Part shown: positions 1 to 64,000 of the stretch, in pieces
How the letters are laid out: every line of letters begins with the position of its first letter
How positions within the stretch are numbered: the stretch's first letter is position 1
From: an uncultured virus (IMG/VR IMGVR_UViG_3300050138_000133)
Lineage: Duplodnaviria > Heunggongvirae > Uroviricota > Caudoviricetes
Length of the DNA stretch: 64,000 nucleotides
Direction: 5' to 3' (one strand)
Virus record (IMG/VR): IMGVR_UViG_3300050138_000133
Position numbers and translations under genes: made by a program
Notes under the pieces: generated by a model
Told to the model about the DNA's origin: nothing
The model's database searches: none
Seen by the model: the letters and a program-made list of their open reading frames with translations, nothing else

Positions 1-53
1 GTTCCAGCCTCTATTTCGGCCGGCAAACAAACCCCTATCCCCGCTGCATTGCG

Positions 54-374
54 CTAGATTTTATTCCAAGGATGTGCGGGGTCAATTGGTCTGCCGTTGG
101 CGTCACTGCCCGACATGAAGCCACGCGCCTCGTCGCGTTGTTTAGTGCTGTTGTGGTGCGTCTCGCATAGAGCCGCCCAGTTATTATTCTTGTCCCAGAA
201 CAACGACTGATCGCCACGGTGTGGCTTGATATGGTCGACCACGGTTGCAGCTACCTGCCGGCCCATGCCAGCACACTTGATGCAATGTGGATGGGACTTC
301 AGATAACCTCTGCGAGCCTGACGCCATGCGGCGCCATATCCTCGCTGCTGTGCTGTTGCTCTTGCATCTGTCAC
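54..374 (-). CDS. Packaging-associated HNH endonuclease (HK97 gp74-like)
   Basis: RGYGAAWRQAR...CIKC...VVDHIKPHRGD..LFWD.NNW..LC..HHNSTK...DANGRPIDPAHPW; probable GTG start at 374 after GGTG; last gene before the window edge. Confidence 0.9.
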   Translation of the reverse strand: MTDARATAQQRGYGAAWRQARRGYLKSHPHCIKCAGMGRQVAATVVDHIKPHRGDQSLFWDKNNNWAALCETHHNSTKQRDEARGFMSGSDANGRPIDPAHPWNKI

Positions 375-425
375 AGTAGACACCATTGAGCGCGTGGCAA
401 AGTACGGCGACCAGAGTAACAAACA

Positions 426-710
426 TCAGGCGCAGTCATCGTCCGGCGCGCAATATGCCACGTCGCACGGCAATCCATTGTCCGCGTGGTCCATGGTCAG
501 ATCACGATCACCGCCTACGGATGATCCATGGAACAGATGCTCAAGCCCGATGGTTTGACGCCTACGTTGGATGCGAGCCTTGCCGCCATCCTCTGGCAAA
601 TCGTCGATCAACGGAGTTGTTGGGAAGCTGCTTTCGTAAATAGCTTGGGCTTGCCGGATTAACGCATCGCGATCAACTTCGGGGCGAAATGGAATAATTG
701 TTGCGCTCAT
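426..710 (-). CDS. Hypothetical phage protein
   Basis: 94-aa ORF, ATG start MSATIIPFRP typical of alphaproteobacterial phage small proteins. Confidence 0.6.
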   Translation of the reverse strand: MSATIIPFRPEVDRDALIRQAQAIYESSFPTTPLIDDLPEDGGKARIQRRRQTIGLEHLFHGSSVGGDRDLTMDHADNGLPCDVAYCAPDDDCA

Positions 711-995
711 ATTGTCGCCTCGCGAATATTATTTGCGCCGGTACGTTGCCGGGTTGAAGATGGTAATCCAGAAAATCATCAAGAGCATGACGGCTTCCCC
801 TCGGATAAATTTCGCCCCGTCCCTACCAATCAGGATGGCCTACCCTCTATGTGGACTTACGGCGCTCGGGGCCGGTCAGGCGATCAACTCTGACCGTTTC
901 TCAATCGAAATCAGATCCAAAATGGAGCACCTGATAGACGGCCGGGCCGCGCTTGGATGCTGGAATATGGAATAGGCCCCAATGGCTGCATGAAA

Positions 996-1223
996 TCATG
1001 CTACTGGTTCCTTTGGGTGTTCGTGTAGATATTTTGAATCATAACTCTGTTCTGGCGTGTCTTCCGGCAATAGTGCAAGTGACTGCAACCAAGCGTCGCC
1101 CATCAATGCTGTAGTCGCCATCGTCATCGCCAGCATTTCGAACGGATCAGGACCAATCCAGAAGGCGCGGTCGCGATTTGATTTGGCTCGAAAATCGGTC
1201 CCATAGATGATCTGTGCTGTCAT
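996..1223 (-). CDS. Hypothetical phage protein
   Basis: ATG (MTAQIIYGTDF) preceded by GGAAGGA. Confidence 0.55.
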   Translation of the reverse strand: MTAQIIYGTDFRAKSNRDRAFWIGPDPFEMLAMTMATTALMGDAWLQSLALLPEDTPEQSYDSKYLHEHPKEPVA

Positions 1224-1247
1224 GCTAGATCCTTCCATGTAAGGCAC

Positions 1248-1608
1248 CGGGCGGCGCTAGCTCTCTGGTGCCACAAGGGCTCATGTATATTTGAAGAGAG
1301 CTGCAAGCACCGCCCGATTGGGGAAACATCATCCCACGCCGCTCAGGGTGGCCACCCTTCGTTCTCGTGAGTTAAACACTGCGTTTTCTAGGACACGAGC
1401 GGGGTAAGGGCTGATTAGACCCGTCCAGAACTCGCCATTCTCAGAAATCACTCCGATCCACAATGCAATATTAAATTAGCGTAAGATCCGCCGCTTGTCC
1501 CCGTCGAGACGACGCGCGGGCGTCGTGGGCGGTAATTATTAGCGCTCCGGCCTAACGGCTGGCGTGCGGATCCGCTTTTACAATGCGGGCGGCAGGCGCT
1601 CGGAGCTA
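1248..1608 (-). ncRNA. Candidate structured non-coding RNA cluster
   Basis: ORF-poor interval with several stems, e.g. 1248-1266 pairing with 1295-1316 (G-U wobble only on the minus strand), acgacgc/gcgtcgt, gctccg/cggagc. Confidence 0.4.
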
Positions 1609-1632
1609 GACGGCCAACGTCCTGGTTTAAGG

Positions 1633-1872
1633 CTAACGCCGGGTTTGAGACGTGCCGTCTGTCTGAATTGGAACGTAGAGTTTGCAGCGCTTATACGATC
1701 GGACAACAACCGCGGCTTTTTGGTAAGCCCGCTGATAGGTTGGATTTCCGGCCCTGTTTTCCAGGTTGAGCGCAACGCTCTCAAGCACGTCGTGAAGATC
1801 GGCGCTATCCATGCTGCACATGACCTTGGTCCGGAATTTTTGGCGCATTTCTAGAAGCTGAGACCCCGCCAA
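1633..1872 (-). CDS. Hypothetical protein
   Basis: ORF with plausible helical composition; start uncertain. Confidence 0.45.
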   Translation of the reverse strand: MAGSQLLEMRQKFRTKVMCSMDSADLHDVLESVALNLENRAGNPTYQRAYQKAAVVVRSYKRCKLYVPIQTDGTSQTRR

Positions 1873-2062
1873 TTTTGCGGGTCATCGGCATATCCGGGGG
1901 ATTTACCCCGGCGTGAGAAATACTGCAAGTCCAAGAACGGGTCGAACCGTGGTCCTTGCAAATTCCTGCCACATCGATCGGCGCAACTGCGATGCAAGCG
2001 CGAACCGAACGATACGAGATATGGTTGATTTGTTCTTGGGCGTCTATTAACGAAGTATTCAA
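1805..2062 (-). CDS. Hypothetical protein
   Basis: TTG start preceded by strong AAGGAGG RBS; overlaps the next ORF. Confidence 0.35.
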   Translation of the reverse strand: MNTSLIDAQEQINHISYRSVRACIAVAPIDVAGICKDHGSTRSWTCSISHAGVNPPDMPMTRKIGGVSASRNAPKIPDQGHVQHG

Positions 2063-2077
2063 ACGGCCTCCTTGTGT

Positions 2078-2092
2078 TTAACAAAGTGTTAA
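2078..2092. promoter_or_regulatory. CtrA-type binding box
   Basis: TTAA-caaagtg-TTAA (TTAA-N7-TTAA); second near match TTAA-cgaagta-TTCA at 2047-2061. Confidence 0.6.
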
Positions 2093-2126
2093 GCATTCGC
2101 GGCATGATCTGGCAATCATTAGGCGT

Positions 2127-2169
2127 TCAAAGTGGGCGTCTAATTCCTTGAAATGCTCAAAGTGGGCGT
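2127..2169. repeat. 13-bp direct repeat x2, candidate operator
   Basis: TCAAAGTGGGCGT at 2127-2139 and 2157-2169 (30-bp period), intergenic. Confidence 0.75.
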
Positions 2170-2580
2170 TTACTTTTCCTCTGCAAAACTCTTGCGCGCG
2201 GCGTCTCTTATTAATCGCAGTGCGACGTCAATGTAGCTGTCATCCGCCCCCGGATCGCGATCAACAATGATGTACCTGTTCCCATCCGCACGCGCGACGA
2301 TATTCCGCTCGCATAGAATCTGCAACTTGCGTTGTACCGTAGGACGCGGGATGCCAAGCCAGCGCGAAATTCCTGATGGGTTTTTGGTTTTTCCTTCCGT
2401 ATGGCCCACAAGCACAGCGGCAGCGATTAGTAACATTTCTACCTCGCCTGCGATGGTAGTTATGAATCGCTTGCCTAAGTGCCTTTTTTGCCTGCCAATA
2501 GGTCCGGAATGTGCGGTCTTGATTAGGTCAATTTCAAGCTTTGCGATGATATTGCGCTCGGCTTCTCTATGCAGAGTCAC
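2170..2580 (-). CDS. Winged-HTH DNA-binding protein
   Basis: NPSGISRWLGIPRPTVQRKLQILCERNIV HTH plus wing. Confidence 0.75.
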   Translation of the reverse strand: MTLHREAERNIIAKLEIDLIKTAHSGPIGRQKRHLGKRFITTIAGEVEMLLIAAAVLVGHTEGKTKNPSGISRWLGIPRPTVQRKLQILCERNIVARADGNRYIIVDRDPGADDSYIDVALRLIRDAARKSFAEEK

Positions 2581-2804
2581 ACTGGCTCCTTGTGTTTGAG
2601 CGCGCGAATCACTTCTATGATTGGCGAGACGATTCCAAAATCACCCAAGAATTTTGCAACACGCAATGCCGCCCGTTCCAGCGCGTCATTCTCTGCGGCT
2701 CGGATGGCGGCTGCGATTTCAGCACGCATTTCGTTTGACTGATCCAAGTCCTCGCATGCACTTCCGGTAATGTTGATTTCCCAAGCCCGCTCTTCCGGTG
2801 TCAT
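2577..2804 (-). CDS. Hypothetical phage protein
   Basis: 4-bp overlaps with neighbours; AENDALERAA motif common in phage small proteins. Confidence 0.7.
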   Translation of the reverse strand: MTPEERAWEINITGSACEDLDQSNEMRAEIAAAIRAAENDALERAALRVAKFLGDFGIVSPIIEVIRALKHKEPV

Positions 2805-2980
2805 TGCGATTCCTGTTCAAGTCGCTCAAGTTCCTCAACCTCTTCTTGGGTGAACTTCACGTCTGATCGGTGGGTATTAAAAAAATCGATAAAGGTAACA
2901 TCTTCAGCCTGTCCGACGTGGCAGATATAGCGGCGTAGGAGATCCCGGTAATCGATCTTGGACGGGCTGGTCGGTGTCAT
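2801..2980 (-). CDS. Hypothetical protein, 59 aa (below ORF-track cutoff)
   Basis: MTPTSPSKIDYRDLLRRYICHVG...ESQ*; ATGA overlaps at both ends. Confidence 0.7.
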   Translation of the reverse strand: MTPTSPSKIDYRDLLRRYICHVGQAEDVTFIDFFNTHRSDVKFTQEEVEELERLEQESQ

Positions 2981-3207
2981 TGCTTGATCTCTAGCGCATA
3001 GGTTTGCAGAAGCGATTCCTTCTCTTTGGTGTCACCATATTTAACAAATTCGGTCTCTGTGAATCTCTCAATGCCTTGATGCTGCGTCGTTCGTACAGTC
3101 GATCGAACGTCAAATAACGCCACGCGCGAAGATTCCCACGTCAATCGGATTTGACCGGATCCGTCCTTCGACGGCAACACCTCAACCCCAACCAAAAACC
3201 TGCTCAT
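2977..3207 (-). CDS. Hypothetical protein
   Basis: Translationally coupled ORF. Confidence 0.6.
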   Translation of the reverse strand: MSRFLVGVEVLPSKDGSGQIRLTWESSRVALFDVRSTVRTTQHQGIERFTETEFVKYGDTKEKESLLQTYALEIKQ

Positions 3208-3431
3208 GCTGCTACCACCTTATCAGCCGGAGCAAATTCTTTGGCTTGCGTGAAGCCGTGGTTTACGGCATTCAGCGCCTCTTCCTTTTCCCACCCAACA
3301 ATTGCCGGACCACGATTTCCCAAACTGCAAAGCGTGGCCTCTTGTCCGCATCGGAAACCGGCTGCAAAGGCGAGAGCGCGTTGCGATTCTATTAGTTGCC
3401 GATGGGCGTCGCGTTTCCTGAAAAAGAACAT
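3204..3431 (-). CDS. Hypothetical protein ending in a copy of the NusG-like C-terminus
   Basis: GGGAG RBS; ends PADKVVAA versus PADMVVAA in the upstream gene. Confidence 0.7.
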   Translation of the reverse strand: MFFFRKRDAHRQLIESQRALAFAAGFRCGQEATLCSLGNRGPAIVGWEKEEALNAVNHGFTQAKEFAPADKVVAA

Positions 3432-3441
3432 TGATTTCTCC

Positions 3442-4032
3442 CTAAGCTGCTACCACCATGTCAGCCGGTAGGCTCGTCCGGATCATCCCCAATAATATCT
3501 CAATTCTACCCTTGCTGTCGATTTTGTTGATAGTCGCAATGAGGCCAGCATAGGCGCCGCCATCTTGGTCTACGCGTACCTTGTCGCCGCGTTTCCACGC
3601 CGAGCCGCGGCGCCCTCCAACCTCCTTGAGCCATATCTGATGCTCCTGCAATTGGCGTTTGAATACGGCCAGCACGGCGATATGCGGCAGTTGAACTGGA
3701 TTTCCCAATACATCTCGCATGAAGGCGCGAACGCCGCGGATTTCTTCGATCTCGCCGTAGTCGCCAATTCCAATCGTTCTGAGGAAACCATAACCTGGGA
3801 ACATCGGTTTTGCGATCACTCTCGTTATCTTATGACCATTTTTTCCGATGCGTCCGGTCTTGATGCGTTTTCGGATCACCGGAACGAACATCTCTAATCC
3901 CAATTTGTGCAGGCGCCAGACCGTCATCAGATCCTGCTGTGGTTCGGTCAACATCACGAACCACGGCGATTCCATTGGAGACGGAACGGGCTTTGGCTCG
4001 ATGAGCGCCTCGCCTAGATTAGATGCTCGCAT
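3442..4032 (-). CDS. NusG/RfaH-family transcription antitermination factor (late activator position)
   Basis: NGN domain (WFVMLTEP...PMFPGYGF...IRGVRAFM) plus KOW (GDKVRVDQDGGAYAGLIATI); ATG at 4032 with GGAG RBS. Confidence 0.9.
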   Translation of the reverse strand: MRASNLGEALIEPKPVPSPMESPWFVMLTEPQQDLMTVWRLHKLGLEMFVPVIRKRIKTGRIGKNGHKITRVIAKPMFPGYGFLRTIGIGDYGEIEEIRGVRAFMRDVLGNPVQLPHIAVLAVFKRQLQEHQIWLKEVGGRRGSAWKRGDKVRVDQDGGAYAGLIATINKIDSKGRIEILLGMIRTSLPADMVVAA

Positions 4033-4327
4033 TCTTTTCTCCCTTGTATTCGTGCAGTTCACCGAGAGATAACGGCGGCAGCGCATCCCAGAGTCTAACT
4101 TCCTCGGTGTTCATTATCTGGGCGAGCACACGATTCCGTTTCGTGTTTGGCCGAAGCGGCCTAGACAATCCAATGGGTGCCACTAGGATTGCGTGACAGC
4201 CGACAACATCTGATATCGCAACGCCGCTGATACCTGTATTTGGCGCAGTCTGCGCTATAGCCGCAACGGGCATAACGGTCACTAGGGGCGCGATGCCGAT
4301 GAATTGTAATAACGATCTGCGGTTCAT
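4019..4327 (-). CDS. Hypothetical protein with Tat-like N-terminus (MNRRSLL)
   Basis: Shares first and last codons with 6661-6957. Confidence 0.6.
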   Translation of the reverse strand: MNRRSLLQFIGIAPLVTVMPVAAIAQTAPNTGISGVAISDVVGCHAILVAPIGLSRPLRPNTKRNRVLAQIMNTEEVRLWDALPPLSLGELHEYKGEKNASI

Positions 4328-4328
4328 T

Positions 4329-4508
4329 TCACTTCTCGACGATGTTAATTTTTGTGCATTTTATAAACTGTTGTTTGATATAGTGATCTCCAAGATCATC
4401 AGGTTCTAATCCAATATCGCAAAACACACAGCCGCAACTCGGCGTGTGCGCAATTTTAACGACATCGTTGAGTCCAGCCGCAATCTTGTTAAATACTCTC
4501 TTGTTCAT
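4329..4508 (-). CDS. Hypothetical protein, 59 aa
   Basis: MNKRVFNKIAAGL...CGCVFCD...NIVEK*; ATGA overlap upstream. Confidence 0.65.
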   Translation of the reverse strand: MNKRVFNKIAAGLNDVVKIAHTPSCGCVFCDIGLEPDDLGDHYIKQQFIKCTKINIVEK

Positions 4509-4816
4509 GCTGCGGCCTTCGCTTGAATGCCATTATTCATTATAAGGCGCTGTAGCGCGGCTATGTCGTTTGATTGGATGTTGTTGTGTGCGCCGTAGTT
4601 TTCGACATCAGTTATAAGTTCGTTCTTTTCGAGAGGGGTCAATCCAATCCAATGCGAGTAGTAGCATTGTTTGGCGAATGCATAAGGGATCGATCTCGCC
4701 AACCTCTTGCGGCGAAGATCACGCATGTAGTCTGCGTGTGCCTCAGTCTCTTCCTCGCTAGGCGTCTGCACCCAAACAACCAATCGGCGCAGGTATTTGT
4801 GGATCAATTTAAACAT
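4505..4816 (-). CDS. Hypothetical protein
   Basis: 103-aa ORF with GGAG RBS, coupled to next gene. Confidence 0.65.
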   Translation of the reverse strand: MFKLIHKYLRRLVVWVQTPSEEETEAHADYMRDLRRKRLARSIPYAFAKQCYYSHWIGLTPLEKNELITDVENYGAHNNIQSNDIAALQRLIMNNGIQAKAAA

Positions 4817-4843
4817 TTCATTGCTCCGTTGATTTGCGATGTA

Positions 4844-5038
4844 CTAATGCCCAAGGATACGCGGGGCTTTCAATCTATGGTTCAGCGCGGCGGTGGCGTC
4901 GCCGTCCGCTCGGCTCAATTCCTCATCAAATTTCCGCAACATCTCGGTTTTTGACATTTCGCCATCAGACACTTCGCCATCAGACAATATGTCGAGCATC
5001 AATCTTTCCTCTGGCGTCAAATCGTTAAGCGCAACCAT
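4844..5038 (-). CDS. Hypothetical protein flanked by 19-bp direct repeats
   Basis: ATG at 5038 (MVALNDLTPEER) after AAGGA; GCCCAAGGATACGCGGGGC at 4849-4867 and 5059-5077. Confidence 0.6.
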   Translation of the reverse strand: MVALNDLTPEERLMLDILSDGEVSDGEMSKTEMLRKFDEELSRADGDATAALNHRLKAPRILGH

Positions 5039-5090
5039 CTCGATCTTCCTTCTGCACGGCCCAAGGATACGCGGGGCGCGCCAAAAAGTC

Positions 5091-6674
5091 CTATTGATCG
5101 CCAACCGCCACCAATTCAATTCCTGCCGCGAAAGCGTCGGCGGTGGCGGCGGACGTAAATCCTGACGACGACAGGATCAGGGCGATTGGTTCAATACCGT
5201 GCTTGGCTTCGAATGTGGATCGCGTTCCAATCATTTCCCTGACGACGGACGGACCTACTTTGGCGGTCCAGTGCTTGGCTTGCCCAATGGCAAACTTTCC
5301 GTTCGAATTATTGACGGCTAGAATGTCAATCCCGCCATCGCCGACCTTGTCAATAATCTCGTAGCCGCGCCCCTCCATCAGTTTTTCGCAAAGTCTTTCA
5401 AACTGGAACCAATTTAAGCCATCTAAAAGCATAACTTGCTTGCTTAATTCGATGACATCAAACAATGAGCGCGATGCAGTGCGGCTTCTATATCGCACCA
5501 ATCCGCCGTCCGTCGCCTTTCCTGCGATGTGCGCACGGACCCATGTCTTTCCAGATGGAAATTCCGTAATACCGTGCAGCGTCGCTATCGCTTTTTGTTT
5601 TGCCGACGCGGAATGACCATCGCCTAATACCCTAAAATGAGATCGGATAAAATGCGGCGACACACTCCATATTTTGGTATCCGGATTCGCGGCGGCCGTC
5701 ACCTTTTCGCGGTTGTATTTGCAGCGCGGCAGATAAATTATTTTATCGATCTTCTTCCCGTCGCGGCCGGTATGTCTTCTCACGCGCGGAGCACCAAGTC
5801 TGAACGCGTTTTCGCGGTTCTCCACGACCCAAAAATCCCTTAAGATCGCGGCGCTTAAGAAATAAATGGCGCTAAATTCGTCTTCGTCAAAATTTGATAT
5901 CCACTGCACGGAGCGCTGCTCACGTACCGAAAGTTCGAAATAACTTCTAGTCATAGGATCTTGGACAGAAAATCTATTTCTGATGGCATCAAGACCGTCC
6001 GTAATGATTTCCCACTTAAACTTTTCCTGCGATACCTTAACCCGACATATCAGCCGGGCGTTGCCATCGGCATCTCGCCAAGAGAAATAAAAGTCTCGAC
6101 GCTCGGAAACTTCAACGCCGGCAAAATCTCCTATTGAGAATTCAACCACGGCACCATCAGGAACGGTCGATTGCCTCGCGGCAACACCCTCCGTTAATAA
6201 CATCTCCGCCAACCGATCGTGGCTGATCCTTTTGGCAATGGGTAAGGTGACGGAGAAATCGGGAGGATTGTCCCATTTCATGCCGACTTCACGACAGAAC
6301 GACGCGGCTTCGGCGTCGTTGTCTATATCAATCAGATTCCAATCAGCCGGTAGAGAGAATGCAGCATGCCCGCTTGGAGTATCTTTGGCATGACCGAATA
6401 GAGGACATTGGCGATCAAGGATGGAATTTTTTCTCAATTCGTTGCGTTCTTGGTCAATTTTTTCACGCTCCATCCGCAAATGATGACATCTGATGCGCGG
6501 GTCAATTTCCTCTTTTCCATCTTTTTTTCTATTGAGATATTTTAGCTTTTCCCAATCGGTGATCCCAGGCGCCGAATCGAAAAGCTCCAGCGCGCGACGC
6601 TCGATTTCAGGACTGGTCCACGGATCTCCTGGCTTATATGGAGCGACGCCGTCGCCTAGATTAGATGCTCGCAT
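5091..6674 (-). CDS. Multi-domain protein with C-terminal Mrr-type restriction endonuclease domain
   Basis: FERLCEKLMEGRGY...GDGGIDILA...QAKHW...VGPSVVREMIG...SSGFTSAA is the Mrr_cat signature. Confidence 0.85.
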   Translation of the reverse strand: MRASNLGDGVAPYKPGDPWTSPEIERRALELFDSAPGITDWEKLKYLNRKKDGKEEIDPRIRCHHLRMEREKIDQERNELRKNSILDRQCPLFGHAKDTPSGHAAFSLPADWNLIDIDNDAEAASFCREVGMKWDNPPDFSVTLPIAKRISHDRLAEMLLTEGVAARQSTVPDGAVVEFSIGDFAGVEVSERRDFYFSWRDADGNARLICRVKVSQEKFKWEIITDGLDAIRNRFSVQDPMTRSYFELSVREQRSVQWISNFDEDEFSAIYFLSAAILRDFWVVENRENAFRLGAPRVRRHTGRDGKKIDKIIYLPRCKYNREKVTAAANPDTKIWSVSPHFIRSHFRVLGDGHSASAKQKAIATLHGITEFPSGKTWVRAHIAGKATDGGLVRYRSRTASRSLFDVIELSKQVMLLDGLNWFQFERLCEKLMEGRGYEIIDKVGDGGIDILAVNNSNGKFAIGQAKHWTAKVGPSVVREMIGTRSTFEAKHGIEPIALILSSSGFTSAATADAFAAGIELVAVGDQ

Positions 6675-6957
6675 TTTTTCCTACCTTATCTTCGTGAAAC
6701 TCATCGCATAATGGCCGATCCGCAAACATCCACTCACGACACGCGATTGGATCGAGATAGGTCTTGGTGAGAGAAAACCGCCGCCGACCAGCAGAGGACG
6801 ACGATTCAATATATTTTTCGAAGCTACTTGCAAGACCCGCGCGCCATTCATCGCTGATACGCTTAAGTTCGGCTAATGTTGGCCGGGTCTTGGTCACTGC
6901 GGCGCCCCCAAGAAATGGAACGGATGCCAAAAACCCGAAAAACAATCTGCGGTTCAT
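6661..6957 (-). CDS. Hypothetical protein with Tat-like N-terminus (MNRRLFF)
   Basis: Ends KNASI like 4019-4327. Confidence 0.6.
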   Translation of the reverse strand: MNRRLFFGFLASVPFLGGAAVTKTRPTLAELKRISDEWRAGLASSFEKYIESSSSAGRRRFSLTKTYLDPIACREWMFADRPLCDEFHEDKVGKNASI

Positions 6958-6958
6958 T

Positions 6959-7189
6959 TCACTTCTCGACGATCTTGATGCCGTTTTCATCTAGCCATTG
7001 TTGCAACATGCAATCCATCACGCGGAACTGTAATGCCAATTTAGTCAAGCCGACCTGAGCCGCAGTCGGAGGCGCATCAACCTTGAGTATTCCGACTGCG
7101 ACGGCCCAATCAGTCAAATCCTCCCCTAAGCAAGACGTGCCTCGATCTTCCATTTTTCCGAATAACTCAACTGCCTCGTCACGAGTCAT
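6959..7189 (-). CDS. Hypothetical protein
   Basis: 76 aa, ends KIVEK like 4329-4508. Confidence 0.65.
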   Translation of the reverse strand: MTRDEAVELFGKMEDRGTSCLGEDLTDWAVAVGILKVDAPPTAAQVGLTKLALQFRVMDCMLQQWLDENGIKIVEK

Positions 7190-7274
7190 GATGCATCCAT
7201 TCGCAAAAAGATTCCAAGACTAGCCAACGCGATAAGAAATAACTCAACCGATATTACCGCAAATTGAAAATCAC

Positions 7275-7625
7275 TCATGCTGCATCCTCCGTAGATTGAG
7301 GGGCTGCAACCTCGAACGATCCGATAAATTTCTTTTCTCGGACCATCTTCGCGCTCTCGGTAATGCGGACAAGATAATCAGCGCGCGGCGTCATCTCATC
7401 GAGCCTCGTTGCGGGTAGTGTTGGGCCTTCGCACAGAGCATCGAATTCGCCAAAATTCGCATCGCCGCGGCGGCGCACGTCTATAATGCGATGGTCGGGT
7501 GGAAAATTAAGTAATTCCGCAAGCAGACCCATACTGACCCGGATGATTCCGACGCGCTGATCCGCATCACTCTCGGATGTAATACAGTCCTCATTTTTCC
7601 GATCGAACTTCACGGATATGCTCAT
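7275..7625 (-). CDS. Hypothetical protein
   Basis: ATG (MSISVKFDRK) overlaps the stop of the replication gene. Confidence 0.65.
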   Translation of the reverse strand: MSISVKFDRKNEDCITSESDADQRVGIIRVSMGLLAELLNFPPDHRIIDVRRRGDANFGEFDALCEGPTLPATRLDEMTPRADYLVRITESAKMVREKKFIGSFEVAAPQSTEDAA

Positions 7626-8593
7626 GCTGCATTTTCCGATTCTGGTGGCGCGATACGTTCGCCGGTTGCTTCGTCGTAGCCTGGCGGGAAAAGTGTTTTG
7701 CAGCGCGCCGCCACGGCTTCGGCGCCGTTGACGATGTGCTTGCTGAAGAACAACCATCGCAATCCGCGATCGCGATTGTAGGCATCCCAACAGACCGCCT
7801 CGGTCGTTCCTTGGATTACCAAAACATAGGGTTCTTGCGATGCCGCTACAGGCTCCGGCGTTGGCTTCCAATCCGGATCCTTCTTGCGTTTGAAATCCAA
7901 CCAGCGGTCGCACCAAACCTTGAAACTCATGTCTGGATTGAAGCTAACGGCACGGGTTTCGAGGCTCCTCGCGATGAATTTACTCAATTCGGATTTTAGG
8001 TCCACTGCCTTCATTCCTAGTGAAAAAGCGTATTCGATGGCTGGTTCCGATGGTCCGTAATTTATATCGATTGGGGTTGGTTTTTCTTCCCCAACCAATT
8101 TTAAATCAGAGCGAGCGGGTTTTACTCCCTCTCCTTTTTCAATTCCTATTCCAGATTCCTCCTCCCCTTCACCTCCTCCATCCTCCATCTGCGGAGACTT
8201 TTCCGAACTAGTTCCGGACTGGTGGAGAACCTGTGACGAACCGTCCTGCCTTAGACCGGCGTAGGTGTGTAACTCCTGTGGCATGTGAAAGGTATATTTC
8301 GGCTTTTTTGGCCGTTGATACCGGCAGAAGTTACGAACCAGTCCGTAACTCTTGCCTTCTGATGTGAACTTTTTTACGCAATTGCACGTCGCCATCTCTT
8401 CCATAAGCGCCGCGATGTCGGCGGGATCGGCCGGCATGAGTCGCATCTTGAATTGCAGCGGCTTCCACTCGAATATTCCATGGTCGTCTGCTTCGGTCCA
8501 AATACCGATGTAGAGGACGCGCGCCGTCATCGACAACGACACGAATGCCTCGTCGGTAAATAATCCGGGATGGACACTGCGAATTCTAGCCAT
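7622..8593 (-). CDS. Phage replication initiator/replisome organiser-like protein
   Basis: MARIRSVHPGLFTDE...ARVLYIGIWTEADDHG...NFCRYQRPKKP N-terminal domain, low-complexity linker, DnaT-like C-terminal part. Confidence 0.75.
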   Translation of the reverse strand: MARIRSVHPGLFTDEAFVSLSMTARVLYIGIWTEADDHGIFEWKPLQFKMRLMPADPADIAALMEEMATCNCVKKFTSEGKSYGLVRNFCRYQRPKKPKYTFHMPQELHTYAGLRQDGSSQVLHQSGTSSEKSPQMEDGGGEGEEESGIGIEKGEGVKPARSDLKLVGEEKPTPIDINYGPSEPAIEYAFSLGMKAVDLKSELSKFIARSLETRAVSFNPDMSFKVWCDRWLDFKRKKDPDWKPTPEPVAASQEPYVLVIQGTTEAVCWDAYNRDRGLRWLFFSKHIVNGAEAVAARCKTLFPPGYDEATGERIAPPESENAA

Positions 8594-8601
8594 TGTAGCC
8601 T

Positions 8602-9048
8602 TTATGCGATTGCTCTGACGTTGGAATTTTCCGAATAATAGTGGCGCCACGCCTTAAGAACGCGACCCACCCGCTCGTATTCCGGGATCATGGTATTCTG
8701 CACTATCTCGTCGAAATCGGGGTGTGGCGGCGGGACCGGGGCTTGGGCCTGAAGATGCACCCGAAGAACGCGACATGACTCGGCCATGGCGTAAAGTGGA
8801 TCTAAGTCAAACCATTCTCCGGCCATGCGCTTATCTGCGAAGTGTTTATGCAGTAGCGACTCCCAAACCCGCGCTATCCACCTCTCGGGGACGCGAAATT
8901 CCGCCAGCGTTATTACTGGCTTTGGGGATGTGGTTTGGATGGCCTTCTCGCGCTTCGCCAGATTGCCCGTAAACCCGATTTTAACAGGACCAAGAGGCTC
9001 AGCGTCGCGGCCATTGAAGCACATGAGATAAACTTGCCAGCCCATCAC
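8602..9048 (-). CDS. GIY-YIG-like (T5orf172/MUG113) protein
   Basis: VYLM...VKIGFT...R...IQT.SP...E..LH..F...R..GEWF. Confidence 0.85.
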
Positions 9049-9329
9049 AGCATGCCCATGGCGGCTTGGTATGTCTCCAGGATAGCCTCCTGCTCCGCCC
9101 GCTCGTTGGCGTCCTGCTTGCGCATCCGGACGATCGTTCGCAACGCTTTCACGTCGAATCCATTCCCCTTCGCCTCCGCGTAAATGTCGCGGACGTCGTC
9201 GCTGATCGTTTTGCGCTCTTCCTCCAGCCGTTCGATCCGCTCAATGATCGCCTTGAGTTGATCCTTTGCGAATGATGTTGCCGGCGCTTCCGGCTCGACT
9301 CCGGTGTTGCTTCCGTGTTGGGGGGTCAT
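9045..9329 (-). CDS. gapR: GapR (DUF2312) nucleoid-associated protein homologue
   Basis: [51 protein letters not shown]...YQAAMGML. Confidence 0.92.
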
Positions 9330-9508
9330 GGCTTTGCTTGCTCCCATCGTATAAGCGCATTCGTAAGTTCGTCGGCCTTGCGGACCGCCGCCGCAAGTTC
9401 CGCCTTGAGGCGCGATATTTCCTCTTTTGCCTTGCGAAGGTCGTCGTCGTATCGACTGCCTTTGTCTTCGAGTTGTTTTTCGGCGAATGTTTTTCCATAA
9501 AAGATCAT
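9326..9508 (-). CDS. Hypothetical coiled-coil protein
   Basis: ATGA overlaps on both sides. Confidence 0.6.
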
Positions 9509-9684
9509 GACGCGATCTCCTTCGACTTCCCCGCCAGCACCTTCCCTCGCGCAACTAAATCACGCGCTTCCGATTCATCGATTTGAAATGCAGCCGCAAT
9601 CTCTCGAATATTGAGAGCGGCCGAAAGTGCGAGGGCGAGCCCTGCTTTGTCGTCGCGGTCTTTGTCGGGGTGTTTTAGTTTCAT
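9505..9684 (-). CDS. Small HTH-like protein, 59 aa
   Basis: [13 protein letters not shown]...[24 protein letters not shown]; coupled on both sides. Confidence 0.6.
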
Positions 9685-9938
9685 GCGATGTTCCGTGTGA
9701 TCTTCTTGAGATCCGCCATTTCGCGGTGAAATCCTTCGTCTACTTTTTCAGTCCAATAGCCGTCATATTTCGCCGCTTGTCCGATGGCCTTAAGCCGTCC
9801 GGCCAGTATCATCGCGCCCTTGTATGAGCCGTCGAATCCGGCGACGAGGTCAACGACGCGGGACGATAGGCCCTCGCGCCGCAGTTTTTCGCCAACGCGC
9901 TTTAGGGCCATTGCATATTCCAGCGCTGCAATACTCAC
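9681..9938 (-). CDS. Hypothetical protein
   Basis: Coupled ORF. Confidence 0.6.
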   Translation of the reverse strand: MSIAALEYAMALKRVGEKLRREGLSSRVVDLVAGFDGSYKGAMILAGRLKAIGQAAKYDGYWTEKVDEGFHREMADLKKITRNIA

Positions 9939-10195
9939 GACGTTTTACCCAAAACTACTTGTTTCCCGTGAAACGGTTTCCGCATCCGTTGCTCTCGCGT
10001 GAGACTTTCCCTCGGAACCTTGACGCGTCCGCGTCCCCATTCTTTCTGATATGCGGTGTTGCAGGCACGGCAGTAGCGCTGCGGTGCCCTGTCATTTGGC
10101 CGGTCGCATTTTGAACAGCGCGGCACGCCGTCAAGCAAACCGCTCTCACGGCGCCGCTCTCGCGTCTTGGCGTGCATCACCGTCATTTGTTTCAT
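9935..10195 (-). CDS. Small Zn-finger protein
   Basis: CSKC...YCRAC; ATG at 10195 overlaps upstream stop. Confidence 0.6.
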   Translation of the reverse strand: MKQMTVMHAKTRERRRESGLLDGVPRCSKCDRPNDRAPQRYCRACNTAYQKEWGRGRVKVPRESLTREQRMRKPFHGKQVVLGKTS

Positions 10196-10515
10196 GAGTA
10201 TTGCTCCGCTGTCCAATTGTCCCAATCGAAGCCGCAGCGGCATTTGGCAAGAAAGGTCGGGCCACCGAGCACGGGCTGATTGATCGGCTCTCGTGTCTCT
10301 TCGCATTTCGGGCAGGTCGGTTCTTGAATTGAAATCACAGTACCGGGCGGGAATAGCTGTGCATCCAGTGTCAGCGGTTCGTGATTAAAATCACCGTCTT
10401 TGTCACCATCAGCGTAGCACCACCAGCGCGGCTCCATCTGGTCGCATTCCTTTCCGCCATACATATCCGGATTCATTTCGGCGCGCATCGTTTCGCGAAG
10501 TACTGGCTTGCTCAT
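10192..10515 (-). CDS. Hypothetical Zn-ribbon phage protein
   Basis: CPKC...CRCGFDW. Confidence 0.7.
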   Translation of the reverse strand: MSKPVLRETMRAEMNPDMYGGKECDQMEPRWWCYADGDKDGDFNHEPLTLDAQLFPPGTVISIQEPTCPKCEETREPINQPVLGGPTFLAKCRCGFDWDNWTAEQYS

Positions 10516-10787
10516 TCGCCCTTATCCTTCAGGTCGACCGCAGCCCGCACGACGTCGATAGTTTCGATGTCTGGAACCGGAGGCGCGAACGACTCCGGCC
10601 CGAGCCGTGGTGAAGTTTGTGCGAGGCGCAGCGCTATCGCAGCGCCATCGACGACCATGTTTGCGAGCTGCGCCCTTGATATTTCGAGGCGGTAGAAATC
10701 CTCGCCCTCAACGCGAAGGTTGAGCAGATAGACGTCGGGCGACGGGCAAGTTAAAAATGCCAAACGGGCCATGCGAGGGACGTTCAT
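10512..10787 (-). CDS. Hypothetical protein
   Basis: Coupled ORF. Confidence 0.65.
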   Translation of the reverse strand: MNVPRMARLAFLTCPSPDVYLLNLRVEGEDFYRLEISRAQLANMVVDGAAIALRLAQTSPRLGPESFAPPVPDIETIDVVRAAVDLKDKGE

Positions 10788-11509
10788 GCGCGCCTCGCAT
10801 ATTCGCCGTAGTATTTTTGTTCGCCAGCCAAGCGGGCGCGGACAGCCTCTTCGAACGAACTAAATGAGCCGAGCCGAATTGTCTCATCATTGACGTATAC
10901 CGAAGCCACCCAACTATTCCGGTGGCGCCGGACGCCGCTTTTGCCAGAAGTGTTGTTTTTACTTAAGCCTTTATTGAAACAGTTTTGCGCGTAGGTGCAG
11001 ACGCGCAAGTTTTCCCGTCGATTGTTCATCGGATCGCCGTCCTTATGATCTACGCACATTTCCATCGGGGCATTCATCAGAACGCGCTGGAGATGGACTT
11101 GCCTCCGCTCTCCGGGCGGAGTTGCGGAGGCGTAATAATGACCCTCAGCCCGTTTCGAAACATACCAAGTTAGCCCCAAAACGAGGGGAAGGTCGGCGAT
11201 GTCTATGATTGCGCAAAACCCCTGCGTAAGAGGAATCCTTGCAATATCTCCGTCAATAAGCGGAACGCGGTCGGCGGGACGGCCTCTCTTCAGCCCTCCC
11301 TCGCGCGGAGTACAAAGAAGCTTCACACCCAGCGCAATTGCCCTTTTTACGACTGAGTAGTTTTGGCAGCCAATTTCGGCGCCTATCTGCGTAGACGACA
11401 ATCCTAGCAGGGCCAGCGCTTTCAATTTCTCCGACCGCTCTAGGGTCCAATTAAACCGAGCCCTTCGGTTCTTTGGATAAGGTCGTTTTGCGGGACGGGG
11501 CGTGTTCAT
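10784..11509 (-). CDS. HNH-AP2 homing-type endonuclease with N-terminal GcrA-like HTH
   Basis: WTLERSEKLK...GLSSTQIGAEIG; VDHKDGDPMNNRRENLR; NTSGKSGV...LGSF...EEAVRAR. Confidence 0.88.
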   Translation of the reverse strand: MNTPRPAKRPYPKNRRARFNWTLERSEKLKALALLGLSSTQIGAEIGCQNYSVVKRAIALGVKLLCTPREGGLKRGRPADRVPLIDGDIARIPLTQGFCAIIDIADLPLVLGLTWYVSKRAEGHYYASATPPGERRQVHLQRVLMNAPMEMCVDHKDGDPMNNRRENLRVCTYAQNCFNKGLSKNNTSGKSGVRRHRNSWVASVYVNDETIRLGSFSSFEEAVRARLAGEQKYYGEYARRA

Positions 11510-11814
11510 AGCGATTTCCCCATAATGTCAACGAGGACGCCAATCGGTCCAGACGGTGTTCCGTCCGAATCGCGCGTGAGCGCGTGGCTGATTGCGGAAA
11601 GAGGAACGCTGTATTGGAGTGCCAGGCTCAGCAACACCGCGGAATCGCGGGCGAGCGTCATGGCCTGTTCGCCAGTTTTTCCGCAATTGATAAACACTTC
11701 GGAGATGGGCGCGTCCGGATCAGCCCGGCCAAAGCCAACGATATAACGGAGTCCCCAGTGCGTGAATCGCACAGTTTCATGGGCGCGACGATTTGGTAAC
11801 GGCTTCCGGTTCAC
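11506..11814 (-). CDS. Stand-alone TSCPD-like domain (class II ribonucleotide reductase C-terminus)
   Basis: RKPLPNRR...EVFINCGK...ARDSAVLLSLALQYSVP; GTG start. Confidence 0.75.
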   Translation of the reverse strand: MNRKPLPNRRAHETVRFTHWGLRYIVGFGRADPDAPISEVFINCGKTGEQAMTLARDSAVLLSLALQYSVPLSAISHALTRDSDGTPSGPIGVLVDIMGKSL

Positions 11815-12236
11815 ACTACGGCCCTCGCTGCAGCTAGGATGACCGCGCGTTCTTCCGACGAAAAGGGCCGATACGAAAGATCGTCCGGCTTCATAAAGTA
11901 GACGGGCTTGCCAGCCACGACGAACGCCTCGATTTCGTGACCGATGCCGTGAGACGATTCCCAACCGGTCATCACCGCGACGATCATCGCATCCGATTTA
12001 TCCATCATAGCCGCGTCGAACGGCAACCAGATCGAATGATCGAGCGGATCGATATTCCCGTGGATCGCCACCGGATGCGTATGTGCAATCGGAGAATATA
12101 CCGAGAGACCTTCGCGCAATAGCCGCGCCGTGATCCTGCAGGCGTCGACAAACGCCGCGTCGATGCCGCCTGGGTAGCGGCTATACGGTGTGCCGATATA
12201 GATCAGATCGAACTTTTTCAGATCATCGAGATTCAT
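11811..12236 (-). CDS. DUF1937 / nucleoside 2-deoxyribosyltransferase-like protein
   Basis: IYIGTPYS...VYSPIAHTHP...W...D...GWESSHGIGHEI. Confidence 0.85.
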   Translation of the reverse strand: MNLDDLKKFDLIYIGTPYSRYPGGIDAAFVDACRITARLLREGLSVYSPIAHTHPVAIHGNIDPLDHSIWLPFDAAMMDKSDAMIVAVMTGWESSHGIGHEIEAFVVAGKPVYFMKPDDLSYRPFSSEERAVILAAARAVV

Positions 12237-12375
12237 TTCAAATTCTCCAAATACTCCTGACCGGCCTCAGTCAGATACATCTGTAAATCCAGACCAATCT
12301 CCGCAAAGCCAACAGCCAGCGCGGTCACTGACGGACTCCACGGGCTGGTCTCAAATAGGAATTGGGCTATCGATC

Positions 12376-12975
12376 TCATTCTGCGGCCTCCGCGAACTTG
12401 TCGGTCTGGTTGCCCCATACGTCCCAGCCCTTGCGGGGAGCGCGGGCGAATAGTTCGAGATAGGGACCGGCGACGAGGCGCTCTATGCCTTCATGCACGC
12501 CATCAGGCTTGCGGGAGTGTTCGCGCGCTGGAGCAACAATTGCTTGCCTAACCCCAGCACTAACCCGCTTTGGCTTACCTCTGGTCGCCAATAGACAAAC
12601 CTCGCTGTTGCTCCGAGTCCAATAGCCAAGTTTCATTTCTGTTTTAATCTCTTCTTGAAAAAAATTAGGCTGTGTATTGTTTGCCTTTATCCATGCAAAT
12701 CCGCATGTCTTATAAACAAAGCCCCATTGCTCTATGCAGTTGATGCAATCAAGAAGCATCGGCCATGTCACCCAACAAAGCAGCACGCAATCAGGCGCGG
12801 CAAGGCTGGCGACTGGCAGCGCGGCTATTTCATCCATCGTCATAAATTTATAAGGCTGCTCTTTCGTCCGGGCCGGAACGGCCAATCCGCTCCATTTAGG
12901 AAACGCCCACGGCGGATCAGCTAGGATCGCCCCGTAATGCCCGCGCGGGAGATCGGCGAAGATATCAGCGTTCAT
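12376..12975 (-). CDS. MT-A70 family adenine methyltransferase
   Basis: ILADPPW, WGFVYKT, GYWTRSNSEVCLLATRG, REHSRKPD, LELFAR, GWDVWGNQ. Confidence 0.95.
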   Translation of the reverse strand: MNADIFADLPRGHYGAILADPPWAFPKWSGLAVPARTKEQPYKFMTMDEIAALPVASLAAPDCVLLCWVTWPMLLDCINCIEQWGFVYKTCGFAWIKANNTQPNFFQEEIKTEMKLGYWTRSNSEVCLLATRGKPKRVSAGVRQAIVAPAREHSRKPDGVHEGIERLVAGPYLELFARAPRKGWDVWGNQTDKFAEAAE

Positions 12976-13331
12976 GCGGACCTCGGAGCGTTTACGAATT
13001 CAAGTAAAAAAGCGGCGTGACATTCAGCAGATGCTGGGCACCAGCACGCAAGGTTCTTTCCTCTCAGCGTCTCCCGCTGCGCTTCGGCGTGGCGAAGGAA
13101 TTCCATCTGCGCATCTGCCGTTGCCTTGGTGGTTAGTGCTATGTAACCGCCGAGAAGTTTCCTGAAGAGGTCGACGCATTCCGCGCGCGTGCCGTCTTCG
13201 CCGACGACGAATGGATTGCCCCACGGGCCTGGCCGCGCGACGGGGACGGCGTAAAGGCCGTTTAGCGATTTCGATGCCTCTTGCAGGCTGAAGCCCTTGG
13301 CGCGGGAAAGTTGGATGCGTTGCGGATTCAT
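12972..13331 (-). CDS. DUF4326 protein
   Basis: PQRIQLSR...VARPGPWGNPF...LRGKNLACWC...CHA..L. Confidence 0.9.
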   Translation of the reverse strand: MNPQRIQLSRAKGFSLQEASKSLNGLYAVPVARPGPWGNPFVVGEDGTRAECVDLFRKLLGGYIALTTKATADAQMEFLRHAEAQRETLRGKNLACWCPASAECHAAFLLEFVNAPRSA

Positions 13332-13464
13332 GCGGACACCTTATCAGTCCAGAAAAGCAGCTCCGCCGCGCATGCGCCGCCGAACCAGCCCCAAAAGAAA
13401 TTGTCGCTTACCGACCGAAAGATCGCGCACAGCCCGCATACCGCCAAGAATTCTGCAACGACCG

Positions 13465-13758
13465 TCATACCGACACCTCAAATAAATCAGGCGTGTTTTC
13501 GCAGCGCATCGGTTTTGACGGCTCAGTGGTGAAAGCCGTGCAGCGCGGGTTGCTGCCGTCGTCGTTTTCAATCCACGCCTTGGGGAATTCAGGATCGCGA
13601 ATATCGTATGCGAGCGCGTTGGCGAGTATCTGGCAACCGAGCGCCGGATCTACATCCGGACCCGAACGGAATTCAGCGTCACGCGCGCAACCCTCGCACC
13701 AATAATGATCGAAGATATCGCCTTCGCTTCCGTTGCTCGGACGGTATGACTTGCTCAT
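13465..13758 (-). CDS. Conserved Cys-rich phage protein
   Basis: YRPSNGSEG..F...WCEGC...CQI...PRCTAF. Confidence 0.75.
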   Translation of the reverse strand: MSKSYRPSNGSEGDIFDHYWCEGCARDAEFRSGPDVDPALGCQILANALAYDIRDPEFPKAWIENDDGSNPRCTAFTTEPSKPMRCENTPDLFEVSV

Positions 13759-14108
13759 GCGGCCCTCCCGTGGAATAGGCCGCTGCGATAGACCGGATAA
13801 TTGTGCTTGTGCTTGCCGGCGTCGCTGACGCACGGGCGGATCGTTCCGGTTCGGACAATATCGCCATTCTTGATCGCGCGAAGCCAGATCGCGCCCATAC
13901 AATTCGGATGAGAGGGCTTCACCTTCAAATAACGGATGAGGTCGTCTATATGCACTTCACATTGTCGCCGCGCAACATGGCAGATCGCGGCATAAGCCGT
14001 TTCCGCGAAATCTGGATTGACCAGCGTCTCGGCGAATTCAGCTTCAACCATGCCGATGTCGCGATTGTGCGCAGCCCAATCGAATAACGTGGATGAGGAA
14101 TTCAGCAT
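13755..14108 (-). CDS. Hypothetical winged-helix-like phage protein
   Basis: HPNCMGAIWLRAIKNGDI motif seen in phage proteins. Confidence 0.7.
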   Translation of the reverse strand: MLNSSSTLFDWAAHNRDIGMVEAEFAETLVNPDFAETAYAAICHVARRQCEVHIDDLIRYLKVKPSHPNCMGAIWLRAIKNGDIVRTGTIRPCVSDAGKHKHNYPVYRSGLFHGRAA

Positions 14109-14503
14109 GCCGACATCTCCGCTGTATTCCGCACGGCCTGCGCAAACATCTCGCGTAACGCGTTCTTTGACATTTCCGGAATGCGCGGGAGTTGGTTGCG
14201 ATAGATCGGCGCCGTTCTGCTCGTGCCAAACGCTACGGTTATGTTAATGGATGGCGTCTTGCCCGCGCGGCGTCTATCCTGTTTCCGTTTCTCGCGTGCC
14301 CTGTCATTGACGCGCATCGCGGCCAGTTCGGCGGCGGTATGCATCACAACGTCAATATTTCGGCGAGTACAGCATGTCAGGACGCTTTGCTTAGATGTCC
14401 CGATAATCGCGCCGATTTCGGACGCGGTTAATCCGCTGACCGCGAGGCTGCACAATTGAGTGCGCCTTTCGTCCGTCCAGAAATTCCGACTGCTATTGTT
14501 CAT
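14102..14503 (-). CDS. GcrA-like N-terminal HTH protein
   Basis: WTDERRTQL...GLTASEIGAIIGTSKQSV. Confidence 0.7.
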   Translation of the reverse strand: MNNSSRNFWTDERRTQLCSLAVSGLTASEIGAIIGTSKQSVLTCCTRRNIDVVMHTAAELAAMRVNDRAREKRKQDRRRAGKTPSINITVAFGTSRTAPIYRNQLPRIPEMSKNALREMFAQAVRNTAEMSAC

Positions 14504-14850
14504 GCCGCGCATCCGAGTTCGGTTCTGATAGAGGCGAGCAATTGCCTCGTGCCGCCGTCTTCCCGTGCAAGCCGTTCGATTTTTCGAATGCCTGATAAAA
14601 CGGTCGTATGATCGCGATCCCCGAACGCGCGCCCGATGGCGGGATAGGATTTAAGCGTGAGGTGGCGAGCGAGATACATCGCGACGTGGCGCGGCATGAT
14701 CACCTCACCGGGCCGCCGGTCGGAGTTGATGTCGTTCACCGTGATGCCAGCAAACCGTCCGCAAACCGCGCTTTGGATATCGCGAATCGTTGGCGCGGGC
14801 TTCGACTCCGCATCCATTTCGCAAACGATATGGAACCACGGGGCCTTCAT
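14500..14850 (-). CDS. Stand-alone DnaA C-terminal (domain IV) DNA-binding protein
   Basis: PRHVAMYLARHLTLKSYPAIGRAFGDRDHTTVLSGIRKI; no AAA+ domain. Confidence 0.92.
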   Translation of the reverse strand: MKAPWFHIVCEMDAESKPAPTIRDIQSAVCGRFAGITVNDINSDRRPGEVIMPRHVAMYLARHLTLKSYPAIGRAFGDRDHTTVLSGIRKIERLAREDGGTRQLLASIRTELGCAA

Positions 14851-15440
14851 GCCGCGATTCCCTTGGTCGCAGCGCGTTCGGATCCGGTGCCGGGTCCGCT
14901 CGTAAGATCGTGATGGCCACCACAATAAGGCGACTTAACATCAACGCCAGCACGTCCATATGTGAAACGCGGATGGCCACAAAAACGATATTCAGATGGA
15001 TGGCCCACGCCATATATATATTTACAATCGCCCGCCTGTAATTCGGCGAACGTCACGAGGCGAGGCACGATATCCACGCTGCGGAGTTCTGCGATCTCCG
15101 CGGACATGGTGGATTGGATGACGCGAGTGCCGCCGTTGCCGCCATTGGCGATCTTGTAGATCGCGTGGTGGTCGCCCTGGCGCTTGCGATCGCGTGACGC
15201 TCTCGGTGCCTTGGCCTTCTTTTCGGGCTTCGGTTGTTTTTTGAATGACGGTTCACTGAGTCCGAGGCGGTGAATTTTCCCGATCACGGCGTTGCGTGTA
15301 AGTCCATCTCCCAAGGAGCCAGCAATCTGCGTCGCCGAAAGTCCACGATGCCATAGACGTTCAAGTTCGGCCGAACGTTCTGGGGGCCAAGGCATGTTAT
15401 TGCGAACGCGTTCGATCGTAACTGTTTCTGTTTCAGACAT
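14847..15440 (-). CDS. gcrA: GcrA cell-cycle regulator homologue
   Basis: W..ER...L..LW..GLSATQIA..LG..TRNAVIGKIHRLGL and C-terminal CKY..G...FCG...PYC..H. Confidence 0.92.
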   Translation of the reverse strand: MSETETVTIERVRNNMPWPPERSAELERLWHRGLSATQIAGSLGDGLTRNAVIGKIHRLGLSEPSFKKQPKPEKKAKAPRASRDRKRQGDHHAIYKIANGGNGGTRVIQSTMSAEIAELRSVDIVPRLVTFAELQAGDCKYIYGVGHPSEYRFCGHPRFTYGRAGVDVKSPYCGGHHDLTSGPGTGSERAATKGIAA

Positions 15441-15605
15441 TGCGATCCTTGATGTTGAGAGAAACGAGACGCGGTCGGGAACAAAAACTATGCAGAGGTC
15501 GTCGACCATGAACGCAGAACACACCACTTCCAAAACGGAAACGCTGGCCGACTTTCTGAAAACCGATTCCTCTGCTAACCGATCGAAAGGTCCGTCCTGG
15601 TGAAC

Positions 15606-15791
15606 TTATGTGACAGCCGCTCGGATCGCGTCCCATGCCTTCTTTTTGCGATACCAAGGATGGCGCATCAGCGATTTCTCGCGATCGGATTCATCTTTGA
15701 ACGTGAACGCGACGAATGCTGCGCGAGGATTCGGATAAGGACCGCGCTTTGGCTTATTGGCGTGGACACATTTTTTTCTCATCGCGGTCAT
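15606..15791 (-). CDS. Hypothetical basic protein
   Basis: Coupled to upstream ORF. Confidence 0.45.
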   Translation of the reverse strand: MTAMRKKCVHANKPKRGPYPNPRAAFVAFTFKDESDREKSLMRHPWYRKKKAWDAIRAAVT

Positions 15792-16267
15792 TGGTTCATT
15801 TTACCTTGCGCCGCAGGCGTTTCTGCAACAGCGTGTTCCACCATTTGAACAATCGGCGAAACAACAGCATTGTCGGATAATTCCTTCTTCACTTCGAGGA
15901 TTCCAGTATCCATATCCCGAAGAGCGCGAGCTGCCCGAAGCAACGCAAGCACGTCATCCCTATTACGATCCTTGTTGCTTTCATTCAGTACTCCTGCCGC
16001 CATCTCGAATTTCGTCGCGAGTGCCCGCGCCTCATTCCGTTCCCTCTCGGCTGCGCTTAGAACGCCTAATGCGACGCTGACTTTCGGGTCGTTACACCGG
16101 CCATAAAAAAGCGATTCGATCTGCTGGTAGGTAACGCCGGATTTATGCGCGGCACGCGCCAGCCAATTTTTTCTGCTTCCTTGATAGAGACCAGCCGCCG
16201 CGCCGATCTCATTTTTCCAGTTGATCAAGTCGAACATTTTATTTTTTCTGTCCAACATTTGTGACAT
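15788..16267 (-). CDS. CII-like HTH regulator (copy 2)
   Basis: SRKNWLARAAHKSGVTYQQIESLFYG then coiled coil; position upstream of replication genes. Confidence 0.6.
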   Translation of the reverse strand: MSQMLDRKNKMFDLINWKNEIGAAAGLYQGSRKNWLARAAHKSGVTYQQIESLFYGRCNDPKVSVALGVLSAAERERNEARALATKFEMAAGVLNESNKDRNRDDVLALLRAARALRDMDTGILEVKKELSDNAVVSPIVQMVEHAVAETPAAQGKMNQ

Positions 16268-16680
16268 TTTTCAATTCCCCATCGGCATGACACCATCATG
16301 TCCATGAACGACAACGACAATGATCCTTTTACTGATCCTGGTGGTTCTTCGGCGACGGGCTCGCGGAAGAAAAAAGTCCGGGTATGGGTGGCATTAAACG
16401 ATCCAATCGATGACACCTTCGAAGGTGACTATATTTCTCAACTCTTGCGGGAGGCGGTTATATGGACCCGACGCGCCAACGAAGCCTGATAATGTCTCTG
16501 ATAAGTTCTTGGCATCCGCCCTAGGTGCACCGGGAACCACATGTCCCTGCGATTTTTCGAAAGGAAGCGATGCTATGTTATTGTTGATGGTCATGCTGGT
16601 GCTCTGCGCTGTCGTTGTACAGTTAGTGTGGTGCGATTAGGCGCGTGAATCGTGATCGCGTTCATTTCAGCGCTCCTATC

Positions 16681-17028
16681 TCAGGGGCGATTTTTGTTGC
16701 CCAATCTGCAAACAACATCGAGATGGCGAGCAATTTCTTGGCTATGAAAAGCCTCATCAATGACCCGGAGACGTTCAATAACGATTTTCTGGCGCTCCAT
16801 GAGCTTCTGAAGTTCACGTTGGGTCTCGATGATTTCAACGGCGTTTCGGATTTCAATTGCAGCCCAATGTTTGTCATCGATTTCCCCGTACCAAAGCCCT
16901 TTGACAATTCTTAACGAAAGGCCCGGGACTTTCTCCGGCACTCTCGCAAGCCATGATTCCCGGGTGTCTCCCCAGCCTCTTGGGCCGGCTAACATTGCGA
17001 TCTCTCGCTTCATCGGATTCAACTCCAC
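16681..17028 (-). CDS. CII-like HTH regulator (copy 1)
   Basis: TRESWLARV...LSLRIVKGLWYGEI then coiled coil, same architecture as 15788-16267. Confidence 0.6.
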   Translation of the reverse strand: MELNPMKREIAMLAGPRGWGDTRESWLARVPEKVPGLSLRIVKGLWYGEIDDKHWAAIEIRNAVEIIETQRELQKLMERQKIVIERLRVIDEAFHSQEIARHLDVVCRLGNKNRP

Positions 17029-17100
17029 TCAACAACGCCCCGTTACTTTTCGTTTTTATTTATTCGCGGAAACCATTTCCGGCCGCGATTTGATTTTAGC

Positions 17101-17129
17101 TTGTATAACTCCCATCACAGGATTAGTCT
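17101..17129 (+). promoter_or_regulatory. Sigma70-type promoter for the rightward early operon
   Basis: TTGTAT-17 bp-TAGTCT, followed by GGAG RBS and ATG at 17155. Confidence 0.55.
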
Positions 17130-17154
17130 ACCCCTATCTTGGGGGAGATGGAAG

Positions 17155-17337
17155 ATGACGACCCGCAAAAGCACCCAAAAATTCTACGTCTACCACATCG
17201 AAGCTGACCTCATTGTTTTGTCCGGCGCGTCCAAGACCGAGGCGACCACGTTCGCTCGCCACATGGACGAGGGCCGCAAGGGCAAGCCCCGCTTCGCGGT
17301 TGCGCCGGTCGCAACTCGCATTGCGGAGTCCGCGTGA
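17155..17337 (+). CDS. Hypothetical protein, first gene of rightward operon
   Basis: RBS plus ATG, 60 aa. Confidence 0.65.
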   Translation: MTTRKSTQKFYVYHIEADLIVLSGASKTEATTFARHMDEGRKGKPRFAVAPVATRIAESA

Positions 17338-17473
17338 TGTCCAACGCACAATTCTACGGCTTCACGATCCTCATCTCATTGCTCGCCGCACCGTATGTCG
17401 CGGTTTTAAGCTTTCTCGTCCAGTGGCCCGCATTCGGAAACTGATCGCCTAACAGCACGAAGGGAAATGACAG

Positions 17474-17683
17474 ATGGATCACCGAACTGAAACCACATCT
17501 ATGCCGGTCGTTCTTACCGTAGATGATCCGCACTATTCGGTGGCTGAAATCGTCGCCTGCATGCGCGTCTCTGCAACGATGTTGAAAATGGCAGACGGCG
17601 ACCGGCCCGCGTCGCAAAAATATAATCGCGGGCAAGCCGCGCTTTTGACCGCCGCCGCAAACGATCTGGAAGCGCAGCAATGA
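17474..17683 (+). CDS. Hypothetical protein
   Basis: Coupled to next ORF. Confidence 0.6.
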   Translation: MDHRTETTSMPVVLTVDDPHYSVAEIVACMRVSATMLKMADGDRPASQKYNRGQAALLTAAANDLEAQQ

Positions 17684-17883
17684 TCGTTCAACAAGCCTTA
17701 GAGCAAGTGATTGCCCCCGTCATGGACGCTCTGGAAAAGACCGAACGCGATCTGATGTTGCGTGATTTGCGGATCATGCGTTTGCGGATGGCTTTGGAAT
17801 TTATCCGCGACCACGACGCTCATCCGCAGAGGACGCGGATTTATGCAGAGAGCGCTTTAGAAGCCGATGAGGTGATGTCTTGA
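17680..17883 (+). CDS. Hypothetical protein
   Basis: Coupled; ends EVMS*. Confidence 0.65.
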   Translation: MIVQQALEQVIAPVMDALEKTERDLMLRDLRIMRLRMALEFIRDHDAHPQRTRIYAESALEADEVMS

Positions 17884-18173
17884 TAGCAATAGCACACACA
17901 GCGGGGCCATGGATCGTCGCGCGACGCGACGCCGATATAGGCGGTTTTACGATTGAGATTGGTCCCGGAAAATTGCCGGTAGCGATCGTGCCGAATAACC
18001 GACGTGGCGAACCGGAGGCTGGAGCGAATGCAGCTCTGATTGGAGCTGCACCGGATATGCTCGACGCATTAAGGCTCATCGCGAATGCAATATGCGCCTC
18101 AGCGCGCGAGATCAATTCTTTCGACATGAAATATGTTCTGGACGCAATTGCAAAAGCGGAGGTGATGTCTTGA
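17880..18173 (+). CDS. Conserved phage protein (HTxGPW...ANAxLIxAAPD family)
   Basis: HTAGPW and ANAALIGAAPDMLDAL motifs; ends EVMS*. Confidence 0.8.
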   Translation: MIAIAHTAGPWIVARRDADIGGFTIEIGPGKLPVAIVPNNRRGEPEAGANAALIGAAPDMLDALRLIANAICASAREINSFDMKYVLDAIAKAEVMS

Positions 18174-18226
18174 GCAACCGAGCAAGACGGTTTGAACAAA
18201 ACCCTCACCGAAGCGGAGGCCGCGTG

Positions 18227-18394
18227 ATGCAACTCGAACGGCATACATGGAACGCCTGCGACGATCTGGTCGATAGATTTTGCACGGGCCACATCAATGA
18301 AACGGATTTCGTCGAGCGCGGACTCGCACTTGGAATGCCCCATGAGGAATTGACGGATCTGATCGGCGACGTCCGCAAAGAGGATGGAATCTGA
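18227..18394 (+). CDS. Hypothetical protein
   Basis: GGAGG RBS, TGATG overlap with next gene. Confidence 0.55.
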   Translation: MQLERHTWNACDDLVDRFCTGHINETDFVERGLALGMPHEELTDLIGDVRKEDGI

Positions 18395-19329
18395 TGCGCA
18401 TTGCGACGAAGAAAAAAGCCGCAGCGGAAATCGTCGCCGAAAAACCGAAGGACGTTTTGCTGCCGATAGTTTCGATCAAGGGCTTCGACGCGAATCTTCG
18501 ATGTCGCGGATTTCAATTCGAGATCGGCAAGACCTACACCGTCTCCGGAAAAATTAAGGCTTGCGAAAACGGCTTTCACGCCTGCCCGGTTGATGAGCAT
18601 CCGCTATCGGTTTTGGAATATTACCCGGCGACTTCGCGATTCTTTGAAGTTGTCCAAGATGGCAAACGAGATGTCGAGGGAACAAAACTCGCTTCTGCAT
18701 CAATCACCATCGGCGTCGAAATTTCAATCAGCGACCTCGCAGCGCGTGCGGTGAAATGGGTTTTTGATCGCGCAAATTGGAAAGATGGGCCGGTCGCGAC
18801 TGGAGACAATGAAGGTGCCACCGCATCGGGCTACAGAGGCGCGGCCACCGCATCGGGCCACAGCGGCGCGGCCACCGCATCGGGCTACAGAGGCGCGGCC
18901 ACCGCATCGGGCCACAGCGGCGCGGCCACCGCATCGGGCGACAGCGGCGCGGCCACCGCATCGGGCTACAGCGGCGCGGCCACCGCATCGGGCTACAGCG
19001 GCGCGGCCACCGCATCGGGCGACAGCGGCGCGGCCACCGCATCGGGCGACAGCGGCGCGGCCACCGCATCGGGCGACAGAGGCGCGGCCACCGCATCGGG
19101 CCACAGCGGCGCGGCCACCGCATCGGGCGACAGAGGCGCGGCCACCGCATCGGGCTACGCCGGAAAGGCGCGCGGGACCATCGGCTGCGCTCTCTTCCTT
19201 GTCCATCGCGACGACAATTGGAAAATAGCGAAAGTTTGGGCCGGCATCGTCGGCGAAAACGGCATCAGGCCGGATACCTGGTATTCGCTGGATTCAGATG
19301 GCGCTCCGATCGAAGCGGAAGGTGTCTGA
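18394..19329 (+). CDS. Phage early protein with KGFD/GFHAC domain and 9-aa solenoid repeats
   Basis: KGFDANLRCRGFQFEIGKTY...CENGFHAC...VLEYY, 13 GAATASGxx repeats, GIRPDTWYSL C-terminus. Confidence 0.9.
   Translation: MRIATKKKAAAEIVAEKPKDVLLPIVSIKGFDANLRCRGFQFEIGKTYTVSGKIKACENGFHACPVDEHPLSVLEYYPATSRFFEVVQDGKRDVEGTKLASASITIGVEISISDLAARAVKWVFDRANWKDGPVATGDNEGATASGYRGAATASGHSGAATASGYRGAATASGHSGAATASGDSGAATASGYSGAATASGYSGAATASGDSGAATASGDSGAATASGDRGAATASGHSGAATASGDRGAATASGYAGKARGTIGCALFLVHRDDNWKIAKVWAGIVGENGIRPDTWYSLDSDGAPIEAEGV
18811..19161 (+). repeat. 27-bp coding tandem repeat, 13 units
   Basis: GGCGCGGCCACCGCATCGGGC(T/C/G)ACAG(A/C). Confidence 0.97.
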
Positions 19330-19613
19330 TGCGCGAACCCTCCGAAAAGTTGCAAAGCGCGGCGCAAGCCATTTCAACGGCCGTCATGGTTTTGAAAATG
19401 GAACAGCCGACGTTCGAAGCGATGATCGAAGAGTGTCGCGACATGGAGGATTTCGGCCACATCGTCAACCCGACGCTCTACAACAGCTCGGAGCGCAAAG
19501 CCGTTAGCGCGCTTTTAGAGCCGCTATTTAAATCGGCCATTGCATTCATCGCAGCTTATGAGGCGCACATCGCGCAAGCCAGGGCTGCGCTCGCAAAAGT
19601 TGGGACTGCCTGA
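19329..19613 (+). CDS. Hypothetical protein
   Basis: TGATG coupling. Confidence 0.7.
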   Translation: MREPSEKLQSAAQAISTAVMVLKMEQPTFEAMIEECRDMEDFGHIVNPTLYNSSERKAVSALLEPLFKSAIAFIAAYEAHIAQARAALAKVGTA

Positions 19614-19614
19614 A

Positions 19615-20313
19615 ATGCCCAGCACCACAACTAGCATCAGCTCCGCCGCTAACGTCTCGCCCGAGATGGCGAGACTGTTGCGCGCAGGCGTTTCGGACGG
19701 GATCGGCATAATCTGCCGGCCGGGCCAGGTGCGGAAGTTCTGGCCTATCTTGCGCGAGGCCGAACGGCTGGGATATCTGCGGTTTCTCGATATCGAACGG
19801 CCATGGATCACAGATGAAGGTCGCGCGGCGATCGGCGCGCCTTCGCAAGTGGACGCCGATTATGCGCGTCTTGTTCTACTTTGCCGCGGTGCCCGTAAAC
19901 CGCTGGTGCCAGCGAAGCGCGACGATCCACGGACGGACTTTGATTATCGCTCGTATAGCGCGGCAGGTTACGTCTGCATCCTTGCCGTGAAGGCTCCGGA
20001 TGACCGGCTGCAGCCGCACACGATCAAGATCATCGTTCCTAATTCGTCGCGGACGCAAGGCCTCGGCGGCGATAACTCGATTATCCAACCGGAAAGTGAA
20101 GGACGATTCGTTGTCGCCGTTGTGCCGGACTGGCTACAGAAGCTAACCGGACTTCCAACCTACGCGATGCCGCTTTCGGAGGATGAATACTGGACCGATC
20201 CCGAGCGCGCGACCTGGGATCGGCTGCGGTCCGTCTGCATCAGCATCAATTCGCGAATTCGAAATTCGAATCGGGCTGCGCCAGAGCGCCGGAGATTTGG
20301 TGAAAACGCTTAA
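19615..20313 (+). CDS. Hypothetical protein with N-terminal winged-helix-like segment
   Basis: Long ORF; EAERLGYL...WITDEGRAA. Confidence 0.7.
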   Translation: MPSTTTSISSAANVSPEMARLLRAGVSDGIGIICRPGQVRKFWPILREAERLGYLRFLDIERPWITDEGRAAIGAPSQVDADYARLVLLCRGARKPLVPAKRDDPRTDFDYRSYSAAGYVCILAVKAPDDRLQPHTIKIIVPNSSRTQGLGGDNSIIQPESEGRFVVAVVPDWLQKLTGLPTYAMPLSEDEYWTDPERATWDRLRSVCISINSRIRNSNRAAPERRRFGENA

Positions 20314-20348
20314 CGAGGCAACGCGGCATAGCCGCAAAGGAGAGAGAA

Positions 20349-20612
20349 ATGCATAAGAGTTTTGATCTGCTAGGGCACCGCGTTCGTGACGTTATCACTA
20401 ACCTGGAAGGCGTCTGCGATTCCATCTGCTTCGATCTTTACGGCTGCATTCAAGGATCTGTACGGCCGAGTGGATACACAGAAAACGGCGAGATGAAACC
20501 CGCCCATTGGTACGACGTCAAGCGCCTGATCGTCATCAGCACCGCACCTTTGATGCCGGTCCCAAATTTCTCCATACCGGAAATCGGACCCGCCGACAAA
20601 GCACCGCGCTGA
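20349..20612 (+). CDS. Conserved SH3-like phage protein
   Basis: LG..VRDVIT..EGV......DLYGC...WYD..RL. Confidence 0.75.
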   Translation: MHKSFDLLGHRVRDVITNLEGVCDSICFDLYGCIQGSVRPSGYTENGEMKPAHWYDVKRLIVISTAPLMPVPNFSIPEIGPADKAPR

Positions 20613-20656
20613 TTTCAGACGCGTCCCACATCCGCCATCTCAAGGAATATCACGGC

Positions 20657-20881
20657 ATGAGCAATTTATTCCGCCTTCCCATCGCTTCCGAAGATGTTGC
20701 CTTTGAATTTGGCAAAGAGATTTATGGAGCCCGGCTTGATCCATCCGATCCGGAGATCTGTTTTAATTTTCTCTATACGCAATTCCCTGAGCGCTGGCGC
20801 GAAGTCATGGCGAACATGGACGGCGCAATCTATGCGGCCGGTCAAATGTATATCGACGCTGAAATGAGAAGGGCTGGTTGA
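20657..20881 (+). CDS. Hypothetical protein
   Basis: AAGGA RBS, ATG. Confidence 0.6.
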   Translation: MSNLFRLPIASEDVAFEFGKEIYGARLDPSDPEICFNFLYTQFPERWREVMANMDGAIYAAGQMYIDAEMRRAG

Positions 20882-21258
20882 TGACCCTCCGCGGCGAACA
20901 GCGCCAGGAATTTAGCCAGAAGGTTCGCAAGGCGGCCTTCGCGCGCTGCTGCATCGCGGGCATTCCGCACTGTGAAAACTGCGGAATCGAACTGAAATCG
21001 GGGAACATCGAATATGAGCATCTTGAAGCCGATGGTTTGGGCGGCGCGGCTACGCTTGAAAATTGCGGCGTGTGGTGCCGTTCGTCTTGCTCAAAAAAGA
21101 AAACGCATACCGAGGACAATCCGAGAATGCAAAAGGCCGATCGTGTGTTGAAGGCGTCCTACGGGCTGCGGGCGAGTCGGCAGAAAATACAGTCCGCCGG
21201 ATTTCGCAGGGTTCCCCCCCAGCGAACCGCTTCCCGGCCAATCGAGCGTAGATCATGA
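20878..21258 (+). CDS. HNH endonuclease
   Basis: RQEFS...CENCG...EYEH...LGG..TLENC...C..C..KKT. Confidence 0.85.
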   Translation: MMTLRGEQRQEFSQKVRKAAFARCCIAGIPHCENCGIELKSGNIEYEHLEADGLGGAATLENCGVWCRSSCSKKKTHTEDNPRMQKADRVLKASYGLRASRQKIQSAGFRRVPPQRTASRPIERRS

Positions 21259-21524
21259 GCCGCGCAGGGGGCGCATCAGTAACCATTTGTCCGGAACGCC
21301 GGAACGAACTCGTTCAGATCTATCTGCATCTCGGCTTGGCGGTATCCTCAATGGAATGTCTAGAATCTGGCGTGTGCGCGACATATGCGCGGGTCAAGGC
21401 GGGCGAATTGGGATTGCATTTTCCGCGGCCTAAGAGCGCGCCACCTCCGATCTGGAAGACGAGCCGCACCCATGAGGATCCGCGTTGGGCCAGGGCTATC
21501 TCAATCGGTGCGGTGACGGCGTGA
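21255..21524 (+). CDS. Hypothetical protein
   Basis: Coupled ORF. Confidence 0.6.
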   Translation: MSRAGGASVTICPERRNELVQIYLHLGLAVSSMECLESGVCATYARVKAGELGLHFPRPKSAPPPIWKTSRTHEDPRWARAISIGAVTA

Positions 21525-21882
21525 CAACCCTCTATTTCATCAGCGCGATTTTTATCGCGGTCATGATTATTAACTACTTTGGGCCACCAAGGAGCGGGAG
21601 ACGGGCCATGATCAACGAGCACATGGAATGGTTTAAGCGATTTGCTGCAGCATATATGCGTTGGGTCAATTTTAATTTCGATAGGATTGTTTCAGACGCA
21701 GTGAAGCGAGAACGGCCATGATGACCAACTCTCGTGCCCTGCCAGAGAATGCAACACCCTACGAGGCATCATTCGCGTGGGCCAACTTCCACAAGATTGT
21801 ATTTTACGGCACTGCCCGTTGGCCGTCCTATTCATATTGGATTGTGCCGGGGACAATCACCAATGAAGAACGGATGTAAACC

Positions 21883-22854
21883 ATGACAGCAAAGCCGAGC
21901 GCAGGGGAGTTGGCGGAATTAGCAGCGGCGGTTCGATGGGTCAATTCGGGATGTGATTTGGCGGAAAGCGAAGGATTCCTGTTTAACGAGGCCGCTAACG
22001 CTTATTTCAAAGCTGCGAAAACATCAGATCCGCAACACTGGATGGAGGCGGCATTGTTAGCTCAACAGCACCGTAACGCTTTAACCGCATCCCGTTCCAC
22101 CCCGCAGACTGGCGTGGATGTGAGGGAGGCGCTGGAACCGTTCGATCATATTCTCGATCCATTGTCCTATCTGCGCGGCATTCGTGACGGCAACATTGAT
22201 CCGACAATGGAGAATTTGCGTGGTGCGCTATCTGCGACACTCGCCGTCGCCCCATCGGTGCCGGGAGTAGAGCGAATAACTCCCACGCAACGCGCCGAAC
22301 TCGCTCTATTCGGCAAGGAGAGGGGCACACACGATGGCAATGATGAACGCGATCTATATGCCATCAGTCGTGCGACGTTGGCACGGACAATCGCAGAAGC
22401 CGAACAAGCCATCCTCGCCCTCATAGAGCAGCCAGCGCGCCCTGAGGGGTTCAAACGCCCCGTCGCATTTCGAGTGCCCCGCACCGATCCTGAAACTGCT
22501 GGCGAGACACTTTCAAAAACCGAATGGCGGTTATTTATCGATGAGGAAGCGGCTCGCGAAGCGGCCTACGCTCTTGGGACTGACTATCAGGGTCTTTACG
22601 TTCGTGATGGGAGAGCAAATGCGCCATCTGAATTTGATATTGATCTACTGCGCCAGCGCGACATGCTGAAGCACGAACTCGAATTAGCCCATAATTGGAT
22701 CGCAGAGCATCGGGACGCCGCCCTCATAGAGCAGCCAGACAATGCTGCGTTGTCGTCGCAGCAATGCACCTGTGCCGCATTAGGCAAGAAAAATATACCG
22801 CATGCGCGGAATTGCCCAGCGGTATCGTCGCGAGAACGAAAGGGCGAAGCATGA
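21883..22854 (+). CDS. Mosaic hypothetical protein
   Basis: 323 aa; N-terminus shared with the Lar gene; internal 20-bp repeat pair. Confidence 0.75.
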   Translation: MTAKPSAGELAELAAAVRWVNSGCDLAESEGFLFNEAANAYFKAAKTSDPQHWMEAALLAQQHRNALTASRSTPQTGVDVREALEPFDHILDPLSYLRGIRDGNIDPTMENLRGALSATLAVAPSVPGVERITPTQRAELALFGKERGTHDGNDERDLYAISRATLARTIAEAEQAILALIEQPARPEGFKRPVAFRVPRTDPETAGETLSKTEWRLFIDEEAAREAAYALGTDYQGLYVRDGRANAPSEFDIDLLRQRDMLKHELELAHNWIAEHRDAALIEQPDNAALSSQQCTCAALGKKNIPHARNCPAVSSRERKGEA

Positions 22855-23084
22855 AGCTTACCAATACGCAAATTAAGCATTTGCATGCTTTGACAGACGG
22901 CAAGCGCTCGGCATACCCAAGCTTGCATATGGGTTCTTTGGAGGCCCTTGAGCGGCGCGGTCTTGTGATCGCTCAACGCAGTTTAGGATCAATAGCAATG
23001 CCGCATACGTCAATCCAATGGCTCATCACCCGCACGGGCCGCCTTGCGTTGTCGGCGTGTGAACGCGAGGGAGGGGAGAAGTGA
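22851..23084 (+). CDS. Small winged-helix-like protein
   Basis: MKLTNTQ...L.ALERRGLV...ITRTGR. Confidence 0.7.
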   Translation: MKLTNTQIKHLHALTDGKRSAYPSLHMGSLEALERRGLVIAQRSLGSIAMPHTSIQWLITRTGRLALSACEREGGEK

Positions 23085-23213
23085 GATATTGGAGACTGGT
23101 GCGATGGCTTCGAATATGGCGCGGCATCGAGTGCCCGAGGTGCCGCGCGGATTTTCGGCGCGTCTTGACCTGTGGCTTTCCGGGTTGCCCGCTCCCCGCT
23201 CGGGAGCGCAACG

Positions 23214-23939
23214 ATGGATAACCGGCTGATCCCAGATGAGCAATATGATCGCGTGTTCGGCCAGGACATGTGCGACATCGATTATGAGTTTCTTGGCTTC
23301 ACCGAGATTTATGAATCTCTGGCGGAGATCATACCGAAACACTGGACCGTTGTGGATCTGGGCTGCGCCTACTCGCCGCAATCTTGGTTGTTCAGCGACC
23401 ACAAACTCTATGTTGGCGTCGATTACGGTGTCAAAGAGCGATTTTCGGCCCCAAACACCCGGCACTTCGAGGGGACAATACGAGAGTTTATCGAACGCGG
23501 GTTGACAGAGTTTAACTTAGATCAGACTTTTGCAATCTGCTCTTACGTTCCGCCTTGGCACGATGACAATCGAAAAATTGCACGCGAGAACTTCAAGAAC
23601 GTCTTCGTCTATTATCCGTCGGGTGGGTACGACCCCATACGTTCGTTCTCCCGCGCCAAACGGACACCGCTCGACAACGAGGATGCATCGATGCCGATCT
23701 ATAAATCCCGCCGATCCGGCGTTGATCTACGAAGCCACTCCGACGTTGTGGAATATTTAGAGCGGGACCGTATCCTAAAATTGGCCTTTGAGTGCGGAGC
23801 CGAAGAGTACGGGCCGATGACTTGGAATCTCCATTTCACGCGCGAGGCTTGGAACAAATTCGCCTCCGCATTGTCCCGCAGTGCACGCGAGATCCCCGCT
23901 CCGACGAGTTCTAACGGTGACCGAAAGGACGCGACATGA
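23214..23939 (+). CDS. Putative SAM-dependent methyltransferase-like protein
   Basis: VVDLGCAY...YVGVD resembling motifs I-II, SYVPPW; unrelated C-terminal extension. Confidence 0.5.
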   Translation: MDNRLIPDEQYDRVFGQDMCDIDYEFLGFTEIYESLAEIIPKHWTVVDLGCAYSPQSWLFSDHKLYVGVDYGVKERFSAPNTRHFEGTIREFIERGLTEFNLDQTFAICSYVPPWHDDNRKIARENFKNVFVYYPSGGYDPIRSFSRAKRTPLDNEDASMPIYKSRRSGVDLRSHSDVVEYLERDRILKLAFECGAEEYGPMTWNLHFTREAWNKFASALSRSAREIPAPTSSNGDRKDAT

Positions 23940-24136
23940 GCGAGGATTTAGATTTTCTGATCGCCATAGCGATGAACGCGGCAGGAAAACTTGCCTGTCA
24001 AGCCAGTGCCGCAGGTGATTTGCCGACGATGTATAGCGCCGATCGAGCGTGGCATGAAATGTTTGAGGCAGGCCAAGATTTAGCAAAACGAAGATCGGCC
24101 TTGGCGCTATCCCCCCAGGAGAACGCTGATGGCTGA
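23936..24136 (+). CDS. Hypothetical cassette gene
   Basis: Ends PQENADG within the CCCCAGGAGAACGC repeat. Confidence 0.65.
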   Translation: MSEDLDFLIAIAMNAAGKLACQASAAGDLPTMYSADRAWHEMFEAGQDLAKRRSALALSPQENADG

Positions 24137-24344
24137 GTACATCGAACGCGACTTTAAGGAGGCATACAAGCTCATGAAAGAGCGAGCGCTTGACGCTGAG
24201 CATGACCGTGACGCGCTGGTGAAGGCGCTGGAGGCAATTGCGGCAGAGAATAATCTTGATCCGTCATCGGCGTGTAAAATCGCCCGCGAGGCCCTCGCGA
24301 GTCTTGTGGGAGCGCAGCGACCCCAGGAGAACGCAAATGACTGA
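24129..24344 (+). CDS. Hypothetical cassette gene
   Basis: Repeat supplies AGGAG RBS; ends PQENAND. Confidence 0.7.
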   Translation: MAEYIERDFKEAYKLMKERALDAEHDRDALVKALEAIAAENNLDPSSACKIAREALASLVGAQRPQENAND

Positions 24345-24678
24345 CGCAAAGCTGCTCAAATTCGTGACTGATTTCCGGCGCGGAATCGTGGGGCGTAAGG
24401 GCAGCGATTGCATGTGCTTCGCCATATGTGCCCCGCTGGTAACATTGCTCAATATGAGCGGCGTCGAGAGCATATTGCGAGACGGATGGATCAAATACGA
24501 AATCGGAAGAGGCAACCACTATTGGATTGAACTGGCAGACGGCCGCGTGATCGATCCAACTGCCGACCAATTCAACCGCAGGCTTGGGAAGGCGATGCCG
24601 AAGGTCTATCTCGGATCACCCGATATACTGATCCACGGTTCTGTGGGATCGCAGCAACCCCAGGAGAACGCTAAATGA
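24337..24678 (+). CDS. Small transglutaminase/papain-like fold protein
   Basis: MCFAIC...NHYWIE...VIDPTADQF Cys-His-Asp pattern. Confidence 0.6.
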   Translation: MTDAKLLKFVTDFRRGIVGRKGSDCMCFAICAPLVTLLNMSGVESILRDGWIKYEIGRGNHYWIELADGRVIDPTADQFNRRLGKAMPKVYLGSPDILIHGSVGSQQPQENAK

Positions 24679-24899
24679 CTTACGATCATTGGAAAACAAC
24701 AGATCCCGCCGACGATACTCTTGGCTCTGAACGGGAATGCGAACGCTGCAACGGCAGTGGCCTAATCGGGCTTAGGGCAAGAACTGGCACCTATGTTGCT
24801 CCCGGTCCTATTCCCGAGGATGCGCGCGGGGTGTTCGAGACAATATGCGATGTCTGCCGGGGCAGTGGCGTTGATGTGGGAGGCACGAAAGAGCCATGA
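24675..24899 (+). CDS. DnaJ-type Zn-finger protein
   Basis: CERCNGSG and CDVCRGSG. Confidence 0.75.
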   Translation: MTYDHWKTTDPADDTLGSERECERCNGSGLIGLRARTGTYVAPGPIPEDARGVFETICDVCRGSGVDVGGTKEP

Positions 24900-25099
24900 C
24901 AGCAAAGCCGAGCGCGGGGGAGTTGCTGCCATGTCCGTTTTGCGGATCGGAGCCTGAAACTGTTGGATCTGGCGAAGATCAGCGCGGACTGATGATCCAG
25001 TGCATCGCGGCTGGTTGGGTCAATCCACACGTTAGTTATTACGGCCACGCTGATGCAATAAAGGCCTGGAACTCCCGTTCGGGAGGAAAGCCACAATGA
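24896..25099 (+). CDS. lar: Lar-family restriction alleviation protein
   Basis: ELLPCPFCG...IQC...AIKAWNSR (second CxxC degenerate). Confidence 0.75.
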   Translation: MTAKPSAGELLPCPFCGSEPETVGSGEDQRGLMIQCIAAGWVNPHVSYYGHADAIKAWNSRSGGKPQ

Positions 25100-25362
25100 A
25101 TCAATGGCAACCAATGATTGAACGCTGCAACGCAATAAATCGCAAAATCAACGAACTTTTGGCGCGGCGGGTGAATGTAGGGCCGCCCTATGCCGCCCTC
25201 ACTGTCCGCGGGATCGATGACCTTGAGACGATCTTATTCGCCGTTCGTTATGCGGCAAATAGTTTGGGTGAATGGAAGGATGCCGCGCCCAAACCTAAAT
25301 CACTGATTCAAGAAATAGAAGAAAAAACGGGCAGGTCCGCTTTCCCTCCGGCGGAACGTTGA
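25096..25362 (+). CDS. Hypothetical protein
   Basis: Coupled; ends PPAER*. Confidence 0.6.
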   Translation: MNQWQPMIERCNAINRKINELLARRVNVGPPYAALTVRGIDDLETILFAVRYAANSLGEWKDAAPKPKSLIQEIEEKTGRSAFPPAER

Positions 25363-25365
25363 ACC

Positions 25366-25587
25366 ATGCAGTCTAGAATTGAGCAGATGTTGAAATCCCA
25401 GGCGCACATTCGCAGGCTGTACCGCGATGGTTTTATTGATATGGCGCTGTGCGAATATGATGTCACGATTGCCCCAGAGTTGGGAGCCGTTGATCCACGA
25501 TTAAGCCGCTGCGCGCGGCGACTATCCAAAAGTTTCATCGCAATGGTGGATCAAGATATTCCTCCGGCGGAACGGGGGACCGAATGA
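25366..25587 (+). CDS. Hypothetical protein
   Basis: Ends PPAERGTE*. Confidence 0.55.
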   Translation: MQSRIEQMLKSQAHIRRLYRDGFIDMALCEYDVTIAPELGAVDPRLSRCARRLSKSFIAMVDQDIPPAERGTE

Positions 25588-25820
25588 GTGACGAGTCGGC
25601 AGAATACCAAGGTGCGGTGCAAGACCTTGAGGTGGCTTACAAGGCCGGTGTCAAGGCGTTTGCAGAATGGTTCGCGCGCGAATGGCTGATGACGCGCGAT
25701 GAGTGGGTTAAATCCTATCAAGAGCCACCGCCGAGTGACGAATGGTTTAAGGGGCAAAATGCTGGCGTTGAAAGTGTGATTGGTGCGCTGGATTCGTTCT
25801 TCGGAGACTTTTATTCATGA
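25584..25820 (+). CDS. Hypothetical protein
   Basis: Coupled ORF. Confidence 0.65.
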   Translation: MSDESAEYQGAVQDLEVAYKAGVKAFAEWFAREWLMTRDEWVKSYQEPPPSDEWFKGQNAGVESVIGALDSFFGDFYS

Positions 25821-25927
25821 CCATGCCAGCCGCCGATACGCTAGAGCGCGAGAAGGACAAGCTGTATCTGACCGATGCAGAACTCGTCAGGCGCCTCGGT
25901 GTGCCGGAAAAGACGTTGCTGCTATGA
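25817..25927 (+). pseudogene. Truncated excisionase-like HTH fragment, 36 aa
   Basis: LYLTDAELVRRLGVPEKTLLL*; stops right after the HTH. Confidence 0.5.
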
Positions 25928-26805
25928 TCGAAGATTCTGACACCATAACCCTGAAGGATGCCGCCCAGCACTTCGGGTTTTCGGTCTATACGCTTCGCAC
26001 GGAAGCGGATAACGGTCGCTTGGTAAAGGCGAGCGCCCGCGACATCGGTTACAACATCACCAATCTGCTCAAATGGTGGGGTGATAAGACCGTGGCAAAT
26101 ATATCGGTCAAGAGCTGCCGAGCCTATATCGAGACCAAGACAAAGCCAGCGGCAGGCGCGGATTTGAAGGTTCTCAAGGGTGCCGTGATTTACTGGCACA
26201 AGGAATATGGCCCGCTTGATGCGGTGCCTGAATTTGAATTGCCGCCGCAGAATCCGCCGAAAGAGCGTTGGCTTACGCGAGAGGAAGCGGCGCGGCTCCT
26301 GTGGGCCGCCCGTCGCTACCAGCACATGCGCCGACTCATCCTGCTTGGCCTCTATACCGGATCGCGCCCCGGCGTTATCCTTGCGCTGCGCTGGGATCAA
26401 ATCGACCTCAAGGCCGAGATCATGACGCGGACGCCGCACGGAAGATCGCAGGACAAAAAGAAACGCGCGCCAAAGGTGAAGATCGGCCGGCGCCTTCTCA
26501 CGCATTTGAAGCGGTGGAAGCGTCTCGACAAATCAGAGACGTTGGTTTGCCATTTCACCGATCGCTGGCATCCGGGCTCGCGCGCCGTGGAGGATCCACA
26601 CGGCGCATGGGCGAAGATCATCAGGGCGGCGAAGCTGAAGGGCGTTACGCGTCACACGCTACGTCACACCCGAGCGACATGGATGGCTCAATCCGGCGTA
26701 CCGCTCTGGGAGGCCGCAGGCTTCCTTGGGATGACCGTCAAGACGCTGGAAAGGGTCTACGCGCACCATGATCCCAGCAATCAAGAACGGGCCGCAAATA
26801 TCTAA
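25924..26805 (+). CDS. int: Tyrosine recombinase/integrase with excisionase-like HTH at its N-terminus
   Basis: LYTGSRPG, HTLRHTRATW, AGFLGMT..TLERVYAH catalytic motifs; N-terminal TITLKDAAQHFGFSVYTLRTEADNGRL. Confidence 0.92.
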   Translation: MIEDSDTITLKDAAQHFGFSVYTLRTEADNGRLVKASARDIGYNITNLLKWWGDKTVANISVKSCRAYIETKTKPAAGADLKVLKGAVIYWHKEYGPLDAVPEFELPPQNPPKERWLTREEAARLLWAARRYQHMRRLILLGLYTGSRPGVILALRWDQIDLKAEIMTRTPHGRSQDKKKRAPKVKIGRRLLTHLKRWKRLDKSETLVCHFTDRWHPGSRAVEDPHGAWAKIIRAAKLKGVTRHTLRHTRATWMAQSGVPLWEAAGFLGMTVKTLERVYAHHDPSNQERAANI

Positions 26806-26945
26806 TTCTGTGCCATGGCACAGTTATTCACTTGTTTTATGTAACAGTTTCAAGACCGGCTTGCTTCCAGGCCAGAATAATGAGACACTTAAGTTGTTGA
26901 TTTTTCATGTTGAACATTGAGGTTTACACCATGAACGGAACGGGA
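26806..26945. other. Candidate attP region
   Basis: AT-rich, directly after int; palindrome CTGTGCCATGGCACAG (26808-26823); TAAGTTGTTGATTTT; GTTTACACC. Confidence 0.4.
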
Positions 26946-27473
26946 AACATGCAAGATATTAGTGCCGAAACTGTGCCGCCCGGCTGGACTTATTTCGTCC
27001 GGGTAGGCGCGTCGATCAAGATCGGATCGGCAACCAACTTTAAAAAACGGCTGGATGCCCTCCAAACGGCCCACGAAAACCCGATCGAGGTACTTGCCGT
27101 TGTTCCCGCCTCTGTAGCTGACGAATTCTCGGTCCACCAGCGTTTTGCCGCCCTCCGCACAAGGGGCGAATGGTTCCGGGCGGATCGCGAGCTTTTGGAT
27201 TTCATAGAGAACATCAAGGAAGACGCGAAAGATATTCCGGGCTCTCCGGCGTGGCCCGAGTCGGCCAAACAGGACGGGGCTTTCGATATCGTGAGCCGGC
27301 AGCTCCATGCCCTTCGTCGCGCCCGTCACGGAAGCCCGGCCGGACGCCGCGCGAGCAACCTCATAGGTATGATTGCCAATTACCGATCTGCCACAGACGA
27401 AGATAGGCGCGGTGCGCTTAAGAAAAATATGATGGACCAAATGACCGAATTACGCGAATTGATGAGTGGCTGA
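26931..27473 (+). CDS. GIY-YIG-like (T5orf172/MUG113) protein
   Basis: TYFVR...IKIGSA...RL..LQT...E..VH.RF..LR.RGEWF; start uncertain. Confidence 0.85.
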   Translation: MNGTGNMQDISAETVPPGWTYFVRVGASIKIGSATNFKKRLDALQTAHENPIEVLAVVPASVADEFSVHQRFAALRTRGEWFRADRELLDFIENIKEDAKDIPGSPAWPESAKQDGAFDIVSRQLHALRRARHGSPAGRRASNLIGMIANYRSATDEDRRGALKKNMMDQMTELRELMSG

Positions 27474-27531
27474 CAAAAATCGTCAGTCACTCCTAACCTT
27501 AAACGCCGCGTGAGGCGGCAGGGAGATGACG

Positions 27532-27780
27532 ATGGCGAAATACCGAAAGAAGCCAATTGTGATCGAGGCTATCCAATTTACGGCCGAGGGAAATTCGTTT
27601 GATCTTGGCGGACTGCTTTCCGAGGGCGGCCACATCGATTTCAATGACGGCCATCTCCTGATCCATACACTAGAGGGGGTGATGCGCGCCGATCTAAACG
27701 ACTGGATCATTCGCGGTGTGGAGGGCGAGTTATATCCGTGCAAACCCGGCATCTTTGCCGCGTCGTATGATCCGATCTGA
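27532..27780 (+). CDS. Conserved phage protein, probable Acb4-like cyclic-nucleotide sponge
   Basis: KYRKKPIVIEAIQF...IHTLEG.M.A...DWIIRGVEGELYPCKP.IF..SY; family link recalled, not searched. Confidence 0.55.
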   Translation: MAKYRKKPIVIEAIQFTAEGNSFDLGGLLSEGGHIDFNDGHLLIHTLEGVMRADLNDWIIRGVEGELYPCKPGIFAASYDPI

Positions 27781-27810
27781 CATTCAATGCAGAACACTGA
27801 GGAGAAGAAG

Positions 27811-28146
27811 ATGACCGACGCCACGATTAACACGCCAAATCCCGCTGACTTCTCGCGCAATGACAAGCCGGGGGAATATACCGCCGAGATCGAGGTGCGG
27901 GGTAGAGTCTCAATAGCCATTAAGGCCGAGAGCCAAGAGGATGCACAGCGTCAGGCAGAGGCTGAATTGGAGAAAATGGAGGAGGAAGGATACGTCGAGA
28001 TTGACGACATCCATAAGGTCGATTTGCGGCACGTATCGAAGGATCGCCCAATGTATCGCGTCACAAGGGAAGGCAAGCCAATGCAGGTTTCTCACCTTCA
28101 ACCCGGCGACCTTCCGCGCGATCCTGATCCTGACCGTGGCTTTTGA
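27811..28146 (+). CDS. Hypothetical protein
   Basis: GAGGAG RBS, ATG. Confidence 0.75.
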   Translation: MTDATINTPNPADFSRNDKPGEYTAEIEVRGRVSIAIKAESQEDAQRQAEAELEKMEEEGYVEIDDIHKVDLRHVSKDRPMYRVTREGKPMQVSHLQPGDLPRDPDPDRGF

Positions 28147-28180
28147 ATCTCACCTACGCGATGAATGCAGAGGAATGCTG

Positions 28181-28423
28181 ATGCCTGACTTAATTGACCC
28201 TGAACTTCGGATCATGCGTTACCTATCTGATAAGATGGAAGCTACTGGCGCAATGATCGGAAAGGCCGTAGCGCCAGGACGCGCAAAATCAGACCGAGGC
28301 TATGCAATGATCGGCTGCGATCACGCCCGCCGTATGGAGCTAGAGGGAATGCTTCTCTACCTGCCAGAGTTGCGCGCATGGCGGTTATCGGCAGCAGGAC
28401 GCGCAGTATTGGCCGATCTTTAG
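28181..28423 (+). CDS. Small winged-helix-like protein
   Basis: GAGGA RBS; ...MELEGML...WRLSAAGR. Confidence 0.65.
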   Translation: MPDLIDPELRIMRYLSDKMEATGAMIGKAVAPGRAKSDRGYAMIGCDHARRMELEGMLLYLPELRAWRLSAAGRAVLADL

Positions 28424-28448
28424 TAGAACATGCAGAGGAACGCGAGAC

Positions 28449-28595
28449 ATGAGCGAGAGAGAGCGTGCAATCCAAGCCCTTAAATTCGTGAAGGTCGATA
28501 CGAAGGGCGGCTTCCTGACCGATCTCAGCGTGGCAATGATATTGATCGAACTGGAACGGCGCGGGTTAAAGTTCGATAAATTCAGTCATCAGTAG
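28449..28595 (+). CDS. Microgene, 48 aa
   Basis: GAGGA RBS; MSERERAIQALKF... Confidence 0.55.
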   Translation: MSERERAIQALKFVKVDTKGGFLTDLSVAMILIELERRGLKFDKFSHQ

Positions 28596-28634
28596 CGGCC
28601 GTGCCGCGTTGTCGAATGGAAAACGTTGAACCCC

Positions 28635-28790
28635 ATGCAAAAAGAGATTGAATCGTCTACCGAACAAATCACGCCGCACCTGCGATGGTACAACCTAGCT
28701 TTACAGCAGGCATGGAGTATAACGCGCTATCGTGGCGGGGAGCCATACGCGATGGAAACCGAATGGCGGCCCGTACCCATACATTCCTGA
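28635..28790 (+). CDS. Microgene, 51 aa
   Basis: LRW...LQQAW...EWRPVP motif; ends TCC TGA in the repeat. Confidence 0.65.
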   Translation: MQKEIESSTEQITPHLRWYNLALQQAWSITRYRGGEPYAMETEWRPVPIHS

Positions 28791-28822
28791 CCGACACATC
28801 AGAGAGCGAATGGAGAAAGCAA

Positions 28823-29062
28823 GTGAACCTCAACATTGAGATACGCACGAACGGGATAAGACCGGATAACGTAGTCGCCGAATGGGAAACCAAGACAACC
28901 GGCGGCGCGGGGGACCGCGAGGTGCTACTCAGCGCATGGTCGCGGACGGAGATCGGAGCGCGCCAGAAGCTATTTGAGCAGGCGAAGGCAATGCGCGATG
29001 AGCTAAACCAGGCCATCGAGAAAATGATAGAAGAACTTTGCGCCGGGATTGGGCGTTCCTGA
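28823..29062 (+). CDS. Hypothetical cassette gene, 79 aa
   Basis: GGAG RBS from the repeat, GTG start, ends TCC TGA. Confidence 0.7.
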   Translation: MNLNIEIRTNGIRPDNVVAEWETKTTGGAGDREVLLSAWSRTEIGARQKLFEQAKAMRDELNQAIEKMIEELCAGIGRS

Positions 29063-29094
29063 CCGACACACCCGAGAGCGAATGGAGCACGCTG

Positions 29095-29196
29095 ATGGAT
29101 TTCGCGCTATGGTCAATTTCAGTATTTGGGCTTGGCATATGTGTCGGTCTTGGGATTGGCCTAGCTGATGCGTCACGCCGACATCGACGATCCTGA
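29095..29196 (+). CDS. Single-TM micropeptide, 33 aa
   Basis: GGAG RBS from the repeat; hydrophobic stretch plus RRHRRS; ends TCC TGA. Confidence 0.55.
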   Translation: MDFALWSISVFGLGICVGLGIGLADASRRHRRS

Positions 29197-29214
29197 CCGA
29201 CACGTGAGGACACC

Positions 29215-29355
29215 ATGAGAGACGTTCTGCTGCTCGGATTAGCGGGCGTATCTCCGTTCATGGTCGTCACATCGCTTTATCGCTGGACAAGCGGGATCAC
29301 CTTATTCTGGTATGGAATGTGGTTGATATCGTGGATAGTGCTTGTTGCTGGTTAG
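29215..29355 (+). CDS. Membrane micropeptide, 46 aa
   Basis: GAGGA RBS; two hydrophobic segments. Confidence 0.55.
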   Translation: MRDVLLLGLAGVSPFMVVTSLYRWTSGITLFWYGMWLISWIVLVAG

Positions 29356-29389
29356 GTATCCGCACACATGACCGAGAGACGAGGAAGCC

Positions 29390-29575
29390 ATGGTAATGAT
29401 GGAAAACGGCAAGATGCTCGACATGATAAAAAGCCACACATGCGGAAAATGTTTCACTTTTTTTTATATCGAAGCTGTTTTCGGAGACGGTACGAGTGAG
29501 CCGCTAAACAGCGAATGTCCCGCCTGTAAAAGCCCGCTGAACTACTTACCAAAAGTGCAGCTAGAAGGCCGATAG
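29390..29575 (+). CDS. Zn-ribbon protein
   Basis: CGKC...CPAC; GAGGA RBS. Confidence 0.65.
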   Translation: MVMMENGKMLDMIKSHTCGKCFTFFYIEAVFGDGTSEPLNSECPACKSPLNYLPKVQLEGR

Positions 29576-29735
29576 GTAGAACTCCTGACCGAGGATCGCC
29601 AGATGGATGGGTTTAAGAAAACATAGTTTAATCAACCCAGAATTGAACTCTAAAGGGAAAGATAAACTGATGCTCGACATCGATCCAGCTTTCCTGAGCA
29701 GCCCAAACAACCGTGACCGAGGAAAGTGAGAGATT

Positions 29736-30074
29736 ATGACCTATTTTTATATATCGTTTGCCACAGACGAGGGATTCCGTGGCGGGACTGTGGTTCAGGC
29801 GGATGACGCGAAAGGCGCCGTCATGGAGGCCACCACGCGCGGCCTAAACCCAGGTGGCGAGGCGGCCATCATGGAGGTCCCACCCGAGGCCGAATTCGAG
29901 CCAGATATACTAGCGATGGTCAATAAGCTGCTTGGGCGCGACGAGATCGAGCAGCAGGGCGGGCAGCGCCTTGGCGATTTGTCGGAAGATATGCAAGAGG
30001 CCGTCCAAGGAGCCGCCGGCTTCGTTTGCGACGACTGCAACCCCGTGACGTTCATCTCGCCTCCGCGTTCTTGA
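29736..30074 (+). CDS. Hypothetical protein
   Basis: YFYISFA...FRGGTVV...GLNPGGE; last gene of the rightward operon. Confidence 0.75.
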   Translation: MTYFYISFATDEGFRGGTVVQADDAKGAVMEATTRGLNPGGEAAIMEVPPEAEFEPDILAMVNKLLGRDEIEQQGGQRLGDLSEDMQEAVQGAAGFVCDDCNPVTFISPPRS

Positions 30075-30080
30075 GCAGGC

Positions 30081-30129
30081 AAAAAAAGAGCCGGTCACCA
30101 GTAGCCCTTTCGGGTTCGGTAACCGGCTC
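30081..30129 (-). terminator. Rho-independent terminator of the late operon
   Basis: Minus strand GAGCCGGTTACC...GGTGACCGGCTC followed by T7, between convergent operons. Confidence 0.8.
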
Positions 30130-30222
30130 CAAGTCTGGGGAGGCGTAAAACAGGACCGAGCATGGTCCTCGCTATTGCCGGTCAAGGAAATGCCCGGCAA
30201 CCTTTGAACGGCCCGTAGGCCG
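30081..30222 (-). ncRNA. Candidate alphaproteobacterial anti-SD sRNA (MmgR/suhB-like)
   Basis: Hairpins, then CCTCCCCAGACTTGG immediately before the terminator. Confidence 0.45.
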
Positions 30223-30224
30223 AA

Positions 30225-30701
30225 TTAAGCAGCCGGAGCAGCGACCGGAGGCGTAGCAGCCGGATCAGTGACCACTACAGGCGCGATGACAGGCGGAACT
30301 ATGGTCGCGAGAACTGCCGGAGCGACCACAACGGGGGCCGGGACAGTAGTTGCAGCCGGGATGGAAGCGGTCAGAGCCGCAGCATCCGTTGCCAGCGATC
30401 CGGTGATTGTGTTGATGTTTGCGACCGCCTGGGTGACGGCTGCGGTGATGGCGGGATCGGCAGCAGCGGGAATTGCAGCCAGTGCAGCCACGAGGGCAAC
30501 CGTTTCAGCAACAACCGCAGTATGCTCGGCAGCGAATCCGCTGGCGAGGGAAGTCACGGCATTGTTGAGATCGTCAGATAAAGCCATATTGGTATCCAGT
30601 CTTTCTAGAATGAGCGCGCCTTGCTGTTGTAACGCAACTACCCACGGCGGCGTCTCGGAAGACCATGGATCGAAGTGGTGTTGATGGTGAAAATTTATCA
30701 T
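30225..30701 (-). CDS. Ala/Pro-rich hypothetical protein
   Basis: GAGGA RBS; end of lysis cassette. Confidence 0.75.
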   Translation of the reverse strand: MINFHHQHHFDPWSSETPPWVVALQQQGALILERLDTNMALSDDLNNAVTSLASGFAAEHTAVVAETVALVAALAAIPAAADPAITAAVTQAVANINTITGSLATDAAALTASIPAATTVPAPVVVAPAVLATIVPPVIAPVVVTDPAATPPVAAPAA

Positions 30702-30744
30702 TTATTCCTCATAGCGATATTGAATCCGTCGCTTACTAACTTTC

Positions 30745-30975
30745 TCACCAGGGACTCCGATAGCTCCCAGCGTTCTTCACCTCTAGTTGAGCGCGATGGG
30801 GATATTCCTTGATCGGAATTTTCGTTGGTGCTGTAATCTCAAAGAAGTGAGATAGACGCCTTCGGCGGAAATAAACTGCTCGCTCGGTACAGTTTAGAAT
30901 ATGCCCCGTTTCGGTTGCCCCGTGTTTCCTGAATAGATTGATAAATTCTTCATCAGAACATTTGGGGCTTGCCAT
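30745..30975 (-). pseudogene. HTH-like protein, possibly truncated N-terminus of a phage metallophosphoesterase gene
   Basis: CSDEEFINLF...TERAVYFRRRRL...RAQLEVKN then abrupt end. Confidence 0.4.
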
Positions 30976-30984
30976 TAGGCTGCT

Positions 30985-31311
30985 CTATACTTTTTCAAAA
31001 GTTACGCTGACAACGCCAGCGCTAAGAAAGCCAAGGACACGAGCCGCGCCGCGCGACAAGTCGATACATCGCCCGGTCCATTTGGCCGGACCCCGGTCAT
31101 TTACGCGCACGACAACCGAACGGCCCCTGTAGTTCACGCGTAAATTTGTGCCAAACGGATAGCCCCAAATGGCGGCTGTAAGGCCATCAGGCTTGAAGCG
31201 TTCGCCATTCGCGGTGAGGCGGCCTTCATGGTAGAATGACGCCCTGCACGTCGTGGCATCGGCTCTGGCAGGCAATAAAAAGACGAGGGCGGCTAGGGCT
31301 ATAGCTTTCAC
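30985..31311 (-). CDS. rlpA: RlpA-like (DPBB) lytic transglycosylase with signal peptide
   Basis: ASFY...TANGERF...LTAA...PFGT.LRV...SVVVRVNDRGP...IDLSRGAA. Confidence 0.92.
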   Translation of the reverse strand: MKAIALAALVFLLPARADATTCRASFYHEGRLTANGERFKPDGLTAAIWGYPFGTNLRVNYRGRSVVVRVNDRGPAKWTGRCIDLSRGAARVLGFLSAGVVSVTFEKV

Positions 31312-31550
31312 TATCTCAACCTCAGGCACTTCTTTGCTTCGGCGATTTGTTGTTCGCTGGCGCCTGCGGCTCGGGCTGCCTTCTCCGCGTCCTTCACTCC
31401 GATGGACGAGACGATTTCGCGGATCTGTTGGCAGTAGGCTGAGATCGGAGCTTCGGCGGCCGGCGCGTGGTCTACGCCAAAACAGAAAAACAAGGCGATG
31501 ACGCACGCGAGCCAGATGACGATGACGGTGGTGCCACGACTGTTGATCAT
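31311..31550 (-). CDS. Small secreted/membrane protein
   Basis: N-terminal TM, two Cys. Confidence 0.65.
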   Translation of the reverse strand: MINSRGTTVIVIWLACVIALFFCFGVDHAPAAEAPISAYCQQIREIVSSIGVKDAEKAARAAGASEQQIAEAKKCLRLR

Positions 31551-31559
31551 TGGACTCCT

Positions 31560-31781
31560 TCAGGTATTTTCGTATCGATCAAGTTGGTTGCAGGGGCCGT
31601 AGCCCTCTGCCCAACCGAAGTGCATCACGCCGGAAGCATCCTTGCCGGCGCCCCGAAAGGTGATGAAGCAATAATCAGTCTGGACGAGTCGGCTCTTCGG
31701 CGTCGTATCTGCCGCCATAGCGATAAGCAGACAGATCGTGACGAGCAGGATGAATATCCGAATCCTGAGATTTGCGGACAT
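31560..31781 (-). CDS. Small secreted/membrane protein
   Basis: N-terminal TM, two Cys. Confidence 0.6.
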   Translation of the reverse strand: MSANLRIRIFILLVTICLLIAMAADTTPKSRLVQTDYCFITFRGAGKDASGVMHFGWAEGYGPCNQLDRYENT

Positions 31782-31788
31782 GATTAGG

Positions 31789-32217
31789 TCAGTGCCTTAT
31801 CAGAACCGCGAAAACGCCAATGATTGCGCCTATTGACGCTAGACTTGAAATAACATTGAAAATTACAGCCGCGCTGGTTCCGATGCCCTGGTGTACGCCG
31901 CCGGATGTCGCTAACGTCTGTTCCATTTTATCGAGACGCACGGCAATCGATCTTGTTCGTTCGTCTGCTGCGATTTCTGCTTTTTGCGATGCCTTTTCAG
32001 CCGCCGTCATAGCGATTGAAACGGCGTCTTTCGCGGACTTATTCTCGGCAGTGAAAAACCGCTCAACGCCCTGAATCCGTTCAGCAAGGCCCGTTTCTAC
32101 TGAATGTATTTTACCTGATAGGTTTGACTCGACACTTTCGATTTTATCCGTGAGATGCTTTTCTAACGCATCGAACGTTCGGAAGCGCCCGACGTCTTGA
32201 TATTCTTGAGTTGTCAT
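31789..32217 (-). CDS. Coiled-coil protein with C-terminal TM (holin/antiholin-like)
   Basis: Lysis cassette position and topology. Confidence 0.65.
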   Translation of the reverse strand: MTTQEYQDVGRFRTFDALEKHLTDKIESVESNLSGKIHSVETGLAERIQGVERFFTAENKSAKDAVSIAMTAAEKASQKAEIAADERTRSIAVRLDKMEQTLATSGGVHQGIGTSAAVIFNVISSLASIGAIIGVFAVLIRH

Positions 32218-32588
32218 TATGCGCGCTTGCGAAAGAATAGATTTAGCCAGCGTTGCTTGAATGTCTGCTCGGCTGGCGTAACAACCACTGGCGGGACAAC
32301 CGTGACAACTGGCGCAGCGACAATAGCGGGGGCGATAATAACTGGCTTTGCGATAACGTGCGGCACAGCGCGTTCGCGAAAGAGCTTGCGATGCAAGCGG
32401 TGCTTTAACGTCTGCTTGGCAATTGGAGCAGGCGCAGCGACAATAACGGGCTTCGCGATCATGACAGCAGGTGGGGCTTTCGTGATCTGATGGTACGGCA
32501 CTCCCGCAGTATGTTCTGCTTGCGGAGCATGAGCGCAGGCGCCTAGCAGCAACGCAACCACGCTAATGCTTGATAATACTCGCAACAT
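32217..32588 (-). CDS. Lipoprotein (spanin candidate) with internal duplication
   Basis: Lipobox LGAC; IAKPVI...QT.K.R...FR.RA occurs twice. Confidence 0.6.
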   Translation of the reverse strand: MLRVLSSISVVALLLGACAHAPQAEHTAGVPYHQITKAPPAVMIAKPVIVAAPAPIAKQTLKHRLHRKLFRERAVPHVIAKPVIIAPAIVAAPVVTVVPPVVVTPAEQTFKQRWLNLFFRKRA

Positions 32589-32964
32589 TTTGGAACATCC
32601 TTTTCCCGTAGTACCATGAGATAATTAAGCCGACCCAGACGCCAACGGCACCGCTGATCGGATCGGTTGAACCGCCTGTTAACGAGCCAAGCACCTTGTC
32701 CCAGATGATGACCTTCGCCATGTAAATTAGGACGATATAGAATCCGAGTTTTTCAGGTTCGAGCGGATGTCCCACTTCGGCAATCTTTAGCTGCGTGGTT
32801 GCCTGAATTTCGGCGGTCTGTGCGGCTATCTCTTTGCCGGCGAGTGTGGCGGCGGTCATGTTGTCCGTCGTCGTGGCCGTGAGATGGGCCTGATACGCGC
32901 CTAGCATTGCTTTGGCGACGGGGCCGCCAAGGAATTTGAAGATGAGGGATGCTAAAGCAAACAT
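32563..32964 (-). CDS. 3TM holin-like protein
   Basis: KVIIWDKVLG..TDP...IISWYYGKR. Confidence 0.7.
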   Translation of the reverse strand: MFALASLIFKFLGGPVAKAMLGAYQAHLTATTTDNMTAATLAGKEIAAQTAEIQATTQLKIAEVGHPLEPEKLGFYIVLIYMAKVIIWDKVLGSLTGGSTDPISGAVGVWVGLIISWYYGKRMFQNVASIIKH

Positions 32965-33194
32965 CAGCCAGTCGCCTTAGATCCAACCGGCCCGGTGGTG
33001 ACGATCCGCAAGATCACGCCGAGCACAGCGTTGCAGACAAGAAAGACCGCAACGTACTTTGCCGGGATCACGGGCGTAACATCGATCGTGGAAAATTGCG
33101 TGTAGACGTAAAGCGCACCGGCCGGAAGGCCAACCACTGCGTTGGCTATGATGGTTTTATAGCCCTTGAGGCGAAGTCGGAGCGCGGCGAACAT
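32964..33194 (-). CDS. Holin-like 2-TM protein
   Basis: LKGYKTII...ILRIVTTGPVG. Confidence 0.7.
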   Translation of the reverse strand: MFAALRLRLKGYKTIIANAVVGLPAGALYVYTQFSTIDVTPVIPAKYVAVFLVCNAVLGVILRIVTTGPVGSKATG

Positions 33195-33209
33195 TTCAAT
33201 TTTCCTGAG

Positions 33210-33794
33210 TTATCGCGCCAGCAAGGCGCATACGGTTCGCGACGGCACAATCGTTATAAAATTCGAGTTGCCAATCCCGCCGACGTTTATACCGACCACA
33301 TAACCGTAACGGTCAATAGCGGGGCCTCCACTCATTCCGGGGCCAAGCGTTCCGTCAACAACATAGGCTTCTTTCCAATCTCCAACTTTAGCTATTTGCG
33401 ATTTTGCTAAATGTCCCCAGCTAGTCAGCAGATCAAGTGTGTACGGATTGCCTTCGAACGATAATAGTTCGCCTTGATCTAGATAACGACACGACAACGA
33501 ACGCGACTTAACGTTTTTGAAATCGCTGATCCTCAACAATGCAACGTCGTAGGTTTTGTTTGCCCACATTAATTCGGTATTGTGAACAATACCGTTGGTG
33601 TCCTTGATGCTAATATGGGCTTCATCGTCAACCACATGGAAGGCTGTAAGAACCAGGCCGTTACCGATATGGACGCCAGAACCGTGGCCATCGCCTAAAT
33701 CGACGTATAGAGTCGAAGATGCAAGTTTGCTATGGTCGACACATCCACAAAGACATAGGCACAACATTGCTGCAGCAACTAACGATTTGCTCAT
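33210..33794 (-). CDS. Trypsin-like serine protease, probable lipoprotein
   Basis: GSGV...LTAFHVV (His), DVALL (Asp), GMSGGP (Ser); LCGC lipobox-like. Confidence 0.9.
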   Translation of the reverse strand: MSKSLVAAAMLCLCLCGCVDHSKLASSTLYVDLGDGHGSGVHIGNGLVLTAFHVVDDEAHISIKDTNGIVHNTELMWANKTYDVALLRISDFKNVKSRSLSCRYLDQGELLSFEGNPYTLDLLTSWGHLAKSQIAKVGDWKEAYVVDGTLGPGMSGGPAIDRYGYVVGINVGGIGNSNFITIVPSRTVCALLAR

Positions 33795-33893
33795 GTTAGA
33801 GACCGCCCCGCTCGTCATTTTGCAGCCACCAGCTAATTACGGTCAACACCGCCATACCGGCCGCCACGAATGCCATCTCGCAACACAGAAAGA

Positions 33894-34061
33894 TCAGAGT
33901 TTCTTAACTGCTACAGTGAGAGCATCCGCCTGTGCGTGAAGTTTTGCAGAGAGTGCATTGGCTCCGATGACAAGCTTCTGTATGGATGGTTTTAGAAACC
34001 ACACCAGGGCTCCCCCAGCGATGAAAACAATGATGTCCCCTAAGAAAGTAAGAGCGAACAT
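33894..34061 (-). CDS. Small membrane protein
   Basis: AAGGA RBS; one TM. Confidence 0.6.
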   Translation of the reverse strand: MFALTFLGDIIVFIAGGALVWFLKPSIQKLVIGANALSAKLHAQADALTVAVKKL

Positions 34062-34065
34062 GGCG

Positions 34066-34905
34066 TTATATTCCTTTTGGTTTGAAGATTGAGAAGACGG
34101 TAGACATAACAGACGCGAAGCTTGGCGCTGGTGGTTCCGGGCCGCGGTTAGGTTCGTTGTCGGGTTCACGAAGATCGGTCGGCGCGGGCTTGGTGTCGCC
34201 TGCGGTGATCGAAGGGATATCAGGAGGCGCCGGGTTTGGAGTTGTCGGCAGGATTACGATTGGACCGGGCGTCACCGAAACATTCGCGGCCTTCCATTTG
34301 GAGAGCCACACCTTGCGTTCGCTCAATCCGACGTAGCCGCCGTTCAATTTGCGTGTGACGCCGATAATATCATCGGCAATTGCGTAGGGCAGGCAGCCGC
34401 AGATGATGAAATCGGCCACGCCGCATTCGAGGAAATTCTTGGGATCATTTACGAGTTCGGGATTATTGAGCAGATCAAGTTTTGTCGCGCGAGCGAGCAA
34501 CCCATAGCCTTCTCGTCCGGTTGTCTGTGACGCGCCCCTGCCCCGGAAATTCCAGCCATCGTCAGAACCTGTCACGTTCCCCATTCGCCCGTCGTATACA
34601 TTATTCGCCAGAGCCTTCGGATTGCCAGCGAACGGCTCTGCGCTCGCCATCGTCGGGAAACGCGACGGCCACACCTGCATCATTCGGCTGGCCGTATAGT
34701 TGAGGTTTTCAACGACCTCATGCCCGGCCGCACATTCATGACTGATCTGAGCCATGACGTGAACAATCAGGAGCGGGGTGTTGATGCCGTACTTCTGAAA
34801 GACCGGGCCGGCGGTTTCGATCATCCCGGCCCGCAGCCCCAGAATCTTCTCGTCTCCATTCGGCCACAGCCGCGTCAAAGCCTCGCCAAAAGACGATAGG
34901 GGCAT
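34066..34905 (-). CDS. Endolysin, glycoside hydrolase family 19
   Basis: AQISHE...ENLNY...DGWNFRGRGASQTTGREGY...TRKLNGG..GL.ER. Confidence 0.93.
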   Translation of the reverse strand: MPLSSFGEALTRLWPNGDEKILGLRAGMIETAGPVFQKYGINTPLLIVHVMAQISHECAAGHEVVENLNYTASRMMQVWPSRFPTMASAEPFAGNPKALANNVYDGRMGNVTGSDDGWNFRGRGASQTTGREGYGLLARATKLDLLNNPELVNDPKNFLECGVADFIICGCLPYAIADDIIGVTRKLNGGYVGLSERKVWLSKWKAANVSVTPGPIVILPTTPNPAPPDIPSITAGDTKPAPTDLREPDNEPNRGPEPPAPSFASVMSTVFSIFKPKGI

Positions 34906-34929
34906 GGGAGTTCCTTGGTGGATTGGTGA

Positions 34930-35064
34930 TTAGCGGCGCTTGAAGATAAGCCAGCAAACAAATGCTAACAGGATCAATACCGCGGGAAATGTTGCGACGG
35001 TAAGCCATTCATTGATGGCCCACCAATGCGCACGCTCGACGGCGGTAAACGGTTGTTCGCCCAT
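34930..35064 (-). CDS. Small TM peptide
   Basis: Hydrophobic stretch plus KRR, just upstream of the endolysin. Confidence 0.45.
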   Translation of the reverse strand: MGEQPFTAVERAHWWAINEWLTVATFPAVLILLAFVCWLIFKRR

Positions 35065-35066
35065 CG

Positions 35067-35462
35067 TTAGATCGTAACGCCGAGTGCCGCAGCGATCGCA
35101 GTCATGCGCGGTTGGCCAAGCACCGTAACCAGCGCAGCCCAACCCGCAAGAAAGCGCGCGTTGGTCACGATCATCGGGTCTTTCTGCGCCGTCATCGCCT
35201 GCCACAGCAGCCAAAACTGAACATTGCCAGCGACTGCGGCTTGGATTGCCGTGGCATCGGCGGTTGTGAATTGTGCCATCAGGTCTTGCGACAAGATTTG
35301 TGCAGGCGGCGCGGGAGGTGCGACATACGGATCGGGGACACCACCAACGGCAAGCCAAACATTATAGGCCGCGCGGTCGCGGTTGGCAGGATCGTTAGGG
35401 ATGCACGCGCCATCAATGGTACGGATGATGGTTTCGGTTGCTGTGAGTTGATAATTAGACAT
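35067..35462 (-). CDS. Tail fibre assembly-like protein
   Basis: IIRTIDGACIPNDPANRD...WLAVGGVPDPY. Confidence 0.8.
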   Translation of the reverse strand: MSNYQLTATETIIRTIDGACIPNDPANRDRAAYNVWLAVGGVPDPYVAPPAPPAQILSQDLMAQFTTADATAIQAAVAGNVQFWLLWQAMTAQKDPMIVTNARFLAGWAALVTVLGQPRMTAIAAALGVTI

Positions 35463-37600
35463 TAGAGTCTCGCGTCAAAGAACATACGGGCAGCGGTAGT
35501 AGCATCGGCCCGGACATATCCTGCCGCGCCTCCGGCCATAGTGACCCCGAATGTCAAACTGAAAATTTCGGCACCCGCCGTATCTGTGACCAAAGTCGAG
35601 CATGAGCTGTTCGAACCGTTGCTCAACCATATGAAATGACTCGCGGACGACATTGTAAACGTAGGTATCGCGCGCATTGTTACAGGAAGACGCAACGGTA
35701 TATTGAGAGAATTAAGAACATAACTTGTGCCAACTCCTACAGGTTCATTTGCGTTGGCAAGATAATTCCATGCGTAATAATATCGACGGCACAACAGAAG
35801 ATCTTGCTCGAACGAACGCTTAATCAAGGGCGAGCGAGCCGCCGATGGAGCTTCGGTACCGGGGAGCAAACATACGCCAGTGACCTGGAAAACGTCAGAA
35901 GTGGCCGCGACGCCGTTGGTGGTGGCTGTAACACCCGAATAAGCAGCGGAGGCCCACACATTGGCTGTGCCTACGCCAGTTGATCCGTCCGCTATCGCTA
36001 AAGTAAAGATAATACCGACGCCATTGGCGTTTCCGATCCACGTCCCTGCGGTGTCACCGTTGATCGTGACAGTCTTGTATTCCCAAGTGTCAGTTACATT
36101 CTGCGTGAAACTGAACGGATATGATCTATTGACGGCCGCGTTTCTAATTGCACCGGAATACGACCCCGTGCGATGTATTTTAGTCCAAAAACTGACCGTG
36201 ACCGATTGAGCGCCCGCCGCGCCGAAGCCAAGCCGCGACGAACGATAGCCTTCTACAAACTGACTGATGAGGCAATAATCCCCAGCACCTAGCGAAGCCT
36301 CTGCTGTGCCGATAGACACCTTCAACGAACTTGAAAAACCCGGAGGGGCGTCCGTAATTTGCTGGGCCGCGCATACCATCGTGCCGGATTTTTGAACAAA
36401 CCAGCCGTCAAGGGCATAGGCGGATCCCACCGTTGAAGACGCCCCACCGTGTTCCTGATCGATTTCCATCCCACCATTGATGATGAGATTGTTGTAGGCG
36501 AGAGCATCGAACGGAGCGATTTCAATGTTCTGTCTAGCCAGAACTTGTTGGGCAGATGTTAGTGTCTGTGCAAGATACGAAACGCCGCTAAGGTTTGTTA
36601 ACGCAGTTGATTCGTTAGCTACATCAGACAGATTGTTTGTCGAAAGCAAATCACCCGTGCCGGGTGCACCGGATACAGCCAAATTCCAATCTGTATGAGT
36701 TCCTGAACCTCCGATTTTGGTCACATTGATAATAAGTGAACCGCCGCTATAGGCCGTAATAGGCCCTTCCATAAAGTTTACACCGCCAGCGGCAGAGCTA
36801 GCCCGAACGTAATTGCCGACCTGATAGGCAAGAGACGTTGAAACACCGGTAAACGTTTTTGATCCGGTTGCGATTGCAAACGATGTTGTGCTTGATCCAC
36901 CATAACCGGGCGTGAAATTACCAGCTATTGCGAAATACCAATCGGTGAACGTGCCGGAACCGCCGATAAGATCGGCGACAATCGTCAACGTCGTGCCGCT
37001 ATATGTAGCGAGTCCTTCCAAATAATTGGCGTGGTTTGCCTGCGAAGTCGCGCGAACACGAGCGCCGTTATACGCAAGACCCGCTTGCGTTGTGAACGCG
37101 TTTGATCCAATGGCAATCAATGTTGACGTGGCGCTTGTGCCACCATAGCCACTTACCGGCGACGAAGCCGCAACCCACACGCCACCGGTCTTCAACCAAT
37201 AATTTCCCGTAGACGGTTGATAGGCGTACTGCCCGTCATTTCCATATGACGGGTCGGGAACTGTTGCACCCACCGGAACGAAGAAAAAGAATCCAGACGT
37301 GTTCAGCGCACCGACAAGATTCGAAACGTCAACCATTGCCTGCCCGCCAAGGAACCGTAATGGTGAATTCTGGTAGACCTTGTACGCTGCACCAGCCGTT
37401 ACGGCTGTATAGGGCCACGCATCTATAACCAAATGCGTTGTATCGGTTACGTCAACCACGTTAACGATATGTCCAGCAACGACAATATCATCGCCGGGTC
37501 GCACGTTGACACCGGACCAACTCGTACCGGTGCCAACGATAACAATAGCACTCGTACCAATGGCTACGGTACCGGTCGAGTAGCTAGGAAATGCGGTCAT
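35462..37600 (-). CDS. Tail fibre / receptor-binding protein
   Basis: YSTGTV N-terminus, NNLSDV repeat, NLIINGGM...CRRYY C-terminal fibre domain. Confidence 0.88.
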   Translation of the reverse strand: MTAFPSYSTGTVAIGTSAIVIVGTGTSWSGVNVRPGDDIVVAGHIVNVVDVTDTTHLVIDAWPYTAVTAGAAYKVYQNSPLRFLGGQAMVDVSNLVGALNTSGFFFFVPVGATVPDPSYGNDGQYAYQPSTGNYWLKTGGVWVAASSPVSGYGGTSATSTLIAIGSNAFTTQAGLAYNGARVRATSQANHANYLEGLATYSGTTLTIVADLIGGSGTFTDWYFAIAGNFTPGYGGSSTTSFAIATGSKTFTGVSTSLAYQVGNYVRASSAAGGVNFMEGPITAYSGGSLIINVTKIGGSGTHTDWNLAVSGAPGTGDLLSTNNLSDVANESTALTNLSGVSYLAQTLTSAQQVLARQNIEIAPFDALAYNNLIINGGMEIDQEHGGASSTVGSAYALDGWFVQKSGTMVCAAQQITDAPPGFSSSLKVSIGTAEASLGAGDYCLISQFVEGYRSSRLGFGAAGAQSVTVSFWTKIHRTGSYSGAIRNAAVNRSYPFSFTQNVTDTWEYKTVTINGDTAGTWIGNANGVGIIFTLAIADGSTGVGTANVWASAAYSGVTATTNGVAATSDVFQVTGVCLLPGTEAPSAARSPLIKRSFEQDLLLCRRYYYAWNYLANANEPVGVGTSYVLNSLNIPLRLPVTMRAIPTFTMSSASHFIWLSNGSNSSCSTLVTDTAGAEIFSLTFGVTMAGGAAGYVRADATTAARMFFDARL

Positions 37601-38046
37601 ATTCTCTTTCGTAATTCTGAAATTGCGTCAACGCCATTTGGCCTAACAGGCCAAGCGGCTACCATTGCAGATGGTGTTGGTGGCGTGCCGCCAGCAGGAT
37701 ATTTCGAAAGGTTACGCAGTGCCTTTCGATACGTTACCCACGCGGCACGGAGTAACGGTGTAATATCATCCCGGTCGGGCAGCATATAGCTGTCAGTGTT
37801 ACTTAAATCTGACCATATTGCTTGTTTTACATCAAACTCGTTTGGTAACTTAGCCGCCGCCTGATCTGTCAGCGACATAACAACTAATGTTTTTGATTTC
37901 AGATCGACCGTATGGGTATCGAATCCATACTCCGACAACTCGCCATCAATGGTCAAAACATCAGTGCCTACGCTCTTTGGTGGCGGCACGTTTGAATTAT
38001 CAAATTGAACAATTCGGCCCGTCGTTATGTCGTATAGAATATTCAT
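37597..38046 (-). CDS. Tail assembly chaperone-like protein
   Basis: L..TD...LPD...W..YRKALRNL...WPVRP. Confidence 0.8.
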   Translation of the reverse strand: MNILYDITTGRIVQFDNSNVPPPKSVGTDVLTIDGELSEYGFDTHTVDLKSKTLVVMSLTDQAAAKLPNEFDVKQAIWSDLSNTDSYMLPDRDDITPLLRAAWVTYRKALRNLSKYPAGGTPPTPSAMVAAWPVRPNGVDAISELRKRI

Positions 38047-41009
38047 CGCTTCATCACCGTTGCGGTCAGAATTCCCGCACTTAATGTTGCGCCGGTATCC
38101 CCCAGCCAACGAGCATTCACCGTGAAGGTATCGGTGCCGCCGCTTGCTGTGAACGAGTAAAACGAAGTGGTAGAAAAATTCAATTGGGTCGATGACAATC
38201 CGCTGAATCCCACCCCTACAGTAGACCCGTTGACGCCGATTGCCGCCCCCCATGGGCTGCCGCCGGAAGCTGATAGGGTGCCTGTAAACGCGATAATAAC
38301 TGATACTGTTTTGCCCGCTAGTCCCGCGGTGTTTACAGATGCGCTGATATTTATGACGGATTGATAAGCCGTATTCCCGCCTACGGCACCACATGTCCCG
38401 ACATATGGAATTGTTACCGCATTATCGCCAATACTTAGGCTGCTGACTGACAGCGCACCAATTACGCCGGATGCTGATGTAATCTCCCCGGTAGCTATTT
38501 TATTTGCGGTGATCGTATTAGCCGCGATCTGTGTTGCGGTGATGGTGCCGGAAAGGATGTTTTGCGCGATGATAGACCCATCAACGATCATATCGCCGCG
38601 GATGCCAACCTTTGGCGAACCGCCAACGTTAGCAACCGTGAAGATCGGTACCGGGGCGCCACCTGAAACCCCCGGTGAAGCGATTTGGAATTTATCAACC
38701 GTGAATGTCGCAGCGGAAATCCCACTGCCCCCATTCAGAAGATTGAATCCGACCGCGTATCCGTTAACGTCGAGGGTTACCGAATACTGAGCGGCAGCAT
38801 AACCGTTCAATAGCGCCACTGCGGTGGAGTTGGTTGTCACGGACGAAGTGATGGTTCCGAATGATGCAGCAACTGTTACTTCATAGGAAGCAAACGCGGC
38901 GTCGGAACTACTTTGGGCAGTTGCAACGGTCGTGACCGACGCGTTTGTTGACGCGAGTTGAGTCCTAACCGTCTGTTTATCTGTCCAATTTCTAGCGTCT
39001 TGATTGGAAACTATAGACGCAATCAGATTTTGCGCGTCCTGAATCGCCTGTGCGTCGACTTGCTCAATATTATTTAGCATCGACACAACGGCGGCGTCGA
39101 AATCTACAAGAGTTAGAAACGTGTTTGAAGTCGTGACCGCGATCCAACTAGACCAAAGCGTATCCCGCGGAGAACTCGGAATGAATTGACCGCGCACTTC
39201 GTAAATCGTAATCGGAAGAATCGAGTCCGAAGCAATCACGCACGAAGCAATCGCATATTGATCGCTTCTGCCGCGTAATATTACGTCACCAGTTGCTTGC
39301 AATCTTACTTCAAATTGGACACCGGATATTCCCGGCTGCGTACCATCCCAACCCAACAAGATAGCCGGACGACGCGGGAAACCATTAGAGTCATTGATGA
39401 TATAAGCCGTTACCGTCCATCCGCCAATTGCCTGCGGCGTAGGCCGAACAAAGATCGTTGGCCCGATAGTGACCGGCGTAAAATCTAGAGAATGAGTCCA
39501 GCTATAATCTGACGGGTCAACTTCCGTGATACTGATGGTAACATCAAGATTTCCCTTGTCGATAATACCATCAACGCGGAATTGTTTTGACGAATAGCCG
39601 TTGCGAACCGAAGTCCACGAACCAATATCACCGGGTTCGACAATCCAATACTCAGACGGCAACACGATCGTATGTTGACGGGCGCGCTGTGCCTCTTGCA
39701 CCGACGACATCATAAGACGCTGTACCTGTGCGTCATAAGGTACAAAATCGAACGCCGGATTAGCCAACAAACGGCGGTTGCCGTCTAGAATCTCTAAATC
39801 GGTTCGATAATATGGCGGGGCCACCGTAGACGCCCAACCTTGAGCGGGAGACGGATACGATGCCGCGATACCATTGACGCTATTTGCCAGCGAGAAGAAC
39901 GGCGTAAAACTCTGTTCTTCGGTCGATAGAATGTTGTCGTCCGTGAACGAAAATGTAGCGCCATCCGGCGTTCCAAGATGAATCTTATAGAAGCCGCCAA
40001 CTTCTGACAGTCTGCCCGCACACGCCGTTAAGATAGCTTCCACTGCAAGTGCTAGCTGCGAATTAATCGTAACCTGACCGCCAGAACGATAGGTAGCCTC
40101 AAGGCCGCTTACACCCGTGATGGTGGCGCGACACTTGGCGATCTGCGCAATCCAGTTAGCTACCGGCAGACGCGGCGCGGTAATGTTCTGCAGGCCGTAG
40201 AACCAAACGCCGTCGTATTGCATACCGCGCAACAGATTGTAGATTTGTACGGCTGGCATGGAATCGCCATCGCCGCCCCATGTCGAAGGTGTCCCGTAAA
40301 CGTGACTACCTGAACCTCCTACTGTGCTATCTTTCGACGGATCATAAAGCGGGATTCCGGAAACGGCAAATTTGAAAGTCGGGAAACCAGCAAATAGAGT
40401 ATCTTGAACCAACGAAGTGCAAATGACATAGGCAACGCCTATTCCGACGCGACTCGACGGATAGGGTCGATCTGAAGAGGAAACACTGGCAACAAGAAAC
40501 GAATCTGCTGTTGTTTGGGTGCCGTCATAATACTTAATCCAAAGATGATCGGCGCCATCATTATATTGGGTGACAGGAAACCCCATGCCGTAGGTTGCTT
40601 CCGCCGTGCTGCCAAGCGTACATAATTCGCCGTTGATCCATACTTCTAATAGCGTACCGCCGGGCAAATCCGCTATTGCGATAACCTGCGTGAAGTAAGC
40701 GTTAGGAGTATTAGTGCCCCCGCTGCTCGAAGCTCCCCATGAGTTGGCGTAAGAAAGTGAACCGGCTGTGGAGCTATAGCCCAGGTTAAACGAACGCGGA
40801 ATGTCGCCACCGGTCTGCAACGTACCTTGTGCCGAGAAGTGACTGGTTGTATCGGCCGCGGCTGCCGTTCCCGACAGAGCCTTAACGGCATAATTCAGAC
40901 CGATAGATGCTGCGATACCTAGACCGGCTGCAACCACGCCAACGGCAATAGCACTACCCTCTAAGAACGTTCCAGCAAGAAGAAATGTCGCGATTTCAAA
41001 AATCGGCAT
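38043..41009 (-). CDS. Tail tip/hub protein (J-like) with DUF1983-like region
   Basis: G..LYDP.KDSTVGGSG.H; vEPGD; Y.VTLDVNGY..GF...FTVDKF. Confidence 0.88.
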   Translation of the reverse strand: MPIFEIATFLLAGTFLEGSAIAVGVVAAGLGIAASIGLNYAVKALSGTAAAADTTSHFSAQGTLQTGGDIPRSFNLGYSSTAGSLSYANSWGASSSGGTNTPNAYFTQVIAIADLPGGTLLEVWINGELCTLGSTAEATYGMGFPVTQYNDGADHLWIKYYDGTQTTADSFLVASVSSSDRPYPSSRVGIGVAYVICTSLVQDTLFAGFPTFKFAVSGIPLYDPSKDSTVGGSGSHVYGTPSTWGGDGDSMPAVQIYNLLRGMQYDGVWFYGLQNITAPRLPVANWIAQIAKCRATITGVSGLEATYRSGGQVTINSQLALAVEAILTACAGRLSEVGGFYKIHLGTPDGATFSFTDDNILSTEEQSFTPFFSLANSVNGIAASYPSPAQGWASTVAPPYYRTDLEILDGNRRLLANPAFDFVPYDAQVQRLMMSSVQEAQRARQHTIVLPSEYWIVEPGDIGSWTSVRNGYSSKQFRVDGIIDKGNLDVTISITEVDPSDYSWTHSLDFTPVTIGPTIFVRPTPQAIGGWTVTAYIINDSNGFPRRPAILLGWDGTQPGISGVQFEVRLQATGDVILRGRSDQYAIASCVIASDSILPITIYEVRGQFIPSSPRDTLWSSWIAVTTSNTFLTLVDFDAAVVSMLNNIEQVDAQAIQDAQNLIASIVSNQDARNWTDKQTVRTQLASTNASVTTVATAQSSSDAAFASYEVTVAASFGTITSSVTTNSTAVALLNGYAAAQYSVTLDVNGYAVGFNLLNGGSGISAATFTVDKFQIASPGVSGGAPVPIFTVANVGGSPKVGIRGDMIVDGSIIAQNILSGTITATQIAANTITANKIATGEITSASGVIGALSVSSLSIGDNAVTIPYVGTCGAVGGNTAYQSVINISASVNTAGLAGKTVSVIIAFTGTLSASGGSPWGAAIGVNGSTVGVGFSGLSSTQLNFSTTSFYSFTASGGTDTFTVNARWLGDTGATLSAGILTATVMKR

Positions 41010-41013
41010 TTGA

Positions 41014-41427
41014 CTAAAGAACTTTCGACATAGTCATTTCAGCCGGTTGATACCCATACCGACCATATAGACGTTGAAAGGCTGGGAAACGTTCCGTGCA
41101 ACCAAGCGAAATGAGATCGCATGACTTAGACCGCGCCCACGTTTCGTATGCCTCTAATAGCAATTCGAATTGACCAGGCTTTTCCGCACACAGATAATAT
41201 TCTACGGCAAGTTTTCCTGCCCCAAGTGGACTAACAAAACATGTCGCGAGCAACAAACAACCTTCGCCAGTCAAACAAATCCAATTTTCCGGCGATAAAA
41301 TCGCACTGGAAAATGTTATTGATAATAGAGCCGGATTAAATGCCCACTCGAATTTTCTTTCCTTATGAAACTTTTTTAAAAGACCTACTAAGTTAGCAAC
41401 GTCCGATTGTGTCGCTTTTCTAATCAT
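41014..41427 (-). CDS. GNAT-like protein in the tail module
   Basis: MIRKATQSD...LL.AYETWAR...RLYGRYGY.PAE. Confidence 0.7.
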   Translation of the reverse strand: MIRKATQSDVANLVGLLKKFHKERKFEWAFNPALLSITFSSAILSPENWICLTGEGCLLLATCFVSPLGAGKLAVEYYLCAEKPGQFELLLEAYETWARSKSCDLISLGCTERFPAFQRLYGRYGYQPAEMTMSKVL

Positions 41428-42101
41428 AGATATTGCTGGAAAAAATTACGATGCTGGAACGTTGGCGCTGGTGTAATCGCTCCGGTTGATTTTCCCCAAA
41501 AAAATTGCCACGAGCCAACCACCGTCACATCATTAAAAAAATCATCCGTTGAACTTCTAACGCGCTGCGAAGCATCGGATCTTGTATCAGAATTCGAACG
41601 AGTCATTTCTTGCGTGTGAGACGCACACGTAAAAATAACAGAACCATTCGCACCTTCTGTCGGAGTAACAATTTCGATATTATCAACATATCCGACAAAA
41701 CGCGGAGTCGCAGGGTCAACCATGACTCGCGTGACGGGATCAAATAATCCGCGATAAACTTCTACCCGTGCTTGCTTACAGTCGTATGTCCGCACCAACG
41801 AATTGACATGGTCGCTCACCTGAGACAATGTCATGGTAACGTTTTGAATCGTAATATTGGAAACTAGAGGTACATCTGAGATTTGAATCAGTGTTCCCGT
41901 ACCGGTCCAAGATCTTGAGACAGGCGAACCGCTATCCGGGTCAATAATGCTGGCTGTAATCGGTCCAACATCGGACCACATACCATCGGGTACGTCCGCA
42001 TTAGTGCTACGGTCGCGAGCAACAATCCAAAGGAAATCGCGGGCAACGAGATTGCGTGCTTGAAGAGCGGCAAGGTTTGGGGATGATAATGTGCGTGTCA
42101 A
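41424..42101 (-). CDS. Minor tail protein
   Basis: ARDFLWIVARDR...RFVGYVD...RSDASQ..R...D.F. Confidence 0.8.
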   Translation of the reverse strand: MTRTLSSPNLAALQARNLVARDFLWIVARDRSTNADVPDGMWSDVGPITASIIDPDSGSPVSRSWTGTGTLIQISDVPLVSNITIQNVTMTLSQVSDHVNSLVRTYDCKQARVEVYRGLFDPVTRVMVDPATPRFVGYVDNIEIVTPTEGANGSVIFTCASHTQEMTRSNSDTRSDASQRVRSSTDDFFNDVTVVGSWQFFWGKSTGAITPAPTFQHRNFFQQYL

Positions 42102-42730
42102 GCGAGATACTGCATTGCTTTGAACGATACGGCCGAGCTGACCATGCTTTTTAACGTCGTTGAAATTGAATTTGGTTGCAGAATGAATTGACCGTTCGGC
42201 AACTTGAACGTCACAGCGTTTGAAATAGTATAACCCGGCCTTATGAATGGCCGCACTTCGAACACCGGACTAAGACCGGCACCGCTGGCCGTTACCGTTT
42301 CCACCGCCTGGTGAAGCGCACGCGAAGTCGAATAAGTGAAGTGGAAATAATCGCCAGCGGAAATGACAAAATTTGCTGGTAAGCCGCTTATCGAAAGCGA
42401 TTTATTATTTGAACCAACGGTAGCCAACACGCCGCTATCGGTGAAAGAACCGGTAGGATAGTTGCGCGGATACCGATTCCGCAAATCGCCAGCTTCAAAT
42501 GCATTTGTTAGGCCGTCCAATGAATTCAATGCCGCTTCAAAAGCTATGGCATCTGCATTGAGCAGCTCAATGGTCGTGTAAGAAGCCGTCCAAAGTGCGG
42601 AGCCGAGATCCTTCCCCCTCAGCACACCATTTGCCTGTCCGCTAATTTCCTGCCTAGACATAAGCATGAAAGTTTGATCGGTATATCCTACAGACGTAAT
42701 AATGTCAGTGCGGGGAAAAGTGATTGCCAT
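42098..42730 (-). CDS. Distal tail protein
   Basis: Follows tape measure; DLG..LWTA...LDG...FEVRP.IRPG. Confidence 0.8.
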   Translation of the reverse strand: MAITFPRTDIITSVGYTDQTFMLMSRQEISGQANGVLRGKDLGSALWTASYTTIELLNADAIAFEAALNSLDGLTNAFEAGDLRNRYPRNYPTGSFTDSGVLATVGSNNKSLSISGLPANFVISAGDYFHFTYSTSRALHQAVETVTASGAGLSPVFEVRPFIRPGYTISNAVTFKLPNGQFILQPNSISTTLKSMVSSAVSFKAMQYLA

Positions 42731-45282
42731 TATAGGACTCGATTAGTCTTTGCTTTTTTAACAGTTGCGACAACCCTCGCCGCGAAGTTCGCTTGATCCT
42801 GTACCATTTGCTGGCGCAGCGCGTTGATATCCTCGCTGTTGCCTTTCACATTGTAGACAGGCGCGAACGAGACATTTACGGCGCCACCACCACCCATCGC
42901 GGCCATCTGGCCCTGCGTGAAAACCCCTTCGCCCTTCTTGGCAATGATGGGAACTTCATCGCCAGCTATTCCTCCGGAATGGAAGCGCGGAGCGTCATCG
43001 AAATAGGAGGGATGGATGTAGCGATTAAAACTAGCCTCGCCGGAGCCGACGATACCGCCAGAGTGGAAACCGGGACCAAAGAACGCGCCGCCAGTATTAT
43101 TTGTAAGCGTGCTTGCAGACGCAGCTTGCGCGGCAGCTCCCGATCCGCCGATGCCACCAGTTAGAAATGATAGTATTCCGCCGCCACCGATAGAATTTTG
43201 TAGTGCCTGCATCAATGGCTGAACGATTAGGATCTTGACAATCATCTGTTCGATCGCCGTGACGATCGCTTTGCCCATATCGGAGAACGCCTGCCCCGCG
43301 CTCTTCGCGCCAGACACGATATCCGTCAATCCCTGCGTCAGGTTAGTTTCGATCGCCGTTGAGAGTGTCTTGAAGGCGGTGTTAACTCGGATACCAGCGG
43401 CATAAGTGCTGTTAAGCGCCGCCGGAATATCGTTGCCGTAGATCCCCTTGAGTTGCGTCGCAATCGCAACATCGTCCGCTGATAGAAATGAAGTTTTCCG
43501 GCCAAAATCAATAGCGCTGACTTCCTTCGCTTTTGCCAGAGCGTCGGCTGCGGCGCCGGCTTGTACGGCGAGATCACTCATTCCGGCTTTCAATTTAGCC
43601 GCCTCAGGAGTGAGGCCATCCTTGATTCCGGCTGCGGTCAATTGCGCAATAACCTTGAACTTTTCCTGTTCTCCAGCCGCGTCACTAACGGCGAGCGATG
43701 CGGCCTTCGTGGTTTCGATATATTTCTGAACCACTGCGGTTGCAGTATCATATGCACTTGTACTTGCCGGATCAGGTTTGTTGGGATCGGACGTCGTCGG
43801 CTTCGACGTATCGAAATTCCGGTTCAATCCGGCGGCAAGCCTTTGCCGGGCGTCAGCCATCTGCGCTTGTCCCTGTGCCGACGCGCGCTGATTATCCATT
43901 GCCTGCGATGCAATATCTGTCGGATTGCTCGAAATTCCGTAATAAGCTTCTGAAGCGGCCCGACTTTGGGGAGTCGTCGTTAGATTTGTGATCCCATTTC
44001 CGATGCCATTCATCAGACCATTGAACCCTTTGCCAAATTCCAAAGAGTCTATCTTGATTATATATTCTAGTGCTTTGACTAATCCATCAACCGCAAACGA
44101 AATTTGTTCAACGATGCCAACCCATACTTCACGCATCTTGACGCCAAGATCAGTCAGGATTGTTTGAATCGGGTGCCATCGCTCCGACAGAATTTTCTCA
44201 GCAGCGTCGAGCCTGTTCTGAAGTTCAACCGCGTTCGCAGTGTCTGCAGGAGATATCAGCGTCGTTGCCGAAATCGCGAGTGCGGAAGCGAGCATCTTGT
44301 CCATATAACCGTTATCAAGCGCGGCCTTATTTGCTATCTCATCGCCTGCCACCGCCCTCAGTGCGTCTAGGGCTGCAAGGCGTTCGCCTTTCGCTACCGC
44401 CTGATCGTACAGACTTACTATAGCTACCAATTTTTCCTGGGTGCTGTTTGCGGTCTGCAATTGCATGACGCCGGTATTACCTTGAAAATTTCCAGCGGTT
44501 TGCAACGGATCTGTTGCCAATTGAGCGGCGCTTCCGCCCAATTTTCCTAACGTCGATTCATTTATTTTCGCCAGCGATGCCAAAAGGGAGTCAACCGGCA
44601 ATTTTGCATCGGTCGCGGCCTTCGAAATCCGCTGGAAAAAATCGGTCGTCAGGCCAGACGCGGCGGCCTTTTCAGATAGCGCCACATATTCTGCCAACTT
44701 TTGGCCGCCGAGATCCCATGCCTCGCCAACCAGCTTTATCCCCTCGACGGCAAGTCCGAACCAGCCAAGCAACCTCAATGCCGGTGACAAGAATGAGAGG
44801 ATCGAGGTCGCCGCGCCTCCCACGCTCGGACTAAACGCTTCCATGGCAATGCCAGTCGATCTGATACCGGCCGTATACGCCATGAGACTCGGGCTTGCCT
44901 TTTCCGCCGCTCCTGCCAATGCAATCACGCCAGTCCCGGCATAGTTAGTAGCTGTCACGATCCCGGCAGCTATCGCCGCCAACGCGATATTAGCGCCATT
45001 TAGGGCCGGAACCGCCATTTCTTGGACAACGCCCCGGAACGCCGGGGAAAACGCATAGGCAGCCTCCGCTGCCTGCCTGAGATGATTGGCGGCATTGGCC
45101 GCGCTGAGGCCCGCAACCGTAAAACCGTCACTGCCTGAACTACCAGCCGCATTACTCTTGGCAAGGTTGTCATTCGCCGCGGCGATCGAGGCCGTCAAAC
45201 GATTGAGGGCGGCAGTCGCGTCATCGACGCCATCTGCCTTTCCCTTGATCGTGATATTGCGGATAACGTCAACGCTTGGCAT
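42730..45282 (-). CDS. Tape measure protein
   Basis: 850 aa Ala/Gly-rich; FHSGG...APRFHSGG...DEVPII...GEGV. Confidence 0.9.
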   Translation of the reverse strand: MPSVDVIRNITIKGKADGVDDATAALNRLTASIAAANDNLAKSNAAGSSGSDGFTVAGLSAANAANHLRQAAEAAYAFSPAFRGVVQEMAVPALNGANIALAAIAAGIVTATNYAGTGVIALAGAAEKASPSLMAYTAGIRSTGIAMEAFSPSVGGAATSILSFLSPALRLLGWFGLAVEGIKLVGEAWDLGGQKLAEYVALSEKAAASGLTTDFFQRISKAATDAKLPVDSLLASLAKINESTLGKLGGSAAQLATDPLQTAGNFQGNTGVMQLQTANSTQEKLVAIVSLYDQAVAKGERLAALDALRAVAGDEIANKAALDNGYMDKMLASALAISATTLISPADTANAVELQNRLDAAEKILSERWHPIQTILTDLGVKMREVWVGIVEQISFAVDGLVKALEYIIKIDSLEFGKGFNGLMNGIGNGITNLTTTPQSRAASEAYYGISSNPTDIASQAMDNQRASAQGQAQMADARQRLAAGLNRNFDTSKPTTSDPNKPDPASTSAYDTATAVVQKYIETTKAASLAVSDAAGEQEKFKVIAQLTAAGIKDGLTPEAAKLKAGMSDLAVQAGAAADALAKAKEVSAIDFGRKTSFLSADDVAIATQLKGIYGNDIPAALNSTYAAGIRVNTAFKTLSTAIETNLTQGLTDIVSGAKSAGQAFSDMGKAIVTAIEQMIVKILIVQPLMQALQNSIGGGGILSFLTGGIGGSGAAAQAASASTLTNNTGGAFFGPGFHSGGIVGSGEASFNRYIHPSYFDDAPRFHSGGIAGDEVPIIAKKGEGVFTQGQMAAMGGGGAVNVSFAPVYNVKGNSEDINALRQQMVQDQANFAARVVATVKKAKTNRVL

Positions 45283-45610
45283 CGGCGCTCTTTGTTTCGT
45301 GGTAATCGCGGTAGGCCGCGTCCATCGCCTGGATGAGATTGCAAAGACGGTCGAAATCGTCCCTGATCAAACCGTGCCGGGAGGCAAAACGGTCGATCGA
45401 TGACCAAGAGATCGGCCCAAGGGCCATGCCGATCTGGCGATCGGTCGAAAGTGAGCGAAACGCGCTCCACTCAAATTGTAGATGACCGAACAAATCTACC
45501 CTTGTAAGGACACAGGGCAGCAGCGCGGCTTCAGGACCGGCGGCCGCCACGATCATCTCGAAGCTTGCGCCCCAATCTAATTGCCAGATCAGGACGTCGG
45601 TTAGTTTTTT
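45269..45610 (-). CDS. Tail assembly chaperone, T segment (expressed by -1 frameshift)
   Basis: Open -1 frame KLTDVLIWQLDWG...WSAFRSLSTDRQIGM..GPISWSSI. Confidence 0.8.
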   Translation of the reverse strand, partial: KKLTDVLIWQLDWGASFEMIVAAAGPEAALLPCVLTRVDLFGHLQFEWSAFRSLSTDRQIGMALGPISWSSIDRFASRHGLIRDDFDRLCNLIQAMDAAYRDYHETKSADAKR

Positions 45611-46014
45611 GCTTCTACGGCCTCGTCGGCCTTGCGGCGCTGCGCCACGACAGATCCGGCATAAGCGGCGCCGGCCTGAAATACGCGAAAGTCGGGATCA
45701 AGGAAAAGTTTGGTTCCGAGTTCCTTGGTGTATTTGATCGGCGTCACTTCGTCGTCTTCCGTCAGTCCTTCGACGTCGAGAACGACGGTCTCTAGCAGAA
45801 GTTTGCCGGCGATACGATCCTGATCGGCAGGGCTTACACCCTCCGCGCGTTGCGTGCGCGGGATCTCGCGGACCATCTTTCCTTCTAGGATTCGATAGTC
45901 GACGTTGTTCGTCCCGCGCGCCTTGATACGGATACCCGGAAGATCCGGAATGCCGTCGACCCAGTCGCCCTGTTCGATGAGCGCTGAGTCGACCTTGATT
46001 GCAGAAAGCTTCAT
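45601..46014 (-). CDS. Tail assembly chaperone G
   Basis: EQGDWV...RIKARG.NN..Y...ends AKN*. Confidence 0.85.
   Translation of the reverse strand: MKLSAIKVDSALIEQGDWVDGIPDLPGIRIKARGTNNVDYRILEGKMVREIPRTQRAEGVSPADQDRIAGKLLLETVVLDVEGLTEDDEVTPIKYTKELGTKLFLDPDFRVFQAGAAYAGSVVAQRRKADEAVEAKN
45604..45610 (-). promoter_or_regulatory. Programmed -1 frameshift slippery site
   Basis: A AAA AAC directly before the TAA of the G chaperone. Confidence 0.85.
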
Positions 46015-46032
46015 AGATTCTCCTGATTTAGC

Positions 46033-46953
46033 TCAAGCCCGATTTCGAAGGCCGGTCTTATTAGGCGGCGCATCTATGGGAAGCCCGCGCTTAAGTCGGT
46101 AAGCTATCGTCGATATATTCAGTCCAAGTTTGCGAGCAAGATGGGCCATACTCGGATATTTTTCGGATCCGACGATCTCGATCGAACGGTGACGTTGCAC
46201 CCTCGCGACCTTAAATTCATTCAGCGGCAGGGGTGCTGGTCGCCCCAAATTGATCTGATCAACATATTCGGCTGCTCCATCTCGGAGCCAATTATACACC
46301 GTGCGTCTAGTGACGCCTCTTTGCCGCGCAGTTTCGTGAACAGAACCGTATTCGCTTCCATCGACATGAACGGCCCGCGATAGAACACTTTCCGCACCTC
46401 CCTTTCTGGGAGAAAGTTTGGCTAATTCCTTACCTCGAATTGACTGCGCGGCCCTCTGTTCTGCAGTCCAAATTCGGTTCAACCTTCCTCTTTCCAGATT
46501 AATCCTAGCGAAGGCTCTTTGATCATCTGTAAGTTTTCGGCCGGGTCTACCTCGAAGCTTAGAAACTCTTTTCTCGATCGTTTCAGGCGACTGTTTCGTG
46601 AAGTTACCGGCCTCGCCACCCGCTCTAATATTGCAGAGATTAAAACCCCATGATTTCATCACGTCGATCCAGAAACATTCAGCCTCAGTCCAATCGCCGT
46701 TTTCTGGTATTATCTCCAGATCGAATATTTCCGGGCGCATGTCTAAATTCAGCAGTGAATTAACCCAATGTGTAACCCAACAACCGCGAGAAGTTTCAGC
46801 GCGATTTTTGGCATGAGAGATATGCATCGCCAATCTAATACGGGTTTTCTGCGTCGTCTTTCCGACGTATCTTACCTCGCCAGTTCTCGGATCGGCCAGC
46901 GCATAGATGCATGTCTTATGATCTACGCGCTGCCACTTCTTGGCCGGAATCAT
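46033..46953 (-). CDS. GIY-YIG homing-type endonuclease with NUMOD3/NUMOD1-like DNA-binding repeats
   Basis: IYALADPRTGEVRYVGKT...E.FWI...N...GG; QSPETIEKRVSKLRGR. Confidence 0.88.
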   Translation of the reverse strand: MIPAKKWQRVDHKTCIYALADPRTGEVRYVGKTTQKTRIRLAMHISHAKNRAETSRGCWVTHWVNSLLNLDMRPEIFDLEIIPENGDWTEAECFWIDVMKSWGFNLCNIRAGGEAGNFTKQSPETIEKRVSKLRGRPGRKLTDDQRAFARINLERGRLNRIWTAEQRAAQSIRGKELAKLSPRKGGAESVLSRAVHVDGSEYGSVHETARQRGVTRRTVYNWLRDGAAEYVDQINLGRPAPLPLNEFKVARVQRHRSIEIVGSEKYPSMAHLARKLGLNISTIAYRLKRGLPIDAPPNKTGLRNRA

Positions 46954-46978
46954 TGGCTCTTCCGCTTTGTTTGAAAGT

Positions 46979-47026
46979 TTGATACCATAATACCAACGCT
47001 ATCCCACGTCAATACCATGGTATCAA
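46979..47026. promoter_or_regulatory. Inverted-repeat operator between divergent genes
   Basis: TTGATACCAT (46979-46988) and ATGGTATCAA (47017-47026), extra ATACCA copies. Confidence 0.7.
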
Positions 47027-47032
47027 AGTATC

Positions 47033-47188
47033 ATGCCTAAAGAAGAAAGCCTGCCCGTCATGGTGCGCCTTTCGCCAAATTTGGCGAAATTGGTGGACGA
47101 TTGGAGACGCAAGAAAGAAGATTTGCCAGGCCGTCCAGAGGCGATCCGCCGCCTAATTGAGCAAGCGCTCAAATCAAAAAAGACCTAG
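47033..47188 (+). CDS. Ribbon-helix-helix (CopG-like) protein, 51 aa, leaderless
   Basis: VMVRLSPNLAKLVDDWRR...PGRPEAIRRLIEQAL. Confidence 0.85.
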   Translation: MPKEESLPVMVRLSPNLAKLVDDWRRKKEDLPGRPEAIRRLIEQALKSKKT

Positions 47189-48672
47189 ATGATCGGTAGA
47201 TAAAAAAACCTGGAAACGCTAAGCGTATACAGTTTGGTCGCATCCATGATGGCCGTAAACGCTGATGGAATGGTAACGTCAGTGTTCTTCCCGCTCACGC
47301 TCGGGGAGCCGCTGCTGAGCTTAATGCTCGGGAAATCGAATAGATAGGACTCGCGATTTCCATCAGAACGGCCGAGACGCATATCGAAACTCGTCAGCGT
47401 GTTATTGATGATCTTGTTATAGATCGTTGCATCGCCGAAATAGGTGGTTAGTGTGCCGGTGACGGTGAATTCGCCGTTACCAGTCCCTACTGCGCCGATT
47501 GAACCAACGGCCGTTTGCGACCGAATGTTGTTATTGATGTTGAAGGCTGCGGCTAGAACGTAATTAGGCCCGACGATAGTTGATCCGTCAAAGCCTATGC
47601 GTCCGACATTCGTCGACGTATTGAGAACGCCGTAGGTCGGTGCTGCAATGTCGGTCGCACCTGATGCTCGCGTGCTGGTGATGGAGGCGCTCTTTCCCAG
47701 ATAATTCTTGGTATAGGTCGCGATGGCTTGCGCCTTCGTATCTACCGCCATCGTGTTGAGCGTCATGCCGAGAAAATATTCGTAATCGACCGGGCTATGA
47801 TCAAGATATTGTCGCTCGATCGTGTTTGAGCGCTTGGTCGATCCGTTCGAAAGAAAGTCGCCAAAGAAGACACGGAGAGTGATACCTGTACCAGCGTCGG
47901 CCGCCCAACTGGCCGGGACACGGTCAAGCGTCAACTTATGCGTGGCGATGGCTGACACGCGGCAGAAGCCGTTGCACGCAGGAGTAATGGTGAACGCATC
48001 GCCAGCATGATCGCCGTCGCCGGGCTTGATCCATTCTCCCACCGAGATTCCCAACGTGGTGAAATCTAGAACGGTCGACGTCAGTGCGTTTCCTGGCGAA
48101 GTTATTGCAACCAAATCGCCAGACGCGCCAGAGAAACCAACAACGCGCAAGGATGCCCCGGTAGGCGGCGATGCATCTGCCGTGAAAGTCGATGTCGGAA
48201 ATACGACGGTGGTCGCGCTCGACGATGCGACCGTGGCCAGCAGATTATTGTTAGCTGCTGCGGTGAATCCGCCAGCGAGAACTAACATGCCAGCAACGAA
48301 TGGCGTTCCCAGCGGAGTGGTGACCGTCGCCGTGGTAGTGGTGATTGCCGAAATCGGCGTACCAGCCCCGGTATTAATGATCGATGGATTGTTTGACCAC
48401 GTTCCTTGCAGCGCCTCTTCGAGATCATTATCCGCGACATTGAATGCAAGTTCGCCGCCGACTGCGCCGCTAGCATCTTCACCGACGAGGATAAGGTCAG
48501 AAATTTGCCGATCGCTTCTAATCTCTGACGTTATAACGGTTTTCGGATTCGCATTCAGTCCGCTCGACGTTTCGCGGATAGTATTGAAAATCGGACTCGT
48601 CGGAGTAACGCCGAACGTTGTCTCCCTGCAGGCACTGAGTTTTACGCGGTTCGTCGATTGGAGATCAGTCAT
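47185..48672 (-). CDS. Major tail tube protein
   Basis: ETTFGVTP...SEIRSDRQ...GEL...GEFTVTGTLTTYF. Confidence 0.88.
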   Translation of the reverse strand: MTDLQSTNRVKLSACRETTFGVTPTSPIFNTIRETSSGLNANPKTVITSEIRSDRQISDLILVGEDASGAVGGELAFNVADNDLEEALQGTWSNNPSIINTGAGTPISAITTTTATVTTPLGTPFVAGMLVLAGGFTAAANNNLLATVASSSATTVVFPTSTFTADASPPTGASLRVVGFSGASGDLVAITSPGNALTSTVLDFTTLGISVGEWIKPGDGDHAGDAFTITPACNGFCRVSAIATHKLTLDRVPASWAADAGTGITLRVFFGDFLSNGSTKRSNTIERQYLDHSPVDYEYFLGMTLNTMAVDTKAQAIATYTKNYLGKSASITSTRASGATDIAAPTYGVLNTSTNVGRIGFDGSTIVGPNYVLAAAFNINNNIRSQTAVGSIGAVGTGNGEFTVTGTLTTYFGDATIYNKIINNTLTSFDMRLGRSDGNRESYLFDFPSIKLSSGSPSVSGKNTDVTIPSAFTAIMDATKLYTLSVSRFFYLPII

Positions 48673-48726
48673 TTAAGACTCCATAGGCAAGCCGGCGCGC
48701 CGGACAGATAAAATTGCGAGGGATGA

Positions 48727-49137
48727 TTAGGCGAACAGATCCAGATAATAAGGAACTGAGGAAGATATGATGAACTTGCCGCCGACGTAGTTCGAGTTGT
48801 CGACGACACCTGGACTCGGCGCATAAGTCGTAACACCTGAGAATTGTTTGCCGCGGAAGATTATGCGAAGAAGATCAATCCACGCGAGCGGTTGACTTAG
48901 CCCTTGTCCCGTCGGCGATATTAGAACGATCCGAAACGCGCCGGATTCCCGAAACACGTTATTACCCGGAGAGCCGATCGTGATCTGATTTTCGACTGAA
49001 ACGGGATATTCAATCGTGACATATGGCGAACCGTCACCAGTCCCGAGTCCCGACGAATCATCATCGACGATAGCTGTTGTCGTCCAATTCGCGGCGAGCA
49101 TCGCAGATACCGCGTCAACCACCGCTTTGCCAGCCAT
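48727..49137 (-). CDS. Tail terminator-like protein
   Basis: Position; FRESG...FRGKQF. Confidence 0.7.
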   Translation of the reverse strand: MAGKAVVDAVSAMLAANWTTTAIVDDDSSGLGTGDGSPYVTIEYPVSVENQITIGSPGNNVFRESGAFRIVLISPTGQGLSQPLAWIDLLRIIFRGKQFSGVTTYAPSPGVVDNSNYVGGKFIISSSVPYYLDLFA

Positions 49138-49140
49138 GCT

Positions 49141-49746
49141 TTACGACCCTAGCGTTACGGTGATGGCTGGCGTCAGATGTTCTGAAGAACCATCTAACGG
49201 CGTGCGGTATGAAAAGCTGATATTGGCCTGACTGCCAAACTGCTGTTGCGCCAATGTCGCCACTGCCTCGAACACGCCGTTCGGTGCCTGTTTTGATTCC
49301 GGAGGCTTGGATTCGCCTTCGATCTTGCTGGCGTAGGCGACAATCGATTCGAAAATATATGCTGCCGCCTGCGGAATGATGCCGTTCGGATCGATTACCG
49401 CGCCGTCGGCAAATAGTTCGAATGAAGATTTGAACCGCCCGCTGCGGACCGGAGCGAATTGTTGCAACATCCGCGCGATCCACGGAAAAATGTCGGACGA
49501 CAGACTGAACGCATATTCTATCGTGCCGTCTGGTCGAACCTTGTCTTCGTCGGCACCCGCAACGCCATCAACCGTCGTCAGATGATCCGGGACGGATCCC
49601 AGCGCGTCCGAATTGGTCTTTTCGGTCTCTGCGAGAGTTTCCCGTGCAAAATCGGCAAGCGCGGAACTTCTGGCCTGCGGCGAAAATTCTTCGTTCGTGA
49701 TGGCCTCAATATCGAGGTCGATTGAATCAATCGAGCCTTCGAACAT
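49141..49746 (-). CDS. Tail completion/neck protein
   Basis: APVRSG.F..S...YA.KIE...SKQAPNGVFE. Confidence 0.7.
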   Translation of the reverse strand: MFEGSIDSIDLDIEAITNEEFSPQARSSALADFARETLAETEKTNSDALGSVPDHLTTVDGVAGADEDKVRPDGTIEYAFSLSSDIFPWIARMLQQFAPVRSGRFKSSFELFADGAVIDPNGIIPQAAAYIFESIVAYASKIEGESKPPESKQAPNGVFEAVATLAQQQFGSQANISFSYRTPLDGSSEHLTPAITVTLGS

Positions 49747-50138
49747 TAGCCGGCGACCCTCATATCGATCCGTACCAATTCACCATTGATGAATTTCGGA
49801 TTAGAGAACGCCACCGCCTTTGGCGGCTGCCCGCGCATCAGAACCTTGTCAGTCGGCCCCGCGCGTGGGACGCGTCGATCGAGATTGAACGGCGGAAGTG
49901 CCTGAATTGACCCGCCCGGCCATTGCGCGTCGTTGATCTGGGTGGGCGAAATGATGACGTTAAGATCCGTTGCGGGAATTCCAGCCACAAGCTGCGTATC
50001 GGTCGCCGCGTCCACGCGCGCGCGGCACGTCACGTCGACGCTGATCTGGTTCGGCGCCGCTCCAACGGTGCGGCGAAGGATGATATCCTCGCCGGACTGG
50101 GCTAAAGCGTTATCCAGCGCGGCGATAAGATCGGACAC
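49746..50138 (-). CDS. Head closure-like protein
   Basis: LDNAL...GEDIILRR...IISPT...VRIDM.V.G. Confidence 0.7.
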   Translation of the reverse strand: MSDLIAALDNALAQSGEDIILRRTVGAAPNQISVDVTCRARVDAATDTQLVAGIPATDLNVIISPTQINDAQWPGGSIQALPPFNLDRRVPRAGPTDKVLMRGQPPKAVAFSNPKFINGELVRIDMRVAG

Positions 50139-50522
50139 CTATTTCTGTCCCCAACTTGCCGCCGGTTCAGTGGGCTTCGATTGATCGGATGTATTCGATG
50201 AATCGTCCAAAGGGTCACCACCGTTTGCGCCTTCGAGTGCAGTGACAAATGTTTCGATCTCGCCGATAAGGGCCGCCTTGGAGTCAACCTTCTGGTGACC
50301 TTTGGCCAGCGCGGCCTGGCCGCGCGGACCCAGCGCATCAACCTTGACCATCAGCTTGCCAGCACCATCTTCAAGATCGTGCTCAAGTTTCTTCATCGCT
50401 TCCGCGAGGCCCTGAAGTTTTGGCGTTGCCATATTGCTCTTTCTGTATTCCTGATTGGTGTCATAGACCGCAATGCTCAGTCTGGCCGCGAACCAATCAA
50501 GATCGTTCTGTGTTACTGGCAT
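50139..50522 (-). CDS. Hypothetical protein (start may be 50432)
   Basis: Abuts the head-closure gene. Confidence 0.6.
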   Translation of the reverse strand: MPVTQNDLDWFAARLSIAVYDTNQEYRKSNMATPKLQGLAEAMKKLEHDLEDGAGKLMVKVDALGPRGQAALAKGHQKVDSKAALIGEIETFVTALEGANGGDPLDDSSNTSDQSKPTEPAASWGQK

Positions 50523-50571
50523 TCATCCGCCGAGACGATTGATCGCGACGAATGCCGTTAGGCTGTCCATT

Positions 50572-50973
50572 TCATCGCACGGAGGCTCGGACGGCAAGTG
50601 TCGTTCCGGAATACGTTCCGGTTGTCGTTATGATCGCCGCGAGTTGATCTCCGAGTACGCCGTCATTCACGCCCTCGGACGCCAGATCGGCATAGGCCGT
50701 GACCCCCATCGAAAGCAGTCCTTCGAGATTACATTGCTTCACGGCAGATGCTGTCGCGAAATCGAACCTAGCGATGTGCCTAAATGTTGTTCCGTTGTCA
50801 AAACTCGTAGCTACGATGATACTCGCCGTACCCGATCCAGATCCATATCTGAAATCGACGTCAAGCGTGACTGCCGTCATCCCTCCAAGATTTGTGATTG
50901 GCGTCAGCAAGCTTTGCGGCATCGCCGCAGCGAGCTGTACAACGGCAAGGGGATAGACTTTAGCATTGTCCAT
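50572..50973 (-). CDS. Putative virion structural protein
   Basis: Beta-rich, F.YGSG.GT...TS.D.G. Confidence 0.7.
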   Translation of the reverse strand: MDNAKVYPLAVVQLAAAMPQSLLTPITNLGGMTAVTLDVDFRYGSGSGTASIIVATSFDNGTTFRHIARFDFATASAVKQCNLEGLLSMGVTAYADLASEGVNDGVLGDQLAAIITTTGTYSGTTLAVRASVR

Positions 50974-50997
50974 GTCAGTCTAACGCCCCTTTGTCAG

Positions 50998-51603
50998 TCA
51001 ATTTCCGAGTGTGATCGCGTCAAATTCTGAAGGCGGCATGGCACCGTGCACATCAAGAAACCGCACCCGAACCTGCCCGATAAATACCAATACCTGACCA
51101 GCAACCGCCTGCACGGAAACACCGACCAAACTCGCTAAGCCGGCGTATAGGCTCGACACGCTACCGGCTGCGGTGGTGGCTTGATCGCCAGTGAGCGAAA
51201 CCGAGATTGGCAGCAAACCAGCCTGCCCAACGGCCTCAGCGCCTATCAAGTTTTCGGACGGCGATAGGCTGAGCGACCCTGCCAAGACGCTGGCTTGTGC
51301 TCCATTGAGCGGCGCATTGGTCGTACCGGAGAGCGAGACGTTGCCCGCCAAGGCAGCAGCGATTGCCCCGATCAGTGTCAAAGCAACGCTTGGCTTCAGT
51401 GTGCCAGCAGCAGTCGACACGCCAGAACCCGCTAAAGCGACGCTTAGGGATGGCAGTATCGAACCCGCCGAAACCGTAGCCACGGCCCCGCCAATAACGA
51501 ATGCGTCTTGCGGTGCTAATGATCCAGGATTAGCGGCGCAACTGGCGCCAGATATCGAGACGTTGAGGTCAGCAACCGAGTCGTTGAGCAATAAAAGAAT
51601 CAT
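50998..51603 (-). CDS. Ala/Gly/Ser-rich repetitive structural protein
   Basis: Roughly 23-aa L.G..A...AG.L repeats. Confidence 0.7.
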   Translation of the reverse strand: MILLLLNDSVADLNVSISGASCAANPGSLAPQDAFVIGGAVATVSAGSILPSLSVALAGSGVSTAAGTLKPSVALTLIGAIAAALAGNVSLSGTTNAPLNGAQASVLAGSLSLSPSENLIGAEAVGQAGLLPISVSLTGDQATTAAGSVSSLYAGLASLVGVSVQAVAGQVLVFIGQVRVRFLDVHGAMPPSEFDAITLGN

Positions 51604-51710
51604 ATTAATTCCGATTGCTTAGAAGCTTATTGCTCCGTCCATTAGGACAATGAAACTCGTTATCCGAGCCTCATTTTTTAATTAAGATAGCCCCGTTTTG
51701 CTGCTATCAT

Positions 51711-52622
51711 TTACATAACTCCCGTTCCATTAACCAGCGAACCGCTAGTTGCCGTTGCGTTCGCCATGGTGAAGTTGCCGGTGTTGGGACTAATCGTTCC
51801 AGTCCAACCGTTACCAGCCCCGCGATTGTTGACGCCGGGATAAAAGCCGTTGTTTTGGCCAGAGCATGACCCACCCTCATTCGTCGGATCACCAAAGCAA
51901 ATTGTCCATGACGGCAGATTGACAAAAGCGTTATTGATAATCTGAAGTCCAGTTATTGAACCGTTGTCTTCAGACACGTTCAATCCGGAATTCAATTCGG
52001 TGTTATAGTCATGTCCATCAAAATAATTGTGCTGAATGGTGGTACCGGTACTCGAATAGACTTCCATCAAGTCGGCATGACGCACTCCGGTTCCTAGTGC
52101 GGCATGCAACCAATTATCTATGATAAGACAACTGGCCCATCCATTACCAAGATCGTTCTCAGCATTGACGATATTGCAACGTCGAATGGTTGCGTTAGAA
52201 GATTCAAAATTAGAACCGCCACCATAAGAGATACCCATCAACTGATCGGCGCTGCCGGTAGCATCGACCAAACAATCCTCGATTATGGTGCCCCCTGATC
52301 CCAGACCAACTGTTGCGTAACCTCCAGCCGTAATGCGGCAACGCTTTAACGTCACATTGGCATGAGTGATAACAAACCCAGCCGTCAGGTTAAGGCCGCT
52401 GATAACCTGACCATCAGAGGTGCTGCCTGTGACGCTGGAATTGGTAAGGACCAGCGATTGTCGAACGTCATTAGTAGTCGACGCACCTCCAGCAACTGGA
52501 CCAACCCACGTCAGCGTGCTGCCCGAGATCGACGGCCTATTATCTACCGAAGGCCAATGAGCAGTATTGTCGTAACCGGCTGGCGTGGAGGCCGTTGCAA
52601 AACTGAGTAGCCCAACGGTCAT
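51711..52622 (-). CDS. Right-handed beta-helix (pectin lyase-like) protein
   Basis: NVTLKRCRI, TIIEDC, TIRRCNI, IIDNWLH, H.D...TTIQHNYF rungs. Confidence 0.75.
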   Translation of the reverse strand: MTVGLLSFATASTPAGYDNTAHWPSVDNRPSISGSTLTWVGPVAGGASTTNDVRQSLVLTNSSVTGSTSDGQVISGLNLTAGFVITHANVTLKRCRITAGGYATVGLGSGGTIIEDCLVDATGSADQLMGISYGGGSNFESSNATIRRCNIVNAENDLGNGWASCLIIDNWLHAALGTGVRHADLMEVYSSTGTTIQHNYFDGHDYNTELNSGLNVSEDNGSITGLQIINNAFVNLPSWTICFGDPTNEGGSCSGQNNGFYPGVNNRGAGNGWTGTISPNTGNFTMANATATSGSLVNGTGVM

Positions 52623-52767
52623 TAGTTCGATGCCACTGTTGCTTCTTAATTTGACGAGCGGATTAGGTTAGGGGTAGGGTTAAGCACGAAGTCGCGAACG
52701 TCATTTCAGAAGCGTTCCCTGCGCGATAGGTGGGGTAGCGTCCACAGTGAATCCGGAGGCACCATCA

Positions 52768-52986
52768 ATGAAGTTAAATATACCCCAACGAGCGATTACT
52801 GAATGGCATCAAAGATTCGCGTGGCTTCCTACCAGGGTAAGTGAAAACGATGTAATATGGTTAGAAAACTACCTTTGTAGGAAGATAGAGATTCCTAATA
52901 ACGGGAAATATCTCTTCCCTCCATTTCATTGGGAATACCAAACGGAAGAGGGGGCGCCCGTCTGGCGCGATGAAATGCAGTTCTAA
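52768..52986 (+). CDS. Opposite-strand moron gene
   Basis: GGAGG RBS; WHQRFAWLPTRV...WLE; TTGACG-18-TAGGGT promoter candidate at 52651-52680. Confidence 0.7.
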   Translation: MKLNIPQRAITEWHQRFAWLPTRVSENDVIWLENYLCRKIEIPNNGKYLFPPFHWEYQTEEGAPVWRDEMQF

Positions 52987-55900
52987 TTCGACGCCACCAG
53001 CGCGTCATAAGTCGGATGCCCATTAACCGGCTGTTGCCAGTTTGGACTTCCGAATCCCGACACATCGTCGCAGAAATAAAGTGACCCGAACTGGAATTTG
53101 GCTGTGACGTTTATAACGTCGGTAAACCAAGCCTGCTCCTTCACGGCGAACCCTGTCACGTTGTAGCTGTACGGGGCATTGGAGGCATAGGCCGGCATAG
53201 CCAGCCAGACTTGCTGTTGGAGCGTCCAGAGCGCAGCCTGTTCGTTCGTGCCGACACACTGGGGCAAGAACTCATAGAATTGCGGATCATTAAGCATCGC
53301 AAGGCCGCTTAATCCTGCAACAATGCCTACCGGATAGTTTCCGTTCGCGCCTTCGTACTGGACCAGACCGGGAGGATTCGGCATGGCCGATGTTCCAGCC
53401 CCGCCTGTGCCACCGATCAACAGCGGCGGCATATCGGTGATGAAATATCCCGAGTAGCCCGATCCGGGGCCGCCGTTGAACGGCTTGATCGGAGCGCCAC
53501 CGAAGGCATCGGTTCCATAGGAAAGCTGTTCGTTTACCTTGTAGTTCCAATAAGCATATTTGTTGTGCCATGTTGCTGGCGTCGAGATCGCAAGCGCCGC
53601 GCTGTCATTCATCCAGCGTCTAAGCAGTGTTGCGCCTCCCCACTGGCAAACGAACGTGCCGGAGCCCTGGTTGCTGGTATCCAAAACAACCGGATTGTAG
53701 GCTCCCATGTTGTTGATGAGGCCAGCGGCGTTCGTGACCGTCTGAGCTGAACCGTTTAGCGACCATGTTGAACCCGATCCACTTATAACAGTGGCTTCAG
53801 TGACTCCAATTCCACCCACGTTTTTGAAAGCTGCAATTTGAGGCGTGCCGGCCAGCGGCGCAGTTGTGACGGTGAGGGTTACAGTGCCGTTGAACAAAAC
53901 GGCTGGATTGATTGCGCCAGACGAAGCAATGGCCTGATAGGCAAACGTCTGCTCGTGCAATCCATCCACTGTGTATTTGGATGCCGTGCCGTCAACTTTC
54001 CATTTGCCGCTATTATATGAGCTTTCTATCGTAGACGCGACTTCGAAGTGCCCGACGGTATTGGCTTGTCCTGCCCTGATCGTATTATTGTAAAGCGCAA
54101 TTTGCGCAGAATTGGCGTCCGTGGTCTGATTGACTAAAGTTGCAAATGAGTCAGTACTCGTAGCTGCAGGAGGAATAGTGCTCTGGTAAATCTTGTTGGC
54201 TGAGTAATATCCGTAGACTGTTTGCAGATCAGTTAGAACCGCTGCTGCGGTCCTGTTCTGACCTCCCGCGCTGGCCCTCAAATCATTGATGCCATATTCG
54301 CTGATGACGTGAGAAACATATGCTCCCATGGCAACGCGATTTGCATGGCTGCTGATAAACGTTCCCAGCGCATCACCGGCTGATGCCACGCTGATGTAGC
54401 TGAGAGAGGGGCCAATGCTTCTCGCAATTTCTCCTAGGTCTCCACTTGATGTGAATTGGTCACGATAGCCCCACGCCCTACTATCGCCTACAATCAGGAC
54501 TGACGCCTTCGATGTGGTTCCGGTAATGAAGACTGGTGAAAGAACTTGTCTCGCGTCACCGCTGCTGGTCGGCGTAATAGTGCCGCTCATTGTCTGATCC
54601 GTAAGACCGGAAGCAGCAAGGGCAACAGCTTCACCGTTTCCGATGTCACATTGCGGAGAACTGGGTGAGGCGATGCCGGCAAGGTAAACCGTGCCAACGG
54701 CAGCGGTCCCAAAAATACGTACCCAAAACGCAGTGTTTATTGGAATGCTGACCGATACACTGTCGGACGTCAGCGTCGTATTAGTGGAAGCAACGCCGGA
54801 AGTCGCAGCAGAAAATTTGACCTGCGTAAAGGTGCCTGCCGGGTATTCAATCGAAGCGGTATAGGTGATGTTACCACCGCTGCCATGCTCCAACTTGTCG
54901 CCGTTCAAATTCCAATACCAATTCGGTATCCCGACTTTTAGTGATGAAATTGTGTCACGAGAGATATGGTGCGACCGCGACATGATCTGCTTGTTAGTGG
55001 TGTCGAGGATCGTGGACATGCGCGATTTTGTCGCGACTTGTCCGGTGTATGATCCACCTGGAGTATTAGAAATTGATCCTGTGAACCTTGCCAACGTTTC
55101 GTGGCGGCAAAACTGCATCGTCGTGCTGGTCGAAGGTGGAAGCGTCCAGTAGACACCATTGCCTAAACTGGTATCTTCAGCGAGCATTCCATTCGCCGCG
55201 CCCTGAACTACATTACTATCGGTTTGATAGGTGCCAGTGCCGCCAGTTCCAGACACTGCGGTCAGTTGCGCGGTGATCTTCCGGTAAGTAAATCCCCAGA
55301 ATGAGCAGGCAGCGTTACTGGTTGAAAGCCAGATTGATTGTCCCGCAGCAAGGGTATTGGTCGGGAAGTTATCGACTGTAGTGACATTCATGACGCCAGA
55401 CGAGTTAATACCAGAAATGTTAAAGCCCGTGAGTTGACCGCCGTTGCCACCTACAAGGGGCACACCTGTTGCAATATCATTCGGAAAAGTCCCCGAGCCG
55501 CCGAAGATGATCGGCAAGAATGGATATTGCCAATGCGGATTGGATGCCGAAGTATTAGAGTTGCTTGGAATCGTGACCGTTGACGGTGCAGTGTTAGCTG
55601 CATCGATTGTAAACGTTGTAGCCGACGCACTGGTTATAAAATATTTTCCGTTGCCTTGATAGATGCCTCCACCCCAATACCCTGTGGTCGAAACATTATC
55701 AAACAGATCATTACGATTCAGCGTCGGGATAAAATCAGCAATGTATTTGTCCATGCCGGTGAAATTGTCGAGCGTAGTGCGAGGGCTACCACTTTGAGTG
55801 GAAAGATTTCCGACCCACTTCGCGCGCCCTCCGGCCCCGCCAAATGCCGTTCTAATCGTGTTGAATGCGTGGGCCGCAAGATATCCAGACATCTTGTCGA

Positions 55901-57845
55901 AGAAGCTACCGAAATACCTTGTGCCGCTCGCATCAACGAAATTATTTGCCTGCCCGATCAGCATCGTATTAGATGGAAAGGCCGTGTTCCAAAGTTCGTT
56001 ACCAAACTCCCAACTTGGAATTAAATTGCTGTTGAATTGCGCAATAGCAGCGTTCGCCATCGCGGTCACTTGCGTACCAAAATGAGTCAGATCAAATGGT
56101 GTCGTGCACCATCCTCCTGGCCCGTTTACATCTCCAACCGCGTATTGTCCGTTGCTGGTAACCGCTCCCCAACTGCTAGAGTCGCAATGCAAGAGTTCAA
56201 CCGTATAATTTGTGACTGCGCCCACCGTGAACTGAGTGTGATTGACCTGCGACGTCGCCTTGAATGTTCCGCCCGTACCGCTAAAGGTAATCGGTGTTCC
56301 CGCTAATGCATTTGCAAGCGTGTTCGATACCTGAAACGAATTTGTCAGAAGCGTTGCGCCGGAAGTCACATAGTAATTTTGCCCCGGGGATGTGTTCCCG
56401 CCACCGTTAGGGAAGCTAATGTTCTGCCCAGCCGGGAACCCATGCGCCGTCCATGTGACATTGTTAGCACCGCCAACGGCTATGACCGCGCTATTATTGG
56501 TGATAAAAGGAACGCCCAGATTAGTCCGATACAGATTTACGATGATCTGATCGCCGGTAACGAAATTATGCTTCGCCGGGATCTGAAGCGGACTAGCCGG
56601 ATTCCCTATCGTCAGTACGGCGTTGGAGCCGGGCGAGCTTTTCGTTATCCCGATAAAAGGAGATGATTTAGTAACCGTAAAGGCGTGAGGTATGTTCAGC
56701 CAAGGGCGCTTGTTCGTGCGGTTCGCAAGCTGCGCCAAAACTGCGAACGGAACCGGACTGACAACCTGTGGCGCGTAGTTCCCACCGTCTGATCCCCATC
56801 TATTATATGAGACGGCAGGCCATTGCGAAAAACTATTGAAGTCAATGTCTCCGTTTGTTTGAAACCAATCCATGGTACGGATGACGCCCGTCGCGGCGCT
56901 CAACATGGATTGGTAGGTCTTGCCTCCATAGATGCCAGCGTTCCACGCGGCCAGTTCACCGACATGACCATCAATCGTAACCGGGTTTGCTGATCCGGAA
57001 TCGTTATTCGGCCCCCAATAAATTTGCTTTGGAGGATTGCTGAGGTCTGCCGTAGGGACAGTAATCGTAAAATACACGAGTAGATTGTCGAGGCTGCTGG
57101 TCCATGTAAAGTTGGCCGTGGCCGGCGCGGTGGCGTTTGTAGTGCCATTCGCAACCGAAGCTGTCCCGGTGCCCGCCGCCCATTGGATAGAAAATTTCTG
57201 TCCATTCCTTGAAAAGCCGGGAGGAACGTTCGCGCCGGAAGTGAAATCGAGACCATACGTGTACTGCTGGTAGGAAGCGCTGGTTACGTGAGGAATGTTT
57301 GCTTGCAGATCACCATTCGCATCAATAAACTGGAGCACATTGCTGTTAGCGCCGTGCAGCGACGAGCCTTTATCTGGTGGATTTCCTCCATTCAACAATA
57401 CGATCAGATCGGCAACGTTGGGGGTTCCGATCCCTGCGGTTCCAATCCAAGAAAAGGTATTCGCTCCATCAACAACAACGTCAGCGTTTCCGCTGTGGGT
57501 CCATCCCGATAGCGACGTTCCGCCGTTCTTGACGTTGTTGACCGTGATCGTCCAGCCTCCAACACCCGTTACGCCAAAGGGCTGGTTTGCATAATTGGGA
57601 TTGTAAAGACCATGGGCGGCTGAGGTCGTGGCTTGCAGCCATCCCGAAACTGTTGGATGGGCAGCAATCGAGGTGATGAACCCTGCGTAAGTCAATGTCC
57701 ATGTCGGAGCGCCGCCACTTTTAACCCAATTGTTGAACGGCTGTAGATTAGTATAATAGCCAATTCCGTTTAGACCAATTTGATTGTTCCCAAAGATGGC
57801 TGAGAAGGCGGCGGTGGTCACAAAACTAAGTAATCCAACAGTCAT
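52983..57845 (-). CDS. 1620-aa multi-domain glycoside hydrolase-like protein with inserted SGNH esterase
   Basis: QPFNNWVK, IRTMDWFQTN, LANRT..PWLNIPH, EFGNELWN, QYEGA; VGDSRAWG, GIND, DGLH. Confidence 0.8.
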   Translation of the reverse strand: MTVGLLSFVTTAAFSAIFGNNQIGLNGIGYYTNLQPFNNWVKSGGAPTWTLTYAGFITSIAAHPTVSGWLQATTSAAHGLYNPNYANQPFGVTGVGGWTITVNNVKNGGTSLSGWTHSGNADVVVDGANTFSWIGTAGIGTPNVADLIVLLNGGNPPDKGSSLHGANSNVLQFIDANGDLQANIPHVTSASYQQYTYGLDFTSGANVPPGFSRNGQKFSIQWAAGTGTASVANGTTNATAPATANFTWTSSLDNLLVYFTITVPTADLSNPPKQIYWGPNNDSGSANPVTIDGHVGELAAWNAGIYGGKTYQSMLSAATGVIRTMDWFQTNGDIDFNSFSQWPAVSYNRWGSDGGNYAPQVVSPVPFAVLAQLANRTNKRPWLNIPHAFTVTKSSPFIGITKSSPGSNAVLTIGNPASPLQIPAKHNFVTGDQIIVNLYRTNLGVPFITNNSAVIAVGGANNVTWTAHGFPAGQNISFPNGGGNTSPGQNYYVTSGATLLTNSFQVSNTLANALAGTPITFSGTGGTFKATSQVNHTQFTVGAVTNYTVELLHCDSSSWGAVTSNGQYAVGDVNGPGGWCTTPFDLTHFGTQVTAMANAAIAQFNSNLIPSWEFGNELWNTAFPSNTMLIGQANNFVDASGTRYFGSFFDKMSGYLAAHAFNTIRTAFGGAGGRAKWVGNLSTQSGSPRTTLDNFTGMDKYIADFIPTLNRNDLFDNVSTTGYWGGGIYQGNGKYFITSASATTFTIDAANTAPSTVTIPSNSNTSASNPHWQYPFLPIIFGGSGTFPNDIATGVPLVGGNGGQLTGFNISGINSSGVMNVTTVDNFPTNTLAAGQSIWLSTSNAACSFWGFTYRKITAQLTAVSGTGGTGTYQTDSNVVQGAANGMLAEDTSLGNGVYWTLPPSTSTTMQFCRHETLARFTGSISNTPGGSYTGQVATKSRMSTILDTTNKQIMSRSHHISRDTISSLKVGIPNWYWNLNGDKLEHGSGGNITYTASIEYPAGTFTQVKFSAATSGVASTNTTLTSDSVSVSIPINTAFWVRIFGTAAVGTVYLAGIASPSSPQCDIGNGEAVALAASGLTDQTMSGTITPTSSGDARQVLSPVFITGTTSKASVLIVGDSRAWGYRDQFTSSGDLGEIARSIGPSLSYISVASAGDALGTFISSHANRVAMGAYVSHVISEYGINDLRASAGGQNRTAAAVLTDLQTVYGYYSANKIYQSTIPPAATSTDSFATLVNQTTDANSAQIALYNNTIRAGQANTVGHFEVASTIESSYNSGKWKVDGTASKYTVDGLHEQTFAYQAIASSGAINPAVLFNGTVTLTVTTAPLAGTPQIAAFKNVGGIGVTEATVISGSGSTWSLNGSAQTVTNAAGLINNMGAYNPVVLDTSNQGSGTFVCQWGGATLLRRWMNDSAALAISTPATWHNKYAYWNYKVNEQLSYGTDAFGGAPIKPFNGGPGSGYSGYFITDMPPLLIGGTGGAGTSAMPNPPGLVQYEGANGNYPVGIVAGLSGLAMLNDPQFYEFLPQCVGTNEQAALWTLQQQVWLAMPAYASNAPYSYNVTGFAVKEQAWFTDVINVTAKFQFGSLYFCDDVSGFGSPNWQQPVNGHPTYDALVASN

Positions 57846-58628
57846 TTACCAGCGCGCCACAAGGTAGGCGTCAAGCAGCGCAATATTAGTCGGCGTCATT
57901 GCATCCTTTGTGAAAATAATTTCAGAAATGGCACCACCCCAGGAAACGTTCCCGAGAACGCCGCCGCTGCCAACACTAGTTCCTACCCCGATATAACCCG
58001 CCGATATTGCGGAATCGGTCACAGCCGCACTAGTTCCAGCCACGCCATTGATATAACTGTTAACGGTAGAGCCATTAGCCACACCGCCGAATCTGGCTTC
58101 TGTTGCAAGTGAAACCGATGAAGGCGTTGCGTTGTTGGTGGTCGCTCCCTTTTCAGCGTAAGTAGCGCTGGTGGCATTATTTCGTATTACGGGGATAAAC
58201 GAGCCAGTAGAAACATCGGCCGAGGAAGGGCCCACATAAGCTAATGCTCGGCCGAAGGCGTTGGTATTGGTTGTCATCGTACCGATGAAAAAAGCCGATC
58301 CCGAAGTCCCGGTGCCCCACGCCACCCCCGCCGCAGTAATCATTCCATTGTGACTCGCCGCATTGAATACAAGCGTAGGCTTGCTATTAAGTCCGCCTGA
58401 CTGGAACGTTGGACAATTGCTTGAACTTGGCGTTCGAATTAGATTATAGCCGTTGCCGCTCTGATCGTTCCATTGCACGGCGCGCGTTGCAGTCGGGCAA
58501 GATGTAAAGCCAAGATCACTATAAACCCCGACATCAGCCTTGTACCAGGCTAGGAGATTTGGCAGAGACGTAGGCGTCCATGTCGAAATCGAACCCGTAT
58601 CACCTGCTCCCATTAAAAGGAACGACAT
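57846..58628 (-). CDS. LamG/concanavalin-like protein
   Basis: LLAWYKAD.G...WNDQSGNG...GAISEII...YL..RW. Confidence 0.8.
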   Translation of the reverse strand: MSFLLMGAGDTGSISTWTPTSLPNLLAWYKADVGVYSDLGFTSCPTATRAVQWNDQSGNGYNLIRTPSSSNCPTFQSGGLNSKPTLVFNAASHNGMITAAGVAWGTGTSGSAFFIGTMTTNTNAFGRALAYVGPSSADVSTGSFIPVIRNNATSATYAEKGATTNNATPSSVSLATEARFGGVANGSTVNSYINGVAGTSAAVTDSAISAGYIGVGTSVGSGGVLGNVSWGGAISEIIFTKDAMTPTNIALLDAYLVARW

Positions 58629-59674
58629 TATGCGAACTGCACGTTGAGTGTAGTTCCGACCGCAACAGCAGTGGCATCGGCATCCGCCGCCAGATTGGTG
58701 AAGGTATAAGAAATGGCCGTTCCGAACACGATGCCAACGGGGAACGCAATCGCAATACCTGAACCAGTCGTCGCCGTGGTTGGAACCGGAATGGTCACAA
58801 GCGGAACGGTTGTTCCGACTGAAACGCTACCGGATGCAGTGTTGTATATCTTGAGGTAGATCGGAGCCGCACCGGTATTGACCGCCTGCACGCCGTAGAG
58901 CGTTCCGGCAGATGCCTTGATAGCAACGGCTGCGGGACCACTGGTTACACTGAAGAAGTGCAAATTAGTTGCGCCACCCGTAGCAGCGGCGCCGGGTGAT
59001 ACCGGCTGAGTGGCCTGCCAGAACGTACCGGAAACTGGCTGCGTGGCTAGCCAGAACGTGCCGGAAACCGGCAATAGTGTTCCTGACCCGTCGATCTTCA
59101 AACCCCCGCCGGTCCCGAGCGCGGGCGGCAGAAGCGTAATCAAGGAACTGATGCGCTGTGCAATACGCTGCAAGCGACCGTTTAGACCGCTGGAGGCTGT
59201 ATCCGATCCTGGGGCGGTTTCAGTGATGATACCGACACGGGCGACATCTTCAAACGATGCCGTGACCGGGGCAGAACCTGCAGCCGCCTTCGAATCGTTC
59301 GTGTTCGCATTCGTAATGACAACATTAATGCCCGCCGCGAGCAGCTTCACCAAACCGCGAAGATATTGCTGCAACGTGCCGGTTGCGTCCGTGATGACGG
59401 CCGTTCCGGTCGTTACGCCAAAAGTGGCGTTAGCTCCATCGATAAGAGTCGCAGTAATCCGCTGTGCGATACGCTGCAGTCGACCATTTAATCCCGACGA
59501 TGCCGTGTCAGTAGCTGGTGCGGTTTCAGTCAGGCCACCAATGCTATCTCCGCCCGAAAGGTCGCCTGGGGACACCATTATGACTTGGCGCTGTTCGTGA
59601 ATCCCCGACGCGGCGAACGTGTCGCGCGTTTCAACAATCGCGCCTGTGCCGGGAAGCGTTACATCGTTAGCCAT
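58628..59674 (-). CDS. Fibre-like structural protein with internal repeats
   Basis: TETAP..DTASSGLNGRLQRIAQRI twice; TQPVSGTFW repeats; IKASAGTLYG...YLKIYN. Confidence 0.75.
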   Translation of the reverse strand: MANDVTLPGTGAIVETRDTFAASGIHEQRQVIMVSPGDLSGGDSIGGLTETAPATDTASSGLNGRLQRIAQRITATLIDGANATFGVTTGTAVITDATGTLQQYLRGLVKLLAAGINVVITNANTNDSKAAAGSAPVTASFEDVARVGIITETAPGSDTASSGLNGRLQRIAQRISSLITLLPPALGTGGGLKIDGSGTLLPVSGTFWLATQPVSGTFWQATQPVSPGAAATGGATNLHFFSVTSGPAAVAIKASAGTLYGVQAVNTGAAPIYLKIYNTASGSVSVGTTVPLVTIPVPTTATTGSGIAIAFPVGIVFGTAISYTFTNLAADADATAVAVGTTLNVQFA

Positions 59675-59699
59675 TTTGTGCCCTTCTCCGTTTTATACG

Positions 59700-60179
59700 T
59701 TACGAGATGCGGATGAGCGCCAGCGTCGATGAATTGGTCGGCAAAATAACGGTGAACGTGCCGGCGGCAACGGATTGAGTGCCGCCAAAATCGAAGGTGC
59801 CAACGGTGCGACCAGCGACTCCGGTGCCGGCGTCGGCCGTCGAGATCACCGCTGAGGTCGCGGAGAATGTCGCCGTCGTCCAATTCGGATTGACGGAGAA
59901 TGACGTTATGGCGACGCCGGATGATAGCGCGGGCGCGACATTGGTTAGCGCAAAGCCAAGCGTGGTATAACCGGCGCCAGAGACTTCGTCGGTGCCGACG
60001 TTACTGACGGTCGGCGCGCTGCTGCCCGGAGTGCCGATATTGGCCAGCGTATTATCGTAGGTGCCGCCCGGCGTAACTTTGATGAGCAACATTTTGTAGG
60101 CAAGACCGCCGGTTTTAAAGTTGTGGCCACCTTCGAGGCAGGCGCGCTTGAAGTCTTGGCTGAGTGCGGTGGTGGCCAT
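59700..60179 (-). CDS. Conserved phage structural (appendage base-like) protein
   Basis: FK...G.HNF...EVSGAGYT..G..L...DFGG. Confidence 0.75.
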   Translation of the reverse strand: MATTALSQDFKRACLEGGHNFKTGGLAYKMLLIKVTPGGTYDNTLANIGTPGSSAPTVSNVGTDEVSGAGYTTLGFALTNVAPALSSGVAITSFSVNPNWTTATFSATSAVISTADAGTGVAGRTVGTFDFGGTQSVAAGTFTVILPTNSSTLALIRIS

Positions 60180-60270
60180 GTTTCAGTCTCCCAAAATAAA
60201 AACTACGGCGCGCGCCGCGGCCGATATGATGACGATGATTGCGAGTGAGGGTTAGGAGACCAGACGAATG

Positions 60271-60699
60271 TCAGGCCGAGAGACGGGCTGCTGCCTTATG
60301 CACGTCACGATGGACGTTCATCTGCGAGCGCGTTTCGTGTTCAAGTTCCTGCATGATCGCGGCCTGCACGTCGGCGCGCTCGAAATGCGCAGCCAAGCCG
60401 TGGCCCTCATTATACGAGGCCGCGACGATCTCTTTCAGAATCGCAGCATCGACAACCGCTGTCAGCGGGTGATCGTACCTAGCCGCGCCATGCTCCGCGA
60501 GTGCGGACTGCTCAGAATTTTCAACATCTGTGTGATGCTTGACGAGAATAGCTTCGACCGCCTTACGGAAGGCGCGCGAGGCGTTGACAAGATCAATCGG
60601 GGCATTCTCGCCAACTACAACGATTTTTTCGGCGGTAACTTCCGCGTGGAAGTCGGCGGGATGGAAATTGTTACCGTTCGTAATCATGACGCGGGTCAT
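60271..60699 (-). CDS. Hypothetical protein
   Basis: AGGAG RBS; VMITNG..HPA.FHAE.TA. Confidence 0.75.
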   Translation of the reverse strand: MTRVMITNGNNFHPADFHAEVTAEKIVVVGENAPIDLVNASRAFRKAVEAILVKHHTDVENSEQSALAEHGAARYDHPLTAVVDAAILKEIVAASYNEGHGLAAHFERADVQAAIMQELEHETRSQMNVHRDVHKAAARLSA

Positions 60700-60750
60700 C
60701 GATATCTCCTGTCTACATAATTCTAATTTGAAGAAGGTGCGCCGCTAGGG

Positions 60751-62304
60751 TTAGGGGTAAGACCCGTATCCTGTGGTCGGATTATGGTTGTAGTATTTGA
60801 TCGATGACAGAACCTGCTCGCCTGTGAGGTCAATCAACGTCGATCCACCCCGGATCAGTTTTATTTCCTGCGATCCCGCGTTGAACGCCACACGAGTATG
60901 GGTCATTCCAGATGGGACGGCGGTATCAGTAGTAGTTCCGCCGCTGATGACCCGCAGAATAGCCGGCGCGGTCAACCGTGTAGTTACATAGATATTGTCG
61001 ACCAGATCGAAGAACGCTGTTGTTACGCTAAGATTAGAGAATGCCCGACTTGTGATTGTCGATGTTTCAAAGGTCGAATAGGTGCCCGTTCCGCCGCTGC
61101 CGTTTCCATCAAACGCGCTCACCGTGACGTTGCCGCCGGTGCTTGTTAGAACTTGGCCCAAGTAGATCGGGCCGCCTGATGCGGCTGTCACGGTCAACGT
61201 CTTTGACGAGTGCGACGCGGTTAACGCAGTGGCTGTTGGAGTAGCCGCTGCGGGCTGCGTCCGGTAGCAGTAGAAAACTTCATCCGAAATGATTGCCGGC
61301 TGCCCGAGGGTCTTGAACTGCGAGATAAAGCTCTTGTGGAACTTCGCAAACCCAATGTGCGGCGACTGCGCGGGCCACGCATAAGTCCCGGCTCCATTTA
61401 ATGCCATCAACGAAGGATCGGCCGGCGTGATATAGGACTCTCCTATGTCGTTCCATGTGCATAGAAGCACCCAGGGCGGCTTCTGCGTGTTGATGATCGA
61501 GGCCCACTGCGCCGCAATACCTTCGTAGCCGAAACGTTCAACAGCAAGTATGGATGTTTTGGAGAAACTGGTTTGTGCGTAATAGCTGTTGAGTCCCGCA
61601 AGATATATCCGGCTGTTGTCGCGCATGACCTGCGCGTAGGCTTCCTCCGATGTGATGAGATCGCCGGTCGAGCCATTCGAATTGATCGCCAGCCCGTCGA
61701 AGACGAAGTAAAATAGCCCGCTGGCGACGCTGTTCCACCACGTACTGAAATCGCTGGTGATCTCCGCATAGGTCGGGTTGTCGGTGTTGATCTGCCCGCC
61801 TGTTGGGCGTCGCGTTACGAAGTTAGGATAGAACGAAACCTGAAAGCCGCCACTAAAGACCGAGGCCCAAAAAGTCTGCCCCGCAGCGCTATCCGAACCT
61901 GCTCCATGCTCCCCACTACTGGTCGTCAGAAACGGCTTACTGGCAAACCAGTAATAATTAGTGCTACTGACCCCTGTGGACGTGGCGGGAGCCGTTCCCT
62001 TGAAGGTATTAACCATGTTCTGCACGTCAGCAGCGACGAGTGCACCGCCCACCTCCGCTGACATGAATAATTTAAATTTAGTCCCATCCGAATTGTTCGA
62101 TGCAGCCTGTGCAGCGGCGAACATCGCAGCAGCATGGGTTTGATAGTTTGAATCCCATGCGCCGGCCGCTATCGCAAAGCCGTCAATCCCTAGCGCCTGC
62201 GCGTCAATAATGTCTTGCGCGTAGTTGGCCTGCAAGAACCCGTAGGTGCTGGTTGCAAGCATATAGTACGCGAACACCATCGGCGTTTGGTGCTGGGTAA
62301 ACAT
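60751..62304 (-). CDS. Glycoside hydrolase family 71-like (alpha-1,3-glucanase) protein
   Basis: VFAYYM...DIIDAQALGIDGFA...FKLFMSA...KPFLTT...TWNDIGESYI.P...FY.YR..P. Confidence 0.85.
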   Translation of the reverse strand: MFTQHQTPMVFAYYMLATSTYGFLQANYAQDIIDAQALGIDGFAIAAGAWDSNYQTHAAAMFAAAQAASNNSDGTKFKLFMSAEVGGALVAADVQNMVNTFKGTAPATSTGVSSTNYYWFASKPFLTTSSGEHGAGSDSAAGQTFWASVFSGGFQVSFYPNFVTRRPTGGQINTDNPTYAEITSDFSTWWNSVASGLFYFVFDGLAINSNGSTGDLITSEEAYAQVMRDNSRIYLAGLNSYYAQTSFSKTSILAVERFGYEGIAAQWASIINTQKPPWVLLCTWNDIGESYITPADPSLMALNGAGTYAWPAQSPHIGFAKFHKSFISQFKTLGQPAIISDEVFYCYRTQPAAATPTATALTASHSSKTLTVTAASGGPIYLGQVLTSTGGNVTVSAFDGNGSGGTGTYSTFETSTITSRAFSNLSVTTAFFDLVDNIYVTTRLTAPAILRVISGGTTTDTAVPSGMTHTRVAFNAGSQEIKLIRGGSTLIDLTGEQVLSSIKYYNHNPTTGYGSYP

Positions 62305-64000
62305 CAGGCATCAGCCGCCATTGCGCGGATAGAGGGCTGGGTTTGTCCGGTTGACCAGTAATGCTCCCAAGTATGGTAGCGTCCGCGCTCTGTGGCAAAA
62401 TTGGTGTTCGTGCTTCGGATTAGTTCGCCTTCGGGAAGCACCCACACCACAGAACCATCGCCGGGATAAGCAACGGCGCCGTTGTATTCTGTTGCGCCGT
62501 CAAGCGCACAGACCGGAGCGAACACATAAGTCTGTACGGTCGTCAGGGAGCTGATCCAGTATTCGGTTGCCATGGTGTCCGACGCAAGAAAGTGATGGTC
62601 CGAATTAGATGTAATGTTCGCTGTGGTAGTCATGCCGTTCGGATTTTGAATAAGGGCGACTTCTCCTCCAATCGTTGCCGCAGAGAATCGCATTGCGACC
62701 GACATCAATTTTGCAGCCGCCAGAAGATCGACGGCGGTATATCCGGCGGTCGTACCGCTGCCGCTGTCCGCCGTGATAAGCCGCTTGGTTGAAATCGTTG
62801 GGACGGTAATGACACCGGCAGCCGCAATCTGCGTATAAGCCTGCCCGGTCGGTGCGGTCCCGATAGCACCGTCTGCACGGTCGAAGTCATCGAAGAACGT
62901 CACACCCGCCTTGGAAAGCGTTGCACACGAGACGCCGGACTGCGCGGTTCGCAGGAACGTGGCCCTGGCAATCGTGGCATTGAGATACCCCGTGGTTCCG
63001 CCGCCGAACTGCCCTTCGTTGAAACCGGTTGGCGAAGTGATGGCTGCCGTGACCGCGGTTTTGCCATTCAGCGACGCTGTGATGCCAGTCGGGGAAATCG
63101 CCAGAACAACAGTTGATCTGGTCAGGATTGGCACCACGCCGATTGTCGTGTCAGTCAGCGTCGATCCGCCGGAAACTACCTTGCACTTGAGCAAGTAGCC
63201 TGACGTGTAAATCTCAATCCGGTTGTTGGCGGCATCGCCCGAAATCCGTTCCTCCCAAACATTGAAGTTTGGATTGAGACGCGGCGCATTGAACGAAAGC
63301 GCAACCGTTCGGTTTACGCTAGCAAAATAGGCCGAGCCGCCCGACAGCAACGCCACATCCGCCGACCGTGTCGCGGCGGGCTGGAAGGTGGAACGATAAG
63401 CAGATTTCTCAATCTGAGGCCGCTCGATGCGGTATTTTGCATTGATCGGCGTTCCGCTAACAACAACGGGATTGATCGGATAGTAGGTAAGCCGCGCCGT
63501 CGTCGCCGGAAGCGTTCTCACATACTGCTGCGGGAACACCTTGTCGCTCTGCGGGGCCGCCCCGGCCTTATAGGTGCTGTTCCCGATCAGTGCCCCGGCT
63601 GCGGTATAGTATTCAAATAACTGATCTGAGGGGCTGTTTATCCCCGTCGATTGGAAGCAGCGAACGAAAGCTGACCCGCACCATACATCCCCAGCGACGC
63701 AAACGGCGCCGCCGGTCCCGGTCGGGTTGACGCCTACATAAAAACCAGCAGTTCCGGTCGGAGTTCCAACGAACGTAAATTCAATACCCGTTGCATCTAG
63801 TGCAGTAATCGTTGTCGTAATCCCGCCCGGCATTCCCTTGAATGTCCAGCTAGTCGGGAATGCGCCACCGGAGCCAATTACCCCGGTCGCAGCGCCCGCT
63901 AATGTCGGGCTTGACGCACTGTTGACAGCCGACGCCTCGATCAGCAGTCCTGCCGAAGCGGCGAATATCTCGTCACAACTGATTCGGGCGGCATTGATCG
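62304..64000 (-). CDS. Head spike/fibre-like LamG protein (5' end outside window)
   Basis: Frame open to the window edge; GLLIEA..N, PQIEK, TRSADV, DDFDRADG. Confidence 0.75.
   Translation of the reverse strand, partial: INAARISCDEIFAASAGLLIEASAVNSASSPTLAGAATGVIGSGGAFPTSWTFKGMPGGITTTITALDATGIEFTFVGTPTGTAGFYVGVNPTGTGGAVCVAGDVWCGSAFVRCFQSTGINSPSDQLFEYYTAAGALIGNSTYKAGAAPQSDKVFPQQYVRTLPATTARLTYYPINPVVVSGTPINAKYRIERPQIEKSAYRSTFQPAATRSADVALLSGGSAYFASVNRTVALSFNAPRLNPNFNVWEERISGDAANNRIEIYTSGYLLKCKVVSGGSTLTDTTIGVVPILTRSTVVLAISPTGITASLNGKTAVTAAITSPTGFNEGQFGGGTTGYLNATIARATFLRTAQSGVSCATLSKAGVTFFDDFDRADGAIGTAPTGQAYTQIAAAGVITVPTISTKRLITADSGSGTTAGYTAVDLLAAAKLMSVAMRFSAATIGGEVALIQNPNGMTTTANITSNSDHHFLASDTMATEYWISSLTTVQTYVFAPVCALDGATEYNGAVAYPGDGSVVWVLPEGELIRSTNTNFATERGRYHTWEHYWSTGQTQPSIRAMAADA

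Follow-up and report, generated by a model that had tools for sequence, protein, structure and literature searches.

Whether phages gain and exchange small orphan genes by illegitimate recombination or by recombination at conserved linkers is debated, and the locus described here raises this question within a single operon. The window, a stretch of 64 kb originating from peat soil metagenomes, is an alphaproteobacterial-type siphophage genome with an 11.7-kb operon of small accessory genes on its plus strand; an array of small ORFs lies at the distal end of that operon. Consecutive ORFs of the array are unrelated to each other and are separated by repeated junctions; what these junctions do, and why they are repeated, is the question addressed. 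The best reading of the genome is that of a temperate-type siphophage in which the array closes a long polycistronic accessory operon.

An assembly artefact is excluded for the order of the array, because independent contigs match the window exactly: a sibling contig from an independent metagenome is 100% identical over 26026-30772, and a contig from another run covers 28738-29288 with no differences. In assemblies of four further runs, which drop rare variants and leave some bins uncovered, the contigs are colinear with the window and identical to it, and no recombination joints were found. None of the listed RNA runs contains the region; neither of these two observations is counted as evidence.

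The junction repeat and the genes it separates

The focal repeat (family C) contains the 13-mer TCCTGACCGACAC, which occurs in three exact copies, all on the plus strand (28785-28797, 29057-29069, and 29191-29203), and nowhere else on either strand of the window. When up to two mismatches are allowed, six matches are found against 1.28 expected, a number reached in none of 100 shuffles. Each exact copy ends one small ORF, supplying both its final Ser codon and its stop, TGA; the TGA within the motif is the in-frame stop of 28635-28790 (or of the same frame from TTG 28626), 28823-29062, and 29095-29196. The first two copies are embedded in longer similarity, with 30 of 32 positions identical (93.75%) between 28784-28815 and 29056-29087, and 89% identity over 37 nt, while the 5′ edge is sharp, similarity being absent upstream of (T/A)TCC. 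The 13-mer is followed after 25, 25, and 11 nt by the next start, and the Shine–Dalgarno sequence is a separate element downstream of it: GGAG, at a distance of 7 nt, precedes GTG 28823 and ATG 29095, and GAGGA, at 5 nt, precedes ATG 29215. A preliminary description, which had reported this repeat as the source of an upstream stop and a downstream RBS for three unrelated ORFs, is borne out in these respects.

Along the array, the repeat takes a graded form. The partial junction J0 (28613-28634), which precedes the first ORF, contains the 3′ half of the repeat alone (CGAATGGA..TTGAACC), judging by an alignment made by eye against J1 and J2, and CGAATGGA is located at 28613, 28807, and 29079. 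J1 (28784-28822; TTCC-TGA-CCGACAC..GAGAGCGAATGGAG, then 7 nt to GTG) and J2 (29056-29094) are full copies, and J3 (29190-29214) has the 5′ half, ATCC-TGA-CCGACAC, followed by its GAGGA and ATG. The next three junctions contain weaker TGACCGAG copies, which brings family C to three copies and three degenerate ones: J4 (29356-29389; TCC..ACATGACCGAGAGACGAGGAAGCC-ATG) is identical to J3 at 18 of 24 positions from TGACCGA, counted by eye; J5 (29576-29606) contains TCCTGACCGAGGA, with its upstream stop, a TAG, 11 nt earlier; and J6 (29711-29735) reads CCGTGACCGAGGAAAGTGAGAGATT-ATG. The distances from TGACCGA to the next start are 35, 35, 21, 21, 21 or 17, and 22 nt in array order. In the window, TGACCGA occurs 17 times on the plus strand, six of these within 28788-29714, and three times on the minus strand. 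Five degenerate copies had been proposed, and those at 29369, 29586 (noted as 29583), and 29714 do lie at gene junctions, whereas the two upstream ones are not junction elements; their TGACCG starts at 28131 and 28516, in both cases inside coding sequence, namely the 3′ end of a 111-aa gene and the codons F-L-T-D of a 48-aa ORF. No inverted repeat was found inside any junction, folding of J1 and J2 (both strands) and J3 (plus strand) as single-stranded DNA yielded energies between −1.8 and −5.5 kcal/mol (z between −0.71 and +1.04 relative to shuffles), and the junctions folded as RNA no better than shuffles (z −1.77 to +1.39).

The seven plus-strand ORFs of the array differ in how well they are established as genes. 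ORF1 (28635-28790; 51 aa, or 54 aa from TTG 28626), which ends IHS-TGA, is an orphan and a candidate gene, with no homologue in a search of 5.8 billion proteins and an ambiguous coding score. ORF2 (28823-29062; 79 aa) is a conserved small protein with a predicted structure of low confidence (pLDDT 63.6, pTM 0.40). Its four homologues (P0002-P0005; 71-88% identity) start at MNRIEIRT or MPEIEVRF, which places the start at GTG 28823 rather than at upstream ATGs, and all four terminate in RS before the stop; in two, the reading frame continues through different upstream sequence, dissimilar to the junction in the window. One alternative gene model has the repeat encode FLTDT[SP]ESEW as N-terminal residues of the gene that follows. 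It was discarded because the ORF2 homologues begin at the position of the annotated GTG and their upstream extensions are unrelated; a 3-periodic Markov coding score was indecisive between the models.

ORF3 (29095-29196; 33 aa) has one hydrophobic segment and an RRHRRS tail, and ORF4 (29215-29355; 46 aa) is a hydrophobic orphan with no homologue found, the Kyte–Doolittle 17-residue maxima being 2.21 and 1.99, respectively. ORF5 (29390-29575; 61 aa) is conserved (P0007, 72% identity, E 1e-19) and carries two CxxC motifs in a zinc-ribbon-like arrangement, so that both the membrane micropeptides and the Zn ribbon of the preliminary description have counterparts here. ORF6 (29607-29729; 40 aa) is doubtful; a 7-codon ORF from ATG 29603 has better RBS spacing. 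The operon closes with ORF7 (29736-30074; 112 aa), which ends CGT TCT TGA, again RS-stop, and matches phrog_13485 and, at 33-35% identity, phiCbK-like phages. The orphans ORF1, ORF4, and ORF6 may possibly be no genes at all. The array ORFs are regarded as unrelated because an all-against-all BLASTP comparison of 29 plus-strand proteins found no similarity among them at E <= 1, and GC content between the ORFs ranges from 42% to 60%. Just upstream, an Acb4-like gene had been suggested; Acb4 is assigned to Pfam PF13876 in PMC11722364, and neither the 84-aa nor the 111-aa protein matches this family even at E <= 10, or any PDB sequence at E <= 1.

Junction families and mosaicism of the accessory operon

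Family C is one of at least five different junction-repeat families in the accessory operon, each of which occupies a run of neighbouring junctions. In family A (24113-24671), CCCCAGGAGAACGC occurs three times (24113, 24321, and 24658), before the starts at 24129, 24337, and 24675, and the upstream proteins end in PQENA. In family F (25345-25574), CCTCCGGCGGAACG occurs twice (25345 and 25561), before the starts at 25366 and 25584, and the upstream proteins end in PPAER. Family B (27787-28443) comprises ATGCAGAGGAAYGC at 28165 and 28430 and a degenerate copy at 27787, before the starts at 27811, 28181, and 28449. Family D consists of a start and the first 10 codons (MTAKPSAGEL), its two copies being identical at 31 of 32 positions; the first (21881-21912) precedes an otherwise unrelated 323-aa protein, and the second (24894-24925) precedes a Lar-like 67-aa protein (PF14354).

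This clustering is statistically marked. Within the accessory operon, an exact shared word of at least 10 nt was found in 7 of 30 adjacent junction pairs, compared with 7 of 435 non-adjacent pairs, and none of 2000 permutations of gene order reached seven adjacent pairs. The same test gave 0/31 adjacent and 0/465 non-adjacent pairs in the structural operon, and 1/26 in the minus-strand early genes. Between 19400 and 30100, 12 exact repeat pairs of at least 12 nt lie 60-1500 nt apart (50 shuffles: mean 0.8, maximum 3), and the density of repeat pairs per 10 kb, 11.2 here, falls to 4.0 for the early genes and 2.1 for the structural part. Self-comparison of five relatives (L123-L127) showed no junction repeats.

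To judge from sequence comparison, the accessory region is mosaic at the resolution of single genes. Five IMG/VR phages have just the 111-aa gene (27811-28146) in common with the window, and in three of these the DNA identity of approximately 82-83% stops at the gene borders. In one of them, L123, the family-B 13-mer ATGCAGAGGAACG is found exactly, 17 nt upstream of the 111-aa homologue, whereas two other genes follow it in the window. L123 also contains a junction resembling family C, TCT-TGA-CCGAG..GAGGA..ATG, in which the TGA is a stop. The pattern TCYTGACCGAS has one match in four related phage records (188 kb), and this junction is within chance expectation because a reversed control pattern matches equally often (1 vs 1).

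Searches beyond this phage, with a 28-nt pattern in IMG/VR and in the four related records, did not recover family C, and the motif appears to be essentially private to this phage. The preliminary description had proposed a search for the 32-bp repeat among other phages; the 28-nt pattern had no match. The 14-mer TTCCTGACCGACAC occurs in IMG/VR at 117 single-copy loci, none of which extends the 32-bp repeat, the best agreeing with 8 of 16 further positions; most of these loci encode FLTDT and are chance matches. No copy of TCCTGACCGACAC is present in the extra 7.7 kb of G001, a record that covers 1-21211 of the window. Relatives were reached through the integrase (three loci, 27-40% identity) and the 111-aa gene (five loci), and none through ORF7 or an ORF2 alignment. 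Degenerate patterns for ORF2 and ORF5 had no match in viral and genome collections, the presumed terminase had no tblastn match, and the GenBank phage collection contained no DNA match except to the 84-aa gene. A metagenome search returned L128, a 100% identical sibling and the only one among the matches listed.

Function and origin of the junctions

The preferred explanation, held with modest confidence, is that the junctions may be portable stop/RBS/start units that mark and promote gene shuffling by homologous recombination. Each junction runs from the final codon and TGA with which the upstream gene ends, over a short spacer (CCGACAC..) and a Shine–Dalgarno sequence, to the next start, and in the genome as it stands it ends one cistron and starts the next. 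Genes would be inserted, or a junction copied, through homologous or short-homology recombination at a junction: a circular or donor fragment with one junction would recombine with a resident junction to give a junction–gene–junction arrangement, and the direct repeats that remain would allow the enclosed gene to be deleted, duplicated, or exchanged in later events. The repeats, their position across stop, RBS, and start, the unrelated cargo, and the clustering of families in runs are seen directly; recombination at the junctions would be the source of the repeats, and may be continuing today. The near-identity of neighbouring junctions is best explained by history, that is, by insertion or copying. 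Local copying would account directly for five families that are each limited to a run of neighbours, whereas regulators would have to be several. The spacing pattern of the junctions is equally compatible with a translational function. No single-strand-annealing recombinase was recognised among the proteins of the window.

A bolder form of this explanation, which is tentative and considered unlikely, would take the runs of identical junctions as scars of serial, recombinase-independent cassette capture by promoterless gene circles. A circle with one stop/SD/start junction would enter a resident junction of the polycistronic operon by homologous recombination, the new gene would be expressed at once, and every capture would add one junction. 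If true, serial capture would be a translation-level analogue of the integron in a temperate alphaproteobacterial phage.

Portable junctions have to be weighed against a start-associated translation element: as the mRNA binding site of a protein, sRNA, or rRNA from phage or host, or by tuning termination–reinitiation, TGACCGA(C/G) would co-regulate a set of small accessory genes, an arrangement that resembles the SAS motifs of Cluster K mycobacteriophages. The asymmetry of the motif and its restriction to the plus strand, the TGACCGA core at six consecutive junctions, its near-fixed distance to the next start, and its position in the non-structural part of the genome all suit such an element, as does the SAS being likewise a 13-bp asymmetric sequence that sometimes includes the upstream stop (PMC3203893). 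However, exact copies number just three, lie within 420 bp, and are absent from the rest of the 64 kb; four other junction families form their own runs in the same operon, for which a single regulon cannot account; the L123 junction, alike as it is, is a match at chance level; and RNA structure is not consistent among the junctions, while fixed spacing is also expected from common descent. A translation element is considered rather unlikely.

It is improbable that the motif is a DNA-level operator or roadblock through which a phage DNA-binding protein silences or times the accessory operon. Although the motif is repeated and strongly over-represented, and the phage encodes several candidate regulators (three GcrA-like, one GapR-like, one DnaA-C HTH, and one HTH protein), the sites are non-palindromic, confined to one strand, and irregularly spaced (272, 134, 175, 217, and 128 bp) inside an operon, their borders fall exactly on stop codons and RBSs, and, as read from the sequence, they contain neither GANTC nor another known alphaproteobacterial box. 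Between 17000 and 31000, the four promoter-like sites detected (mean of 8.7 in shuffles) all lie on the minus strand, with none on the plus strand, and no terminator-like site was detected on the plus strand. An inverted repeat at 30088-30129, between the converging operons, is a probable terminator hairpin; it is overlapped by the sole Rfam match, a sub-threshold mmgR match outside the array (24 bits, E 0.072, below the gathering score).

UGA followed by C is a weak termination context. This context occurs in all three exact copies, and the UCC-UGA-C sequence could be imagined as a recoding signal that directs read-through or frameshifting into extended or fused products, such as ORF3–ORF4. 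ORF3 and ORF4 do share one frame, stop-free between them, the next in-frame stop past the UGA of ORF1 and ORF2 overlaps the next start (GTGA and TGATG), and the −1 frame is open through J1 and J2 into the next gene; but the three copies would give three different outcomes with no common product, both a slippery heptamer and a downstream hairpin are absent, and, because J1 and J2 share one sequence, their open −1 frame is a single observation. The ORF2 homologues, moreover, begin at the annotated start without the FLTDTSESEW extension, and TGA is a normal stop here, terminating 16 of 33 confident genes in the window, three of them as TGAC, which also rules out TGA reassignment. Recoding is accordingly very improbable.

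The tyrosine recombinase ORF upstream of the array (25924-26805, plus strand) is, in the window, the product of a 290-bp deletion that fused an upstream HTH gene to the integrase core; it lacks the first ~75 residues, while the sibling contig has an intact gene encoding a 335-aa integrase. Its only Pfam assignment is PF00589, its match to phrog_1 (E 4e-38) marks it as a generic phage integrase, and no NCBIfam model reaches its cut-off (best 40.2 bits against 220). The AT-rich gap directly behind the gene (26806-26906) is at the usual attP position of phages and is a candidate attP. The integron-like array of the preliminary description, in which this recombinase, 1.8 kb upstream in the same operon, would capture and excise promoterless cassettes at the repeat, is scarcely tenable, given that the junctions lack an attC-like imperfect palindrome or hairpin, that the integrase is generic, co-directional, and separated from the first junction by five ORFs, that the array is identical whether the integrase is truncated or intact, and that four other, unrelated repeat families show the same behaviour.

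What is at stake is how promoterless micro-genes could be slotted into an operon with their expression kept, which recombining junctions would explain; if the junctions do not recombine, the array is merely a recently rearranged accessory region. The operon is a compact natural example, with repeats shared by 7 of 30 neighbouring junctions, five unrelated families, and none in the structural operon, and its 32-bp unit would, in the case of recombining junctions, be a ready test substrate.

Comparison with known systems

The closest published analogues appear to be conserved boundary sequences, the PeSLs (promoter-early stem-loops) of T4-type phages, and the SAS (start-associated sequences) of Cluster K mycobacteriophages. 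Published cases in which repeats of this kind recombine speak for the portable-junction reading. In mycobacteriophages, recombination at ~50-bp repeats and at "short conserved boundary sequences" is described, and such boundary or linker sequences at phage gene junctions have been proposed as the homologous recombination sites that generate mosaicism (PMC3029335). As in those phages, a short sequence borders otherwise unrelated genes in a mosaic accessory region, and the family-B 13-mer lies at a gene border in another phage, L123, too; in contrast, five families occur here in one operon, each in a run of neighbours, and family C is absent from the other phages searched.

PeSLs are also repeated regulatory cassettes that flank small ORFans in a plastic region. 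PeSL-flanked ORFans are described as forming mini-circles and as accounting for indels between phi1 and RB49, and the authors themselves compare PeSLs with integrons (PMC2839356). The junction–gene–junction topology seen here is the expected product of PeSL mini-circle excision or insertion. PeSLs are described as ~100 bp long with a sigma-70 promoter and a terminator stem-loop (PMC2839356), whereas the present repeats measure 13-39 bp, have neither promoter nor hairpin, and operate in translation (stop, SD, and start); circles or indels like those of PeSLs were not seen in the contigs of four runs, all of them assemblies.

The SAS are reported to contain the SD, to lie 3-7 bp from the start, to number 11-19 copies per genome, and to be conserved across subclusters (PMC3203893). 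SAS/ESAS and the 13-mer share their length, asymmetry, single orientation, association with non-structural genes, placement before different gene families, and occasional inclusion of the upstream stop; the 13-mer differs in lying upstream of a separate SD, in having three exact copies in 420 bp, and in not being conserved in the relatives compared. With integron attC arrays, the locus shares promoterless ORFs separated by a repeat and a nearby tyrosine recombinase, but it lacks an attC palindrome or hairpin, an IntI-type integrase, and the divergent layout of intI, attI, and Pc. The junctions look less like an integron than like remnants of, and substrates for, ordinary recombination by which small genes are shuffled.

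Junction repeats at the ends of small genes

The array punctuated by TCC-TGA-CCGACAC, noticed in the preliminary description, is confirmed: TCCTGACCGACAC occurs in three exact copies at the ends of small ORFs, at 28785, 29057, and 29191, all on the plus strand and none elsewhere in the window. The TCC-TGA of each copy supplies the final sense codon and stop of ORF1 (28635-28790), ORF2 (28823-29062), and ORF3 (29095-29196), respectively. With up to two mismatches there are six matches against 1.28 expected, a number reached by none of 100 shuffles, and the first two copies share a longer match (30 of 32 nt identical). GGAG lies 7 nt 5' of both GTG 28823 and ATG 29095, and GAGGA lies 5 nt 5' of ATG 29215. 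The TGACCGA core recurs at the next three junctions (29369, 29586, and 29714); the window contains 17 copies on the plus strand, six of them inside 927 nt, and 3 on the minus strand. The degenerate TGACCG copies listed earlier are divided between those at 29369, 29586 (previously 29583), and 29714, which stand at junctions, and those at 28128 and 28513, which lie inside coding sequence and do not count as junction elements. In the junction before ORF1 (J0) the repeat is limited to its 3' half (CGAATGGA..TTGAACC), and in that between ORF3 and ORF4 (J3) to its 5' half.

The -1 frame of the repeat is also open (FLTDT[SP]ESEW) and runs on into the next gene, and the public gene call for ORF2, P0001, uses an upstream ATG. 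A coding role for the repeat as the N-terminus of ORF2 is rejected, since four homologues found by protein search (71-88% identity) start with MNRIEIRT or MPEIEVRF, in line with GTG 28823; the N-terminal extensions of the two longer homologue gene calls are unrelated to the window's junction. Judged from these alignments, the repeat 5' of ORF2 is non-coding, and the TCC-TGA end is native to the ORF2 family, as all homologues end in RS. ORF5 (29390-29575) contains two CxxC motifs and has one homologue (72% identity), and protein searches returned no homologue of ORF1 or ORF4 (29215-29355). ORF3 and ORF4 are strongly hydrophobic, the coding score gives no clear answer for the shortest array ORFs, ORF6 (29607-29729) is doubtful as a gene, and GC content ranges from 42% to 60% across the array ORFs. 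The last gene of the operon, ORF7 (29736-30074), also ends in Arg-Ser-stop (CGT TCT TGA, within 30060-30074), like the CGT TCC TGA of ORF2, a resemblance that may be due to chance or may mark one more junction, now decayed.

The plus strand between 17000 and 31000 yielded no promoter-like or terminator-like site, so its gene block reads as a single polycistronic operon with an inverted repeat (30088-30129) at its end. Within the junctions, a search for inverted repeats found none, RNA and ssDNA folds were no better than those of shuffles, and an Rfam scan placed no family in the array. The inverted repeat at 30088-30129, where the operons converge, is overlapped on the minus strand (30074-30162) by an Rfam hit to mmgR, a family of alphaproteobacterial sRNAs; at 24 bits (E 0.072), this hit falls short of the gathering score, 41.

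Several repeat families in one operon

The main new result is the presence of several junction-repeat families within this one operon, all on the plus strand. In addition to the TGACCGA family, family A (CCCCAGGAGAACGC, three copies) precedes the starts at 24129, 24337, and 24675, with a match reaching 36 of 39 nt between two copies and a PQENA tail common to the upstream proteins, and family F (CCTCCGGCGGAACG, two copies) precedes 25366 and 25584 and is associated with PPAER tails. Family B (ATGCAGAGGAAYGC) precedes 28181 and 28449 and, as a degenerate copy, 27811, and family D (21881 and 24894; 31 of 32 nt) covers the start and ten initial codons of two proteins that are otherwise unrelated.

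When 46-nt windows at the 31 starts were compared for exact shared words of at least 10 nt, such words were found in 7 of 30 adjacent pairs and 7 of 435 non-adjacent pairs of the plus-strand operon, and none of 2000 gene-order permutations reached seven adjacent sharing pairs. The structural operon has none (0/31 adjacent, 0/465 non-adjacent), and the minus-strand early genes have one among 26 adjacent pairs; as a caveat, all minus-strand starts are those of the longest ORFs. Exact repeat pairs of at least 12 nt, spaced 60-1500 nt apart, number 12 in the stretch 19400-30100 (shuffles: mean 0.8, maximum 3).

The phage genome, its copies, and its relatives

PHROG and Pfam scans identify a siphovirus-type phage genome, with tail, tape-measure, head, and lysis genes on the minus strand from ~64000 down to 30225, about 31 mostly small genes on the plus strand (18394-30074), and replication and regulatory genes on the minus strand from ~17700 to 1. 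The last block includes a replication initiator, a NusG-like antiterminator, an MT-A70 methylase, three GcrA-like proteins, one GapR-like protein, and a DnaA-C HTH; the GcrA and GapR content, judged from the known families, points to an alphaproteobacterial host. On the minus strand, a 45-nt repeat (4010-4054 and 6652-6696, 89% identity) extends from the RBS through the start into the opening codons of the genes for the NusG-like antiterminator and for a 527-aa Mrr-domain protein, and a 29-nt exact repeat (4315-4343 and 6945-6973) lies ~290 nt upstream of each gene; together they have the look of a leader or regulatory region that was duplicated. The plus-strand operon is headed by the gene of a DUF7666 protein (18394-19329), which contains a collagen-like segment encoded by a tandem repeat of 27/54-nt period (18817-19160).

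The related genome G001 represents the same phage (99.9% identity) and overlaps window positions 1-21211 only, and region 27400-30200 is present in 17 runs from 14 studies among the matches listed, labeled as peat, permafrost, or soil metagenomes. The metagenome locus L128 is 100% identical to 19130-37716 except for two extra L128 segments. The first, 290 bases at position 26026 (L128 6898-7186), reveals that the recombinase ORF of the window (25924-26805) is itself a deletion product. In the longer form, the integrase is intact (335 aa) and a separate, excisionase-like HTH gene lies upstream; in the window, the first 34 HTH-gene codons are joined in frame to the integrase core, and the integrase lacks ~75 residues at its N-terminus. 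Microhomology of 1-2 nt is present at the ends of this deletion, and contigs from two runs (X8 and X9) turn unlike the window at 26026, consistent with the longer form. The second segment, 1342 bp (L128 11934-13274), is missing at 30772 (ORF 30745-30975, minus strand), which leaves 76 aa of a 309-aa protein and eliminates two or three small ORFs; its ends share ~4 nt of microhomology, and a contig from run X11 continues unlike the window at this point.

A 111-aa gene (27811-28146) is common to five IMG/VR phages, in three of which ~82-83% DNA identity stops at the gene borders, and its flanks are unrelated. The related locus L123 has the family-B 13-mer 17 nt 5' of the homologous gene. One L123 junction reads TCT-TGA-CCGAG..GAGGA..ATG, the single match to the focal junction pattern in four related records; as a reversed control pattern also matched once, this junction is weak evidence. 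Two T5orf172/MUG113 (GIY-YIG-like) genes (8602-9048, minus; 26907-27473, plus) and several HNH endonuclease genes (54-422, 10784-11509, and 20878-21258) may be homing elements and, as such, a further source of mosaicism. The 84-aa protein encoded at 27526-27780 (phrog_419, no Pfam family) shows unusually high conservation across phyla, with ~74-84% DNA identity to Gordonia, Mycobacterium, Microbacterium, and Curtobacterium phage genes (55 records); one of its ESM Atlas structural-neighbor clusters is a 242-aa fusion, with an Acb2/Tad1 hairpin domain in 71% of its members. The Acb4-like label given earlier to a gene upstream of the array is not supported: neither the 84-aa nor the 111-aa protein matched PF13876, the Acb4 family (PMC11722364), even at E <= 10.

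Origin of the junction repeats

For five unrelated families, each limited to neighboring junctions of one accessory operon, local copying when genes are inserted or exchanged is a simpler explanation than five separate regulatory systems. If a fragment or circle with a single junction recombined with a resident junction, the result would be junction-gene-junction, the exact topology around ORF2, and the hybrids J0 and J3 resemble the edges of such events. Contigs of four other runs are identical and contain no recombination joints. A translational role for TGACCGA is a live rival, chiefly because its distance to the next start is nearly constant. The integron-like reading of the array has partial support as a description and none as a mechanism. 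Of the defining features tested, none is present: an attC-like hairpin, an IntI-type integrase, and a divergent intI/attI/Pc layout are all lacking.

The array belongs with the already known conserved gene-boundary repeats of phage plastic regions, and the unusual clarity with which several junction families form runs makes it worth follow-up. The repeats fit the long-standing concept of conserved boundary sequences (PMC3029335), and they differ from the Cluster K SAS in position, copy number, and conservation (PMC3203893). The proposed behavior is that of the PeSLs of T4-type phages, for which mini-circles and indels have been demonstrated (PMC2839356); the element in the window, in contrast to PeSLs, carries neither promoter nor terminator.
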